Source of the DNA: Octopus vulgaris
Taxonomy: Eukaryota
Assembly (NCBI GenBank): GCA_951406725.2
Contig: OX597818.1
Span: 81,778,001 to 81,842,000 of the forward strand
Length of the DNA: 64,000 bases
Direction: 5' to 3'
Shown: positions 1-64,000 of the stretch, piece by piece
Position numbering within the stretch: position 1 is the first letter of the stretch
How the letters are laid out: every line of letters begins with the position of its first letter
Program-made: the position numbers and the translations under genes
The notes under the pieces: model-generated
Database searches by the model: none
Told to the model about the DNA's origin: nothing
The model's input: the letters and a program-made list of their open reading frames with translations, nothing else

Positions 1-49
<49 letters not shown>

Positions 50-148
50 TAATAATAATAATGATGATGATGAGGATGATAATAATAATAATAATAATAA
101 TAATAATTATTATTATTATTGTTATTATTATTATTATCATCATTATTA

Positions 149-202
<54 letters not shown>

Positions 203-297
203 GAAGAAGAAGAAGAAGAAGAAGAAGAAGAAGAAGAAGAAGAAGAAGAAGAAGAAGAAGAAGAAGAAGAAGAAGAAGAAGAAGAAGAAGAAGGTGA
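1..297. repeat. Compound microsatellite (AAT)n-(ATT)n-(GAA)n
   Basis: Directly visible; ORFs 61..297 and the start of 119..595 are poly-I/L/R/E artefacts. Confidence 0.97.
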
Positions 298-2040
298 AGG
301 AACAACCTCAGAAAATACCGGAATGGCTCATGGATGTGAAACGGCAAACCCACAAAATTATAGACTGATAACTTGTCTCCCAGCAATTTACAAAGCCTTT
401 ACTGCAATAATATCGCAGAGAATGGACAAACATCTGGTAAAACAAAACCTGTTTCCAGAAGAGCAGAAGGGATGTTGGAAGGGTTCATACGGATGTAAAG
501 ATCAGCTATTGATCAATAAAGCCATAACTGAAGACAGTCATAGGAAAAAGAAGGGTCTCAGCCATAGCTCGGATCGGTCATCGAAAGGCTTTTGATAGTA
601 TTCCCCACATATGGATTCCAGAAACACTTGCCATGAACAAGTTAGCACCCATAATTATAAAATATATAAAACATTCCATGAATAAGTGGCAAACAGTGCT
701 ACGGCTCCAGACAAAAGACGGTCTCATAAAAATCAAAGCCGACTCCATTAGAAAAGGAATTTTCAGGGAGATGCGCTGTCACCACTCCTTTTATGGTTGG
801 CTCTGACACCTTTATCTGATATGCTAAATAGAATTGATTGTGGATACAACTGTTACGACAAAACAATCAACCATCTCTTGTATATGGATGATTTAAAACT
901 GTATGCTACAAATGATAAACAGCTGGAAACATTACTACAGACATTACATGGATTTACCAAAGAAATAAACATGGAATTTGGCTTAGAAAAATGTGCCACA
1001 ACAATTTTGAAAAGAGGAAAACTAGTTAAGAGTAACAGCATCACAGTAAATGAAATAAGAGAATTAGACCAAAGCCAGACATACAACTACTTAGAAATCA
1101 ATGAACTAGATACGATAAAACACACACAAATGAAAGGGAAGATAAGAAAGGAATACTATAGACGAGTTAGATTAATACTGAAAACAGAGCTCAATACGAA
1201 AAAAGAAGATAATTAACATCAATACTCTAGCCATCCCAGTTATAAGTTACTGCTACAATATACTTAAGTGGACTCTAAATGAACTAATCAAAATAGACAG
1301 AAAAAAACAGGAAAAACAATGACAGGATTTAGGATGCACCATCCAAAATCTAACATAGAAAGATTATATATAAAACGTATCGAAGTTGGTAGAGACCCAC
1401 TGCTAGAAAATTATTACAAAATAACCACCATAGGATTACAGAAATACCTACTATAGAAGGAAGGAAAACTGATACAGACAGCCACAAAACACGAACAAAA
1501 CAAAAAAAATGTGTTTTGTCTTTAAGGAATCTGGCAAATACAAGAAAGAAGTCATAGTACCTAACAACTATGAAGAAAAACAGAAATAACAAAAGCTGTA
1601 TAACAACCGAAATCCAAACTAAAACTGGAACAGTAACGGATCATGATATAACGATGACAAAAAAACTCTCCTACCTGGCAAATATTTGGTTAAGCTAAAC
1701 AGAAAAGAAATAGACAAAGTAGAATCACAACAACGGTTGAGAAGCTTATAACTTAACGCAAAGACTGAAGAATTTTTAATTGCAGCACAAGATAAAAGCC
1801 TTCCCACCAGAAATCACCAAAGACACATAAGGAAAAGAAATACAAGTAATTGCAGAATATATGGTGATGGAGAAGAAACAATAAATCATAAAACAGCTCC
1901 TACAAAAAGTTCGTCTCTTAGGCATAGTAAGGATTATCAGAAGGGTTCTAAGCACTTGCAAGACTGCTGAAAATTTGTGGACACCTAAGGTTACATCCAC
2001 ATAAAATCTAGCAAGAATAAACCTAAGCCAAACCAAAATA
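298..2040 (+). mobile_element. Degenerate, 5'-truncated R4/Dong-like non-LTR retrotransposon (RT plus C-terminal remnant)
   Basis: NYRLITCLPAIYK, EEQKGC..GS.GCKDQLLI, GIFQGD.LSP, NHLLYMDDLKLYA and MEFGLEKC motifs over frameshifted ORFs 119..595 and 797..1216; AAQD and C..ETINHI-like remnants near 1780-1890; degenerate TAA repeats after the 3' end. Confidence 0.85.
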
Positions 2041-2814
2041 ATGATAGTAATAGTAGTGGTAGCAGCAGTAGTAGCAGTATTAATTTATATCGTTTTACTT
2101 GTACTCTCTGAACGGTCATGTCTCAATCTGCTCGAGGAAAAACTTATTTTGATTCCAGGATTAAGAATTATGATTCCATTCCTGGGACTGTGGAAACGTT
2201 CTTTATTTTTTTCTAGATATTTTAAACTGTTTCCTCGTTTTCTCCATCCACCCAATGGCAATGTTTATTCATATTGCAAGATTGTAGCATGAAAACTTGC
2301 AGGTATCTAAGTTGAAACAAAGTCACTTACATAATAAAAGAAAAAAAAATTGCGTGTTGGAAGCATTAGGCTTATGGGAAAGGAAACAATATGAATAGCA
2401 ACAGTAATATAAAACAGCAATAACAAGACCACCATCACTACCACCACCACCACCACAACCACCACCAACAACAACAACAACTACAGTAACACCAATAACT
2501 ATAGTAAAAGGTCATTTTCAGAGTTCTCGGTCAAAAGATGAAACTTTGATTGAGTAAGCTTAAATCTTTAACGTTTAAACTGGCCATATCCAGCCCTAAC
2601 ATTATATCTGTTCTATGTTCGGACCAGCCGGATTTGGCCTTTCACACCTTACCATGACATTCTAAGAATATACAATCACATCATCAACATCTCAAAGCTA
2701 CGAGATAATGAATGATTAATTCAAAACAATGTGAATTCAAAGCATGAACTTTACATTTGACAGAATAATCAGAATGCTACAGGTTTAAAGAGGAATCACC
2801 ACTTCTCAACAATG

Positions 2815-3020
2815 TACGAAGTGATATCAAATATTTCCCAGACTAGTTCTGCATGACGCCAACAGATAGCATCACACGGTTGCATGCGCAGTGAGAGATA
2901 GCAGTGACCTTCTTGAGGTAGTGTGCCGAGTGATAGCGCTGTGTTTACTTCGCAAGTTGTGAGATCTGTGTTTTCGTGATCATATGTATACTGTAGTCTG
3001 CGATTTCGTCATGGACAGGA
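2815..3020 (+). mobile_element. Degenerate mariner-like 5' end (TIR and 5' UTR)
   Basis: Starts TACGAAGTGATATCAAATATTTCCCAGACTAG, resembling TACGAGGGG..TCAAAAAGTT mariner TIRs; no partner TIR found. Confidence 0.4.
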
Positions 3021-3788
3021 ACAAAGAGCCAAGGTGGAAGGGGGCTCCGGAAATACTTAGGTTACAGACAGGGATATTAACAAGGGATTCGCTGTTTTGT
3101 ATGTCGTACTGCTACTGATTTTTGCAGAATACCACCGGTTAAAACTAAAATAAATACCAGAGCAGCATGAAATGAAACGGGTGTGATTTAATTTTTCAGC
3201 ACATGGCAATCCAGAGCTGTGGACAGCAGTAATTTCCCGTCGTTTAGAGGTTGAAGATGAGAGAAAAATGTGGGGGTGGGGCAGAGAGAAGAAAATAGGG
3301 TATGCGAGTGCAGAAAAAAATTGAACAAGATGTGAGTCTGAACTAAACGTTGATACGAAATGCAGACTGCATTCTCTTTCATCTAGAATAAGACGAGTCA
3401 ACTACTTAATAATTGATGTTGAAATGGGTATATACATACCAGAAGACTCGGGATCAGTATTTCTGGTAGGGTGAGTCGGTATGGGGGCTAAGAAGCGAGC
3501 GGGACAAATTGCTATGTTTAATGAAATTATGATGGTTATTAATTTTTACGTTTGTTCAACACCATTGTGCAGAAATGGATTGTATACTAATCGGTATTAG
3601 TGGCTACAGTTGGCGTTGTTTAATCTCTGAGGGATTTTGATGCAGCCGATCAATAACGTAACAGGTTCCAACTGTAACAATCCCGTCTTTTATTCGGACA
3701 TAGTCTATTGATGCAAACTCTATTTTGTTCTATTTATTACTGAACATACCGGGACGAAAACATGTTCAGTAATATTTTAAGTGTGGCA

Positions 3789-3977
3789 AGGCGGGCAGCT
3801 GGGAGAATCGCTAACATGTCGATCTAAATGCTTGGAGGCATTTCTTCCCTCCTCAAGTTCTGAGTTCAAATTCCGCCAAGGTCGACTTTGCCTTTCATCC
3901 GTTCAGGAATGCTAGGGCAGATGTTACCGAGTTAGCACTCCTCTAAAATTGTCGGTCTTGTACCAGAATTTGAAACC
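3789..3977 (+). mobile_element. tRNA-derived SINE with Deu/Nin-like central domain
   Basis: GGCGG..AGCTGG head, B-box GAGTTCAAATTCC, then GTCGACTTTGCCTTTCATCC; further copies near 12530-12790, 32977-33159, 39265-39390, 40640-40835 and 42690-43035 (all minus strand). Confidence 0.75.
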
Positions 3978-5104
3978 AATATTTTAACGTGTGGTGATAA
4001 TATTTGCCAGTTGGAGAAGTACTGCCCAAGTGGACAAATAAAGATCACAAAAGTGAAGCAAATGAAGTACAGCACATTTATCCTTGACTGAGTTTACAAA
4101 TCAGGATAGTTATACATACTGTCAATTTATGAATACACATATGAAGGAAAACAGTTTTGCAATACATGATGATACTGTAATATTTTTATCAGGTATGGCT
4201 AAGAAATGTATGGATATCTTTACAGAAATAGCTGTCTATTACACCATTTATGTCAATTATAATAGACACATTTCTTATGTGTCAAAATGTCTTCAATTCA
4301 AAAGCTATGTCAAAGTGTTTTCTTAGCTTTCCAGCTTGATTCTGCACAGTATTTCAGGTCTTTTTACATTTCTTTCAAGGTCTACGAGTGGCTTTATGAA
4401 TAAGAAGCTCGCTTTGAAGCCACTTGGTTTCGGGTTTAGTACAACTACACGGAGAATTTGAGGAGGTGTCTTCGTTAGAGCCTCGAGCCAACCAACTCCA
4501 TGCGAATGAATTTCGTAGACGGAAACTCTGTGGAGAACAATGCGTAAATGTATGTATTTATATATACACAAGGTCAGATGGTTAAATTGTCGCCATTTTA
4601 TATTCTTAGTTTCGCGCTTGCGCATCGTTTGCTGTTGGTTTTGTCGACAACACAGTATAGTAGGGTCAGTTGGGCGCCATCTGTGAAAAAAGCAGCACTA
4701 TGATGAAATTCACTTTGCCATAAATTTGGAAACGACTTGGCATTCGCGCCAAAAGCTCCAATGGGGAAATTTCAGAATTTTTGTGTCAATCTGAAAACAG
4801 TGCAATCTGAGGACATTGCAGTCTGAGGATATGTACCGAAAGTGATAAAATATATATAGTGTGTGTGTGAGTGCGCGTTCGTGTGTGTCTATGTGCATGT
4901 CACTATTTTTAATGGCCGCGTCTGTATAATTTCAGCCTCAAAATGTCGATCTGTATCAACCTTCTATGCTTTCTAATAACACATCCGCTTTAGCATACCA
5001 AGATAAACATTTCAGGCTACAACATATCATACCAATCTCTTCCTTGCAATTGTTAATCTTCTACAAAACTAGAACCAGATTTGGCAATTTTACTACTACC
5101 TCTT

Positions 5105-5407
5105 GTTTGTTCCTTCTTGAATCATGCCTGTCTCATACGGGCGGGTTTCCCGGTTTCCTTGGCGTATAGGTTCCCCCACCTGGTCGGCACGCCGCTCCGT
5201 CGCAGGTGGGCTGCAAGATGCATGATGAAAGAGTGAGAGAAAGTTGTAGCGAAAGAGTCAGCAGAAGTTCGCCATTACCTTCTGCCGGAACCGCGTGGAG
5301 CTTAGGTATTTCGCGCATAAACACACACATCACCCGGTTTGAGATTCGAACTCGCGATCCCTCGACCGCGGGTCCGCTGCTCTAACCACTAGGCCATGTT
5401 CCCCCAC
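5105..5407 (-). mobile_element. Full-length tRNA-derived SINE with 13-bp TSD
   Basis: Minus-strand head TGGCCTAGTGGTTAG (A-box) and GAGTTCGAATC (B-box); ACTACTACCTCTT flanks both sides (5092-5104 and 5408-5420). Confidence 0.9.
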
Positions 5408-6135
5408 ACTACTACCTCTTACAATATGAAAAACAGTCACCTTGCAAAAGAATTTAATCAAGCATTACGTTTCTCCGCATCCAAATTGCCTCTCTCAGAA
5501 CAGATTTTGCGCCCACTTGTTGTTAATAAACAAATCACTCTTCATGACTGCATACCATAATTTGTCGAGATCTCTGATGAGCAATCTCAAGCCCGCAGGA
5601 GATTTTCAATGGAATACATAATGAATCATTCCCTTCCTAGCTTTTAGGACCGCTGCCTGCATGATGATGTTCATGTCTGTTCTAAATCCATGTTATTTGG
5701 GGAGAAAATCACTGATGTCCAAGTAACACACACATGCCTATCATATACACACAAATTCACATGTAAACACGCGTACAACTCTCATCAAAATACAAAAGCA
5801 AATAAATATATTCTCACTCAATCCATGTCATTATACTGGCAAGGACTTATACAAGTCTAAGGCAAACCCACCAGCTATAAATACGACAGATATGTTCAAT
5901 TCTGAAGTAGTTCTGGATTTCCTAGGGGAACTACTAAATCACTAACCATTGCGAGGTATTGAATTCGCAAAAACGTACAATAAATTTTTGCTTTACGTAT
6001 GTATTGAAGCCTTGATTTTTACTTGTACCAGTGCATGGTACATAATATGTAGTACAGATTACTTAGTCTTCTTCCTCTGTCTCATTCGCTCTAACTGTCT
6101 GTCAGTCTGTCTGCATACATGTCCGTCTATCTCAG

Positions 6136-6174
<39 letters not shown>

Positions 6175-6194
6175 CACTGTATATATATACATAT

Positions 6195-6252
<58 letters not shown>

Positions 6253-6613
6253 TGATAGATAGATAGAATATACAAGCACACATTCCTACATAAAAGGTGC
6301 ACAAACATACATATGAATTAATATATAAAAGTATCTTAATATATACATACATACATACATGCATACATGCATACATACATACATACATACATACATACAT
6401 ACATACATGCATGCGTACATATACAGACACACGCACACGTAGACACAAAGACACGCATTTATATATATATATACATACAGTCATATGCTGGCATAAATGT
6501 ATGCATACGTATATACCAGAGTTTCTATATATGTGTCTTTCTTTTTGCACATACTTATACATGTGTGTTTATGTGTGTATATACATATATTTATATGTAT
6601 ATGCATATAAATA

Positions 6614-6664
<51 letters not shown>

Positions 6665-7062
6665 GTGTATATATATATATATATATATATATAGATATAT
6701 ATATTGGTGCTTCTGAACGCTTGAATGTGTCTCTACCGATGCATCTTTCATTATATAGATGTGATCGAATATTCTAATTACATGACAAAGAAATATAATA
6801 TATGTCTTTATGCTAGAATGCCTGTGACAGCATTAATGTGAAATTCGATCTAATCACCGTTGATAGATTGTTCATCATGCACGTCTTTGTGAACACGAAT
6901 CTTCCGGAGATTGAAACCCGAGCCAAGGCTTCATCCGAGCCGTACTGTTTTAAATATTTCTTTCTTTGAATAGCTAATAATTTTTATAACGAAATACTTT
7001 TGCTGCATGCAAATTCAAAGAAGAGCAATAAAAGTTTCTCCCCCATTCTTTGTTTGCCTTCT

Positions 7063-7099
<37 letters not shown>

Positions 7100-7285
7100 G
7101 CCCCCATCTCTCTCTATCTATCTATCTATCTATCTATCATATTACCTCTCTATTTCCACCACTCTATCTCTCTGCCCCTACCTTGCTATTCCTTTATGTG
7201 TTCGTGCATTCATGCATGTATATACGTACATACGTGAGTACGTACAAATGAATATGTGTAGGCATGTATTAATGCATCTATCTAT

Positions 7286-7346
<61 letters not shown>

Positions 7347-7360
7347 AATCTATCTATCTG

Positions 7361-7415
<55 letters not shown>

Positions 7416-7857
7416 GTCTGTCTGTCTTGTTATTTCGCTACCTCAGTGCCTACACCTCTTGTACTTCTTTCCCAGTCTCTATACTATATTGTCTCTGCCT
7501 CTTATATTCTCTAGCACTTTCTAGCACACCTCCAGCATGTAGTTGCATTCTCTGTCTCATCATCTCACTCACACTCTTTCCCGCTGTCTGTATATATGAG
7601 AAAAGTATAGACAGACATATATACATAGATGTATTATCAAATATAGCTTTGATATACATGTGGAACGATAAAAGAAATCTCTAAACTACGAGTATAGTGA
7701 TAGAGATCCTCAGTTCAAATTCTCTGGACATTGATAAAAATTATTAAAATTTAATATGCCAATGAATTTTGAAGTAATAAAATCATTTATACCTGAAACA
7801 ATTACAGGAGTATAAATAGTAGTTTTCTTAATTTACAACTATATTCCAGATCCATGC

Positions 7858-9591
<1,734 letters not shown>

Positions 9592-9592
9592 A

Positions 9593-9667
<75 letters not shown>

Positions 9668-9698
9668 GTCTGTCTGTCTGTCTGTCTGTCTGTATGTA

Positions 9699-9775
<77 letters not shown>

Positions 9776-10079
9776 GCCTTTCTGTCTGTCTGATGTCTGT
9801 CTGTCTAACTATCTATTATATATGTGTGTATTATATATTTGTGTCTTTGCACTTCTGTTTCACTTTCACATCGCTTGAAAAGCTGTGGAGGTTGTTTTTG
9901 TCACTTTAGGCAACCGGTTCGGCAAAAATGAGATCTGATAGAATAAGATCTGATTTTTAAAAATACTACACCGGTGTTGAGTTGTTCGAGAAAATCTATC
10001 GAGACAGTGATCCAGCTTGGCCGTAGACCAATGATTGAAGCAAATAAATGATAATTGTATAATTTTACCATTTTTTTAT

Positions 10080-10790
10080 TCTTATGTCTGCTAGTGTTGT
10101 TCCTTATGCAATATATTCTAAATATGAAGGCATGTTTGTATAATGTATTTTTGTAATAATGAGCTTCAGGATTGAAGGTCTCATCGTCAGAGGATAAGAT
10201 GAATAAGGAGTAGTTCATTCAAAATATCTAAGGGTTACTTAGAATTGATTGGAAGCTGGTACAATTTCAGTATATATCAATATATATTTGAAGGTATATT
10301 TACGAAATTAACACAGGGCCGTATCTGCTATGACGTTTAAGTCGAACTCATTCAATTGATTGTTAATCTTTTTCATACCGTTATTCTTACTTCACAAAGT
10401 AGTCCATCATCACGGTATAGACCGAATTCTACATAGCTGCACCTCTTCTGAAGTCTACGGTTAACAATTCCATTAATTAAAAACATCCAGTTATATTTTA
10501 CGAAAGCTTTTGTACATGATAGAAACACCTAGATTATTAATTATATAAAATAATTAACTTCCAGTAGCAATTTATCTGATTCTAGTGAAGTGTACGTCAG
10601 AGAGCATTATCCTGATGTACCCTGGCGAATGATTTTACTGATATTTTATCAAGAGCTTTCTCTAATTTAATTGATTCAATGACATGTGTAAAAAAGTTGA
10701 TTATTCTCTTGAAGAGCCATGGATGCGTAGAGTTTGTATTCTAGCACAGCAGAAAAAATAACTAGTGGTATTTAGTCGTATATCTTTACT
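10080..10790 (-). pseudogene. Degenerate Naiad-like Penelope RT fragment
   Basis: Reverse complement of about 10395-10428 reads E-F-G-L-Y-R-D-D-G-L-L; downstream LSSDDETFNPEAHYYKNTL (ORF 9901..10218) matches the thumb region. Confidence 0.65.
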
Positions 10791-10914
10791 CTTCGAGTTC
10801 AAATGGTGATCGTTGTTGTTTCAGATTTCATTCTCTGTCAGTCAATGAAGCAACATCTATCAAGTAAATGCTTCGTTCAAATAGGACTATATCATTCTCT
10901 TAGAGCTTCTTTAA

Positions 10915-10952
<38 letters not shown>

Positions 10953-10958
<6 letters not shown>

Positions 10959-11360
10959 TAATTAAATTAGAACGAATGGACCCATTAGTATAATTATACC
11001 TAAAATTACCAAGAGGTTAAGGAGATAGACAAAGAACATGCTGTTTCACTCCAGTAAGTTCTATGCTAGAGTGAGACAGCATATTCTTTGTCTATCTCTT
11101 AACCTCTTGGAGATTTTAGGTATAATTAAATTCTATGTCTTTGTGCAGCTGAAGATTGCTCTGCATTTGAAATTGATATAATGATTGAATTATTCAATTA
11201 AAAATGCAGTTGCATGAAACGATCGTACTGCATTACCTCTGGATATCCTTGTTGCGTATTTTGATTTTAATCACATTACTTTGAAATTGTATGGATACTA
11301 CCGTACTAAATTCTGGTGCCTCATCTTAAGTACCATATTCATCTGAATCTAAATTTTTGC
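10953..11360 (+). mobile_element. PLE pLTR-like unit in a TA tract, with 5' fold-back hairpin and HHR
   Basis: Inverted arms of about 65 bp spanning 10991-11128; homologous to 45325-45520; flanked by (TA)n on both sides. Confidence 0.75.
11143..11233 (+). ncRNA. Type I hammerhead ribozyme
   Basis: GTGCAG-CTGAAGA-stem II (CTGCATTT...AAATGCAG)-GAAA-CGATCG (palindromic stem III)-TA-CTGCAT. Confidence 0.8.
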
Positions 11361-11367
11361 TATATAC

Positions 11368-11483
<116 letters not shown>

Positions 11484-13146
11484 GTGAGATAGATAATTAT
11501 ATATACGCACACACATGGACATAATTATATATATACACTTACGTGTTTGCATTGTCGTTCTATTCTAATGCAAAACGTTTACGCAGAAAGTATTTCTGAG
11601 ACCGTAATCCGTTTCTACACGCGAAAAGATGTTGGAGCTCAATGCAATTTATGTGTTGTCAGACAAACATGTATCCGAGAAAGAATGTGGAACAAAATTA
11701 AAATTATATTTATAAGTGTGTGGGTCTCCTGCTTGAAAGAGATTAAAAGAGTTACTAAGTATGCTTCCAATCGTTTGAAAAGGTAATAATTTTTTAAAAA
11801 GAAATTTAAGTTAATTTACAAAATCTATTTAATTGTAGAGATTGCGTGATTTGTGGTGAGTTACAAAAGTCATTTCTGCCCATATACGTATGTTATACGT
11901 TGGTAAGCTTAGGATAAATAATTTATACATGCTCTAGGTCTATTTTACCCAATTAGGATTTTTATTAGATTATTTGAATCATATATTACATTTTGAAAGG
12001 TGCTTGTTTGGACCTTTTATAAGGAGAAAACAAATGCTTCGGACAGAGTGTTAATATATTGCATTAAAAATAAACATTCCAATAAAATGCACTTTGTTTC
12101 GTTCGAAGACAATTCAATGAGTAAATAAATAACTAGGAGTAGCCCCTTATGTACACATATACAGATACGCAGAGAGCAATATAAAAGAGTAGACTGATAG
12201 CGTGACATGGTTGAGACGACTAACAGGCTGGGTGAGATGAGATTTTGTGAAAGTAAGAGAAGTAGTGTTGATGGTATAGATTATGATGGTGACGAGAATA
12301 AGAATTAACGCCATTAATTGTGGTTAGGGAATGACAGCAGTGTAGCGATTGAAAATGAAGAAAGAGATGATGATTTAGAGCATAGTGAAAGAAAGAAAGG
12401 AGAGGGTATAAAAACATTGGGATCTAGTTTGGGATGTATCATTTAGATTTTTATGCAATTGTTTATATTAGCTGCATCTAATTATGTGTTGTTGAATACA
12501 TAACGTAAAGAAAGGGAAGAAATAATCCCTTTTAATACAGTCACAAGGCCTGAAATTTGGGGGAGGCGGATGATCGACTACATCGACCCCAGTGCGTAAC
12601 TGATGGTAGGGGTTAGTAGTTGCTAAAATATTTGGGACTCGTTCCTTGATTCATAATTTATTTTGTTAATCCTGTGGAAACGACACCTAAAGAGTGACTT
12701 AGGCGAGATTGGAAACCGGAACGTCAAGGGTCAAAAATATACCGTAAATAATTTCTTCCGACACTGATTCGTTGTCTCCAAACAACCAAAGCAACCGACT
12801 TTTGCCTACTGTAACACACACCACGCACACTCACACAGAAACACACAAACACATATACACGTAAACACAGGGAGAAACCCAAAGAAACACACACACACAC
12901 ACATATACGCACACAGAAACACAAACACATACGCATATACTTGCTTCAGTTATTGGACTGTGGCCATACTGGAACACCGCTTTGAAGGGTCGATACCAGT
13001 AGATTTTTTTCTCTGAGCCTGGTACTTAATTTATCGAGGACGTAAACAAGACAACAACGGTTATCAAACAGTAGTGCTGGACAAACAGAAATACAGACGT
13101 TGACAGTGATACACACAAATACATGCATACACACACATACTCACCC

Positions 13147-13209
<63 letters not shown>

Positions 13210-13420
13210 CATAACATATATACATGTATATGAAACGAATCATTGGTCGGCCCATGGATAGAGCAGAAAATAGTTGTCCAAGGTACGACACAGTAGAACT
13301 GAACACGGAATTATTTGGCTGGAAAGCAAACTTCTTTTCACGTAGCCACATTTGCGCCTAATATGAATATGTATTAAAAGAAATACACACATACACACAG
13401 TCGCCCGCACACACATCCAT

Positions 13421-13466
<46 letters not shown>

Positions 13467-13648
13467 GTATACTCGTACGTTCCTAATTTCACAATGTATT
13501 TTCATGGTTCGCTTTACGAAAGCAGCCCATAAACTTGTCTCATAAAACTATAAAAGTTGAAGCGTAAATAATCTAATCAGCGGAACAATATAGAGTCAAA
13601 TACACACGCGCACACATCCACCCACACACACACCCACACACCCACTCA

Positions 13649-13692
<44 letters not shown>

Positions 13693-14172
13693 TTTATATA
13701 TATATATATTTATATATATATATATGAATATGTATACATACGTATACGTATAAACATATATACATACATATATATATGCATGGACGTCACCTAATTTGTT
13801 TTCTTATGTCCCATTGTTTACATTATTTACGCACGAAGTTATATATTTTTAGATAGATTGTTGCTGTTGTTCTTATTGTCCTCGTTGCTCTGTGAATAGA
13901 AGAGATAAAGCCTTGCCTGTGGGTGTGTCTGTCTTGTTATATTTTATAGTTTATCTAATTTCACTCGATATGTACCTTCATGTGAATCATCTATAAATAT
14001 AGCTACTACTTAGTAGCATGCGTGCTTTTAGCAAACTTATCTTCCTACCTGCCTACTTACCTTCCTAACAAACTACATCTTACTTACCAACATATATACC
14101 TATATACGCACGTAGAAACCTACTTATTTCCACACACACTCAACACCTGACATCGTACTTGTGTATATGTAC

Positions 14173-14270
<98 letters not shown>

Positions 14271-14297
14271 GTTTGCCTGTCTGTTTAGTTATCGCTT

Positions 14298-14385
<88 letters not shown>

Positions 14386-14599
14386 CTTAGATATGTTTCA
14401 GCCGAAAGATTGGCTCAGGCCATGTCTTAAATAATAAAGTCACATTTTGTGTTATCATGGCCCATTCAAATAGGGAGTAGTTGCTGACTGAAATGTATCC
14501 AAGACAAGTGGTTTATCTGGTATCCTTCGAAGAAATTTGTACAGGTTTCGTCGAAGGTGAAGGGAACATTTTGTTTGATTTGTTTTGGGATAATCTTAA

Positions 14600-15830
14600 A
14601 CGGAGCAGAGCCTTTTGAAAAAATGGGATTATGTTGAAATGACATTGGGTAGGCACGTGAGACACGTGGTCTCAGCCATCGATCAATTATGAATCTAACG
14701 TTAAGGTTGTGTGGGCAATGCTGGAGGTATATTCTTTACATTGTGCAAATCATGTAGCGCTGATGGCGACGTTGGAGTTAATAAAGATTCAATGTTTTAA
14801 GGTGGTCCCAATAATCAAGAGAAAGTTATGCCCTTAAATTTTATAGTCAATGCTCTCCGGCTGTGGGGAGACCACAGGGAGCTGCTGCAGTATTCTAAGT
14901 GTGAACGTACACAGAATAAGAAGAGGGGAATGTTGATATCTTGCTGTCTATAGCAGAAAGATATGAGGTTCCGGGAGCTCATCACGCGAGTCATATCCAC
15001 TTTGTTGTTGATGTGGGTACTCCAGCTGAGATTGTTGTCAATAGTTAACAGCTAAGTCTCTGATATTATTGGATGCTGTGAGTAGTTCCCTTGTAGGAAG
15101 TAAATATAGATATTTGAGAGCCGTTTTTATTCCAAAATGCAACAATTCAAATTTTACCTCCTTTAACCACGTTTTGTTTTTATCCGCCTATTGGCTTATA
15201 GCATGTAGATCGGACTGTTGTTCGGTCATCTTCTCCATTGGTAATTTCCTTGACCTTACAATCATATCGAATATATTTATGTTGCTGTGGTTGATGACGT
15301 TTAGGATATCGTTTATATAGACTAAAAAGAGAAACAGGCCCAAAACAGTCACCTGAAGGACCCACTGGTGAATTTTGCTGGACTTTAGTGGATACCAGTC
15401 ACAACATGTTGTGATCTAGTAAAGATTGTTTGCCAACATAACATGGCAGTCCTGGTTTAGGACGAATGTTGCTGTAATTTATCCCCAGGAAACGATCTGT
15501 GTCCTTACATTTTCGAAAATGTAAGGACACAGATCGTGTCGTATAGCCAGCTGAAGACGATGTTTCTTGGGGATAAATTACAGCAACATTCGTCCTAAAC
15601 CATGACTGCCATGTTATGCTGGCAAGTACTGTTGCTGAATATCTCACGCTGTGAGATTGAAAAATAGTAATTTTCTAATGTTGTGTTCTGTTCACCAGGA
15701 AATACTTTATCTAGTGTGGCAATTTTCCACGGCTTCCAATATTTGACAATTTTGACAAGAGAATAATATGGTTGACTTCGTTGAATACAGTATAGGGATA
15801 ATGATCCTTCCCGCGTCATACGGACTCACA
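14600..15830 (-). mobile_element. Degenerate CR1/Jockey-group LINE RT and 3' fragment
   Basis: VRSHLEYCS..LWSPH (ORF 14815..15000), a G.PQG..LGP-like remnant near 15335-15370 and YS.TKST..QLL remnants near 15760-15800. Confidence 0.6.
15430..15625. repeat. Nested inverted repeat (64-bp outer arms, 46-bp perfect inner palindrome)
   Basis: 15430-15493 versus 15562-15625; the inner palindrome 15492-15537 is centred on TTTTCGAAAA. Confidence 0.9.
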
Positions 15831-15989
15831 AGATTACTCATTTTTGTCACCTGAGTGGACTGGAACAACGTGAAATAATGAGTTTTGCTCAAGAACACAA
15901 TTTTGCCTATACGGTTTTAGCTGACGGCCACTAACATTAATATCTCTTACGAGTATTAATTTTCTTATATATATATATATCTTTTAAAA

Positions 15990-16765
15990 TCATTTATGGT
16001 AACATTAGGTGTATGCCAATAAAGCTCATATTTCATTATGCCAGCTACTGTCTAATGATTACTGACTAGTGGGTTAGTTTTTCCGTGTTTTGAAGAAAAG
16101 ACTAGTATTAATTTGAAGGGAAAATGTGGGGTGAAAGCCATAAAATACAAATGCTTCCTACAGCTAGAGGCATGAGGACCATACATGGGATCGTTCTTGT
16201 TAACGAGAGGGAAACAACATGTATTCTGCTCCAGAGCACGCTATGCAACCGGATCTAGTAAATAACCTGTTCCCCTCAGAAGTGTGCTGAAAGTTCCAGC
16301 GAGAGAATGGTGGGGGTAAATTCCCCTTGGTGTGGATCCCTATTGTCATAAAGAGTTAGAAGTTCTAGGTTCTAGTTTCCCTTTAAGCTTAGTATCGGAG
16401 ATACAGGAAATTTTCTTGGTGAAACCACAATTGCGGAGGACTTGGTTACAATTAGGATTATCCTTATTGTAACCAGGTCTTCATTGACGGATAGGTTAGA
16501 AATCCTGTTGAGAATACCTTCAATTATGCTATTTAAGACAAATCTAGGATGGTTAGAATGGACATTGCTGAATTTTAAGACACGTTGTGTTTATCGTAAG
16601 AGTAGAAGTGGCTAGATGCTAAATCGAGAGTAACATCTGAGAAGCTGGCAGTATTAGCTCTATTTTGAAAGGAGATAGGCCAGATATTTTTTTGCAGAAC
16701 TTGTGGAGGGCTTCCTGATACGCCTTGATGTTATAGCTGTTACGCACCATCTCATATAAACATAT
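15990..16765 (-). pseudogene. Degenerate Naiad-like Penelope RT/thumb fragment
   Basis: Minus-strand translation gives FSDVTLDL, NVHSNHPRFVLNSIIEGILNRISNLSVNED and PPPFS, matching NFLDVTLDL...SNHP...RIS.LS...WFNPPFS. Confidence 0.7.
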
Positions 16766-16795
16766 GAATACATGCGAATGTACATACATACATAC

Positions 16796-16832
<37 letters not shown>

Positions 16833-16835
<3 letters not shown>

Positions 16836-17144
16836 ATAAAACAGTAAGATAACAAAAGAAAGAAAGAGACCTCAATATTATGTAAATAGAGGAAATTTAT
16901 CTATACAATATGTTACATTACTCGGTAGTCAAGATAAAACTCTGAGTTTCAGATGCCGAAGGGAAATCCACAACACCATCTCTTCGGTTATCTGGCTATT
17001 TGAAAACGTTATGAAAAAATACGGTATTTTTTCATAACGTTTTCAAATAGCCAGATAACCGAAGAGATGGTGTTGTGGATTTCCCCTTCGGCATCTGAAA
17101 CTCAGAGTTTTATTTTGACTACCGAGTAATGTAACATATTGTAT

Positions 17145-17149
<5 letters not shown>
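16833..17149. mobile_element. Fold-back pLTR-like insertion in a TA tract (125-bp arms), with an HHR-like motif in each arm
   Basis: 16898-17022 is the reverse complement of 17024-17149 (1 mismatch, 1 indel); motif AGATAA-CCGAAGA-GATG..CATCT-GAAA-CTCAGAG-TT-TTAT(C/T)T at 17053-17115 (+) and 16932-16993 (-). Confidence 0.85.
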
Positions 17150-17195
<46 letters not shown>

Positions 17196-17340
17196 TACAT
17201 TTATATATATATACATATATATGTATATATACATATATATAAACATATGTATATTATATATATATATATATATGCATAATATATACATACATAGATATAT
17301 ATATATATTATATCACATATATATATATATATATATATAT

Positions 17341-17632
17341 CACTGTCACCGTGACCGACCAGGCTATCAGATGTTGCTACACATCGCTGGTCACAATGCG
17401 CATCGCATTGTTTTAGCCTTGAAATGACGCCACCCCGCTGGCTAAGCGAGCAGGCCAACAGAAGAATGAGTGAGAGAAAGTTGTGACGAAAGAGTACAGC
17501 AGGGATCCCCCCCCCCTGCCGGACCCTCGTGGAGCTTTAGGTGTTTTCGCTCAATAAACACTCACAATGCCCGGTCTGGGAATCGAAACCGCGATCCTAC
17601 GATCGCGAGTCCGCTGCCCTAACCACTGGGCC
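17341..17632 (-). mobile_element. tRNA-derived SINE with the same head/body as 5105-5407 but a different tail
   Basis: GGCCCAGTGGTTAGGG..GGTTTCGATTCC head; shared GAGTGAGAGAAAGTTGT body. Confidence 0.85.
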
Positions 17633-18312
17633 TTACATATATGTATGTATTTATTCATATTTCATTTACTATAAAGCATGATTTACCAGTGATACAATTC
17701 ACACCACACGCAAACACGCACACAAAGAAACAAACATGTTCACACTCACACATACACGCACATACACGCATACACACATATATGAGTATAAAAATAAACA
17801 CATTCAAAACAAGCCAAAATATAGAAAAACCCAACCCATTTCCTCGCATCCCTTCCGTTGCAGATTAAATAACAACAATACAAACGAGAGGGAAATATAT
17901 ACAGCATCTGACGTTGGCATTCTCCACGCCAAGAAATGACGTCTCTGGACTCCAGCCTTGTCAACTGTCTTTGTCTTATTAAGTTACACAAACGTGATTG
18001 ATGGTACATCTCCGATTGATGAACTTCAGCCATAAATAATCGCCTCCTCTTCTCATTCCTCTCACTTATAAGATTTTCAAATAAGTAAAAAAAAAAAAAA
18101 AAAAAATAGAGAGAAAGGAAGGAAGAACGAACAAAAATAAAACCAAAAGCAGGAACAATAGAAAAATCCCCAAAATACACTTCAAAAAATCTTTGCGTTT
18201 TTTCGTTATTTTTAATTGTTAAGTATATATATGCGCGCGCGTGTATACAGTCTATGTGTGTATATTTATCTATCTACAATATATGTATATATATATGTAT
18301 ATATATATAGAC

Positions 18313-18350
<38 letters not shown>

Positions 18351-18899
18351 GTCTCTGTGTGTGTATATTTTCTATCTATAATATATATGTATGTATGTAT
18401 ATATGTATGTATGTATGTATATATATTCACATTTTATCTTCATCTCTGTTTCATCTACAAATACAACAACTACTACTACTACTACTACTACTACTACAAG
18501 AACAAGAACTACTACTCCTCTCCCTTTTTTCTTCGTATCCTCCTCTTCGTCTTCTTCTTCTTCGTCTTTTTCTTCTTCTACTTCTATCTACTTTTTCTTT
18601 CTTTTCTATTTCTATTCATCCTCTCCACCATCACCACCACTAACAAGCCAACCACTACCACGACGACGACAACTACGACGACAACCAGCACCAGCACCAG
18701 CACCAGCACCAGCACCAGCACCAGCACCACAACCACCACCACCATCTTCATTGCAAAGCATTGTTAGAAGATCGAACTTTCTGACTTTGCAACAGATTAC
18801 TGAGACATGCTGCCTTCAAATTAACCATTCATAGTTTCCTCGCCCATTTGCCTTATTTAATCAACATTACAATCTCTTTCCCAGACTAAATAAAGACAC

Positions 18900-19035
<136 letters not shown>

Positions 19036-19108
19036 TTATCAGTCTCTCTATCTCTTTATATTCACCCCACATACACACACATTCACACACATATATATTA
19101 TATTATTT

Positions 19109-19169
<61 letters not shown>

Positions 19170-19241
19170 ATGTATAATGTACGTATACTTGCCTCTGTTT
19201 ATGAATGTATATATGTAAGGATGCTTGCTTCTCTGTATGTA

Positions 19242-19280
<39 letters not shown>

Positions 19281-20032
19281 CAAGAGAGAGAGAGAGAGAA
19301 GGACAGATGGGGAGGGGATGGTGTGGGAGAGAAAGGTTGGGAGGGAAGAGAAGAGATGTACTAATCAATCTCTATGTTTCTCTTTGTGACTATGAACACA
19401 GTTGAAATAAGAAACGTATGATCTCATATCTCTCACTTCACTGACGAATGAACGCCTACCCTTCCCATTTAATTGATAGATACGCCAACAACGCTACACC
19501 ATCTCCCCTAGCAACGCTTCTACCACCACCACCACTAACACCACCACCGGGGTCGTTGCTGCCACCGCCACCAGCATTGTAATTAGAGGACACTGATGTG
19601 TTGATCTTAGTATTATTGCAATTCAAGTTGAGAGGTTTGTTACTTTCTGAGCTAGCATAGTATATGTGAACATGTCTATATGTCAAAGAGAGAGGGGGCG
19701 AGATATGTGAGAGAGAAGGAGAGAGATATGTGAGAGAGAGGGAGAGAGGGCAAGTAAGTGAGGAGGAGAGGGCAAGAGAGCTTAAAAGTGTGTGACAGTA
19801 AGTGTGCAAATATATGTGTTATTTTGTGTCTGTTTGTTTATGTGAGTATATATGTGTGTAGTTACCTATGTAGTAAAGACAGTGATATATCGAAGCGACT
19901 TTATACGACGCACATCTATATGTTCATACATAGATTCCAACGAACACAAACGACACCTCTACACTTATATGTGTACAGATCTGCACAAGCTTATAAAAAT
20001 AAAAACAGCCTTACATACATAACTATATGCAT

Positions 20033-20076
<44 letters not shown>

Positions 20077-20461
20077 ACATATATACATACATAATGATAT
20101 GCATACATACATATATACATACATATATACATATATACATACATAGTTACATGAATACATACATATATACATATATACATACATGCATACATAAACATAA
20201 ATACATACAATTATAGATGCACAATAACACTTCATTAAGTGTAAAATGAGAATATGTACACATATACATACTTACGTGCATACATAAATACATTATATGT
20301 ATACACGCGTATGTACATAGATACATGCGTATTTTCGTTTACGTAGGGATGTATCTATTTATGCATGTGTTCGAATAATTTGTGTATTTTTCTTGTATAA
20401 ATGTGTTTATCTGCATTATTCATATACCTCTATAAACATACATACATACATACAGTCTTAC

Positions 20462-20603
<142 letters not shown>

Positions 20604-20604
20604 C

Positions 20605-20635
<31 letters not shown>

Positions 20636-21701
20636 CGCATATGCATGTATGTATTTGTATATATATTTGCATGATTATATTTGGAGGTATACATGTATGC
20701 TAATTTTGTTTAAACGTCGCGTTTATGTTGTCTGCACATTTAAACCATGTTTTTACACACACACACATACACACGCACGCACGAAAACACACGCGTACAC
20801 ACTCACACGTTTGTGTATATGTTTGTGTTTGTATGCATGTGCGCGAAAACATATATGTATATAATTATATAGACGCATGTAGTTTATGTGCTTATATATG
20901 TGTGTCCGTGCCTGTGCGTGCGTGTCTACACGCACACACACTGACACACATATATATATATATACACATATGTATATGCATATATAAATGTATACACTCA
21001 TACTTCCACACAGACACACACGCACCCATACAAAATCTCTTAACAAAACAAAATACAATATAATTCGATTATTCAACATGGCGTATATAAGCGCCGTCGA
21101 TTTCAACGCCTTCGTTCACCAATTAATCCTCACTGGTGTGTCAATTGACAGTAAATGAAAGAGAGAACGAATCCATTATTTCACACCTGATTCCGCGATC
21201 AGATGCTTTTGCCTCTTCATGATCAAAGAGACCGCTTTATGTAATATACATAGGCAATAGATAGATTGATGTACTTCGTTAGGGATAGTTAGCTATGCTG
21301 CACTGGTGATGTGATTGATGCAAGATGATGTTCGCTGGCGCGTTTGGCTTCTCTATGTCGGTCGCATGTGTGTTTCACTGTGTGAGTGCAGTGTGTGTAA
21401 TTTTGTGTCGACGTCTATGATTTCCGCTCAGTGTGTGTATGTGTGTGTGTGTGTATGTGTGTGTGTTCGTATGTGTGTATGTATATGTGCTTGTGTGTGT
21501 GTGTGTGCGCGTGAGTTTGGCTCTGCGGTATGTTCGTGAATACAAGCGTAGTGTTAGAGACGTTGGTACTAAAGCGTATGGTGACTGTGTGTATCTTTAA
21601 ATTAGTATGTATATGTGTCAGCGTTTGAATTTTCTTACTTTCTCTATCTTCGCGCGTTACACACAGACACACACACATACATTTCTTTATATGTATATAC
21701 A

Positions 21702-21740
<39 letters not shown>

Positions 21741-21852
21741 GTGTATATACATAAATACATATATATATATGTATATATGTGATACTTACACGTGTATATA
21801 TGTGTGTGTATGTGTATATACATGTACTTGTATATAGATACATATACATATT

Positions 21853-21900
<48 letters not shown>

Positions 21901-22272
21901 CATATATATGTGTGTGTGAGGGAATTTCTGTGTATACATGTACCTGTATATACATACATATACATTCTATATGTAATATATATATGTATGACTGTATATG
22001 TGTATATATGTATGTATGAATGCATATATGTATATATGTATGCATGTATGTATATTTACTATTACTATCTAAATGCTCGAATATAAAATATAACGTACCT
22101 TGCCTTATTCACACGAATGTGTAAATATGAAAGCAAATAATATATGTTCCCGAGTTTATATACCTTCAGAGATAGTTTGCGTGAATGTATATCTTTCATT
22201 ATTTAGACACTTTTGCAGACTGTAAACACATTTAACTACTTACACACACTCACAGAGAGAGAGAGAGAGAGG

Positions 22273-22303
<31 letters not shown>

Positions 22304-22931
22304 TAATGTTGCATTGACAAATCTCTGTTGCAACAAATCTGTTTCTTTTCACGACTCGCCTAAATTTCGTGTTAACCAAAAAAAAAAAAAAAGAACAGCC
22401 GGGAGTTATTTTAACTTAGCATTTCAAATCATCCTTTAAAAATCCCCTTGTGCATTACACTTTCAAATTATTAATTCACATTATTCTCGCTTGAAATGTT
22501 ATGCAAATTCAGCAGTTCTATATACTATAACTAGCTACAAGCGTCTCATCTCTCTGTGGACAGAAAACATGTTAGACGATTATGCTGCGATATTAATAAA
22601 CGTGTGAAAGTAAACGGATCGAAGTACAACTGTGCCGTCCCATGTTTCAAAATTATTTACTTTTACAAAAAAAGCTGATTTCTGTGCCGTTTACTATAAC
22701 GAGCAGATGTCAGATTTGCGTAAAGGAACGTTGTGCACAGCACAGATCTTTCATTCATCTGTTTTCTCTTTTAGTTGTTTCGGTTATTAGACCACAGCCA
22801 TCCTGGGGCAGCGTCTGGAGGAATTTTAGTCGAATTAATCGATCCCAGCACTTATTTTCTTTGTTTTAATCCTGGCACATGTAGATGTAATTATATATTT
22901 ATATATCTATATCTATCGATCTATCTCTCTC

Positions 22932-22996
<65 letters not shown>

Positions 22997-23026
22997 ACAT
23001 GCATACATACATATATACGCACACAC

Positions 23027-23057
<31 letters not shown>

Positions 23058-23162
23058 AACACACACATATACATACATACATGAATACACACACACGTTT
23101 ACAAATTGTGCACATGCTTGTATTCATATTTTTATCTATGTATGATAGTTGACTACAACGTA

Positions 23163-24452
23163 CGAGGGGCGTTGAATAAGTAATGCCTCTGACCCACTTC
23201 CCATACCATAGCAGTAGAGCAACGAAACTTGGCATGGTTATTATTCTTTTTCTACATAGGAAGTACCAAGTGTTACGCATTTCTCCCATTGGTTGATACA
23301 GCTCTGAAGACCGTTTTTGTAGAAGACCCCAGCTTTGACCTCCAACCACGACGTGACTTCAGAAATCAATGCTGCATCATCTGGGAAACCCTTTCCTTTC
23401 AAAAACAACTTCATGGCTGTGAAGAGGTGAAAATCAGAGGGTGCAAGGTCAAGGGGGATGGGGGAGGAGTTCATAGCCGCACTCCTGCGCTTCTGATCTG
23501 GCGACAAGCGAGTTGTGGACCGGAGCGTTATCCTGCAGGACGAGGATGCATTTGCTGATCTTGCCCCGCTTCTTGATTTTGATAGCTTCTCTTAATTTCC
23601 TCAAAAGTGAAGCATAATAGGCTCCTGTAATTGGGGTACCCTTTGCCAGGAAATCTGTCATCACTACTCCGTCCTGATCCCACAAGACTGTGAGCATGAC
23701 CTTGCCAGCGGAGGGCTGCACCCTTGCCTTCTTTGGAGGAGGTGAGTCACGGTGCTTCCACTGCATTGACTGGGCTTTGGTCTCTGGATCATAGTGATGG
23801 ATCCAGGTTTCATCCTGTGTAATCAGTCTTTTGAAAAATTTTGACTCATCTTCTTGGCACATCTCCAAATTCAGCCTCGAGCACTCGATGCGTTCTTGCT
23901 TCTCGAAAGGTGTGAGCAGCCTGGGAATCCATCTGGCAGACACCTTTTGCATATGCAAATGGTCATGAATGATAGTTTTCACACACCCGGTACTGATCTT
24001 GACCTCATGGGCTACTTGGCGAATAGTTATGCGTCGATCTTCCAAAATGGCAGCCTCAACTTGACGGACAGATGGCTCATCAATGGCAGAAGTGGGGCGA
24101 CCAGATCTGGGAGCTGTTTCCACAGAGTTCCGACCATGTTTGAATTTACGATGCCAGCGTTTTACAAGGTCATATGATGGGGCATCATCACCATAAGTTA
24201 CTTTGATTTCATCAAAAGTCTCCCGTGGTGTTCGTCCTTTCAAATACAAAAACCGGATCACTGCTCGACACTCAACAGGCTCCATTTCACACTTGACTCA
24301 GTTCAAACACCTGTAAATCAGAAACCACAGTTAGTTCAGAGCTGTAATTTTCCACTTAATCTATAGAGATATGAATAAGTCCACATGCAAAATGTCAGCT
24401 GGATCAAACAGCTGCAAATAGGTCAGGGGTATTACTTATTGAACGTCCCTCG
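23163..24452 (-). mobile_element. Near-complete mariner transposon (about 1.29 kb, irritans-like) with TA TSD
   Basis: TIRs CGAGGGGCGTTGAATAAGTAATGCCTCTGACC and GGTCAGGGGTATTACTTATTGAACGTCCCTCG; TA at 23161-62 and 24453-54. Confidence 0.95.
23241..24285 (-). pseudogene. Mariner DD34D transposase with one frameshift
   Basis: HTH N-terminus, WIPRLL, TQDETW, QDNAPVH; frameshift at about 23455 in HPP/(YSP)DLAPSDFHLF joining ORFs 23449..24285 and 23241..23507. Confidence 0.93.
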
Positions 24453-25289
24453 TATGAAGGAGCGTATTTAGAAAAAAAATAAGGGAGACAAAGAAAGAAA
24501 GCATTAAAAATAATTTTTTAAAAATGAAAGTAACAGCTTCTATTTGCGATGGATGCGTGAATGTAATTTGTGGCCAGGTGTGGATTTTGCTACGAACTCA
24601 CACTGATGTATTTGATTTTACCTGAGAATTGGGCAATTGTTTTCAGTTGATTGCAGGATATAATTCTTTTATTGTTCTGTTTCTGCAACTCAAATTGTTT
24701 GGATGCATCGTGATGCATTTTACGCCATGCAGTTCGGTCTAGGCAATGATTTTCTTAGCAAGATGTGTCACATAGCAAGAATGACAGTTGCACACGTCTG
24801 TTTATTTATTTATTTATATAATTATATATTTATTTATTTGATGCGCATTATATGAGACTGAATATTTATACAAATCTAAACATAACTCATTTGAACAAAT
24901 ACACATGCACATGCCCATACGTATGCACGCACACACGCATCATACATGCATGGCCACGCACGCACGCACTCCTCACATTCTGGTTTTATGTGCTCCCTAT
25001 TCATCTCATATTTTACGTTCTCTGCTGTCCTCTCGCTTCCTTATGCTGTCTCTTTTCCACTTCCCTCATTTCTCCCTTTCTGATATACGTTTTGTTTTTC
25101 AATTCTCCCCAACTCATTCTCTTTCTATCAGTCATTTTATCACCCTCTTGCCACTTATACTCTTATCGTGATCCCAATTGTGATTCTAATTCCGTTCCTT
25201 TTATCTTAATCGACAAGTTCTCTTTTACAAAAGTTCTACATGTTAACACGTCTTAAAATTTGCACCGTACATCTATTTTTCATTATACA

Positions 25290-26362
25290 GTTATTTAGTT
25301 TTCGTTTATGGATATAAAGTACGACACGAAATGTTAGATTTTCTTGTCGCTTTCTTGACATATTTATCTTTATTATAAATTTCTTTTTTTTTTTTTCATT
25401 TTTTGTTTTATTTCTACGTCCTTTGGTAGCATGCTTTCGTCTGACTTAATATATTATTTGTTTGTTCGACTCCGCTGTAACTCAATATGTTTCCAATTAT
25501 TTGTGGAATTTCTTATTTATTGGTTGCCTAAATCCTAAATTTTGTCAACACCGGCGTAGACGAAAGAACTTACACAACGATATTTACGTAAATTTTAGGA
25601 CCAAAATTAAATACCTATAATAACGCTGTTGATGGATTAATACGAAACAAGCAAATAACGTACCCGTACCTCGCATCCTAGCGGTGCAACATAAGAGATT
25701 GGAAGAATATATACCAAATTTAAAACTAAGCAATGGGGTGTTAAAATGTCATTGTACTGCCCTAACGTCGACGTATTCCAATGGCAAACGAAGACAATGA
25801 ACGTTTGATCGCATATATATAAGTTTAAATCTAATCATCCCAACATAAATTTTATAAGTGGCGACGGATACGATGAACCAAAAGTTGATGCTAACAAGGA
25901 AATATTCTTTTACATGACAATTTTATCTCTTATGTCAATATTCCCATATTCGTCTCTTGCGTACTGCAAACTGCAGCAAAGATTTCATAACGGGTAATGA
26001 GAATAAGGCTATTCATGAAACGTTAATAGATCAGGCGAATTTTCGTAATCAAAAAAGGTTAATAAGAAAGCAACAAAACATTAAATGTCCTCCAAAATGG
26101 AGCATAAATTCGAAAGCATTGTATCTTCAATGTACATTCAGGTATTTGTGTGTGTGTATATATATATATATATGCAGATATATATATGTGTGTGTGTGTT
26201 TGTTTCTCTTTTTCATTGATAAAATTAATTAGTTTTCCTTTATGAATATAGTGTACGACGCGAAATCTTAGATTTTCTCGTGGCTTTCCTGACATCTTTA
26301 TCTTTATTGTAAATTTCCTTTACATTTTTAAAACTTTATTTCTACCCTCTTCGGTAGCATAT
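25290..26362 (+). mobile_element. Highly degenerate PLE relic bracketed by diverged direct repeats (pLTR-like)
   Basis: About 25310-25432 resembles 26245-26362 (TACGAC.CGAAAT.TTAGATTTTCT...GGTAGCAT); inside, YVDD-like GTCGACG near 25767 and LN..HPNINF near 25825-25855. Confidence 0.45.
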
Positions 26363-26597
26363 TTTCCTATATGTATACGTTTTTGTGTGTGCTATGTAAG
26401 TATGATTTTCTTTTTTCGTATGGATCCATATCAGAATTTAACTGACTGCGTATTTTCTGCTCAGCGTGCTCTATGACAAGCATACAAGCCGATTGCAAGG
26501 GAAATTTGAAATTTTCTGCTATCTTGACGCCGTACCCTTCGCAGTACTACAAATAAATATACCGCAAACACAACGTCATATGTAAATATAACTGCAA

Positions 26598-26656
<59 letters not shown>

Positions 26657-26802
26657 AATGTCTGTATATATACATAAATGCATGTAAATATATATATATA
26701 AATGTATATATATATACATATATAATTATATATATACACAGATATATGTAAATCTATATATATGTATAAATATATAAATATATATATATATATTTATAAA
26801 TA

Positions 26803-26836
<34 letters not shown>

Positions 26837-27021
26837 TAAATATATATACATATACATATCTATATATATATATACACACATGTATATATATGCACACATA
26901 TATATTTATATATATAATCTATACATAAGTACAAATATATACGCTCTCACACATACATAAATAGATACGTACACACATAAGCACACACACATATATATAT
27001 ATATACATATACGTAGATACG

Positions 27022-27053
<32 letters not shown>

Positions 27054-27070
27054 CATGCAGACACACAAAC

Positions 27071-27101
<31 letters not shown>

Positions 27102-27167
27102 CGTAGATACGTATCTCTCTCGCTGTATATATATATAAATATATATATATTTATACATATATATAGT

Positions 27168-27223
<56 letters not shown>

Positions 27224-27651
27224 CATATATATATTTATGTATATATATATATATATATATATCTATATATATATATACATATATATACAGACACACACAC
27301 ACACATATATAATCACAACTTCCTTTTAGGGGAGTTTAAAAAAATAGAGAAATGAAGAAACAAAGAAAATGCAACCAAACATGGAAACACATACACAATA
27401 TAACAACATGGCGACGAAACTGAGAAGTTAAAAGTGAATGATGTAGAATTTTATTCAATGGCTTCTGTTTGCGTCTGAATGTGTAGATTTCAGCGGCAAA
27501 AGTAAGATGGTGGAGCTATATTTAGTCGCCACACACTTTTATCTGCTTCCCTAGCAATTCTCTTGCCAATCACGTTTTAGACAACTGTCAGAGCTGCATA
27601 CAAAGATGGAACGAGCTCTTTATTTTTCAAGAAAAATTCCTTAAAGCGACA

Positions 27652-27704
<53 letters not shown>

Positions 27705-28008
27705 CTATATGTATACAGAGATTTACAGCTATATATTTATAGCTATGTATATATATATGCATGTATATTTATATCTATATATACATATATTTATGTGTGC
27801 GTGTGTGTATGTAAATGTATGTGTGTGTGTGTGTGTGCCTATATATATATATATTGATGCAAAGAAGTTTAAAGTTATATATATATAAATATGTGTGTGT
27901 GTATATATATATGTATGTTTATAAGGGTGTATGTGTGTATTTTATAAATATACATATATATGTATTAAGTATGTATATATATATATATGTGTATAAATAA
28001 ATAAATAA

Positions 28009-28046
<38 letters not shown>

Positions 28047-28274
28047 ATGTGTGTCTGTGTGTGTGTTTGTGTGCTACTGCGTGTGTATATGGATATTGAC
28101 ATAAAACACTTGCGCACAAACGCTTTCATATATAAATGCACACATTCATATATGCAAATACATACGTATATCTAGAAATACATATATATGTATATATATA
28201 TATATATATATATAGGTACATGTACTATATATATATATGGATGTGTATATATATGTATATATATATATATATGG

Positions 28275-28311
<37 letters not shown>

Positions 28312-29036
28312 TAAATATACATGTATCATATATATACATATATCTGTGTGTTTGTGCGCTCGCGCTCTTGTAATTGTACTGCGGCACTTCTTCGCGACAT
28401 TACTGCCTTTGTTCTTGTGGCTTATTGTTGTACTAGTTGTTGTTGCTGTTATTGTTGTTACCACCTGTTGATATCTCCTATGCTATTACTGCTTTTCCTC
28501 TTCCTCATAATTTTGTCGCCGTCACTCTCCTCCTCATCCACGTTCCTCTTAATATGATCGTTGTTCTTTTAATCATTTTTATCACAAGTTTATCGCAGTC
28601 ACTGTATTTGTTCTTTGACTTTTTGTCGTTATTGCTCCTATTGTTGTTGTAGTACTTATTGTTGTTTCATTGCTATGCGCTTGCATTGATATTGTTTTTG
28701 TCATAGTTTTGTTCCCGTTGCTTTTATCGTAGCTGTTGTTTGTGTTGAATTTTTGCTTACCATTGATGTTTTGCATCAACTGCTAACTTACAGGCGTCAT
28801 TACTTTTTCTTGCTGCTTCTTCTACATCTTCCATTGTGCTGTATGTCCCTTTGGAGTTCGGTAAGCAGATACAACCACCAATTAATATCATCCCCTATCA
28901 TTTCCTCAAATTTCTTTCAAAGACAACCGGCATCAACTGAAAACATATGAATGACTTCAATCTGAATATAATGTATTAGAGTTGAATACAAGAGAGCTTG
29001 ATCATTACACGTGCGCGCGCACACACATACACACGT

Positions 29037-29168
29037 GTGTCCCTTTCTGTAGAAGAGCGTAGGCTCGAAACGTAAAATACTTTTTCTATCCCTGAGCGTT
29101 ATACTAATACATCTGTTTGTTTTGTACACCACCTGTTTCCGTCTTTTGTTTTTTTCGTAAAAACTCCC

Positions 29169-29170
<2 letters not shown>
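29037..29170 (+). mobile_element. Short pLTR-like repeat with a variant minimal HHR, ending in a TA tract
   Basis: TTT-CTGTAGA-AGAGCGTAGGCTC-GAAA-CG-TA-AAA; a near-identical copy lies at 44786-44918. Confidence 0.6.
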
Positions 29171-29211
<41 letters not shown>

Positions 29212-29299
29212 GTAGGAGTAGTAGTAACAGAAAAGAGGAATTTCGATTATCACTACGTGGTGAATTGTAATGTATATAAGAAATTAAAAAAGGAAAATA

Positions 29300-30925
29300 C
29301 GCACACTTACAGTCTTTTTACGGCCTTCCTAAAATGCACAAGAACAAGATAATCAATGAGGCCTGCAAACAACCACCAGGCAAATATATAAATATCCAAA
29401 CGCCAGAAGACTTGACTTTAAGACACATTGTAGCTAGGCCAGCCTGTGAAACCCACCGCCTAAGCAATTTTCTAGGCATCCTACTGAAATCCTTGCTGAA
29501 ACACATCAAAAGTTTCATTAGAGATGAATTTGACATGCTAGAATACCTACCAAAAACAATTAATGAAGAGGCAATATTGGTTACCCTCGATGTTATCAAT
29601 CTTTACACCAGCATCCCCCATGACTATGAAATAAAAGCAATTAAATTCTGGTTGGAAAAGCATCCCGAAGTCCTCCGGGAACGCATAAACTAGATCTTTA
29701 TTATTGAATCCTTAAAATTTATACTTCAGAACAATTATTTCCTATTTGATGACACATGCTATCGTCAGATGCGGAAATGTGATGGGGAGGAAAGCAGTTC
29801 CTTTTCTTTTGAACCTAATGATGGGTTATTTTAAATTCACCTTATATGAAGTATCAAATGATTACCCATTTTACCTCTGCATAAGAGGAACTTGGACGAG
29901 ATACCTAGATGACTGCTTTATCATTTGGAAGGAGAATATCGACAAACTTTTGGACTTCAAACCAACACTAAATGATATAAATAGTAACATTCAATTCACA
30001 ATGGAATATAACAAAGAACAACTTCCATTTTTAGACATCATGATAAAAAAAGTTAACAATCAATTCATAACTGACATTTATTATAAACCAACTGATTCAA
30101 AACAATATCTTCTCTTTAACTCATGCCACCCGAAACACATCAAAATAAACATCCCTTTCAATTTAACAAAAAGGATTTGCACAATAGTGTCTGATAGAAC
30201 AACTCGGCACCTTCGTCTTCAAGACATGAAAACAACGCTTATTGAAAGATAATATCCATCCTCACTTATCGACGAGGGAATTAAACGTGCTAAACAATTA
30301 GACACAAATAACTAAGAACAACAAAACATAACACCATACCTCAACTCAAAACATTACTATTTATATCAACACACAACCCCAGAAACAGTGAGGCATTCAA
30401 CACTATTGTGCAAACTCTTCATTTACCAACTAGAGATCCTAGAATGAACGACATCCTGAAAACGCACAAACTTATCAAATGCAAAAAACAAGACAAATCG
30501 CTAAAGAGACTACTAACAAATGCGAAGCTTTACAAAACAACCACGAAATCAGCGGTTGAAAATGTGGCCGCCCAAACTGTGGAACCTGCCCCAACCAGTT
30601 TGAAGGCTCGGATTTCCTTTTCAAACAAGGACAGAGGTTTACAATTAAAACTAGTTTCACTTGTGCCTCTGAGAACCTAATTTATGTAATAACCTGCTCG
30701 GGTTGCGGACACCACTACATTAGACAAACGTGTATGACCTTGAGAAAGAGAACCACTCTACGTAAAGAGCAAATCCGTTTCCCGCAATACGGACAAATTT
30801 CTCTCAGTGAACATATAGAAAAATGTGCAGATAACATCAAGCCAAATTTCAGCCTTCCCTTTCTACCAGTGCAAAGACACGAATAACCAACTTTTATGAA
30901 AAATACCATAATCTAACATGTACAC
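29300..30925 (+). mobile_element. Degenerate Neptune-like Penelope element (RT, Cys linker, GIY-YIG)
   Basis: FYGLPKMHK, LDVINLYTSIPH, WTRYLDDCFIIW, DIYYKPTDSKQYL..SCHP.H, CGRPNCGTCP linker and NLIYVITCSGCGHHYI; several stops and frameshifts. Confidence 0.92.
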
Positions 30926-31038
30926 GAGTTTCATTAACATTGAGCTAGCAGAACCGCAAAATATTGGGGTGCCCTAATACTTTGGCTAAGGCCGTACATA
31001 CATACGTGTGTGTGTGTATATATATATATATATGTATG

Positions 31039-31114
<76 letters not shown>

Positions 31115-31123
31115 TATATATAT

Positions 31124-31181
31124 AATTATAATTAAGGGTATCTAAGAGATACCACCATAGTAGATACCCTTAATTATAATT
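31124..31181. repeat. Mini fold-back carrying the ACCCTTAATT terminal motif, next to a TA tract
   Basis: AATTATAATTAAGGGTATCTA (31124-31144) and TAGATACCCTTAATTATAATT (31161-31181). Confidence 0.8.
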
Positions 31182-31281
31182 TTGATAATAATTATTACCT
31201 ATGAGGCTTTTATTCCCATGCTAGCCACCTGATATGATCGGTATTTTAAATAATGATCTTATCCTTATATATATAAATTTA

Positions 31282-31352
<71 letters not shown>

Positions 31353-32436
31353 AAAGTATGACAAGGTAAAAAATGCTAAGATAATTTTATCATGAAGTAC
31401 ACGTTCGAACAAGGTTTCTATCTTTTTTAGACTTTTTCAGCTAAGAGTAAAATAAGAAAAAAAAACAAAAAACAATTAAATTGGAGAAAAAAATTAAGTG
31501 AGACGTTTTCTAGATATTTTTAGTCTTTGAATAGGTAAATATTTCCATAGCTTTCAGACAGGCTGCCTGTCTTTCTATTTCTTTGTGAACGCCTGTAGGT
31601 AGGGAGGTATGTATGTAGGTAGGTAGGTAGGTAGTTAGGTAGGTAGGTAGGTAGTTAGGTAGGTAGGTAGGTAGGTAGGTAGGTAGGTTGGCAGGTAGGT
31701 AGGTAGGTAGGTAGGTAGGTAGGTAGGTAGGTAGTAGTAAATTTAAAGGAATAGCTTGTGTACAGAAAATTGATTTTTTAAGCAAAAGCAACCGAAGGGT
31801 GAGAAGAAGTGGGAGAAGAAAAAGATGGTGGACGAGGAGAAGGAGAATAAGGAGAAGATGAAAGAAAAGAAAAGCAAAGAAAAATACAGGAGTGCTGTGC
31901 CACAGCAAATTGTCCGCGGAATCACCTTTAATGCTTAAATGACCTAAAAGCGAGCTGTTGTGGTCGTAGTAGTAGTGGTTGGAAATGTTTTAAATTCTTG
32001 TTGTAGTTCCGTCTGTGGTGGCGGAATTCCAAAAAGGTTTATATTTTGCGATAATGTATGCTTTTTTGCTGATGTGTTGACTATGAGTTGCACTCTCCCT
32101 GAATTCAAAGAGGGGGTGGAATTCTGAATTTGGGTTGTTCGTTAATGGCATAAATATGGATGTGCTTGCTTAATCCTACTTTTCTGTATTCTCGTATTTT
32201 AATCTCGAATCTACGTACCGTCACCTTCTGACGTAAACTGTTAATACATATATTAGGTTTTCCGAAGTACATGTGAAATTCTTCTCTGTAAAACGCTGAC
32301 CATGTTTGAAAGAGATTTCTGATCCTTCAATTAGGGATTATATACCACAGTTAGGTCTTCGGCATTGTTTTACTGTCGGTTTCGGTGCTAGAAGACTTTC
32401 CACTGACCTGGCTTTCACAAAGGAATACAGAGAGAG

Positions 32437-32479
<43 letters not shown>

Positions 32480-32549
32480 GAGAGAGAGAGAGTGGCATAC
32501 TCCTTGAAAACTATGGAAATATTTACCTATTTAAGGAGTATAACAATAC

Positions 32550-32976
32550 CTTTTACTCTTTACTCTCTTTTAATTGTTTCAGTCATTTGACTGCGGCCAT
32601 GATGGAGCACCGCCTATAGTCGAGCAAATCGACCCCAGGATTTATTCTTTGGAAGCCTAGTACTTATTCTATCGGTGTCTTTTGCCGAATCGCTACGTTA
32701 CGGGACGTAAACACACCACCATCAGTTGTCAAGCGATGTTGGGGGGCGGGGCAAAAACAGACACATAAACATATACATACATACATACATATATACATAT
32801 ATATACATATATACGACGGGCTTCTTCTAGTTTCCGTATACCAAATCCACTCACAAAGCTTTGGTCGGCCCGAGGCTACAGTAGAAGACACTTGCCCAAG
32901 CTGCCACGCAGTGGAACTGAACCTTGAACCATGTGGTTGTTAAGCAAGCTACATACCACACAGCCACTCCTGCGCC
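32550..32976 (-). mobile_element. Full-length abundant tRNA-derived SINE (CORE-like TTGGGCAAGTG, internal TA microsatellite)
   Basis: Head GGCGCAGGAGTGGCTGTGTGGTA..GGTTCAGTTCCAC, tail AGTCAAATGACTGAAAA-like then (GAGTAAA)n; other copies near 36372-36762 (+), 37270-37600 (-), 37985-38130 (-), 12945-13360 (-), 4330-4560 (+) and 63390-63545 (+). Confidence 0.9.
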
Positions 32977-33159
32977 TTTTGGGGGAGGGGACCAGTCGAT
33001 TAGTTCGAGCCCAGTACGCAACTGGTTCTTAATTTATCGACCCCGAAAGGATGATGGGCAAAGTCGACCTCGGCGGAATTTGAACTCAGAACATAAAGAC
33101 AGACGAAATACTACTAAGCACTTCGCCCGGCGTTCTAACGTTTCTGCCAGCTCGCCGCC
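32977..33159 (-). mobile_element. Deu/Nin-like SINE
   Basis: GGCGGCGAGCTGGCAGAAACGTTAG head; GAGTTCAAATTCCGCCGAGGTCGACTTTGCC..ATCCTTTCGGGGTCGATAAA. Confidence 0.85.
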
Positions 33160-33302
33160 CTGTACAAAACATTTCACATAATTTTTTTCGCCAATTTAAT
33201 TGGTCTTCTTATCTAACTCCTAGTTGAAAAAGTCTAAAACGGCGGAAACTGGTACTAAAGTGTACTTCATGATAATACTATTTTAGCATTTCCTACCTAC
33301 AG

Positions 33303-33560
33303 ATGTCTCTAAGTGTGCTCCTTATTACTTTCTCGACAGGAAAAATACCATTTCTGCATCAAATCCTTACTTATGATGACAAATGTATACTCTTTGACAA
33401 CAGGAGTAGAACAGGACAGAGATTAGATGAAGGAGAGTCACCTAAATACTACCCAAACCCACCATTGGGCCCTAAAAAATTAGTGGTCAATGTATGGTAG
33501 TATACGAAGGGAGTTATTCATTATTCATTTGTGCAACAATGAAAAACGGTAACACGAACA
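33303..33560 (+). pseudogene. Mariner transposase fragment (Hsmar1/cecropia-like)
   Basis: FLHQILTYDDKCILFDNR..QRLD.GESPK..P.P.L.PKKLVVNVW..GVIHYSF. Confidence 0.75.
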
Positions 33561-33884
33561 CCGGCAGCAATTGAAATATATATACAGAACCACAGAAGGT
33601 GATCATATTTAAAAGAAGCTGGTATTTTCTAAAATGTAATAAGATCCATGTATTTTAAATTATTCAATGTTAAGGAGAACTTACAAATGAGAAGCGGTTA
33701 GATTCCTCAGAAAATAAATGTGGAGAAAATCGTATTAACTCGAAATAATCTTGTCTGTACTGTAACAAGTGTCTAGAACATTACACACGTAAGTGTGTGT
33801 GTGTCTGCACGCATGCGTATGTATATATACGTGTATATATCTGTATACATACACACACATACATACATATATATATATATATAT

Positions 33885-34085
33885 GAAAAAATAAGTCAAA
33901 AATAGAAAATGCTAAGATAATTTTATAGTGAATCTTTCAGTACCGGTTTCGGTCATTTTGAGACCTTTTCAACTGTAACGATTAAATAATTAAATTTAGA
34001 AAAATTAGAAGAAAAGTTTTTTTAAAAGAATATTTCTATAGTAGTGTTCAGATATAAGTAGCATTCTGCCTTTCTCTGACTCCCT
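33885..34085 (-). mobile_element. pLTR-like piece with a degenerate HHR, abutting a TA tract
   Basis: Minus strand 33938-33975: CAG-TTGAAAA-GGTC..GACC-GAAA-CCGG-TA-CTG; shares AATGCTAAGATAATTTTAT with about 31373. Confidence 0.55.
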
Positions 34086-34132
34086 TGTTTGCACTTGTGT
34101 GTTCAAGGTCGTTGAGTATATAGTGTGTTCGA

Positions 34133-34176
<44 letters not shown>

Positions 34177-34234
34177 TCTTTTATGGTTTCACTTCTATCA
34201 GTCATTTGATTGCAGCCCTGCTGGTGCACCGCCT

Positions 34235-34279
<45 letters not shown>

Positions 34280-34280
<1 letters not shown>

Positions 34281-35258
34281 TCATTTTTCATTTCATTTCA
34301 TCTAGTTTCATCTGACAGGAAGAGGTCCAGCTTTATTTTGAAGACATCTGCATCCACCCTATGCAGGTCTCTCAAGTCCTTCGGGAGGATATTGAAGAGC
34401 TGTGGACCTCTGAAGCCTGGGCTATTGCAGTATCTTGTCCTACATCTTGATGGCAAATTTGGAGTCCTTGGCACTATGCAGTGGCACCGAGTTCTAGTAT
34501 TTGTGTAACTCTCGATGCCAAAGTTTGGGACAAGTCCTTCCAGGATCTTCCTCATGTATATTATGGCATATCTTTCTCGCCTACGCTCTAAGGAATAGAG
34601 TCTTAATCTCTTGAGTCTTTCCCAATAACTTATATGCTGCATAGAAGCTATCTTCTGCGTGTAACATCGTTGGATTGCCTCAAGTTCTGAGATTAATTTG
34701 ACATTGGTTGGTGACCATAGCTGAGAGCAATAGTCAAGGTGGCTTAGGACAAGTGTCCTCCAGAGGACCATCATGGTTTCCTGGTCTCTTGTTCTAAAAG
34801 CTCTAAGAATCTATCCGGTCAGCCGCCTAAATTTAATTGCCAATTTAGCATCATGCACATGAAACTTTGCATTATTACTCATGTAAATACCCAGGTCTCG
34901 TACTGATTGTGCCTCTGGGATTGCAATTCCTCCAGGTCCAGTGTATTTCTTGGGTATTTCATTTAGTTTTGCATGCTGATAGCACAAACCTTGAAACTTT
35001 TCAGCATCGAACTGCATGATATTCTTTTCAGCCCACTTGTATTTTCGTCCAGCCCACATTGCAGGTGCATAGTGTCTTCAGGGTTCTGCATTACATGTGA
35101 AACTTTTGTATTATCTGCATAACTTATGATCGTGGCTCTGTGTGGCTGAGGGCATGTCTGAGAAGGTCATTATGAACAGCAGTGGTCCGAAAAGAGTGCC
35201 TTGCGGAACACCGCTCACTATTTGCGTCTCATTGGAGGTGGCTCCATTGGCTATTACC
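34280..35258 (-). mobile_element. CR1-group LINE RT 3' fragment
   Basis: SGVPQGTLFGPLLFI, MQFDAEKF, VRDLGIY, LVLSHLDYCSQLWSP and SYWERLKRLRLYSLERRRERY. Confidence 0.88.
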
Positions 35259-35471
35259 ATACACACACACATATATATATATATATATATGCACACATAT
35301 ACATATATATAATATAGATATACGTATGTACACGTATATATATATTTATACATATATAAATGTATACACACATACGCACACACAAACACACACATATATA
35401 CATATGTATATACGTATATGAATAGATACATAAATAAACATATATATACCTATACATATGTATATAAATAT

Positions 35472-35670
35472 TATCATACATTTTTATCAAACATTTTCAT
35501 CAAACATTTTCGGCAAGCATGTTCATTAAATATTTTCATCAAACATTTTCATGAGCAATATTCATCAAACATTTTCTTCAAACATTTTATCAAACATTTT
35601 CATCAAACATTTTCACCAGACATTTTCATCATACATTTTCATCAAACATTTTCATGAGCAATATTCATCA
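35472..35670. repeat. Degenerate 13-bp minisatellite (CATCAAACATTTT)n between 51-bp direct repeats
   Basis: 35421-35471 is identical to 35671-35721. Confidence 0.85.
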
Positions 35671-35788
35671 AATAGATACATAAATAAACATATATATACC
35701 TATACATATGTATATAAATATATAAGCGCGTTGGTGGTTGTATGTTTGCGTGTGTGGGTGTGTGTGTGTGTGCATGTAAATAGAGACT

Positions 35789-35834
<46 letters not shown>

Positions 35835-36371
35835 AGTGGTAACATATAGAGAGTTAAGTGCTTTATGTCTGTCAGATAATTTTGGTGAGTTCTAAGCAGC
35901 TTACGAGGAGAAAAACCACAATACCAATGCTGTAGAGATGAACAGAAGCCATAGCGATTGAAATGACAACGTGAAAGAAGATAGATTGCTAGAACTTTGT
36001 AAAACAGAGTAATTATTAATTGATAGAAGCATCTAAGACGAAGTTTGGCATAACAATCAAATCCAACCAAGCTGTAGTTTTCATGACTTTACTTTTAAGC
36101 TCTTATATTTTATTTGTTCAGGCACTTTGAAATCTGATTATGTTTTTTCGTTTTCCAAACCGCTAAAATACGTGATACGGGGACGTGAACAAGCCAACAC
36201 CGGTTATCACCCGGTGAGGTTGACAAAGAGACATACATATCGACGCACACATATAACGCATTCACATAACACTTACACACACATACACTCACAATCACAC
36301 ATATACACGCTTACACACACACGCACTCACACATACGTTGTTTATGTCAAAATAATTTAGAAACTTCCGTA

Positions 36372-36762
36372 GAGCGCAGGCGTGAATGTGTGGTAAGTAG
36401 CTTGGTTACCAACCACATGCTTCCGGGTTCAGTTCCACTGCGTGGCACCTTGAGAAAGTGTCTTTTATTATAGCCTCGGGCCGACGAAAGCCTTGTGAGT
36501 GGATTTGGTAGACGGAAGCTGAAAGAAGCCTGTCGCGTATATTCATGTGTGTGTGTATGTGTGCATGTTCGTGTGTCTTATTCTTCACACCATCGTTCAC
36601 AACCGATGTTGGTGTGTTTACGTCTCCGTTAGCTAGCGGTTCGGCAAAAAACGATAGATTATGTACTAGGCTAACAAAGAATAAGTCCTGGGGTCGATTT
36701 ATTCGACAAAGGGCAGTAACTCGAGCATGGCTGCAGTCAAATGACTGAAACAAATAAAAGAA
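36372..36762 (+). mobile_element. Full-length SINE, same family as 32550-32976
   Basis: Aligns end to end with the reverse complement of 32550-32976. Confidence 0.88.
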
Positions 36763-37407
36763 TTAACAAATAAAGGGCAGGAAACAATTACTTTTCGAAC
36801 GGTGAAGCATTGAATGAGATGCAACTATGAAATAATACTGGGTAAGTATTCAAATACAAAAGCCTTTTGTGTTTCAGTCATTAGACTGCAGCGATGCAGG
36901 GGTACCGCCTTGAAGAATGTTTGGTCGCAGGAGTCGACACCAGTACTTAATATTTTTAAAGAACACGCTTTAAACAAATTGCGTGTGTATTCTATTTACT
37001 TAATTACTTAAGGCTTGTTACTTATTCTATTTGGAGCTCTGTGGCTTAGTGGTTAGGGTGTGGAATCACGAAAGTAAGATTGTGGCTTCAATCCCAGTGT
37101 GGGGTGTTTTTGAGCAAAACACTTCATTTCACGTTGATCCAGTCCACTAAGCTGTGGGAAATGTGTTTAGCATGGAGAGCGATGCGCTACGCCAGGTGTT
37201 CTCGCCCTAGTTACTCTGCATGGCTGTTGGCGCCCCTACGACACCAAGGGGTTAAGGGACTTGTCTTGTCAATTTATTCTATCGGTTTCTTTTGCCGAAC
37301 CACTAGATTTCGGGCACGTAAACACACCAGCACCGGTTGTCAAGCGGTGGTGGATCTCATACATAGGCACAACATCACCCTCCACACACATGCATACAAT
37401 CGCTCTT

Positions 37408-37446
<39 letters not shown>

Positions 37447-39760
37447 CGATGGGCTTCTTTCAGTTTCCGTCTCTAAAATTTACTCAAAAGGCTTTGGTCA
37501 GCCATGGGCTATACTAGAAGACACAGAGCCAAAGTGCCACGCACTATGTCTGAACCTGGAGTCATTTAGTAGTTGGAAAGTGAACATCTTACCACATTGC
37601 CTCGCTTCGTCCATGGGTAGAAAACATCAAATACCGCCTTCGACTTTTTGTATCCAAAGTTTTTTTAACCCAATAATTACACGATTTTGTTTATAACTTT
37701 ATTGCCTTCGAGTTGCACCGTTCCCAAAAGGAATATACAGACATACTATATACAGATATGTATACATGTGTGTGTGTGTAATATCCACCTACATACATGC
37801 AGACAGACAAAAATACAGACGTATATATATAATATCCACCTACATACATGCAGACAATCAGACAAACATACAGACGTATATATATATATATATATATACA
37901 TAAATGTATGTTTGTGCAAGATTAACGTATATGGTGTGTTAAGAGGGCTGACAGGTAATCCGCTATGATTTATCATTTTCTCTGAGATTTCCTCAACCAA
38001 ATCCACTCAGAAGGCTCTGGTTTGCTCCGGGTTGTTGCAGAAAACACTTTCCCAAGGTGTCGCACTGTGAAACTGAACCCCACACCACATGGTTGGAAAG
38101 CAAGCTTCTTACCCATACAGCCATGCCAAAATAAAACTAGTTGCCGAATTTCAGATAATAAAGTTTCTACATCGATATAATATTTGAGTTGTTTGTCGAA
38201 CGCTGGAGTTCAGTACAGCTTTCATAGTTCATAAATACGCCATAAAAATTTTGAAACTTTGGGGCGACCTGAAATAACTCTGCTGCAAATGTTAATGTCG
38301 AGGTAGACAAAGCTATAAGCGATAGCGCGTGTATATTGGGTTGAAAGTCCAAGGCAGCTTTCGACCATTTCTATCTAATGTGTTTTTAAACCAATATTTG
38401 CATACTACTGTTTATAGCTTTGCATCCTTCAAGATTCACTTTTCCAAAAATGAGCTGTTTGAAGAGAGCAATCGGTAGCGATCAAGATAAAATGGGTACA
38501 GATGTATGTAAAACGCCCATAATCTAACAATGACATCTTTGAAAGTGTGTCAGGACTACTAGAATCAACTGGATGTAGGTCATGATACTAGTAGCTATAA
38601 TGCAAGATCAAGCTTCAATGGCAAGAAATACGTGGAGTTTGTTTGCGATGGAAAAATATTGTAGAAGTAGCAGGATAAGAGATGCTCTTAGAAAGCAGAA
38701 ATACATTTGGCTAGGAATTAAGTGTATAGGGAATATCTATGCGAGAAAGACGTCTGTAAATATCTCGAGTGTGATTAACAAAATGACAATTTATTATGAT
38801 CTTGTGAAATTAGTGGGGGAAAAAACAGAAAAAGAAAGGTAGCACCTGGATTTTACTGTTCGATTCCTAGAACTAAGGTCGATTACTTGGTGACCGACAT
38901 CACAATGATACCTCTGAACGGACGCAGGAGTATTACGCGCAGTAAAAGGAAGTGCTTTTCTCAAGAACACAACGTACAGTATAAGCCGAGAATCGACCCT
39001 ACAGTCTTGAGATGGTGAGTGCAATCCTAATCACCAGGCCACGCTCATTAACTGATATTAGAATCTAAATGAAATCTCAGATCAAATACAAACTGCCAGT
39101 TAAAGATCGAGTGGAAACGATAAGCGTTGGAGTAGCACACATGACTGCGTATTAGACAATTGTGGTTGATATTACTAAAGTAGATCTGGGTTTAATTAGA
39201 ATCAATAAGATAATTTTTCGAATGAATATATTGGTTATTAATTAATAAATAGATGAAATGTTCTTTTCTACTCTAAGTACAAGGACCGAAATTTTTGAGG
39301 AGAGGACCAGTGGATTAGATTGACACTAGTACGCAACTGATGCTTAATTTATTGACCCCGAAAGTATGAAAAGCAAAGTCGACCTCATATAGATAAAATG
39401 TTATTAAGGAAAAGGGAAATTGAAAAAGGTATGGTCTAATGAATAGAAGAACTATATTCAGGAATAAATGTCAGAGTTGCATAGTTTATGATACACAATA
39501 AGCATGCACGAATGGGTGCTTCCTGTGAGAGAGAGAGAAAGAGAGGAAGAGCGAGAGAGAGAGAGAGAAAGTTGGAGGGAGAGGTAGTTCGGGATTGTAT
39601 GCTGCTCTATAAATAAAAGAGTGGAAAATGGAATACTCCACAACGCACAAGAGAGGAAGGAATTTTCAGAAGACCTGGCCCAAGAATTAAACGGATATAA
39701 AAAGAATATCAAACGACATCTAAGAAAGAGAATGCCATAAAACCTGATCTGTATTATAAA

Positions 39761-39814
<54 letters not shown>

Positions 39815-41269
39815 CACTGTTGCTGCTGCTAAAGCTGAAACTGTATACATATAAACACAATTTAGTGAAATCAATTAAGAGTTCAGTCATGAGCAGTCAT
39901 GTATAGATAAATTATATTTTAAGCCGTTGAGAAACTTGCCTCGTCATTCGTCATTAAAAATATATAAACCAGAATGTTGTTGGATGTTTACACTGGAGAA
40001 TATGTAAATGTGTCTGGATTTTAAATATATAGTAGTTAAATCCAGCATTACGTCTGGTATTAATTCAAAGAATACTTAACCAATATCAGAAATGAATAAT
40101 TGAAATGCTGTGTATTCTGGAGAGAAACTCTTCAAAAAGAAACACTTCTATGAGAAAATGAATGAGTTCTAACAGCCAGTTTTTCAAAAATATGGAAGGA
40201 GAAGAGAGTATGGAGTAAAATTTATGTCAACTATTATTGATTGCTAAGGCTGAAGAATGACTGAAGTTAAGAGATAAGGTATTAAGTTAACGGAAGATAA
40301 GAAATAAGTTATAAAAAAATTTGTATAAGCAAGACAATTGTATTATTATACATTAGTTCAGGTGGGATCAGTTCATCTCACAACAACGACTATGCTATTC
40401 TTAAGGTTCTCCAAAATCAAGTGAAAATGAGAGCCCAAGTCTCTCAGAGAAACATAGATTCTTGGAATAGCATCAAATTTTCATAACATTTCATGGCATA
40501 TAGTATCTCTATTTCCAGACATAAAAAATTATCATTGGCAAAAAAAAGCAACAACAAAAAACAAAAAAACTGTCGCTGGATGATATTCAGGATGGACCTA
40601 AACGTCAGCCGGTTTCGTTAGGGTAACTAGTATTTTTCTGTTATAGACGCAAGGTATGATATTTGTTGGTGGGAAAAGTCGATTACATAGACTCCCCTGT
40701 TCAACTGGTACATATTTCATCGATCCCGAAAGAATAAATGGCAAAGTAGGCTCCGGTAGAATTTGAAATTAGAATGTACACAGACGAAATTCCGCTAAAC
40801 ATTTCTTCCTGCGTGCTAACGATTCGGCCAGCTCAAACATAATTCAAAGTACCAGTCGACGGATAGAAAGGTAAAAGTCACTAAAGAAACCCTGAAAGAG
40901 AGTGTCGTTTTTCCCAGTATGTCAGGCATTTCAGGCCGAGAGTGGTATTTCTACGGATTTAATTTTGACTGGAATTATAATTCCCGTTGACAATATTATT
41001 TAGCAACAGAACCGAACGATTCAGCAAACGAGTCGTTAGATAATGGTGGATACAGCAGACATGCTTGAAGTAGCGACCATATCTTCCTCAGAGCATGCCT
41101 CATTGTCTTAGAAAATGACTCGTTGGATGTAGTGTCTTGGTTTCCTTGCGAATATTAAAAAAATAGGGCGGTCACGGTTGGAATGCCTCGATTCAATTGG
41201 TTCTTCACGATCAGAGATGATTTGATATTAAAAATCAATGACAACACAAGAGGAACGCCATCGCGAAAG

Positions 41270-41331
<62 letters not shown>

Positions 41332-41346
41332 TTGCTACTGCTACTG

Positions 41347-41379
<33 letters not shown>

Positions 41380-41403
41380 TTGCTACTGCTACTGCTGCTG
41401 CTG

Positions 41404-41464
<61 letters not shown>

Positions 41465-41559
41465 AGGATTAGGAACTTGAGCAGCAAAAATAGTAACCAC
41501 CGCGTCAATAGCAGATTCGTTAGACTTGGAGAGAATCTTTCGTAGTATTTATATATACA

Positions 41560-42053
41560 GTAATCAACCAAATATGAATCATTTCGTTGCACAATGCGTC
41601 TCCATCTTTCCTTTAACTTAAAAATACCCTCTTCCCAGAATTGAGGTGGTTTCGTGGCAAAGAATTCATTAAGCTATCTTTTTATGTCATCCAAGGAATT
41701 GAAATTTTTAGCATTAAGACTATTCTGCAGAGACATGAATAAGTGGAAATCCAAAGGAGCAACATCTAGATAATATGGCGAGTGGGGTAACACATCCCAG
41801 CCGAACTGCAGCAATTTTTGTCTGGTTCCCAAAGCATCAAGTGCCGCAAATGAACTTTCTTTTCTTCCATTTTAAAGGGTTACAGAATTAACACAGGTTA
41901 TAGGAACATAAAACTTCTTCCACGAAAATATAGCGTAAACTGTGCTCTAATTGGAGGTGTAGTCAAATCCTATTTTATGGACTCAGCCACGTTCTAAAAT
42001 AAGTAGAAAGGTAAGCTGCTATAAATCGGCACGATTTTCCGGACGACCCAATA
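41560..42053 (-). mobile_element. Internally deleted mariner (5' TIR plus C-terminal transposase)
   Basis: Minus strand reads TRQKLLQFGWDVLPHSPYYLDVAPLDFHLFMSLQNSLN...FWEEGIFKLKERWRRIV; TIR-like TATTGGGTCGTCCGGAAAATCGTGCCGATT at 42024-42053. Confidence 0.8.
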
Positions 42054-43894
42054 TTTAGTATTAATTCCAATAAGCCCTTGGATCATATATACTATTGTAT
42101 CAGATTCCTTTGATTTCAGTTATGACTACCAGCTCAAGCCACTTTGTGTTTAATGTTTAAGCAGAAGACTAATTTTGAGGACTCTCACTCATATAATACT
42201 TCACATATTTACACACACACATACATTCACACATGTATCTTATGAATTCACTTGTTTCCGCTCTAGTGATATATTATACCATTTTCCGGTGTTACACCTA
42301 CGAAAATCTAACATATTGGACGTGTTTTTACTCATGTATTATCGAAGTCTAATTATTGCTGTTGTCATCATTGTCATTGTTGTTGTATCGTCGTTACTGC
42401 TGTTTCTGTTCTTGCTATTTAGATTGTTCAATTGTTCAATTGTTTAAGGTGTTTTTACAGATATTTGTTTTATAGAACTTCTTACTCTAAATCTCACAAT
42501 CAACTTACTTCTACGGATGCACATCAGATATCTAACACAGACAATCTCAGTTAAATACCACAGACCCACGATTCAACAGAATTACGACCAAAATTATTTC
42601 AGATACGATTTCTTCCTCTTTATAGCAGTGAATTTTGGATTTATCGTGTGTTTCATTTTATTTTGTGACTGCGTTTTGTAACATATTCTTATTATGGGCA
42701 TAGGTCCAAAACCTTTAGAGGTCTTATCGACTATATCGGGCCCAGTGATTAACTACTACTCATTTTAGTGAGTCCAAAAGAAGGGGAGTCGAAGTAGCCT
42801 TCGGCAGAATTGCTTTTGACAACTCACCAGTTTACAGTATGCTGCAATAACCTTTCTACTATAGGTACAAAACCTGGAAGTTTGGAGGTAGAGGCATGTT
42901 GACTGCATCGGCCGTAGTGTTCAAGCGTTATTGATTTTATAGTCTCATAAAAACATGAAAGACAAAGTCGACCACGTCCGAATTTAAATCCAGATGAAAT
43001 GTTTTGTCCGCCGTGTTAACGATCACGCCAGCTATCCATATTATTGTATATCGTGGACATTATACAATATTTACCCCTCACTGCATTGAGTACATTTTGT
43101 CGACCTGAGCTTCACGGAGGTGTAAAGTAAAGCAAAGTACATGTGTGTATATGTATGTGTATTCATACGCACATGTGTGATTACTTGTCTCCAAGTCTGT
43201 GGACACATTTATTACTTGTAGTTACGTGTGGTAATAATCAGCAGTGTATGGTTCTGATGCATTGACTATTTGTGTTTGCCTATGTGTGTTCATATCAATC
43301 TTGTGTGTAATAATTTGTCTCCGAGTACGTGAATATCATATTTTCTTATGACTATACATAGTAAAACTGACTCTTGTACAATCTGTATGTGTGGGCGTGC
43401 GGTTATTTGTACAGCAATCAAATCTAGCTGATTTTAAATAAACGAAAAAAAAACACATCTTAATACATTGTTTTTATTTCTTCTTTTTATTCCCCGACTC
43501 GTTCATTTCCTCTTGTTTCTTTATAGTATTTAGTAAAGCAAATAATAATGAAAAAACTATTGGAAATGCATATAAAAACAACATTTTCATTATTTTATCA
43601 TAAAATCTGGTAAATATTTGCTAAACATTATATGTTCGCAGATCATGAAGATACTGGTGAGGTCCATATAATATATACACATAGACATAAATAGATGCAT
43701 ACCATACATGCGTGCATACACATAAAAAACAAGCACCTGTAGACCATGCAGACATAAGCACGCAGATACATATATATATATATACATTTATGCATCGATA
43801 TCTAACTTGCTTTCTGTCAATACATATATACATGCATACGTACGTAGTCGATATTTAAATACCTACTACAAAGCATACGTTAATACAGATTTAG

Positions 43895-44016
<122 letters not shown>

Positions 44017-44074
44017 ATGTATATATATATATGTGTGTGTGTATATATATATATGTGTGTATGTGTGTATGTGT

Positions 44075-44111
<37 letters not shown>

Positions 44112-44652
44112 AAATAGCTTAGAAATGGATACGTCTCGTTCAATTAAATAATAAATAATAAATCATATATATACATGGATATGTGGGTACAAGACGTCAC
44201 CAAGGGTGCAAATAACATGAAATATGTAAACAAAACGAGTTAAATGAGTAAACAACGAGAAACATATGGAAGACTCGAAATGAGGAGTAGATAGGCAGCT
44301 GACAACTGATGTAGGGTCTTTTTTCTGTGTTAACTTCTCCTGTTTCCAATTTTTCTCATTGTTCACATATTAAATGCTATTTGCACACTTAGTGACGTAC
44401 CACACTCACATATACGTGTGTTTATAGACATATATTCTTTATAATTCATTTTATATATATATATTTATATATATATTATACATGTGTTTTTAATTGCTTT
44501 CATATCTTTAATTCCTTCTTGTTTCCCACAGAACCTCAACATTTAAACGCTATACTTTTATCCCTCAAATACTTAAGGCCCAATTAACTAAGTTCAATTG
44601 ATGATTACTGTGGTATTTAATACTGTCATACTATGTGTATACATAGATGTAC

Positions 44653-44963
<311 letters not shown>

Positions 44964-44990
44964 TAAATATATATATATATATGTATATAT

Positions 44991-45055
<65 letters not shown>

Positions 45056-45099
45056 TGTGTGTATGTGTTAAATATAATGGGAGTACAAAACCATATAAA

Positions 45100-45519
45100 G
45101 AGAAAGTTAGTCTTATATCTGTTCCTGGGATATTAGGGATATCACTTCATCGTAGATTATGTGAGATGGTTAAATGGAGGGACATATTAGAGTTCAATAT
45201 AAGGAGTTATTTTCGAAAAGGAACGAAAGAAGGCGTATGTAGGGATGTAAGAGAATGAATGTTGAAATAAAAATAAAAAAATATATAAAGAGGTTATAGT
45301 TGAGTTAAAACTGTGATGTTGTTGATAGAGCATGTTCTTTGTCTATCTACTTATCCCCTTTGTGGTTTTGGATAATAAGAAAACTATACAAATGAATCCT
45401 TCAAATTGAACTAAATTCTATATTTTATGCAGCTGAAGATTGCTCTACATTTCAAATTGATGGAATCGCATGAAAAGATCGTACTGCATTACCTGGATAT
45501 CCTTGTTGCTTATTTTGAT

Positions 45520-45520
<1 letters not shown>
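45100..45520 (+). mobile_element. Naiad-like PLE 3' end plus pLTR with HHR
   Basis: RLCEM.KW..ILEF...KRNE..GVCR remnant (C.LC..EK...LN.R.E...C.H type); HHR at 45427-45489 ATGCAG-CTGAAGA..GAAA-AGATCG-TA-CTGCAT, homologous to 11143-11233. Confidence 0.65.
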
Positions 45521-45551
<31 letters not shown>

Positions 45552-45789
45552 TAAGGGTAGAAATTGATATTTATCAATTAAGACCAGTGGTCTAGCATAT
45601 TAAAAAAGAATCCGAAGATTAAAATATTTATATATACCAATTAAGGACTGAACACGAAAAGTGGACAGTCAACATGCTAGATATAGACGTCAAATCGTCA
45701 TTCTCCACAAAAGATTATGTTCTCAGATCAAACTCAACACAAAACCATAGCAATAAACAAGTGAAAAATATACGAAATAAAATAATTAC

Positions 45790-45854
45790 CCATGTACTAA
45801 CTTAGTTTCAGCTGTTATTTTCCGCAAGGAAAACTGCAGCCATCATCAGCATGG
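45790..45854 (-). ncRNA. Type I HHR, array A copy 1
   Basis: CCATG-CTGATGA-TGGCTG..TTTTCC-TTGC-GGAAAA..CAGCT-GAAA-CTAAGTTAG-TA-CATGG. Confidence 0.88.
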
Positions 45855-46320
45855 TCCGTTATAAATGTAATTTGCTGGACTAAATGCAAACACGATACCG
45901 AAATATCGCGCGCATGGAGTTCAGCCTATTACATTTGAATATATCTTTCAAATGCCTTTACTTTGGCGCGTTGAGACCCGAGAAAACTAGCCTGCAGCTA
46001 ATAATTAGCAGCAGTTAATTTATCGGTTAGAGAACATTTATTTATATAAAATTAATTAAGGGTAGAAATTGATATTTATCATTAAGGGTAGAAATTGATA
46101 TTTATCAATTAAGACCAGTGGTCTAGCATATTAAAAAAGAATCCTAAGATTAAAATATTTATATATACCAATTAAGGACTGAACACGAAAAGTGGACAGT
46201 CAACATGCTAGATATAGACGTCAAATCGTCATTCTCCACAAAAGATTATGTTCTCAGATCAAACTCAACACAAAACCATAGCAATAAACAAGTGAAAAAT
46301 ATACGAAATAAAATAATTAC

Positions 46321-46385
46321 CCATGTACTAACTTAGTTTCAGCTGTTATTTTCCGCAAGGAAAACTGCAGCCATCATCAGCATGG
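46321..46385 (-). ncRNA. Type I HHR, array A copy 2
   Basis: Identical to copy 1. Confidence 0.88.
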
Positions 46386-46993
46386 TCCGTTATAAATGTA
46401 ATTTGCTGGACTAAATGCAAACACGATACCGAAATATCGCGTGCATGGAGTTCAGCCTATTACATTTGAATATATCTTTCAAATGCCTTTACTTTGGCGC
46501 GTTGAGACCCGAGAAAACTAGCCTGCAGCTAATAATTAGCAGCAGTTAATTTATCGGTTAGAGAACATTTATTTATATAAAATTAATTAAGGGTAGAAAT
46601 TGATATTTATCAATTAAGACCATATTAAGTCTATATCTAGCATGTTGACTGTCCACTTTTCGTGTTCAGTCCTTAATTGGTATATATAAATATTTTAATC
46701 TTCGGATTCTTTTTTAATATGCTAGACCACTGGTCTTAATTGATAAATATCAATTTCTACCCTTAATGATAAATATCAATTTCTACCCTTAATTAATTTT
46801 ATATAAATAAATGTTCTCTAACCGATAAATTAACTGCTGCTAATTATTAGCTGCAGGCTAGTTTTCTCGGGTCTCAACGCGCCAAAGTAAAGGCATTTGA
46901 AAGATATATTCAAATGTAATAGGCTGAACTCCATGCACGCGATATTTCGGTATCGTGTTTGCATTTAGTCCAGCAAATTACATTTATAACGGA

Positions 46994-47058
46994 CCATGCT
47001 GATGATGGCTGCAGTTTTCCTTGCGGAAAATAACAGCTGAAACTAAGTTAGTACATGG
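46994..47058 (+). ncRNA. Type I HHR, array A inverted arm
   Basis: CTGATGA at 46999-47005, GAAA at 47039-47042, predicted cleavage after GTA at 47053. Confidence 0.88.
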
Positions 47059-47228
47059 GTAATTATTTTATTTCGTATATTTTTCACTTGTTTATTGCTA
47101 TGGTTTTGTGTTGAGTTTGATCTGAGAACATAATCTTTTGTGGAGAATGACGATTTGACGTCTATATCTAGCATGTTGACTGTCCACTTTTCGTGTTCAG
47201 TCCTTAATTGGTATATATATATATATAT

Positions 47229-47500
47229 AAATTAGTAAATAAATGGCACAACTAAGTACCGATATTTACTGGAAATAGCGAACGTAAAAATACGACGCTA
47301 ATGTGTAGCTTCACCGCGTATGTATTAGCAAAAATGCGTGTGTGCAACAAATTAGAGAAAAAAAACCGTCTTACCTCCAGGGAGAACATCTGAAAGATAA
47401 AACACCCGCAAAATGATAATGTGGTACCTGCAGGTTTCAGGTTTTACAAGATATGTCTCTCACCCATATTTTGTTTTACCTTCATCAGCCAAACATATGA
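47229..47500 (-). mobile_element. Third HHR-bearing unit (single, 5'-truncated) between arrays A and B
   Basis: TA-flanked, with its 3' end at the left TA tract; terminal hairpin GGTAC..GTGCC resembles GGTGC..GTACC at 11326-11345. Confidence 0.65.
47421..47492 (-). ncRNA. Type I HHR
   Basis: TGG-CTGATGA-AGGT...ACCT-GAAA-CCTGCAGG (palindrome)-TA-CCA. Confidence 0.8.
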
Positions 47501-47807
47501 TATATATTTGTATGTATATATATAATTAATTAATAAGGGTGAGAGAATTAGATACTAATTTAATAGTATATTTATTCCACACCAAGTGGCCTAGTGCTAC
47601 GAGAAACCTGGATTATTATAATATTTTATAACATATTACAATATTTTCACAAAATAAATATAAGAGAGTGTTCACTATATTGATCACTCTAGCACCAGTT
47701 AATCCAAGAGGTTTCAACCACGAAAAATACATGTTTCCCATGAAAGCCGGTACGACTGTTAGCTCACACGGACAGGGCAAATAAAAAATAACAAAAATAC
47801 AGATTAT

Positions 47808-47885
47808 CTTGGGACAATTGTTTCGCTATTAATGAATTAAATGTAATATTACTTACAGCAATCCATTTGTAGCTCTTCAGCCAAG
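47808..47885 (-). ncRNA. Type I HHR, array B (further minus-strand copies at 48343-48420 and 48878-48955)
   Basis: CTTGG-CTGAAGA-GCTA...TAGC-GAAA-CAATTG-TC-CCAAG; canonical core with a GUC cleavage triplet. Confidence 0.92.
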
Positions 47886-49297
47886 GCTATCTTGATGAAA
47901 TCCACTCAATCACACGCCAGATTTTACCATAACGATAATTACGCGTGCGGTTCAATTGATTACATCGGACGTTATAATTCAAATGCCCCAACCAACAGCG
48001 CGCCAAACTCTCACGGAAAACAAAATACAGCATTTAGAAATAAATGCAGCATAATTATAATTAATTAATAAGGGTGAGAGAATTAGATACTAATTTAATA
48101 GTATATTTATTCCACACCAAGTGGCCTAGTGCTACGAGAAACCTGGATTATTATAATATTTTATAACATATTACAATATTTTCACAAAATAAATATAAGA
48201 GAGTGTTCACTATATTGATCACTCTAGCACCAGTTAATCCAAGAGGTTTCAACCACGAAAAATACATGTTTCCCATGAAAGCCGGTACGACTGTTAGCTC
48301 ACACGGACAGGGCAAATAAAAAATAACAAAAATACAGATTATCTTGGGACAATTGTTTCGCTATTAATGAATTAAATGTAATATTACTTACAGCAATCCA
48401 TTTGTAGCTCTTCAGCCAAGGCTATCTTGATGAAATCCACTCAATCACACGCCAGATTTTACCATAACGATAATTACGCGTGCGGTTCAATTGATTACAT
48501 CGGACGTTATAATTCAAATGCCCCAACCAACAGCGCGCCAAACTCTCACGGAAAACAAAATACAGCATTTAGAAATAAATGCAGCATAATTATAATTAAT
48601 TAATAAGGGTGAGAGAATTAGATACTAATTTAATAGTATATTTATTCCACACCAAGTGGCCTAGTGCTACGAGAAACCTGGATTATTATAATATTTTATA
48701 ACATATTACAATATTTTCACAAAATAAATATAAGAGAGTGTTCACTATATTGATCACTCTAGCACCAGTTAATCCAAGAGGTTTCAACCACGAAAAATAC
48801 ATGTTTCCCATGAAAGCCGGTACGACTGTTAGCTCACACGGACAGGGCAAATAAAAAATAACAAAAATACAGATTATCTTGGGACAATTGTTTCGCTATT
48901 AATGAATTAAATGTAATATTACTTACAGCAATCCATTTGTAGCTCTTCAGCCAAGGCTATCTTGATGAAATCCACTCAATCACACGCCAGATTTTACCAT
49001 AACGATAATTACGCGTGCGGTTCAATTGATTACATCGGACGTTATAATTCAAATGCCCCAACCAACAGCGCGCCAAACTCTCACGGAAAACAAAATTATT
49101 ATTAATTATAATTATTAATTAATTATAATTATGCTGCATTTATTTCTAAATGCTGTATTTTGTTTTCCGTGAGAGTTTGGCGCGCTGTTGGTTGGGGCAT
49201 TTGAATTATAACGTCCGATGTAATCAATTGAACCGCACGCGTAATTATCGTTATGGTAAAATCTGGCGTGTGATTGAGTGGATTTCATCAAGATAGC

Positions 49298-49375
49298 CTT
49301 GGCTGAAGAGCTACAAATGGATTGCTGTAAGTAATATTACATTTAATTCATTAATAGCGAAACAATTGTCCCAAG
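49298..49375 (+). ncRNA. Type I HHR, array B inverted arm (further copies at 49833-49910 and 50368-50445)
   Basis: CTGAAGA at 49303-49309, GAAA at 49359-49362, palindromic CAATTG, predicted cleavage after GTC at 49370. Confidence 0.92.
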
Positions 49376-50605
49376 ATAATCTGTATTTTTGTTATTTTTT
49401 ATTTGCCCTGTCCGTGTGAGCTAACAGTCGTACCGGCTTTCATGGGAAACATGTATTTTTCGTGGTTGAAACCTCTTGGATTAACTGGTGCTAGAGTGAT
49501 CAATATAGTGAACACTCTCTTATATTTATTTTGTGAAAATATTGTAATATGTTATAAAATATTATAATAATCCAGGTTTCTCGTAGCACTAGGCCACTTG
49601 GTGTGGAATAAATATACTATTAAATTAGTATCTAATTCTCTCACCCTTATTAATTAATTATAATTATGCTGCATTTATTTCTAAATGCTGTATTTTGTTT
49701 TCCGTGAGAGTTTGGCGCGCTGTTGGTTGGGGCATTTGAATTATAACGTCCGATGTAATCAATTGAACCGCACGCGTAATTATCGTTATGGTAAAATCTG
49801 GCGTGTGATTGAGTGGATTTCATCAAGATAGCCTTGGCTGAAGAGCTACAAATGGATTGCTGTAAGTAATATTACATTTAATTCATTAATAGCGAAACAA
49901 TTGTCCCAAGATAATCTGTATTTTTGTTATTTTTTATTTGCCCTGTCCGTGTGAGCTAACAGTCGTACCGGCTTTCATGGGAAACATGTATTTTTCGTGG
50001 TTGAAACCTCTTGGATTAACTGGTGCTAGAGTGATCAATATAGTGAACACTCTCTTATATTTATTTTGTGAAAATATTGTAATATGTTATAAAATATTAT
50101 AATAATCCAGGTTTCTCGTAGCACTAGGCCACTTGGTGTGGAATAAATATACTATTAAATTAGTATCTAATTCTCTCACCCTTATTAATTAATTATAATT
50201 ATGCTGCATTTATTTCTAAATGCTGTATTTTGTTTTCCGTGAGAGTTTGGCGCGCTGTTGGTTGGGGCATTTGAATTATAACGTCCGATGTAATCAATTG
50301 AACCGCACGCGTAATTATCGTTATGGTAAAATCTGGCGTGTGATTGAGTGGATTTCATCAAGATAGCCTTGGCTGAAGAGCTACAAATGGATTGCTGTAA
50401 GTAATATTACATTTAATTCATTAATAGCGAAACAATTGTCCCAAGATAATCTGTATTTTTGTTATTTTTTATTTGCCCTGTCCGTGTGAGCTAACAGTCG
50501 TACCGGCTTTCATGGGAAACATGTATTTTTCGTGGTTGAAACCTCTTGGATTAACTGGTGCTAGAGTGATCAATATAGTGAACACTCTCTTATATTTATT
50601 TTTAT

Positions 50606-51170
<565 letters not shown>

Positions 51171-51324
51171 ATTCGCTATTATCATCTCTCGGATCACTGC
51201 TCTTTTTCTTCTTTGGTGCACATTGCTAGTGGCGCGGCCATACTTACATTGTGAAGCCAGAAAGAAAAATGTTGCGATCAGGCTTAACCTTCTATCACGT
51301 GACAACAATAGTACCAACTATAAG

Positions 51325-51402
<78 letters not shown>

Positions 51403-51431
51403 CATATATATGTATGTATGTATATATACAT

Positions 51432-51519
<88 letters not shown>

Positions 51520-51667
51520 GCTATTATCTCTCGGATCACTGCTCTTTTTCTTCTTTGGTGCACATTGCTAGTGGCGCGGCCATACTTACATTGTGAAGCC
51601 AGAAAGAAAAATGTTGCGATCAGGCTTAACCTTCTATCACGTGACAACAATAGTACCAACTATAAGC
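51171..51667 (-). repeat. Two near-identical copies (about 150 bp) of a diverged mariner 5' segment, inverted relative to 50820-50960
   Basis: 51171-51325 matches 51516-51667 apart from a 3-bp indel; each is followed by (CA)n(TA)n. Confidence 0.8.
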
Positions 51668-51683
51668 ACACACACACACACAC

Positions 51684-51743
<60 letters not shown>

Positions 51744-51969
51744 GCGCGCTCATACATACATACACACACACAAGACACAAAAATATAAGTAATCAGCAAT
51801 AATCCTTGCTCCGTAATATCAAATAAAGATGTAATCGTCTTCATCTCCTGGAGCGGACGCCAGTACTCGATGACAGTATCTTTGCGGATGTCATAAATAA
51901 GGGATTTGTTTGACCACATTTCTTTTCCCACAAACTGAATAACTCGGCACAGTCATTCATATTTTACTT

Positions 51970-52053
<84 letters not shown>

Positions 52054-53040
52054 AACTACAACTATGTTAATGCTTTTGTTGTTGTTGTTTCCATATAGTT
52101 ATTATTTAATGGTTCATTGGAAATTATGCATAATCATGATTTCTAGCATGAGCCTTGCTAGAGCAGTGGTGGTGGCGGTGCTGGTGATCGTGGAGATGAC
52201 GATGACGAAGACAATGTGTTATAATGTGGGTACTCGTCCACTTGTATGTTATTATCGGCACTGTAATATTCTTGTCGCCACTATCATGTTGAGGTGGTAT
52301 TCCGCGTCTTATTATCTTTCAATGAATTTGAAATGTCTACCTTCACTGTGACTCGAACTCGCATATATCACGTAACTAGCACTGACTCCAACTGTGAACT
52401 CGTACCATGACTCTACTACTCATCTCCTACTATGACTGACTGTCTGACTTTATAGTTGCTGGGTTATACCTCTTTGTCATGTGGGAAGGGGATTACCATT
52501 TTCAATATAACACAATGATGATGATGAGAAGGAGGAGGTCAATTACCATGGGGCAACAGCTGCTGTTGATGATGATGATGTGGAGGCGGAAGAGGAGGTT
52601 GTAGAGGGGTAGGACAAGGACGAACACAACTACGAGGACGATGGATGGTCTTAGGACAGTGGCCGGTAAAGTGGATGGTCGGGGGTATATTTGCTGAAGT
52701 ACCAAAATAAATTTGTTTAACGTATGAGAATAAGAAGACGAGAAGGAAAGGAGAAGGAAGGGAATGTGCAGAAGGAGGAGGAGGAAGGAAAATAATGAAT
52801 TTACTCGTAGTGTATTAATATGCGTGAGTAAACGCGGGTATATATAAGTATATGTATCTATATATGTATGTGTATATGTGTGTGTGTTTGTGCGTTGTGG
52901 GGTGTGTGTATATATATATGTTTGTATAAATATGCACGCGTACACACACATACACACATATATATACACATATATATTTTAGATTGCACATAAATTGTTG
53001 GATTGCGTTTTTACATATACACATGATTTTTTTATATGTA

Positions 53041-53079
<39 letters not shown>

Positions 53080-53644
53080 GCATGTTTGTATGTGTGTATG
53101 CGTGAGCATGTAGTTTTGTGTGCGCATGAGAGAGAGAGAGAGAGAGACAGAGAGAGAGAGAGAAAGAAAGAGAGCGAGAAACAATAGTAATGTGACTAAT
53201 ATATGAAGTTCTCTGATTGACACGCTCAAAGGATTACTAGCAATAAATCTAATAGCTCTAGATTTAAATGACGCTTAAAGCGGGGCAGATTAAAATATGC
53301 ATTCTCACATACATCGGCAGTAAAAACGTACATACACATATTCACATCACACACACATACACACGCACAAATGCACACACGCACACACACACAGATATGG
53401 AAAGTGGTTTTCATAGGTTTTTCATTAAAAGAGAGCTATAAGTAAAGAGTGTGTACTGCGAATGGCAGGTATGTAACCACATGCACACAGACACACATAC
53501 ACACACATAAACACACACACACACAGACACACAGACATGGACTGCTATACTCTGAGAAAATGTCTTATGTATGTGCGGATAAACGAACATATGTGTGCGC
53601 GGACGAACGATTGTGTGTCCGTGTATGTGAGTGTAAAGACGTAT

Positions 53645-54140
53645 AATGGGTAAAGACCCTCTTCGGTCATGAATATCCATGGGATTGCACCTAGATAGTC
53701 CCCCCCAGTGGCACACGTTGGAACAAGGTTGTTTATGGAATACCATCACTCACCCTTTCCACGCTACCAATGTTATCTGAAGGAAAGGCAAAAGCTAATA
53801 CAGCTTGGCACCAGTGACTTTGCAATTGATCCATACAGCTGAGTGAACTGGAGAAATGTGAAATAAAGTGTTTTGCTCATGAGCACTCAGCCCTGTTTGG
53901 GAAACGAACTCACTACCTCATGATTCATATATTTAAAGGGTTAAGACTCACTTCGGTCATGAAGGACGATGGGATTGCATCTAGAAAATTGCATATCCGA
54001 GGCACAAGTCTGAATGTTTTTTTATCGCCCATGCCTAGCAGCCTCCCCTCTCCACGTCACGGATGCTGTCCAAGGGAAACGCAAAGACCGATTCAGCTTG
54101 GCACCAATGACAGTACAACTCATTTCTACAGCTGAGCTTG
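53645..54140 (-). mobile_element. Two tandem degenerate copies of another SINE family
   Basis: AAGAC.C.CTTCGGTCATGAA..ATGGGATTGCA.CTAGA and CAGCTTGGCACCA..GAC repeated at about 53650 and 53940. Confidence 0.7.
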
Positions 54141-54180
54141 TGACAGCTGAGATTGTGAGCTTGTCATGCACCTTCATATA

Positions 54181-54407
54181 CAGGGTGTTCAAAAGGTCTC
54201 TCCGCAGGAAGTATTTTATTGTAGAATAAGATCACAAAAGACGGTATAAGACCACAAAAAACAATATATATATGACTTTACAAGACTTTATGAGGAGTAT
54301 TAAAAGTGTCATCCTTCTTCTTCAAAGTTGACTCTTCTTTCTACACATGTTTTGAAGTACATTTTGGAGAAAAAATATCCTTGCTGTGAGACTTTTTGAA
54401 CAACTTG
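54181..54407. mobile_element. Tc1/mariner-type MITE with TA TSD
   Basis: TA-CAGGGTGTTCAAAAGGTCTCTCCGCAGG ... CCTTGCTGTGAGACTTTTTGAACAACTTG-TA. Confidence 0.75.
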
Positions 54408-54819
54408 TATATTTGTAGAGACATGTATACGTGAGTCTATGTGTTTATTCGGCGCGCTTGTATACATCCCCAAAATTTTCAAAGGTTCTTCCCGAGCCCT
54501 AGGCTCATCATGCTAGTTTCCCAGATTCTGTGGTGTATATAATTTCACTGTACACCAAACCCATGCCATCGTCGGATTACACAATGCTAAGTAAGCTGGA
54601 GCAACATGAAATGAAGTGTTTTGCTCAAGGCAGGTGCTCCCATGAATTCTAAAATAAAATTATGGATTTATGGAGGGGTCAAAGTTGAGAAAAAATGATA
54701 GTGGAGGCATACAAGGAAACATGGAGGGTCGTCAGACCAGAACGAGAGGAATATAGTGAACGCTGCGAGAAACATTTTTTGAAAATGAGAAGAGAGACGA
54801 GAGAGAGAAAAAAGATAGA

Positions 54820-54864
<45 letters not shown>

Positions 54865-57800
54865 TATTATTCATTAAATATATATTTTGCATTAAAGCTA
54901 CCATCAGTTTAATGACAAGAAAAGTATCTTTATGTCTGAACAATGTTCAAGCCATTGACGGGAATTCGCAGAAAGTGTCGTAAAATCTTTGCGAATTCAT
55001 GGGCCTTTGTGACGAGCTCCATGACTCCATGTGATCAGCTTGAAACGTCGTTAAGATATTAAGACATTTTTCTTAATATGAGAGCAATAGTAGCCTTAAT
55101 ACACAAGTAAAGAAATTCTCTTCACCAATTCAGTGTTGAGCACTCATTCTCGTCGTTTGACATTTATGTATGTATCAGGCATATATATATATATATTTAT
55201 TAGCATGCATTCTGTTACTATATCGTTTAATTTTTTGAACCTTGTTTATATATCTAAATTTTATGTCTAAATTCATGCAGTTCTTTCTTTGTCTCTATGC
55301 ATTACAATTCTCTTCGTTTTTCAACTGTATGTTTTAACTATAATGAGAAAGGTTGTCCGGTTCACTTTCACATCCAACGTCACACCCTATTCACAACTTA
55401 CTGCGTGGTCTAACTGGAGTTTATTTCTTAAATCTCAGATTCTTGGGAAAAGACTGGAAGTCATTTCAGATTCTTTATCATTTTGTCATTTGTTGAGGAT
55501 GACAAGACGTCGTTACTGTATAGTCCACCTTCCAACGTATGCACAATGTAATAGGGTTAGTAACTTTGGCTAAATCCGTGGGACCAATATCTGTTTCGAT
55601 AGTGATATAGATTGAACACTTGACCAACGGACTGTTCGAAATTAGGGACAATTTTCATAGTCTCTTTCGTTAACCCTATCGCACACTACCGCAGTCTCGA
55701 AGAAAAGTTTTGTGGTTGAACAGAAGCAGCTCACAATGTTCTATTTGATAATTTTTTCCCTAATTTTACACTCGGTTATGCAGTCCGCTTCTACGAATAT
55801 TTCAATCGTTCTGGTTAGCTGTGTCTGCTGTTTTTATGCATAACTGATTATGTCCGGGATCCTCCTATTGAGGATGCTACAATATTAGTCATCAAACTGA
55901 CCTGACGAATGATTGCGTTATGGTAAATTTCCAATCAACAATGCATTAGAAAGAAACTAGGCTCCAGGTTGTTGTTTGCTTCGTCGATCATACGAGATGG
56001 GAATAACCATGAAGACAAGCACTGAAAGGATAAGCAAATCGATTTGACGATGAGAATTCTATATGGAACTTATATTCAAGAGTCCCGAAAAAACATAACT
56101 GTTATAACGAAAGAAATTAAAAACTCTCCAACTCTTCCTCCTCCTACTCCTCCTCCTCCTCCTCCTCCTCCTCCTCCTCCTCCTCCTCCTCCTCCTCCTC
56201 CTCCTCCTTCTTCTTCTTCTTCATTTTTCGAAAAGATAATTGATTCCCTTAAACAAACAAGTTGGAAAGCCTCTTCAAAAATGGGTTCAAACAGGCTTTA
56301 TGTGGCATACTTGAAATACAGGACAATTATTTTTACATTGTAGGGTTATATATATATATATATATATATAATTTATGTATGTATCCATATATATATATAT
56401 ATATATACACTCCATTTTACTAAAAGTTAGTGGCTGTTTACCACTAATTGCTTGTATGATAGTTCTTCATGTCTGATTGACACTACTCGCTGTCAAATAC
56501 GCTGATCGTATGAGCTGACGGGCTGATTAATTTATTCGATAGCGCTGTCGATCAGATATAATGAATCGATACAAAAAGAACTTCTGAGTTGCACACGCTT
56601 ACATTCAGTCCAAAAAATAAGCAATACTCTACGCCGCTGTATCTATAATTAACTATGTTTGAAAATAATTGAATGTGCGAAACCGGTGAGATTGTTCAAA
56701 CTACAACTGGATACTGGTAGTGGCATTTAAATCATTAACATCGGCACGTCGAAGAAAATAGAGAAATCTATGGTAAGTAAAACAGAGAAAACTGCACGCG
56801 ACCTGAAGAGTGAGAAACTAAACTTTGTAGGTGAAATGTGGGATTAAGTCTCATTTCGAGGAAAAACTTGCAAGGCGAAAGTTTTCGTTGTAAAAACCGA
56901 CTGATTGGAGTTATTTGCACTATGGGGTCTCCCAATAAGCCAGTACTGTAAAAATTTTAATAGCTGCCCCACCAGGGAAAAAACTCAACAGCAGCAGCTG
57001 AATTGAAGAAAAATTTAATTAAATATACTATGTGTAATAATATTGAATCTTGGGAGGGGCGTTATACCGGTAATAATAAACAAACACACTAGTTCGGCCC
57101 TTTATTTTTATTGTTAGTTAATGGGTTAGTAACCCCGTTTACCAATTTATCTATTAGCCGTTTTTTACCAGTTTTTCAAACTCATATGCTAAACACTTTG
57201 GTCAAACAGTTAATCGTTCAAATGTTCAGTATTGTTAGTATTGTCATTTTTTTTTTGTTAAATAATTATTTTATCGCATTGTTGCAATCTTTTCAGTGAC
57301 ACATCTCTCTACTTCCATTTCTTAGGAACTTATGTTCCAGCGTTGGGATTCGTCCGAGATGAGTATGTGAGTGTGTATATGTCTGCATGTGTGTGTTTAT
57401 ACATAAGTGTTGTGTTCTTTAAATACTATGTCATGTTCTATATACATTAGTTAGCGGTTTTGGTTTCTAATTGTTTTCTTCGAAAACGCATGCGTTCATA
57501 ATATAACGTTTCTCTCAAAGACAGATAAATCGTCATCTTTGATAAGCGTTGAATAAATTGATAATTATATATGCATGAGCATGTGTATGCGTATGTGTGT
57601 GCGTGTCCATGTACGTATGGAAGGGTATGTGTGTACGAGCGTGTGTGCCTGTGTTTGCGTGTACCTCTGTGTGCGTGTGTGTATGTCTCAGTGTGCCCTT
57701 ATGTGTGTGTGTGTGTGTGTTTGTGTTTGTGTGTATGTGTTTGCATTCATGTGTGTTAGTTCCTCTGTATTTGTGTGAGCGTGTGTACTTCTGAATACGT

Positions 57801-58103
57801 GTTTCTGTGTGCGTGTATGCGTATATGTGTGTGTCCGAGTAGGTGAGAGGGCATGTCTCTGTCCTTGTTTGTCTTCGCCTCCGTGTGTGTGTGTGTGTGT
57901 GTGTTCGTTCGTGAGTGTACGTATGTGTGTGTGCGTCCATGGGTCCTTGTAAGGCCTCTGTTTAGTGAGAGTATTTACGATTCAAAACAGGTTGTGTTTC
58001 GTTTATCCAGACTGATACTCATATCTGTCGTAGCGATGTGTCGTCCGGGTGTCTAGACAGGATTCCTATGCTAATTCGGTTCAGCACACCACCATGTTGT
58101 TCT

Positions 58104-58295
58104 TTAGCATGCTGGTAGAGTATCGAGGTTTGTCTGTGATCCCTGTACTCCCTGTCCATTTATACGCTGGGCCAAACGTCTCGCCGTTTCACCTATGTAT
58201 GAAGTCTTCCGGTTTTTATAATCAACATTCGTGCAGTTTATTCGGTAAACCACATTTCTAGTTTTGCAGTTGACACCAGGGCTATATTTGCACAC
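58104..58295 (-). pseudogene. PLE GIY-YIG endonuclease fragment
   Basis: CKTRNVVYRINC...SYIGETARRLAQRI. Confidence 0.75.
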
Positions 58296-58519
58296 TACAC
58301 AGTCCTCCTCTACACATGTGGGTTTTGTGTTACGTTATTCACAAACTGCCAGTGCCTGCGCATAATATACAAATGAAATCCGCAGAGGATAATTACATTA
58401 CTAAAATGAAAGAAATGTTGAAAAATAAGCAAAATAAAAATATAAATTTGCAGAACTTTTTATATATTAGTGTACACGCAAAGAGTGGTAGTACCAACTG
58501 CTCTACAGAAATGAGTATT

Positions 58520-59100
58520 GCAGAAATTCCATAGTGTACATCCGGGAGTGTTGAGAATGAAAGCCTTAAGGAGGAGCTATGTATATTGGCCGACAACGAA
58601 CCGGGACATTGAAAATTGAGTAAAATAATCTAAAGGTTGTGCGCTAGCGGCCAAAGCACCAACGGTAATACACCAATCGTGGACTGAGACGGATGGTTCG
58701 TTGTCCAGGGTACATATTGACCACGTTGGACTGGTGAACGGCACATACAACCTAATCCTTGCTGATAGCGGTACAAAGTAGCCAGAAGAATGTAGGTACA
58801 ATGAACCAACCTCAAAGACAACAATAAAGTTCCTGTAAGAATTATTTGTCCGATACGGTGCTCCAAACGCGTTGGTATCAGAAAATGGAGCACAATTTAC
58901 GGGTAGGGAATTCAAAATTACTGCAAATTACATCCGACAAAGCATAACTTTACCCCGTCCTACAACCCTAGGTGAAACGGACCGGTAGAAAGGTCTGTCG
59001 ATACTTTCAAACTAGAGTTTAAAAACGCAAGGAATGACGTAGGTAATGACGAAGCCCTAACACAATTCTTGTGAGTACATATAGTAACGCCCAATCGAAA
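58520..59100 (+). pseudogene. Gypsy-type (Mag-like) LTR retrotransposon integrase relic
   Basis: FHSVHPGVLRMKALRRSYVYWP, SRVHID, ELFVRYGAPNALVSENGAQFT and P.YNP.NG.VER.V.TFK, with stops and frameshifts. Confidence 0.85.
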
Positions 59101-59379
59101 TACTAGATCAGAAATGTCTCTGGCATATGAGTGTGTGTGTACTGAATATTTACATATATATATACACACACACATATATATATACATATACATTCATATA
59201 TATACACACATATATATATATATACATACATATATATATATATATATATAAGCATACATATATTCATACATACATAGATACATACATAAATACATACATA
59301 CATACATACATACATACATACATACATACATACATACATACATACATACATACAAACTTATATGTATATATCTAAATGT

Positions 59380-60110
59380 CGAACCATGAAAATAAATACT
59401 GAACACAGAATTGGTGGATATAACTTTTTATTTGTGAGTTAAGGCTACCATTAGTTTCATGTTAAGAAATGCAGGAAAATTTTCGACTGTCATTACTATT
59501 TTCAAGCCAATTATATGGAGAGAGTTATTCGCCTCCATATTGGAAAACACAGCCTCGTTTGGTCTGTGGAGATTCCCGTGATTTCACGTGAATAAAACAA
59601 TGAATCAATGAATTAATGGACGTTACTCTTCGGTGGCGTCTTTTGGACGTTTATCTCCCTTGCATTTCCTTTTGGGAGAATTGTATGGTCAATTTGCTTC
59701 CATTATTTTGCTTTTGTTCTGGGCATTGTGTTCTTATTCTTGTGTGCTGAGGTAGTTTGTCATTAGGGCCTATTTCTTCCGTTAGTGAAGTTTGTGTGCT
59801 ATGCCTGTTTAGAGGGGTTACCGTTGGGTACAGTGGTTCTTCTTTGAAATATTTGGGCGTAAAATATTGACTGTGTATGCAGTGAGAGAATGTCTCATTC
59901 CTAATGTTTAAGATGGCATTTATTGCTTGCATAAGGTTTAATTTTTCAGTAATACAGAGTTCGAAAGAGGTACCCCATCCCCTATTTTTTAGTTATAGAA
60001 ATAATTTTCCATTCTATCTGCGGGTTGTTTACTTCACATTCTTTCAATGTCTATGATATTTGACACACATGCTGCATTTTTATATTTTAATCTCTGAATG
60101 ACCCCTGATG
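59380..60110 (-). mobile_element. Naiad-like PLE 3' fragment (EN C-terminus plus degenerate pLTR)
   Basis: H.GSF...TLKECEVNNPQIEWKII...ELCITEKLNLMQAINAILNIRNETFSHCIH; degenerate HHR-like GGC-TTGAAAA...GAAA-CTAATGG-TA-GCC near 59443-59508. Confidence 0.6.
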
Positions 60111-60609
60111 TGCACACCTTTTCTTAAATGAGTTGCCCGTCATTCTGATATGCGTTTATCCCAACGAATTGTTTACTCTTTCCGAAGGTTATTCTCTCAA
60201 ACTTTTCTATAGAAGAACGTTAAAGTATTATATCTGCTTGTTGTTCCTTCACCTGCCTCCGTTGCAATATTCCTGATGTGAAATCGTATGTTGAAACATA
60301 TATTGTTATATTTCGAGATGGTCATTTCTTTATTGCAAAATCAACACACGCACTATATACACCTTTTCACTTCAGAAATATTATTGTTCTTATTTTATGT
60401 TCTTTGTATGAAATTCTACGTCACATATCTATATATATCTATCCATCTATCCATCTACCTACCTGCCAACCGTCCTACCTACCTACCTACCTACCTACCT
60501 GCCTACCTAAGTATCTGTTTATCTGTCTATCTTTCTGAATATATATGCATATATATATGTATACATTTATATATTGAACTTATATACTTAAATATGTATA
60601 TGCATATGT

Positions 60610-60674
<65 letters not shown>

Positions 60675-61460
60675 CATACATATATACATACATATGTACG
60701 TGCATATAAATATATACACATACACACACATTTGCAAACATATGCATGTTTCTCCATATATACCTGCATTATAGCGTAACCATATACACAGTACACAACT
60801 TCTCTCTCTGTCTCTTTCTCCCTCTCCGCTTCTCTCTCTATCTCTCTCTCTCTTTCTCTCTCTATTTCGCCCACTCATACACGCATACGTTTACATGTGG
60901 GTGGACACGCTTGTTTCTGAATCTGAGCGTGGTAGATATATATACAACACTCTACAACCGATTCTTTCATACTTTCATCTCTATAACATTCAATACTGTC
61001 ATTTACCTATTTTCGTTTTTATTACTGATACAAAACTTATTGATTCCTTAGCTGTTTTCCTGTGGCACATTCTTGTTAAAGCTGCTGCTGTTGTTGTTGT
61101 TGTTGTTGCTGTTATAACTGCTGCTGCTGCTGCTGCTGTTTTTGTTGATGTTGTTGCAGCTGTTATACATAGTAGCAAGGGGGATGTGTTTATAATGATT
61201 TCAGTGTTACTGTTGCCTATTAAATTTCAGTAGTTATGCATCACTGAACACGCTGTTCAATAGCCAGATTCGATCTCCCTCCAAGGAATAGGCGGATAGT
61301 AAGTATTATTGCCGGTCTACATTTGTTCTAAAGAAGAAATCGATAGATGACTATATGGATATATTTGTTGGAGATATATGTATGTATATATATAAACATA
61401 TACTTTTATATCTGTATATACACATATATAAATACATATGCATATAGATGTGTATATCTA

Positions 61461-61501
<41 letters not shown>

Positions 61502-61608
61502 GTGTTTGTATATAAACAGCATGAATATCTGTAGAGACATGTTAGTCATTTATTTAATAAACGCTCAATTGGTTTAACTCTTTATTCTCTGTTATGCGCT
61601 TCCGTGCT

Positions 61609-61723
<115 letters not shown>

Positions 61724-61798
61724 GTATATATATATGCATATATATGTATATATATGTATATATGTATGTATATATATATATGTATATATATGTATATA

Positions 61799-61851
<53 letters not shown>

Positions 61852-61901
61852 CTATCTATCTATATATAAACATATATATATATATATGTATATATATATT
61901 G

Positions 61902-61977
<76 letters not shown>

Positions 61978-62279
61978 CATATATAATATTATATTATACA
62001 TATATATATATCCATGTATGTATATATATATATATTTATGTATGTATCTGCGTGTATATGTGAATGTACATGTATATATTCATATGCACACACATATCCG
62101 TATACTCATATATATGAATATACGTATGCATGTGCATGTGTGTATGTATAATTCTGTGCCTGTACATTGCGATTGTATATGATAAACGTGCAGGTACATG
62201 CATTTTGTAACGCTGTACTTTCAAACATTGTTTTCTACTGGCCATGAGTATTAGTTTCCACCCACTCAGTCATATACCA

Positions 62280-62429
<150 letters not shown>

Positions 62430-63544
62430 TATGTTTGTATATATATATTTATTCATATGTATTTGTATATAGGTATATAAATATGTATGTATATATATAT
62501 ATATATATATACATATATATGTCATTTGCTTGTATATATATATGTATATATATATATATATGAATGTTTGATGTGTATATATGGGCCTCTGTATGTATAC
62601 AGAGCATACGAGCACAGACATATACCTACGCGCGCGCACACATACATACACATACACACAGGCATTCACACATATATATTCATTCATTTATTATATTCAT
62701 ATGTATTGATCAGTTATAATGCTGAAATGAAGTATTGCAGCTGATGACCTGATGTTTAGGGCCATTACCGTTTTGGTCACAGAAGTTTCTTATTCAAAAG
62801 CCTGGCAGGAATATATCTGAATTTCAACCTTGAGTGAGAGAGCCAAAAGATCAGGATGAAGTGAGCGAGAGAAAAGAAAGTCAGTAAGACTGAGGAATAG
62901 TCTGCGCAAGAAAGACAGAGGGAGAGAACGAAAGAAAAAAATATATATAGAGAGAGATGTAAAAGAGAGGGGAAGGGAACGAGAGAGAGAGAGTGTGTGT
63001 TTGTATGTGTGCGTATGAGTATGCATGTGCAAAAGTTTGTGATTCTCAAGTTTTTCTACGCATTCGCTTGTTTTATCATATTCCTTTATTATTTTCTTAT
63101 TTTGCTCGAAAAATTTTTTGTCCAATTTCTGCGATATTTTGCCTGCGAAAACTTTTATTTGTTCTCTAGTGCATGACTATTCTTTAATTGACGGAAGAGA
63201 CAGTCTTTTCAGCTCTATGCCTTTCTGGTTTAGTCAATTAAACCTGCTTTTTCGCGTGGTGTATTTACTTACGAAGGAAGGATTCATGACCTGCATATAA
63301 TCGGGCGGGATCGAGCGTATGAATTGTGCTGATCTTAATCTTTCGAAACCACAACAGCAGGAGACTAATTTTAGATAAAATCGAATATGGGTGCGGTCAT
63401 GGCTACGTGGTTAAGAAACTCGCTTTGTAACCGCTTCGTTTCGTGTTCAATCCCAGATCGCGGCATTTTTTGCTGTCCTCAACTAAAGCCCCGGCAGACT
63501 AATACGTTTTAAGTGAATTTGGTTGACGGAAACCATGTTGACAG

Positions 63545-63596
<52 letters not shown>

Positions 63597-63759
63597 ATAC
63601 GTATGTATATATATATATATATATATATATAGATAAGAAAGTTTGTTTCGTAAAGCACGTGGGTGAATATATAAGAAAATAGTAAAGTGTGAAAAAACGA
63701 CAGAAGGCTTAAATGTTAAAGAAGGCAAAATTGTCTTCTAAAATTACGGATGCAAAAGT

Positions 63760-64000
63760 AAAAAAAATGTGGTAGATCGAACTGTGCAACATGTCCTAAC
63801 CTATTGGAAGGATCAGAATTCTTCTTTAAAGAGGGACAGAAATTTAAGATCAAATCTAACTTTACTTGTGCCTCTGAAAACATAATTTATGTTATTAAAT
63901 GCTCGGGCTGCCACCAAGACTACGTGGGTTCCACGGGACTTTCACTCAGGCGCAGATGCACACTGCATCGACAACAGATTGCATTCCCAGAATATAGAAT
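63760..64000 (+). pseudogene. Neptune-like PLE linker and GIY-YIG, running off the window
   Basis: KKCGRSNCATCPNLLEGSEFFFKEGQKFKIKSNFTCASENIIYVIKCSGCHQDYVGST; homologous to 30555-30800. Confidence 0.85.

What the first reader, a model, noticed from the sequence alone, without database searches (positions are those of the whole stretch)
45541..47217. Second HHR fold-back multimer (505-bp unit, different sequence) whose junctions record a cDNA self-copying mechanism
Seen: 2.1 tandem units, then an inverted arm. A 26-bp junction duplication (at 46081) is present at only one left-arm junction yet is mirrored in the inverted arm (about 46742-46800). The switch point at 46622 skips an 11-nt hairpin half (AGACCA|gtggtctagca|TATTAA). 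The inverted arm ends at an internal TATATA. Left-arm single-base variants at 45911 and 46145 are not mirrored, which argues against a simple read chimera. Inference: cDNA primed at the left TA tract ran over more than two units, folded back onto itself near 46219, copied itself and rejoined the target through TA microhomology.
Basis: partly seen in the sequence, partly recalled or inferred. Interest (0 to 1): 0.85.

Follow-up and report, generated by a model that had tools for sequence, protein, structure and literature searches.

The report
Ribozyme retroelement primed from both ends
This is a young non-coding, ribozyme-bearing jumping element whose mirror-image copies seem to form because both cut ends of the host DNA start copying the same RNA at two fixed sites, which offers a testable answer to how Penelope-type retroelements make their head-to-head insertions.

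Summary
The structure is real: 2.1 tandem 505-nt units with a hand-read type I hammerhead, a 6-nt insert, then an inverted arm, between TA tracts. The 26-nt duplication occurs twice in the 2.8-Gb genome, both here, against 262 normal junctions. It is a non-LTR retrozyme / non-autonomous Penelope-type element.

The family argues against self-copying. The 'internal TATATA' is a fixed second start site (B, 619 termini; site A 353). Of 98 loci, 79 are head-to-head: 77 pair A with B, none A+A or B+B. 23 of 77 cannot be self-copies from either end, 6 share no sequence between arms, and 17 stop at the same template base (2.4 expected). A neighbouring 535-nt family follows the same rule (15 of 16).

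Best model: both target 3' ends prime on one RNA, 93 nt apart, and the two cDNAs are end-joined. This fits published in-vitro Penelope behaviour (two start sites, both strands extended). The mirrored duplication is the only such case among 84 unit-specific variants; its origin stays open, and self-copy at this one locus is not excluded.

The parts
45520..45543 (.). Left target (TA)n tract; its end overlaps start site A (TATATA at the unit junction)
   Evidence: 353 exact A termini genome-wide
45541..46622 (-). Arm A: 2 units of 505 nt + 26-nt duplication + 46 nt. RNA sense is the - strand, so the + strand is cDNA grown from the left tract (inferred from hammerhead polarity)
45544..45636 (-). 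'Tail': about 93 nt between start site A and start site B, present at this outer end only
   Evidence: (the only two TATATA of the unit)
45790..45854 (-). Type I hammerhead motif, copy 1 (predicted cut between 45795 and 45794)
   Evidence: read by hand, no Rfam hit
45911..45911 (.). Private single-base variant, not mirrored
   Evidence: 0 of 97 other loci
46057..46106 (.). Two tandem copies making the 26-nt duplication, just inside site A of the second unit; bounded by a repeated AATTAAG
46145..46145 (.). Private single-base variant, not mirrored
   Evidence: 0 of 97 other loci
46220..46622 (.). Part of arm A with no mirror partner (spacer of the inverted repeat)
46321..46385 (-). Type I hammerhead motif, copy 2
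46623..46628 (.). 6-nt insert at the head-to-head junction
   Evidence: spanned by a contig of run X1
46629..47211 (+). Arm B: inverted arm, RNA sense on +; inner end at the centre of the unit's GACGTC palindrome (q148), outer end at start site B
46742..46791 (.). Mirror image of the 26-nt duplication
46994..47058 (+). Type I hammerhead motif, copy 3: stem I 46994-46998/47054-47058, core 46999-47005, extra U, stem II, GAAA 47039-47042, 4-bp stem III, cut after 47053
47212..47229 (.). Right target (TA)n tract, overlapping start site B (TATATATA)
   Evidence: 619 exact B termini genome-wide

Best explanation
A non-autonomous hammerhead retroelement (non-LTR retrozyme) moved in trans by a Penelope-like RT/GIY-YIG protein. 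Steps: (1, inferred) both strands of a (TA)n tract are cut. (2, ends shown, priming inferred) one 3' end anneals to the UAUA motif at site A, the other to the one at site B, 93 nt apart on the same RNA. (3, inferred) two reverse transcriptases copy the RNA in the same direction, running beyond one unit on a circular or uncut multimeric template and through the hammerhead cut site. (4, inferred from junctions) each stops on its own or both at one barrier, and the two cDNA 3' ends are end-joined, giving a head-to-head insertion with the tail at one end only. At this locus arm A ran 1082 nt and arm B 583 nt past its TATA. Both carry the 26-nt duplication in the same register because both read the same molecule: either a multimeric RNA with one duplicated junction, or an RNA end from which both enzymes jumped to site A. 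The two unmirrored bases arose later or during one pass. My odds: element identity 0.9; two-end priming for the family 0.75; the whole account including a template-borne duplication 0.6.
For: Strict pairing: 77 of 79 head-to-head loci are A+B, 2 are A+another start, 0 A+A, 0 B+B. On contigs C1, C2 and part of C3, 33 of 34 facing end pairs were A+B, and the exception is A+B with an expanded internal TA (L086). Both sites start single-arm copies: 8 A, 10 B of 18. 23 of 77 cannot be a copy of the other arm in either direction (16 by 72 nt or more); 6 share no sequence between arms. These are no older than perfect palindromes: private substitutions 0.77% vs 0.84%, p=0.83. 17 of 77 stop within 5 nt of the same template base (shuffles: mean 2.4, maximum 10 in 20,000); 7 of 21 such centres have no spacer, and at least three sit on short palindromes of the template, as expected if two identical 3' ends anneal. 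42 variant positions carried by every covering unit are shared by both arms, 8 of them private among 27 loci. 0 of 172 inner ends lie within 5 nt of the hammerhead cut. The 535-nt family: 15 of 16 two-armed copies pair its two end types. PMC11167929: a Penelope-like protein cuts and extends both strands, starts at two adjacent internal sites that delimit the tail, is modelled as a dimer and does not need hammerhead cleavage.
Against: The duplication is the only mirrored unit-specific variant of 84 in 27 loci, so multimeric templates are rarely evident and this locus is an exception; no donor with the duplication is in the assembly. Arm lengths here fit self-copy, as do 54 of 77 loci. Same-end centres also fit a tight fold-back, the reading of PMC3846280. 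Deletion during integration could turn self-copies into unequal arms without an age signal. Whole units appear to be gained or lost after insertion (variants shared by some units of one arm), which weakens length arguments for long copies. In L036 and L047 one arm carries variants in all its units that the other lacks, which suggests two templates or later duplication. PMC11167929 found initiation without homology to the target, unlike the TA match here. No mobilising protein was linked by sequence.
Confidence: 0.6

Rival explanations
1. Self-copy (first reader; akin to the self-priming hypothesis of PMC3846280): cDNA from site A slipped by 26 nt, folded back near 46219, copied itself and was joined at site B.
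For: Explains the mirrored, genome-unique duplication in one step. Arm B lies wholly within arm A's span here. The two unmirrored bases are at the family's background density and probably later. L036, L116, L117 (B longer by exactly one unit) and the mosaic pattern of L130 (5 of 6 positions agree when shifted one unit, read by eye) also fit a fold-back from B.
Against: No A+A or B+B among 79; 23 of 77 impossible without extra deletion; B is a start site in its own right. Primer pairing at this junction is poor. Zero-spacer centres need a loop of 2 nt or less.
Confidence: 0.15
2. Two-end priming as in the best model, but the duplication arose once in one arm and was copied into the other at DNA level, during repair of the intermediate or later by arm-to-arm conversion.
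For: Most loci look like products of a monomeric circle (variants in all units), which cannot carry a one-junction duplication. A tract under 234 nt fits between the two unmirrored bases.
Against: 0 of the other 83 unit-specific variants are mirrored, so such copying is rare.
Confidence: 0.15
3. A protein dimer carries two RNA molecules, one subunit always starting at A and the other at B.
For: Explains strict A+B pairing; arm-specific all-unit variants in L036 and L047.
Against: Does not readily explain 17 of 77 same-base stops, private variants shared by both arms or the mirrored duplication.
Confidence: 0.07
4. Assembly or read fold-back artefact.
For: No long read was seen; the one spanning contig is short and may come from the source sample.
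Against: Flanks are not mirrored, a 403-nt spacer and two differences separate the arms, the ends follow a family-wide rule in 77 loci.
Confidence: 0.03

Closest known systems
Metazoan non-LTR retrozymes (PMC7229834 and PMC7761336, passages read; bioRxiv 10.64898/2026.07.22.740005, first fifth plus passages read)
   Same: Non-coding tandem repeats, one type I hammerhead with a weak helix III per unit, low GC, proposed rolling reverse transcription of a circle by Penelope-like machinery.
   Different: Unit of 505 nt (about 300 typical). Head-to-head arms, fixed paired start sites and TA targeting are not mentioned in the passages searched ('inverted' has 0 hits in PMC7229834). RNA, cleavage and circles were not shown here.
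Penelope-like element insertions with inverted pLTR and one-sided tail (PMC8557442, PMC3846280; passages read)
   Same: Partial tandems, an adjacent inverted 5'-truncated copy, a tail at one end only, palindromes at the inverted junction, (TA)n targeting in some clades.
   Different: No ORF; tail about 93 nt instead of 30-40. Those papers leave the mechanism undefined or propose self-priming; the counts here favour priming from both target ends.
Anolis Poseidon (PAc) in vitro (PMC11167929; abstract, main text and start of methods read)
   Same: Two adjacent internal start sites delimit the tail; both strands cut and extended; hammerhead cleavage not needed.
   Different: PAc starts without homology to the target and shows no strand difference in start site; here both sites are TATATA matches to the target and the two ends of an insertion never use the same site.
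L1 twin priming
   Same: Second target strand primes on the same RNA; two cDNAs are joined by short homology, giving an inversion.
   Different: In L1 the second primer is at a variable internal site and the two cDNAs cover different parts; here it is fixed and the cDNAs overlap, giving an inverted duplication.

Membership tests
non-LTR retrozyme | Tandem repeats with a type I hammerhead motif in each unit (two or more consecutive) | tested here: met
   Motif in both left-arm units and the right arm; intact in 141 of 153 family copies. Read by hand; Rfam gave no hit.
non-LTR retrozyme | No protein-coding capacity | tested here: met
   No stop-to-stop frame of 110 aa or more in 45541-47217.
non-LTR retrozyme | Dispersed, recently mobile copies | tested here: met
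   174 matches from 38 scored of 1651 candidates, many 99-100% identical; 353 and 619 exact termini.
non-LTR retrozyme | Self-cleavage and accumulation of circular RNA | not testable with these tools
   Needs RNA work. Indirect: variants in all units of both arms fit a monomeric circle; no inner end at the cut site.
non-LTR retrozyme | Monomer of roughly 150-400 nt | tested here: not met
   505 nt; a typical range, not a strict criterion.
Non-autonomous Penelope-like element | Tandem plus inverted 5'-truncated arms with a tail at one end only | tested here: met
   77 of 79 two-armed loci.
Non-autonomous Penelope-like element | Sequence link to an autonomous RT + GIY-YIG element of the same genome | tested here: inconclusive
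   Such elements with long open frames exist, but 30 loci of 148 matches showed no significant similarity to the unit (best E 0.045).
Non-autonomous Penelope-like element | Target-site duplication | tested here: inconclusive
   Both ends lie in (TA)n, so none can be delimited.
Autonomous Penelope-like element | ORF with RT and GIY-YIG endonuclease | tested here: not met

The most novel reading that the evidence does not exclude
The head-to-head insertion with a one-sided tail, typical of Penelope-like elements generally, is made by one complex that primes both target strands at two fixed sites on a single RNA and runs two reverse transcriptases in tandem, round a circle if the RNA is one; palindromic centres are two identical cDNA ends annealed, not self-priming, and this locus preserves a rare multimeric template read by both enzymes.
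Probability: 0.5. Interest if true: 0.8.

Novelty: new variant of a known kind. Interest (0 to 1): 0.62.

Why it matters
How Penelope-like elements make tandem/inverted insertions and the tail is called undefined in PMC8557442, and PMC3846280 proposed self-priming. These young families give hundreds of natural products with a strict A+B rule, same-base stops and arms that share no sequence, which separate the models and link them to the two start sites seen in vitro (PMC11167929). They also tie retrozymes to Penelope machinery through insertion anatomy and supply short RNA substrates for a direct test. The element itself is an ordinary kind, and the mirrored duplication is a single case.

Tried and rejected
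Rfam: the whole-window search listed only miRNA-type noise in the 150 rows shown of 295; the 251-nt search gave no hammerhead. Unmirrored single-base variants as a test of self-copy: rejected as weak, since their density differs widely among loci (none in the 535-nt neighbour; 13 in L037) and most are probably later mutations; 26 of the 83 come from one degraded unit of L059. Later erosion of palindromes as the source of unequal arms: no age difference. The hammerhead cut as element boundary: 0 of 172 ends (about 4 expected if uniform). Autonomous partner: none linked in 30 loci; 12 window frames gave a LINE-type zf-RVT and a mariner transposase, no Penelope protein. Sequencing runs: no RNA holder listed; the list of contigs was cut (5238 rows not shown), so presence or absence of this junction in X2-X4, the duplication junction and an empty site could not be told. 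The '11-nt hairpin skip' as a special clue: rejected, small inserts are common (two of the 11 are a mismatch near the junction). Earlier notes of this scan: none found. Literature searches for a two-end priming model of Penelope insertions found none; subscription papers are not covered and supplements were not read.

Full report
Setting. The window is G000:C5:81778001-81842000 of a 2.8-Gb animal genome in 227 contigs, rich in microsatellites. From recall the size and contig count resemble an octopus; this was not tested.

Observation. The anatomy is as described. Arm A runs from a TA tract at 45541 to 46622: two 505-nt units, 26 extra letters at one junction and 46 further letters. Six letters follow, then arm B (46629-47211), the reverse complement of 45637-46219, ending in a second TA tract. 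The duplication is mirrored at 46742-46791. The arms differ at 45911 and 46145; both left-arm alleles occur in 0 of 97 other loci. The duplication junction is found twice in the genome, both here, against 262 exact normal junctions. One 63-letter contig of run X1 crosses the centre without a difference at depth 53; it is short of the tool's bridging rule and may derive from the source sample, so it is modest support.

Hammerhead. Each unit has a type I motif on the - strand of arm A and the + strand of arm B (46994-47058): 5-bp stem I, core, an extra U, stem II, GAAA, 4-bp stem III, cut after GUA (core recalled). It is intact in 141 of 153 family copies. Against it: no Rfam hit, missed by my descriptor, 2 kcal/mol above the minimum fold. 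Its polarity makes both outer ends RNA 3' ends, so the insertion is head-to-head.

Family. A DNA search gave 174 matches from 38 scored of 1651 candidates; I fetched the 37 other loci visible in the 150 rows listed. Outer ends fell almost always on the unit's only two TATATA motifs: A at the unit start and B 93 nt inside. Exact end patterns occur 353 (A) and 619 (B) times. From the listed places on C1, C2 and part of C3 (63 A, 100 B), facing pairs were 33 A+B, 1 B+B, 0 A+A; the B+B proved to be A+B (L086). I fetched the 29 paired loci not yet held, 11 of 29 unpaired A and 20 of 65 unpaired B.

Census of 98 loci. 79 are head-to-head: 77 A+B, 2 A plus another start, none A+A or B+B. 18 are single-armed (8 A, 10 B); 1 is complex. 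Of the 77: 26 have arm A longer, 11 have arm B longer by a unit or more, 17 stop within 5 nt of the same template base (shuffle mean 2.4, maximum 10 of 20,000), and 23 cannot be a copy of the other arm in either direction (16 by 72 nt or more, 7 by only 7-22 nt); 6 share no sequence between arms. The unequal class is no older than the palindromic one (0.77% vs 0.84% private substitutions, p=0.83). None of 172 inner ends is at the hammerhead cut. Centre junctions of 27 loci: 12 overlaps of 1-8 nt, 4 blunt, 11 inserts of 1-19 nt. Of 21 same-position centres 7 have no spacer, at least three on short template palindromes. The neighbouring 535-nt family, 20 loci chosen from the best hits plus the window copy, gives 15 of 16 two-armed copies with one end of each type, 1 aberrant, and 5 single-armed (read).

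Variants (27 loci, 15.6 kb of arm overlap). 42 variant positions carried by every covering unit are shared by both arms, 8 of them private, as expected from one monomeric template read round and round. Of 84 unit-specific variants only this locus's duplication is mirrored; in other registers only a homopolymer change in L059 was added. Most unit-specific changes are probably later mutations, so this does not test self-copy; it shows that arm-to-arm copying is rare and that this locus is exceptional.

Mechanism. Self-copy predicts B+B copies whenever a B-started cDNA folds back, and A+A copies when the copy runs to its origin; neither was seen, and it cannot make arms without shared sequence. 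Priming of both target 3' ends on one RNA at A and B predicts the pairing rule, either arm longer, and same-base stops when the trailing enzyme meets the same barrier. The ends, lengths and junctions are shown; cutting, priming and joining are inferred. PMC11167929 (abstract, main text and start of methods) supplies the biochemistry: both strands cut and extended, two adjacent internal start sites bounding the tail, a modelled dimer, hammerhead cleavage dispensable. It differs in finding no homology at the start sites and no strand preference. For the duplication I favour a template-borne origin (a multimeric RNA, or both enzymes jumping from one RNA end to site A), since arm B starts in the same unit as arm A. 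No donor is in the assembly, and self-copy or DNA-level copying at this one locus remain possible.

Known context. The element fits non-LTR retrozymes (PMC7229834, passages; PMC7761336, passages; bioRxiv 10.64898/2026.07.22.740005, first fifth and passages). Inverted copies and a tail at one end are known for Penelope-like elements, with the mechanism left undefined (PMC8557442, passages) or ascribed to self-priming (PMC3846280, passages). Seven searches found no paper proposing or counting fixed two-end priming; subscription journals are not covered. L1 twin priming is recalled, not read. RT plus GIY-YIG elements with long open frames exist in this genome (148 matches; L156), but none of 30 loci links to the unit by sequence.

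Verdict. Observation confirmed; interpretation partly supported. A new variant of a known kind: an ordinary type of element whose family makes an open mechanistic question countable and testable. Interest 0.62.

Noticed in passing
window 47521-50602: 535-nt hammerhead multimer, head-to-head, arms without a difference; ends at its own two sites about 130 nt apart; a private allele in all 6 units of both arms. Unrelated in sequence to the 505-nt unit apart from a similar AT-rich start.
   Followed up: yes
window 47230-47500: A high-copy repeat starting at the same TA tract as arm B, with a hammerhead-like motif on the - strand near 47482: probably a third, truncated element of this type.
   Followed up: partly
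window 45409-45523 and 11124-11269: Left flank ends in a degenerate hammerhead on the + strand abutting the TA tract; a related intact motif at 11149-11227 and in L158. Four hammerhead elements are stacked within 5 kb.
   Followed up: partly
L130 (G000:C23:44785300-44795290): Two common alleles at one unit position alternate irregularly along both arms, with partly matching patterns: a hint of a mosaic multimeric template or of copying between arms.
   Followed up: partly
L036, L116, L117, L057: Both arms stop at the same unit position but differ by whole units (+1, +1, +1, -3): one enzyme lapping the other on a circle, fold-back from B, or later unit loss.
   Followed up: partly
505-nt unit positions 180-219: Hot spot of inner ends: 44 of 172; most copies stop before reaching the hammerhead.
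   Followed up: no
L061, L039, L107: Micro-arms and restarts: a B arm of about 10 nt (L061, L107) and an aborted then repeated A start (L039).
   Followed up: partly
L156 (G000:C16:20837296-20840559): Penelope-like family with RT, a Cys linker and C-terminal GIY-YIG; many copies with 781-aa open frames; its 3' region has short tandem repeats and no hammerhead found by my scan.
   Followed up: partly
window 7832-9217 (+) and 23449-24297 (-): A LINE-type frame with zf-RVT and a mariner transposase frame.
   Followed up: no
window 16788-17252, 15430-15625, 10991-11128: Smaller inverted repeats, possibly MITE-like or short fold-back insertions.
   Followed up: no

Follow-up and report, generated by a model that had tools for sequence, protein, structure and literature searches.

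The window, a 64,000 nt stretch of the Octopus vulgaris genome, carries two arrays of tandem repeats with hammerhead ribozymes (A and B), and these raise the question of what fixes the ends of such insertions and which enzyme makes them. The initial annotation held that A and B, otherwise dissimilar, share one structured 3' terminus that meets (TA)n exactly at ACCCTTA, and that this terminus is a cis-signal for reverse transcriptase (RT) recognition or priming, distinct from the ribozyme cut site. The analysis described here indicates that insertions terminate at two fixed positions in an RNA fold that is shared and covaries, each arm using a different one. The most probable cause is a Penelope-like RT-endonuclease that primes both (TA)n strands on one RNA, a reading to which we give a probability of about 0.7.

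Layout and transcription of the arrays

Arrays A and B are each a head-to-head pair of arms set in (TA)n. Array A consists of an arm of approximately 2.1 units on the minus strand (45538..46622), whose outer end, joined to (TA)n, is at a site after ACCCT (site 1), and an arm of approximately 1.1 units on the plus strand (46629..47224), whose outer end is joined to (TA)n at a site after GTCCT in the loop of a long-range stem, P1 (site 2). Array B has the same arrangement, with approximately 2.9 units on the minus strand (47521..49096) ending at site 1 and approximately 2.8 units on the plus strand (49112..50602) ending at site 2, both again joined to (TA)n. The right ends in the window, 47224 in A and 50602 in B, are thus both site 2 ends.

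The units are head-to-tail hammerhead tandem repeats of 505 and 531 nt in A and 535 nt in B. On the plus strand, a type I hammerhead was read from the sequence at 46993..47058 in A (CTGATGA...GAAAC, stem I CCATG/CATGG, predicted cut GTA^ at 47053/47054) and at 49298..49375 in B (CTGAAGA...GAAAC, stem I CTTGG/CCAAG, predicted cut GTC^ at 49370/49371), and the cores and stems were found by eye in successive units of both arrays. Rfam gave no hammerhead match on A or B at E values up to 10, and for the window no family reached gathering level among the 150 of 295 matches listed. No open reading frame of at least 120 aa lies within either array. Judged by sequence, A, B and a third family, C, are protein-free hammerhead tandem repeats, that is, non-LTR retrozymes of one dispersed superfamily. 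A search of the genome (2.8 Gb in 227 contigs, with very abundant microsatellites) yielded 1483 candidates for A, 745 for B and 1206 for C.

Three spliced contigs were found in total, with donors in the ribozymes and acceptors confirmed in the genome; they are assembled contigs of sequencing runs, presumed to be RNA, and their depths were not used as evidence of expression. In B, contigs leave at the GTAAGT in the stem II arm (49327, plus strand) and resume in sequence preceded by a genomic AG acceptor, and in A one contig leaves at GTTAGT (47047, plus strand), with its genomic acceptor likewise confirmed. Transcripts of the ribozyme strand are thus spliced; the contigs are silent on their level or circularity.

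A conserved RNA fold and its covariation

The strings quoted in the initial annotation are present at their coordinates in A and B, and the long-range stems form in predicted 150-nt folds (z of -3.21 for A and -3.41 for B, with 0 of 200 shuffles equally stable). In both arrays the stem is followed by CTAG(A/G)CCACT(T)GGT and then by ACCCTTA. On the plus strand of A, P1 spans 46637..46725 (46637-46648 with 46714-46725) and encloses a hairpin, Pb (46647-46671), and site 2 (46667-46680). The ACCACT box, hairpin P2 (46732-46761) and the site 1 region follow at 46726..46791, the ACCCTTA of site 1 (46759-46765) being repeated at 46785-46791 through a 26-nt duplication. A GTGG box at 47136..47145 is predicted to pair (P0) with the CCAC box of its own unit, and is conserved without covariation. 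The structured region of B (49459..49649, plus strand) comprises a GTGG box (49459-49467), P1 (49485-49493 with 49584-49592), Pb (49494-49517), site 2 (49513-49531), then a GCCACTT box, P2 (49600-49645) and the ACCCTTA of site 1 (49643-49649). When unit positions are counted from the predicted cut, P1 starts at 115 in both families, the CCAC box lies near 200 in A and 219 in B, and ACCCTTA lies at 237 and 273. The description of the two units as otherwise dissimilar holds for BLAST, where the best A-B match has an E value of 0.19, but not for their organization, since the units are colinear and bridged by intermediate families.

The pattern CTAGRCCACTGG-N15-45-WCCCT had 5,586 matches in the genome against 9 for a control, and a B-type pattern had 2,316 against 0. 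From 713 motif instances 63 clusters were obtained, many of them truncated or at junctions; 32 had upstream anchors, 25 of these were non-redundant (one mis-anchored), and 24 were aligned after a near-duplicate was removed. The layout common to the families runs from the GTGG box through hairpin Pa, the P1 5' strand, Pb, site 2, the P1 3' strand, an RCCAC box and P2 to site 1, and circular folding of A and of B reproduces the same junction.

As the initial annotation had anticipated, P1 covaries among the 24 family representatives in both RNAalifold and shuffle tests. RNAalifold, unprompted, recovered only P1, with four compensatory columns. When the structure was named, 97.9% of P1 cells were paired and four of the eight pairs had changed on both sides; the covariation score and the number of double-change cells exceeded all of 500 shuffles, whereas the count of P1 pairs with double changes did not lie beyond them (35/500). 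In an arm-swap test 103 of 125 were paired where the mean was 85, and none of 5000 trials scored as high. Parsimony on a tree built without the stem placed joint changes in all four variable P1 columns (5'/3'/pair changes of 5/3/6, 7/5/8, 5/5/7 and 3/3/3), while a tree-aware independent-pairs test, with only 2 and 1 pairs on well-supported branches, had no power. P0 showed no compensatory change in the 24-sequence alignment, and P2 showed it in only two of five columns. Because the invariant columns were partly fixed by the search pattern, they carry no weight.

Two insertion-end sites, one per arm

Forty candidates were scored for each of A and B; these copies were mostly 98-100% identical and spread over many contigs. 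Insertion ends were mapped at 37 A loci (including that in the window) and 57 B loci taken from the scored candidates and the first matches of the motif search, a sample biased toward young copies, in which the B loci found by motif contain site 1 by design, though they need not end there. All 63 outer ends of A fell inside two end windows (30 at site 1, 33 at site 2), as did 87 of 93 in B (45 and 42), these windows making up 11% of the A unit and 9% of the B unit. Site 1 lies after ACCCT and site 2, in the P1 loop, after GTCCT in A or CTCTCT in B. (TA)n was found at most 30 nt from the end in 60 of 63 cases in A and 93 of 93 in B. The ACCCTTA motif is a place where ends concentrate, but it accounts for about half of them, and the other half are at the second site, within the stem loop; the single 3' terminus of the initial annotation was one of two. 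Nor is the junction exactly at ACCCTTA: junctions lie mostly 6-16 nt past the site motifs, with A/T ambiguity and scattered over several bases in A/T runs, and site 1 ends fall about 10 nt after ACCCT.

Every two-arm locus with two resolved ends had one of each kind. One site 1 end and one site 2 end were seen in 26 of 26 two-arm loci in A and 32 of 36 in B (58 of 62 overall), and at the remaining four B loci one end was at neither site. No locus of either family carried two site 1 or two site 2 ends (binomial p of 1.5e-8 for A and 2.3e-10 for B). Site 1 was on the left in 14 of 26 A loci and 19 of 32 B loci, so that either orientation occurs.

The mini-hairpin at 31124-31181, which had been described as capped by the same terminal motif, belongs to family C, and its ACCCTTA is the inner site of that family. 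The C insertion extends past the mini-hairpin to CTAGCCACCTGAT and its own outer site, ATCCTTA. It has a short arm of approximately 35 nt on the minus strand (31124..31158) that ends at site 2 (GATACCCTTAATTATAATT) in (TA)n, and an arm of approximately 125 nt on the plus strand (31161..31285, right boundary approximate) that runs from site 2 to site 1 and then (TA)n; the perfect inverted repeat within the copy is 21 nt. The longer arm contains the P1 3' strand CCCATGCTAG (31215-31224) followed by CCACCT, hairpin P2 (31231-31263) and the outer site 1 (31261-31271), in keeping with family copies of the form CTAGCATGGTGGTATC...AGATACCCTTAATTATAATT...CCCATGCTAG-CCAC(C/T)TGAT...GATCTTATCCTTA. With one arm running to site 2 and one to site 1, this copy obeys the one-of-each rule.

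Inner ends behaved differently from outer ends, being spread all round the unit in A and B with no region avoided. In B, inner ends cluster at unit position 491, but this was traced mostly to subfamily divergence or fold-back junctions. Setting of the inner ends by the ribozyme cut was rejected, as there was no enrichment: inner ends within 15 nt of the cut numbered 3 of 67 in A (4.0 expected) and 4 of 106 in B (5.9 expected). With the outer ends approximately 160 and 250-290 nt past the cut, the separation of the terminus from the ribozyme cut was borne out. The proposed cis-signal for RT survives as a covarying structure common to the families at which ends concentrate, but it comprises two sites, and these are internal to a tandem or circular RNA; recognition of the fold by RT is inferred from the insertion ends. 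A Helitron-type end (CTAG) was considered and rejected because the ends lie far from CTAG and the elements are two-armed.

The two arms of one insertion share one haplotype. In B, arms of the same locus differed at 15 of 14,731 sites over 34 loci, against 257 differences expected with a random other arm, and 27 rare variants were common to both arms against 10 in one arm. Family A was less informative, with 18 differences against 42 expected (23 loci) and rare variants more often in one arm (18) than in both (8). Later gene conversion or assembly could contribute to the identity of the arms.

Penelope-like elements and a proposed mechanism of insertion

An RT-motif pattern matched the genome 2,334 times against 1 for its control, and seven autonomous Penelope-like families (PLE-1 and F1 to F6), partly drawn from the first 100 of these matches, were inspected. 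Several have open RT-endonuclease frames of 753-847 aa, those counted as intact elements with the shared target and end rule measuring 753-784 aa. A CX2-5CxxC linker precedes the C-terminal GIY-YIG domain in six of six families, a Neptune/Nematis-type feature by the criterion of PMC8557442; a domain scan of eight proteins found RVT_1 in four and GIY-YIG in two, and a protein homology search returned 693 relatives, none usefully named. All autonomous families examined end in (TA)n, and their two-arm copies have one short and one long end. This was the case in six of seven two-arm loci of PLE-1 (in the seventh an arm breaks off earlier), nine of nine of F1 (six of them chosen with a query spanning the long end), two of two of F2 and one of one of F6.

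The best candidate partner, judged by its sequence, is F1, whose intact frame is 784 aa and whose ribozyme core is of the U3/A8 type, a hammerhead variant reported earlier together with a proposal of circular templates (PMC4209133). Its long end reads TTT(T/C)CACCCTTATACA followed by (TA)n, and 9-13 nt of it agree with B and related families at the corresponding position. This end shares CACCCTTAT with the retrozymes, but F1 lacks P0, P1 and P2, which no autonomous family examined carries, so it is only a candidate partner. Among the families examined, no intact Penelope-like element had the whole structure. The layout of F1 and PLE-1 also differs from that of the retrozymes, as a stem closing at the start of ORF1 encloses both of their ends. 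PLE-1, F2, F3, F4, F5 and F6 were rejected as direct parents, none having CTAG-CCAC-TGGT at its end. The window's own Penelope-like remnant (approximately 29280-30950) is broken and was likewise rejected as partner, and the motif was not seen attached to the open reading frame either in the sequence that follows it or in 29 relatives taken with 1.5 kb flanks. At one locus elsewhere, a two-arm retrozyme directly adjoins an F4 element truncated at its 5' end, a join that either a template switch or an insertion accompanied by a deletion would explain.

The two sites, their one-of-each pairing, the shared haplotype, the (TA)n flanks, P1 covariation, sense splicing, and intact Penelope-like open reading frames that follow the same rule are all directly supported. 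In the mechanism that we propose, tandem copies would yield multimeric RNA, which ribozyme cleavage would convert to monomers and circles. The protein would bind the fold (P0, Pa, P1, Pb, the CCAC box and P2), which would present two similar modules, each a hairpin followed by C(C/T)(C/T)TTA. The RT-endonuclease, a predicted dimer, would prime synthesis on the two strands of the (TA)n target once it is cut, with each target 3' end pairing by A/T microhomology some 10 nt downstream of one module. Each cDNA could grow to as many as several units, the two would be joined wherever they stopped at random, and the 90-130 nt between the sites would be the retrozyme form of the Penelope 'tail'. A more general version, which we advance tentatively and hold at somewhat under even odds, is that Penelope-like elements integrate by programmed twin priming, in which one asymmetric complex holds one RNA and two RTs at two different fixed sites; retrozymes would have evolved their own multi-helix RNA, unlike the ends of the host element, that shows both sites on a circle, and the two enzymes would go round this one circle several times by strand displacement. 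Twin priming of LINE-1 likewise uses a single RNA for two target ends and leaves an inverted arrangement like that of the insertions here. The second priming site of LINE-1 is variable and its arms do not overlap, whereas here both sites are fixed and each arm runs through the same unit several times.

Several observations would also fit other accounts. In family A the two most TA-like stretches of the unit coincide with the two sites, and microhomology by itself might suffice to position the ends: a Penelope-like protein would prime both strands at positions set only by A/T pairing, with the fold serving circle stability, a promoter or control of the ribozyme. The scatter of junctions over several bases within A/T runs, and autonomous ends that have little in common beyond pyrimidines then TA, agree with this. 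It does not, however, predict one-of-each pairing, found in all 58 resolved loci; only 2 of 93 ends lie in the all-A/T stretch at 182-201 of the B unit, compared with 45 at site 1, and in other families most motif copies have (TA)n within about 20 nt of CCCT. We consider it unlikely. The shared haplotype could also arise if priming happened once and fold-back or self-priming then supplied the second arm, with the first cDNA or an antisense RNA as its template; the second site would in that case be a point of nuclease resolution. Fold-back has been proposed for rotifer Penelope elements (PMC3846280), the tail has been ascribed to endonuclease resolution (PMC8557442), and the arm lengths permit it in 40 of 50 simple loci. 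In the other ten (6 of 23 in A and 4 of 27 in B) the second arm is too long, in some narrowly; moreover, no relation is apparent between the two inner break points, most of which lack a palindrome, and the feasible loci would need site 1 to come first in 29 and site 2 in 11. We consider the fold-back route improbable.

That the repeats are terminal fragments (pseudo-LTRs, pLTRs) of an autonomous Penelope-like element yet to be found, rather than self-standing retrozymes, seems more doubtful still. They share their two-end rule and target with autonomous elements, F1 also makes two-arm insertions of pLTR only, and retrozymes have been derived from pLTRs (bioRxiv 10.64898/2026.07.22.740005). Against this stand the complete head-to-tail units of 505-535 nt with no coding piece, about ten of which occur in one arm (L135), and the inner ends that fall all round the unit. 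A tblastn search with two Penelope-like proteins against 260 locus records of these and related repeat families gave seven matches, only one of which (L308) joins a retrozyme arm to an open reading frame.

Priming at two fixed sites, our preferred reading, can be set against published systems. Animal non-LTR retrozymes (PMC7229834; bioRxiv 10.64898/2026.07.22.740005) are likewise protein-free tandem repeats with one type I hammerhead per unit, low in G+C and dispersed, in genomes that also contain Penelope-like elements, although the circles reported in PMC7229834, at 170-400 nt, are shorter than the units here (505-535 nt). The accessible text of these two reports gives no account of insertion ends, head-to-head arms, two fixed ends or structure outside the ribozyme, and that of PMC13282606 makes no mention of a ribozyme or retrozyme. 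Penelope-like elements with a C-terminal GIY-YIG domain (PMC8557442, PMC3846280) resemble the present insertions in their head-to-head inverted arrangement, extension at one end only, (TA)n targeting and hammerhead near the ends. Their published tails are 30-40 nt, compared with approximately 90-130 nt in the non-coding and 35-50 nt in the autonomous elements here, and the one-ended tail described there as occurring 'often' or 'optionally' was counted here as a strict rule. For Poseidon of Anolis carolinensis, the protein cuts and extends both target strands in vitro without a need for ribozyme cleavage, and two internal RT start sites in a stem-loop region delimit the tail of an element whose protein is, as here, predicted to be a dimer (PMC11167929). 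The Poseidon start site shows no strand difference, the use of both sites on one RNA in one event is not addressed in the main text of that report, and the start region is AC-rich, coding and non-homologous to the target (PMC11167929). Its counterpart here lies in non-coding, AU-rich sequence with microhomology to (TA)n. The two-site rule and this structure were not found for retrozymes in the literature surveyed, which consisted of titles and the beginnings of abstracts with thin coverage of subscription journals. On the best reading, the known Penelope 'tail', or two-start, mechanism is extended here to a superfamily of retrozymes that has a covarying RNA element and adheres strictly to one end of each kind.

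In vitro work on the origin of the inverted ends and one-sided tail of Penelope-like elements has been called for (PMC8557442). The mobiliser of animal retrozymes has so far been argued from co-occurrence and pLTR similarity. The insertion scars described here tie retrozymes to the Penelope mechanism, in which one RNA would offer two fixed starts, one per strand. Since a non-coding element of approximately 170-200 nt, its natural compensatory variants and several intact candidate enzymes are all present in the same genome, the model is directly testable.

Array units and splicing out of the ribozymes

In both arms of array A (window 45538-47224), the inner units carry a 26-nt duplication of site 1, one of the two fixed insertion-end positions in the shared RNA fold (window 46054-46113 and 46735-46793), and the terminal unit lacks it. 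Splice donors lie inside the A ribozyme (window 47047) and inside the B ribozyme (window 49327), and both join to exons outside the element. Such exons were seen at loci L407:1501, L261, L262 and L426; at L261, a same-strand array of a B subfamily is located approximately 2-3 kb upstream. One contig, with a depth of 2131 in run X3 (a set of contigs guessed to be RNA, whose depths were not taken as evidence of expression), passes from a B leader into a single-copy exon that begins with MKLLLILLVLLPLALS. This exon looks like one for a secreted peptide. In this assembly, no B copies were found within 80 kb upstream of it.

Autonomous Penelope-like families

Canonical Penelope-like elements are described as having one ORF, whereas the intact families of this genome have two (L393:1213-4841, L269, L276 and L213). 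A frame of approximately 370-560 aa precedes the RT frame, and no Pfam match was obtained for it in the three scanned. In families F1, F3 and F5 the two frames overlap by approximately 60-90 nt, and this arrangement recurs across copies. A programmed frameshift is possible. PLE-1 and F1 each have a GCAT...ATGC stem that contains both element ends and closes on the ORF1 start codon (L213:176-300, L393:4780-4850); it is similar to the CTAGCAT...ATGCTAG core of P1, the covarying long-range retrozyme stem.

Neighbouring repeats and shared (TA)n tracts

In the segment that was searched, a decayed Penelope-like RT-GIY-YIG copy (window 29280-30950) shares 63% identity with PLE-1, a young family. The window also holds a long near-perfect inverted repeat (16944-17103), possibly another fold-back insertion, along with remnants of mariner-like transposases and several fragments of LINE-type RTs (23449-24297, 50750-51750, 752-1216, 7990-9217, 34298-34810). 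Copies of an older hammerhead family, with 2134 candidates in the genome, lie at window 10955-11360 and 45340-45520. Its end structure differs from that of A and B, and its two-arm copies again seem to have one short and one long end.

One copy of this family shares the TA tract of array A. Elsewhere, a truncated autonomous F4 element is joined directly by its 5' end to a two-arm retrozyme (L271:5132-5600, minus strand; G000:C1 ~13177000). The (TA)n tracts at L266, L268, L211 and L277 each stack different Penelope-type families, which suggests that such tracts are insertion hot spots.

Follow-up and report, generated by a model that had tools for sequence, protein, structure and literature searches.

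Penelope-like elements (PLEs) leave a characteristic insertion structure. As described in the available parts of PMC8557442 and PMC3846280, they form partial tandems with an adjacent inverted, 5′-truncated copy, mostly in the head-to-head orientation, and they carry an optional 30–40-bp tail and target microsatellites or (TA)n. The mechanism producing tandem and inverted PLE insertions with tails is stated to be an open question in PMC8557442, within its available part. According to the available part of PMC11167929, a purified PLE enzyme—a predicted dimer—nicks AT-rich DNA and extends both strands, and two internal start sites on the RNA delimit the tail. In the same in vitro system, hammerhead mutations were without effect on insertion, unprocessed RNA was the main substrate, and the start sites were the same for both strands. 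The retrozymes are derived from PLE pseudo-LTRs, according to bioRxiv 10.64898/2026.07.22.740005, which mentions neither palindromes nor tails from its abstract to its Discussion. The copying of a circular RNA into more-than-unit, multimeric cDNA has been proposed in PMC4209133, PMC7229834 and PMC7761336, in the parts of these papers that are available.

We analyzed a 64,000-nucleotide stretch of the Octopus vulgaris genome (hereafter called the “window”), in which the focal element occupies positions 47521–50602. The element consists of two head-to-head arms, with 2.95 and 2.79 units of 535 bp and 100% identity among the units. The left arm (47521–49096, − strand, 1576 bp) has its outer end, corresponding to the RNA 3′ side, at a site designated S2, at unit position 292 as counted from the predicted hammerhead cut. 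The right arm (49112–50602, + strand, 1491 bp) has its outer end at a second site, S1, at unit position 162. The inner break points of the arms differ (unit positions 322 and 277), and the centre joint is a 15-nt filler at 49097–49111, with 11 nt copied from the adjacent sequence. The S1-to-S2 stretch is present at the left end only, where it forms a 130-bp tail (47521–47650, − strand), and the arms pair from 47651 onward. The initial annotation had described a 3.1-kb palindrome of six identical 535-bp units, about three in tandem followed by about three inverted. The order, the identity and the fold-back are all borne out, while the number of units is 5.7 rather than six, and the palindrome is not perfect, owing to the one-ended 130-bp tail and the unequal inner break points. 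It had also placed TA tracts on both sides. This is right for the right flank, a long (TA)n target extending from 50603 to 50744, and only partly so for the left flank (47498–47520), which is TA-rich, short and imperfect. No target duplication is discernible at the focal locus.

Each unit contains a type I hammerhead motif. In the right arm, the motifs lie on the + strand at 49298–49375 (core 49303, with the predicted cut after 49370), 49833–49910 (core 49838) and 50368–50445 (core 50373). In the left arm, they lie on the − strand at 48878–48955 (core 48950), 48343–48420 (core 48415) and 47808–47885 (core 47880). The motif comprises a 5-bp stem I, a 4-bp stem II with a long structured loop, and the GAAA-CAATTG-UC segment with its minimal palindromic stem III. 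Only 1 of 2000 shuffled units matched the motif scan, and the reported presence of one canonical type I hammerhead per unit agrees with the six motifs found; Rfam at its gathering threshold returned zero matches across the window. The longest ATG-initiated open reading frame (ORF) in the unit encodes 57 amino acids, as expected from the earlier description of the units as ORF-free. The focal element therefore lacks the RT plus GIY-YIG ORF of an autonomous PLE, and its pure tandem arms, with no protein coding and no LTR layout, are those of a non-LTR retrozyme.

The predicted 535-nt RNA, extending from cut to cut (49371–49905, + strand), folds far better than its shuffled counterparts (z −6.4). 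The strong fold is confined to the + strand, as the predicted circular fold has an energy of −151 kcal/mol for the sense RNA and −111 kcal/mol for the antisense RNA. This sense fold is retained among the relatives described below: seven of seven divergent haplotypes beat all 12 of their respective same-spectrum random mutants. Structure conservation assessed one pair at a time did not reach significance (p 0.12), with 28 of 76 pair-breaking as compared to 32.7 expected. Within the hammerhead, the free core position 7 is A, C or G. The outermost pair of stem I is mismatched in the older form seen most often, whereas the young subfamily and some older loci have it paired, in two different ways.

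Next, we investigated the distribution of the unit, hereafter called family A. A one-unit search of the 2.8-Gb genome yielded 745 candidates, 40 of which were scored, and the 150 matches listed are 98–100% identical. Genome-wide, exact patterns detected 2381 hammerhead joints as well as 877 TA-joined S2 ends, and the dispersed, TA-flanked copies that the initial annotation had proposed to look for thus exist. Family A is a young, dispersed, non-coding family with about 900 or more copies in (TA)n tracts, and the term “retrozyme-like”, applied earlier to the locus, suits its tandem type I hammerhead units, dispersal, TA targeting and absence of an ORF. Three sets of loci were analyzed, with a bias toward copies containing full units. 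The young set comprises the window and 38 loci drawn from 150 listed matches out of 252 (39 in total); the older set comprises 14 loci hand-picked from the first 100 pattern matches, favouring multi-hit clusters; and the short set comprises seven S2 ends with no nearby hammerhead match. We considered the last seven as potential coding elements, and rejected this idea when they proved to be short copies. The S1 pattern covers the young subfamily only (43 matches), and the S1 and S2 totals are accordingly not comparable. One locus, L056, on the 6.5-kb contig C120, consists only of about 12 tandem units, and is probably an unplaced piece of a long array.

A second family, B, which the initial annotation did not include, has an insertion about 300 bp upstream of the focal element (45545–47224). 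It is also head-to-head, with the S2 end on the left and the S1 end on the right. The family B unit is 505 bp long, or 531 bp in the window copy, because of a 26-bp duplication of the S2 region. The motif scan misses the family B hammerhead (46994–47058, + strand), due to a mismatch at the base of stem II, and we found it by eye and by folding. A search with family B gave 1699 candidates, and 20 loci were fetched; a guessed end pattern of the family B type gave no matches. Families A and B look unrelated at first sight, yet outside the hammerhead their alignment score is 190, as compared to 121 ± 13 for shuffles, and on this sequence comparison we consider them to be distant kin. The predicted folds of the two families are similar: a long rod ends in a branched domain, which contains both S1 and S2.

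Several smaller features lie around these insertions or resemble them. A 65-bp mini-palindrome in a TA tract (31118–31182) has two ends that both resemble the S2 end of A and B, and is possibly a minimal insertion of a related family. A hammerhead-like motif at 45412–45520 (+ strand) ends about 40 nt before a TA tract and has a related motif in L102 (9500–9620), while a lone hammerhead-like match at 56803 (+ strand), with a weak stem II, may be due to chance. An older, third family (1087 candidates), related to B with 73% over 119 nt, was encountered in L079 at 590–830; it frequently occurs as short head-to-head pairs whose ends are separated by about 95 nt. The window also contains what we take to be a mariner-like transposase frame and LINE remnants, at 23449–24297 (− strand), 107–1216, 7832–9217, 34298–34810 and 51171–51743, together with a 342-bp tandem duplication within the same set.

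How are the arms arranged in the other copies? Two arms, always head-to-head, are present at 27 of the 39 young family A loci; a further 11 have a single arm, and one is interrupted. The outer ends cluster at unit positions of about 161 (S1) and about 292 (S2). In 24 of the 27 two-armed loci, one arm ends at S1 and the other at S2; the remaining three have one unassignable end, and no locus has S1 twice or S2 twice. The same combination is present at all 11 two-armed loci of the older set, including L165, where the S2 end maps at 279 owing to a local variant, and at the single two-armed locus of the short set. L180 and L181, seemingly single short copies, each possess an S1-arm stub when read by eye. 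Family B follows the same rule at 14 of 14 two-armed loci, with its two sites about 92 nt apart. Altogether, all 53 two-armed loci are head-to-head, and all 50 assignable ones have one end of each kind, which would occur with a probability of about 2 × 10⁻¹⁵ if the ends were chosen independently (calculated for 49 loci). This one-of-each end rule appears not to be in print.

The outer flanks are in (TA)n in 69 of 76 cases, as compared to a background of 8.6%, when defined as (TA)4 within 30 nt. Informative target duplications of 14–18 nt—longer than the 4 bp that dispersed retrozyme insertions exceed—are present at 7 of 38 loci; swapped-flank controls gave 14 of 442, with the cut-off relaxed to 10 nt. 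These regularities bear on the simplest objection, that collapsed or folded-back reads created false multimers and palindromes during the assembly. The 100% within-locus identity, the knowledge of the focal locus from its assembly sequence alone, the small contig C120 with its exclusively tandem units, and the noisy or gapped sequence at L031 and L042 would all suit such an artefact. However, it would not generate one fixed end of each kind at 50 of 50 loci in two families, always head-to-head, nor would it generate target duplications, locus-private haplotypes and asymmetric centres. We therefore consider an artefact to be extremely improbable, and the focal structure is real.

In contrast to the outer ends, the inner ends are uniformly distributed over the unit (KS p 0.81), and the arms reach up to about 13 units. 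The centres of the 27 young two-armed loci comprise 13 overlaps, 4 blunt joints and 10 fillers, which are mostly local copies. At L063, the centre is an 86-nt filler in which a 21-nt stretch from nearby occurs three times, in alternation with runs of TA, and it resembles a repeated templated end-joining insertion. The second arm could, in principle, be a fold-back copy that the first cDNA primed on itself, along the lines of the self-priming idea in the available part of PMC3846280. The head-to-head symmetry and the shared haplotype would follow naturally from such a process, and the short overlaps at the centres are compatible with it. However, a fold-back copy cannot exceed its template, and forbidden length pairs exist at 2 of 24 family A loci (including the focal one) and at 4 of 14 family B loci, although later gain or loss of units could blur this test. 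Moreover, the lengths of the two arms are uncorrelated (rho −0.15), and the longer arm can end at S1 or at S2. A fold-back origin of the second arm is thus very unlikely, and the preferred reading remains the priming of the two arms at two separate sites.

The sequence variants provide a second line of evidence. In family A, the two arms have an identical haplotype in 17 of 20 same-locus pairs, as compared to 181 of 1691 cross-locus pairs. At 8 of the 39 loci, a substitution that is private within this small sample is fixed in all of the units covering it, and at five of these loci, including the focal one, it is fixed in both arms. Divergence from the window unit reaches about 9% among the older loci, and still the arms of each locus agree with one another; in L170, 12 fixed differences are common to both arms. 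To our reading of the literature, this sharing of haplotypes between arms also appears not to be in print. The presence of one end of each kind, together with the shared haplotype, points to the priming of both target strands on one RNA at two fixed sites. PLE-type insertion at two sites is in our judgement highly probable, and the derivation of both arms from one RNA is likely.

The units within each array are also homogeneous. The within-locus divergence is 0.45 per kb, and five arrays with 4.5–10 units have zero internal substitutions. Internal segregation among the units is seen at only 3 of the 39 young family A loci and 2 of the 14 older loci, although assembly polishing could mask some unit differences. 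The cut site is unaltered in 207 of 207 unit joints, and no ligation scar was found there when it was sought. These shared fixed haplotypes, clean long arrays and unchanged joints point to a monomer step followed by repeated copying, for which a circle is the simplest template. Multimeric reverse transcription, proposed earlier as the reason for the unit homogeneity, is accordingly the best explanation for the substitution-free long arrays and for the arms sharing their locus haplotypes.

The homogeneity could alternatively be acquired in the DNA, if short PLE-type insertions with one to two units per arm later underwent satellite-like expansion and homogenisation. Local amplification is suggested in the Discussion of bioRxiv 10.64898/2026.07.22.740005, and DNA-level changes do occur. 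In family B, arm-restricted variants are shared by two adjacent units (L115, L120, L126 and L127), indicating that arrays also change after insertion; L166 has variants shared by adjacent units as well, and the window's family B copy contains the 26-bp duplication. Family B also lacks the shared-haplotype contrast (6 of 10 against 185 of 455). Nevertheless, the five long arrays devoid of internal substitutions are difficult to obtain in this manner, and the more diverged arrays are not the longer ones (rho 0.11, p 0.53, 34 loci). In addition, both arms would have to grow separately at most loci, and the fixed outer ends would remain unexplained. We regard expansion in the DNA as the main source of the arrays as improbable, and return to multimeric copying of an RNA.

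Is the copied RNA a circle? The same two-site PLE insertion could use an uncleaved linear multimer, transcribed from the parent array, with the hammerhead as a passenger or a trimmer. Seamless unit joints fit this template equally well. Furthermore, L170 has a U4C change in all five hammerheads seen, which would favour a linear template, as the U4C variant is less active in vitro; it is nevertheless sufficient in vivo in a viroid (PMC3088659, in its available part). The active form of stem I has a probability of only about 7% in the predicted circle, which counts against our best explanation, as do the hammerhead independence and the lack of a strand difference in the available part of PMC11167929. 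On the other hand, copying a linear multimer can only shorten an array. A new substitution present in 5–10 units and in both arms, as in L039, L067 and the focal element, requires a monomer step, and the 19 distinct locus-fixed haplotypes among the 39 loci imply that this step is frequent. A linear template is therefore rather unlikely, and a circular template is moderately favoured.

No sequencing run is recorded as RNA; read coverage was examined in three of 16 runs guessed to be RNA and in one large unlabelled run, using one unit of each family and the spacer that separates them. In run X1, which is only guessed to be RNA, the depth on the family A unit is 1270–11800, as compared to 0–165 on the spacer; its contigs hold no information on strand, ends or circularity. 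The contigs cross the cut site at full depth, as expected from a circle and from a tandem or linear multimer alike, and the main contig, with a young haplotype, differs from the window unit at one site. Runs X2 and X3, also guessed to be RNA, cover the unit thinly, and the large unlabelled run is dominated by older variants. These data hint that the young subfamily is selectively transcribed.

We also searched for the enzyme that could move these non-coding units, using the degraded PLE ORF of the window and a second fragment as seeds, which led to three PLE families: an older one, a young one and a second coding one. The degraded ORF (29280–30900, + strand) retains RT and GIY-YIG remnants, and is 49–71% identical to the young family. 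The young coding PLE has a 753-aa RT/GIY-YIG frame and an upstream 367-aa frame, with copies that are 98–99% alike (L099–L110), and its CxxxxCxxC linker classifies it as Neptune-type by that motif. Its copies in (TA)n are arranged in the same way, and the tail is 51 bp long. Among its two-armed copies with both ends in view, four of six have one short and one tailed end, two have one odd end, and none has the same end twice. The motif scan detected no canonical hammerhead in its terminal repeat. Two solo PLE 3′ ends in the window (29036–29170 and 44785–44920) contain a minimal hammerhead-like motif, terminate in (TA)n, and resemble the 3′ repeat of the second coding PLE family. No extended DNA match was found between the A or B unit and 73 PLE-bearing loci of the three families, and none of the three is recognisable as the partner on this comparison. 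We rejected a family B-like stretch abutting the PLE ORF in L079 as partner evidence, since it belongs to a separate repeat family. No PLE ORF lies beside the arms at any of the arms examined. The combination of a tandem, an inverted copy and a one-sided tail is nevertheless the known PLE layout, also adopted by the coding PLE of this genome, and it indicates that the retrozyme is very probably mobilised by a PLE.

On this basis, we propose that family A is a non-autonomous non-LTR retrozyme moved in trans by a GIY-YIG PLE, a mechanism that we consider in its entirety to be somewhat better than an even prospect. The array would be transcribed on the hammerhead strand, as the reads faintly suggest. 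By analogy with known retrozymes, the hammerheads would cut the transcript into 535-nt monomers, which would be ligated into circles. A PLE protein, probably as a dimer, would then bind the structured S1/S2 domain.

Target insertion would start with staggered nicks about 14–18 nt apart in (TA)n, in keeping with the target and with the duplications seen in part of the copies. Both 3′ ends would prime reverse transcription on presumably the same RNA molecule, one at S1 and the other at S2. Each polymerase would then travel around the putative circle, for up to about 13 units, and stop at random. Finally, the cDNA ends would be joined by microhomology or by a local-copy filler, and this repair would produce the head-to-head palindrome with the one-ended tail.

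More tentatively, and with somewhat less than even confidence, we suggest that this may be the general mechanism of EN+ PLEs: a dimeric enzyme, one circular ribozyme-made RNA, two fixed sites, and two polymerases following each other. If this is true, then one mechanism would lie behind the pseudo-LTRs, tandems, head-to-head inversions and tails of all EN+ PLEs, and the arrays would provide evidence, from the genome itself, that circles made by animal ribozymes serve as true templates of transposition, under selection at the RNA level. The end rule and the haplotypes open two questions to testing: the origin of inversions and tails in PLEs, and the possible copying of ribozyme circles into the genome. 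For this purpose, family A supplies very young insertions in the hundreds; their template is 535 nt long, both start sites are mapped, and natural barcodes are present. New kilobase palindromes are also being added to the (TA)n tracts of this genome, and may give rise to long double-stranded RNA and to unstable DNA.

How does the focal family compare with the known systems? In L1 twin priming, both target strands prime on the RNA, which results in a 5′ inversion with a microhomology joint. The internal sites at which the second L1 primer anneals vary, and the two arms are derived from different portions of a linear RNA. In the focal family, by contrast, the two sites are constant, and one and the same unit is repeated in either arm.

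The metazoan non-LTR retrozymes of PMC7229834 and bioRxiv 10.64898/2026.07.22.740005 share more features with the focal element, among them non-coding tandem units, one type I hammerhead per unit and a low GC content (about 34%). Like the focal family, they range from dimers to multimers, are dispersed, have long target duplications, and co-occur with PLEs. The unit is 535 nt here, as compared to 170–400 nt in the available part of PMC7229834 and 51–972 bp in bioRxiv 10.64898/2026.07.22.740005. Two-armed copies with two fixed ends, which make up most of the copies examined here, were not found in the retrozyme papers; nor were the one-of-each rule and arm haplotype sharing found in the literature covered, with figure S9 of PMC7229834 and the older Penelope papers outside its scope.

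The non-autonomous MRC1-type PLEs of Chlamys are likewise non-autonomous, multicopy in head-to-tail orientation, and PLE-mobilised (PMC8557442, in its available part). They resemble their autonomous partner at the 3′ end, whereas the focal family has no extended match in the 73 PLE loci. In addition, their clade is said in the available part of PMC8557442 to be mostly without hammerheads, while the focal family has them.

The EN+ PLEs, as far as the available descriptions go, share with the focal element the tandems, the inverted 5′-truncated copy, the head-to-head orientation, the one-sided tail and the (TA)n target, as well as a hammerhead near the 3′ repeat and two internal start sites (PMC11167929). 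Unlike them, family A has no ORF, the entire element is the repeat, and each arm has up to about 13 units. The tail is 130 nt in family A and 92 nt in family B, as compared to 30–40 bp in PLEs, and while the tail is optional in the available parts of the PLE papers, it is present here at exactly one end of every assignable two-armed copy. The multimer-plus-fold-back layout, which the initial annotation did not recognise as a described architecture, is therefore accounted for by the PLE literature, with its tandem, inverted copy and tail. By its tested features other than homology to a partner PLE, the focal element is of a known kind, and its fold-back is a PLE signature.
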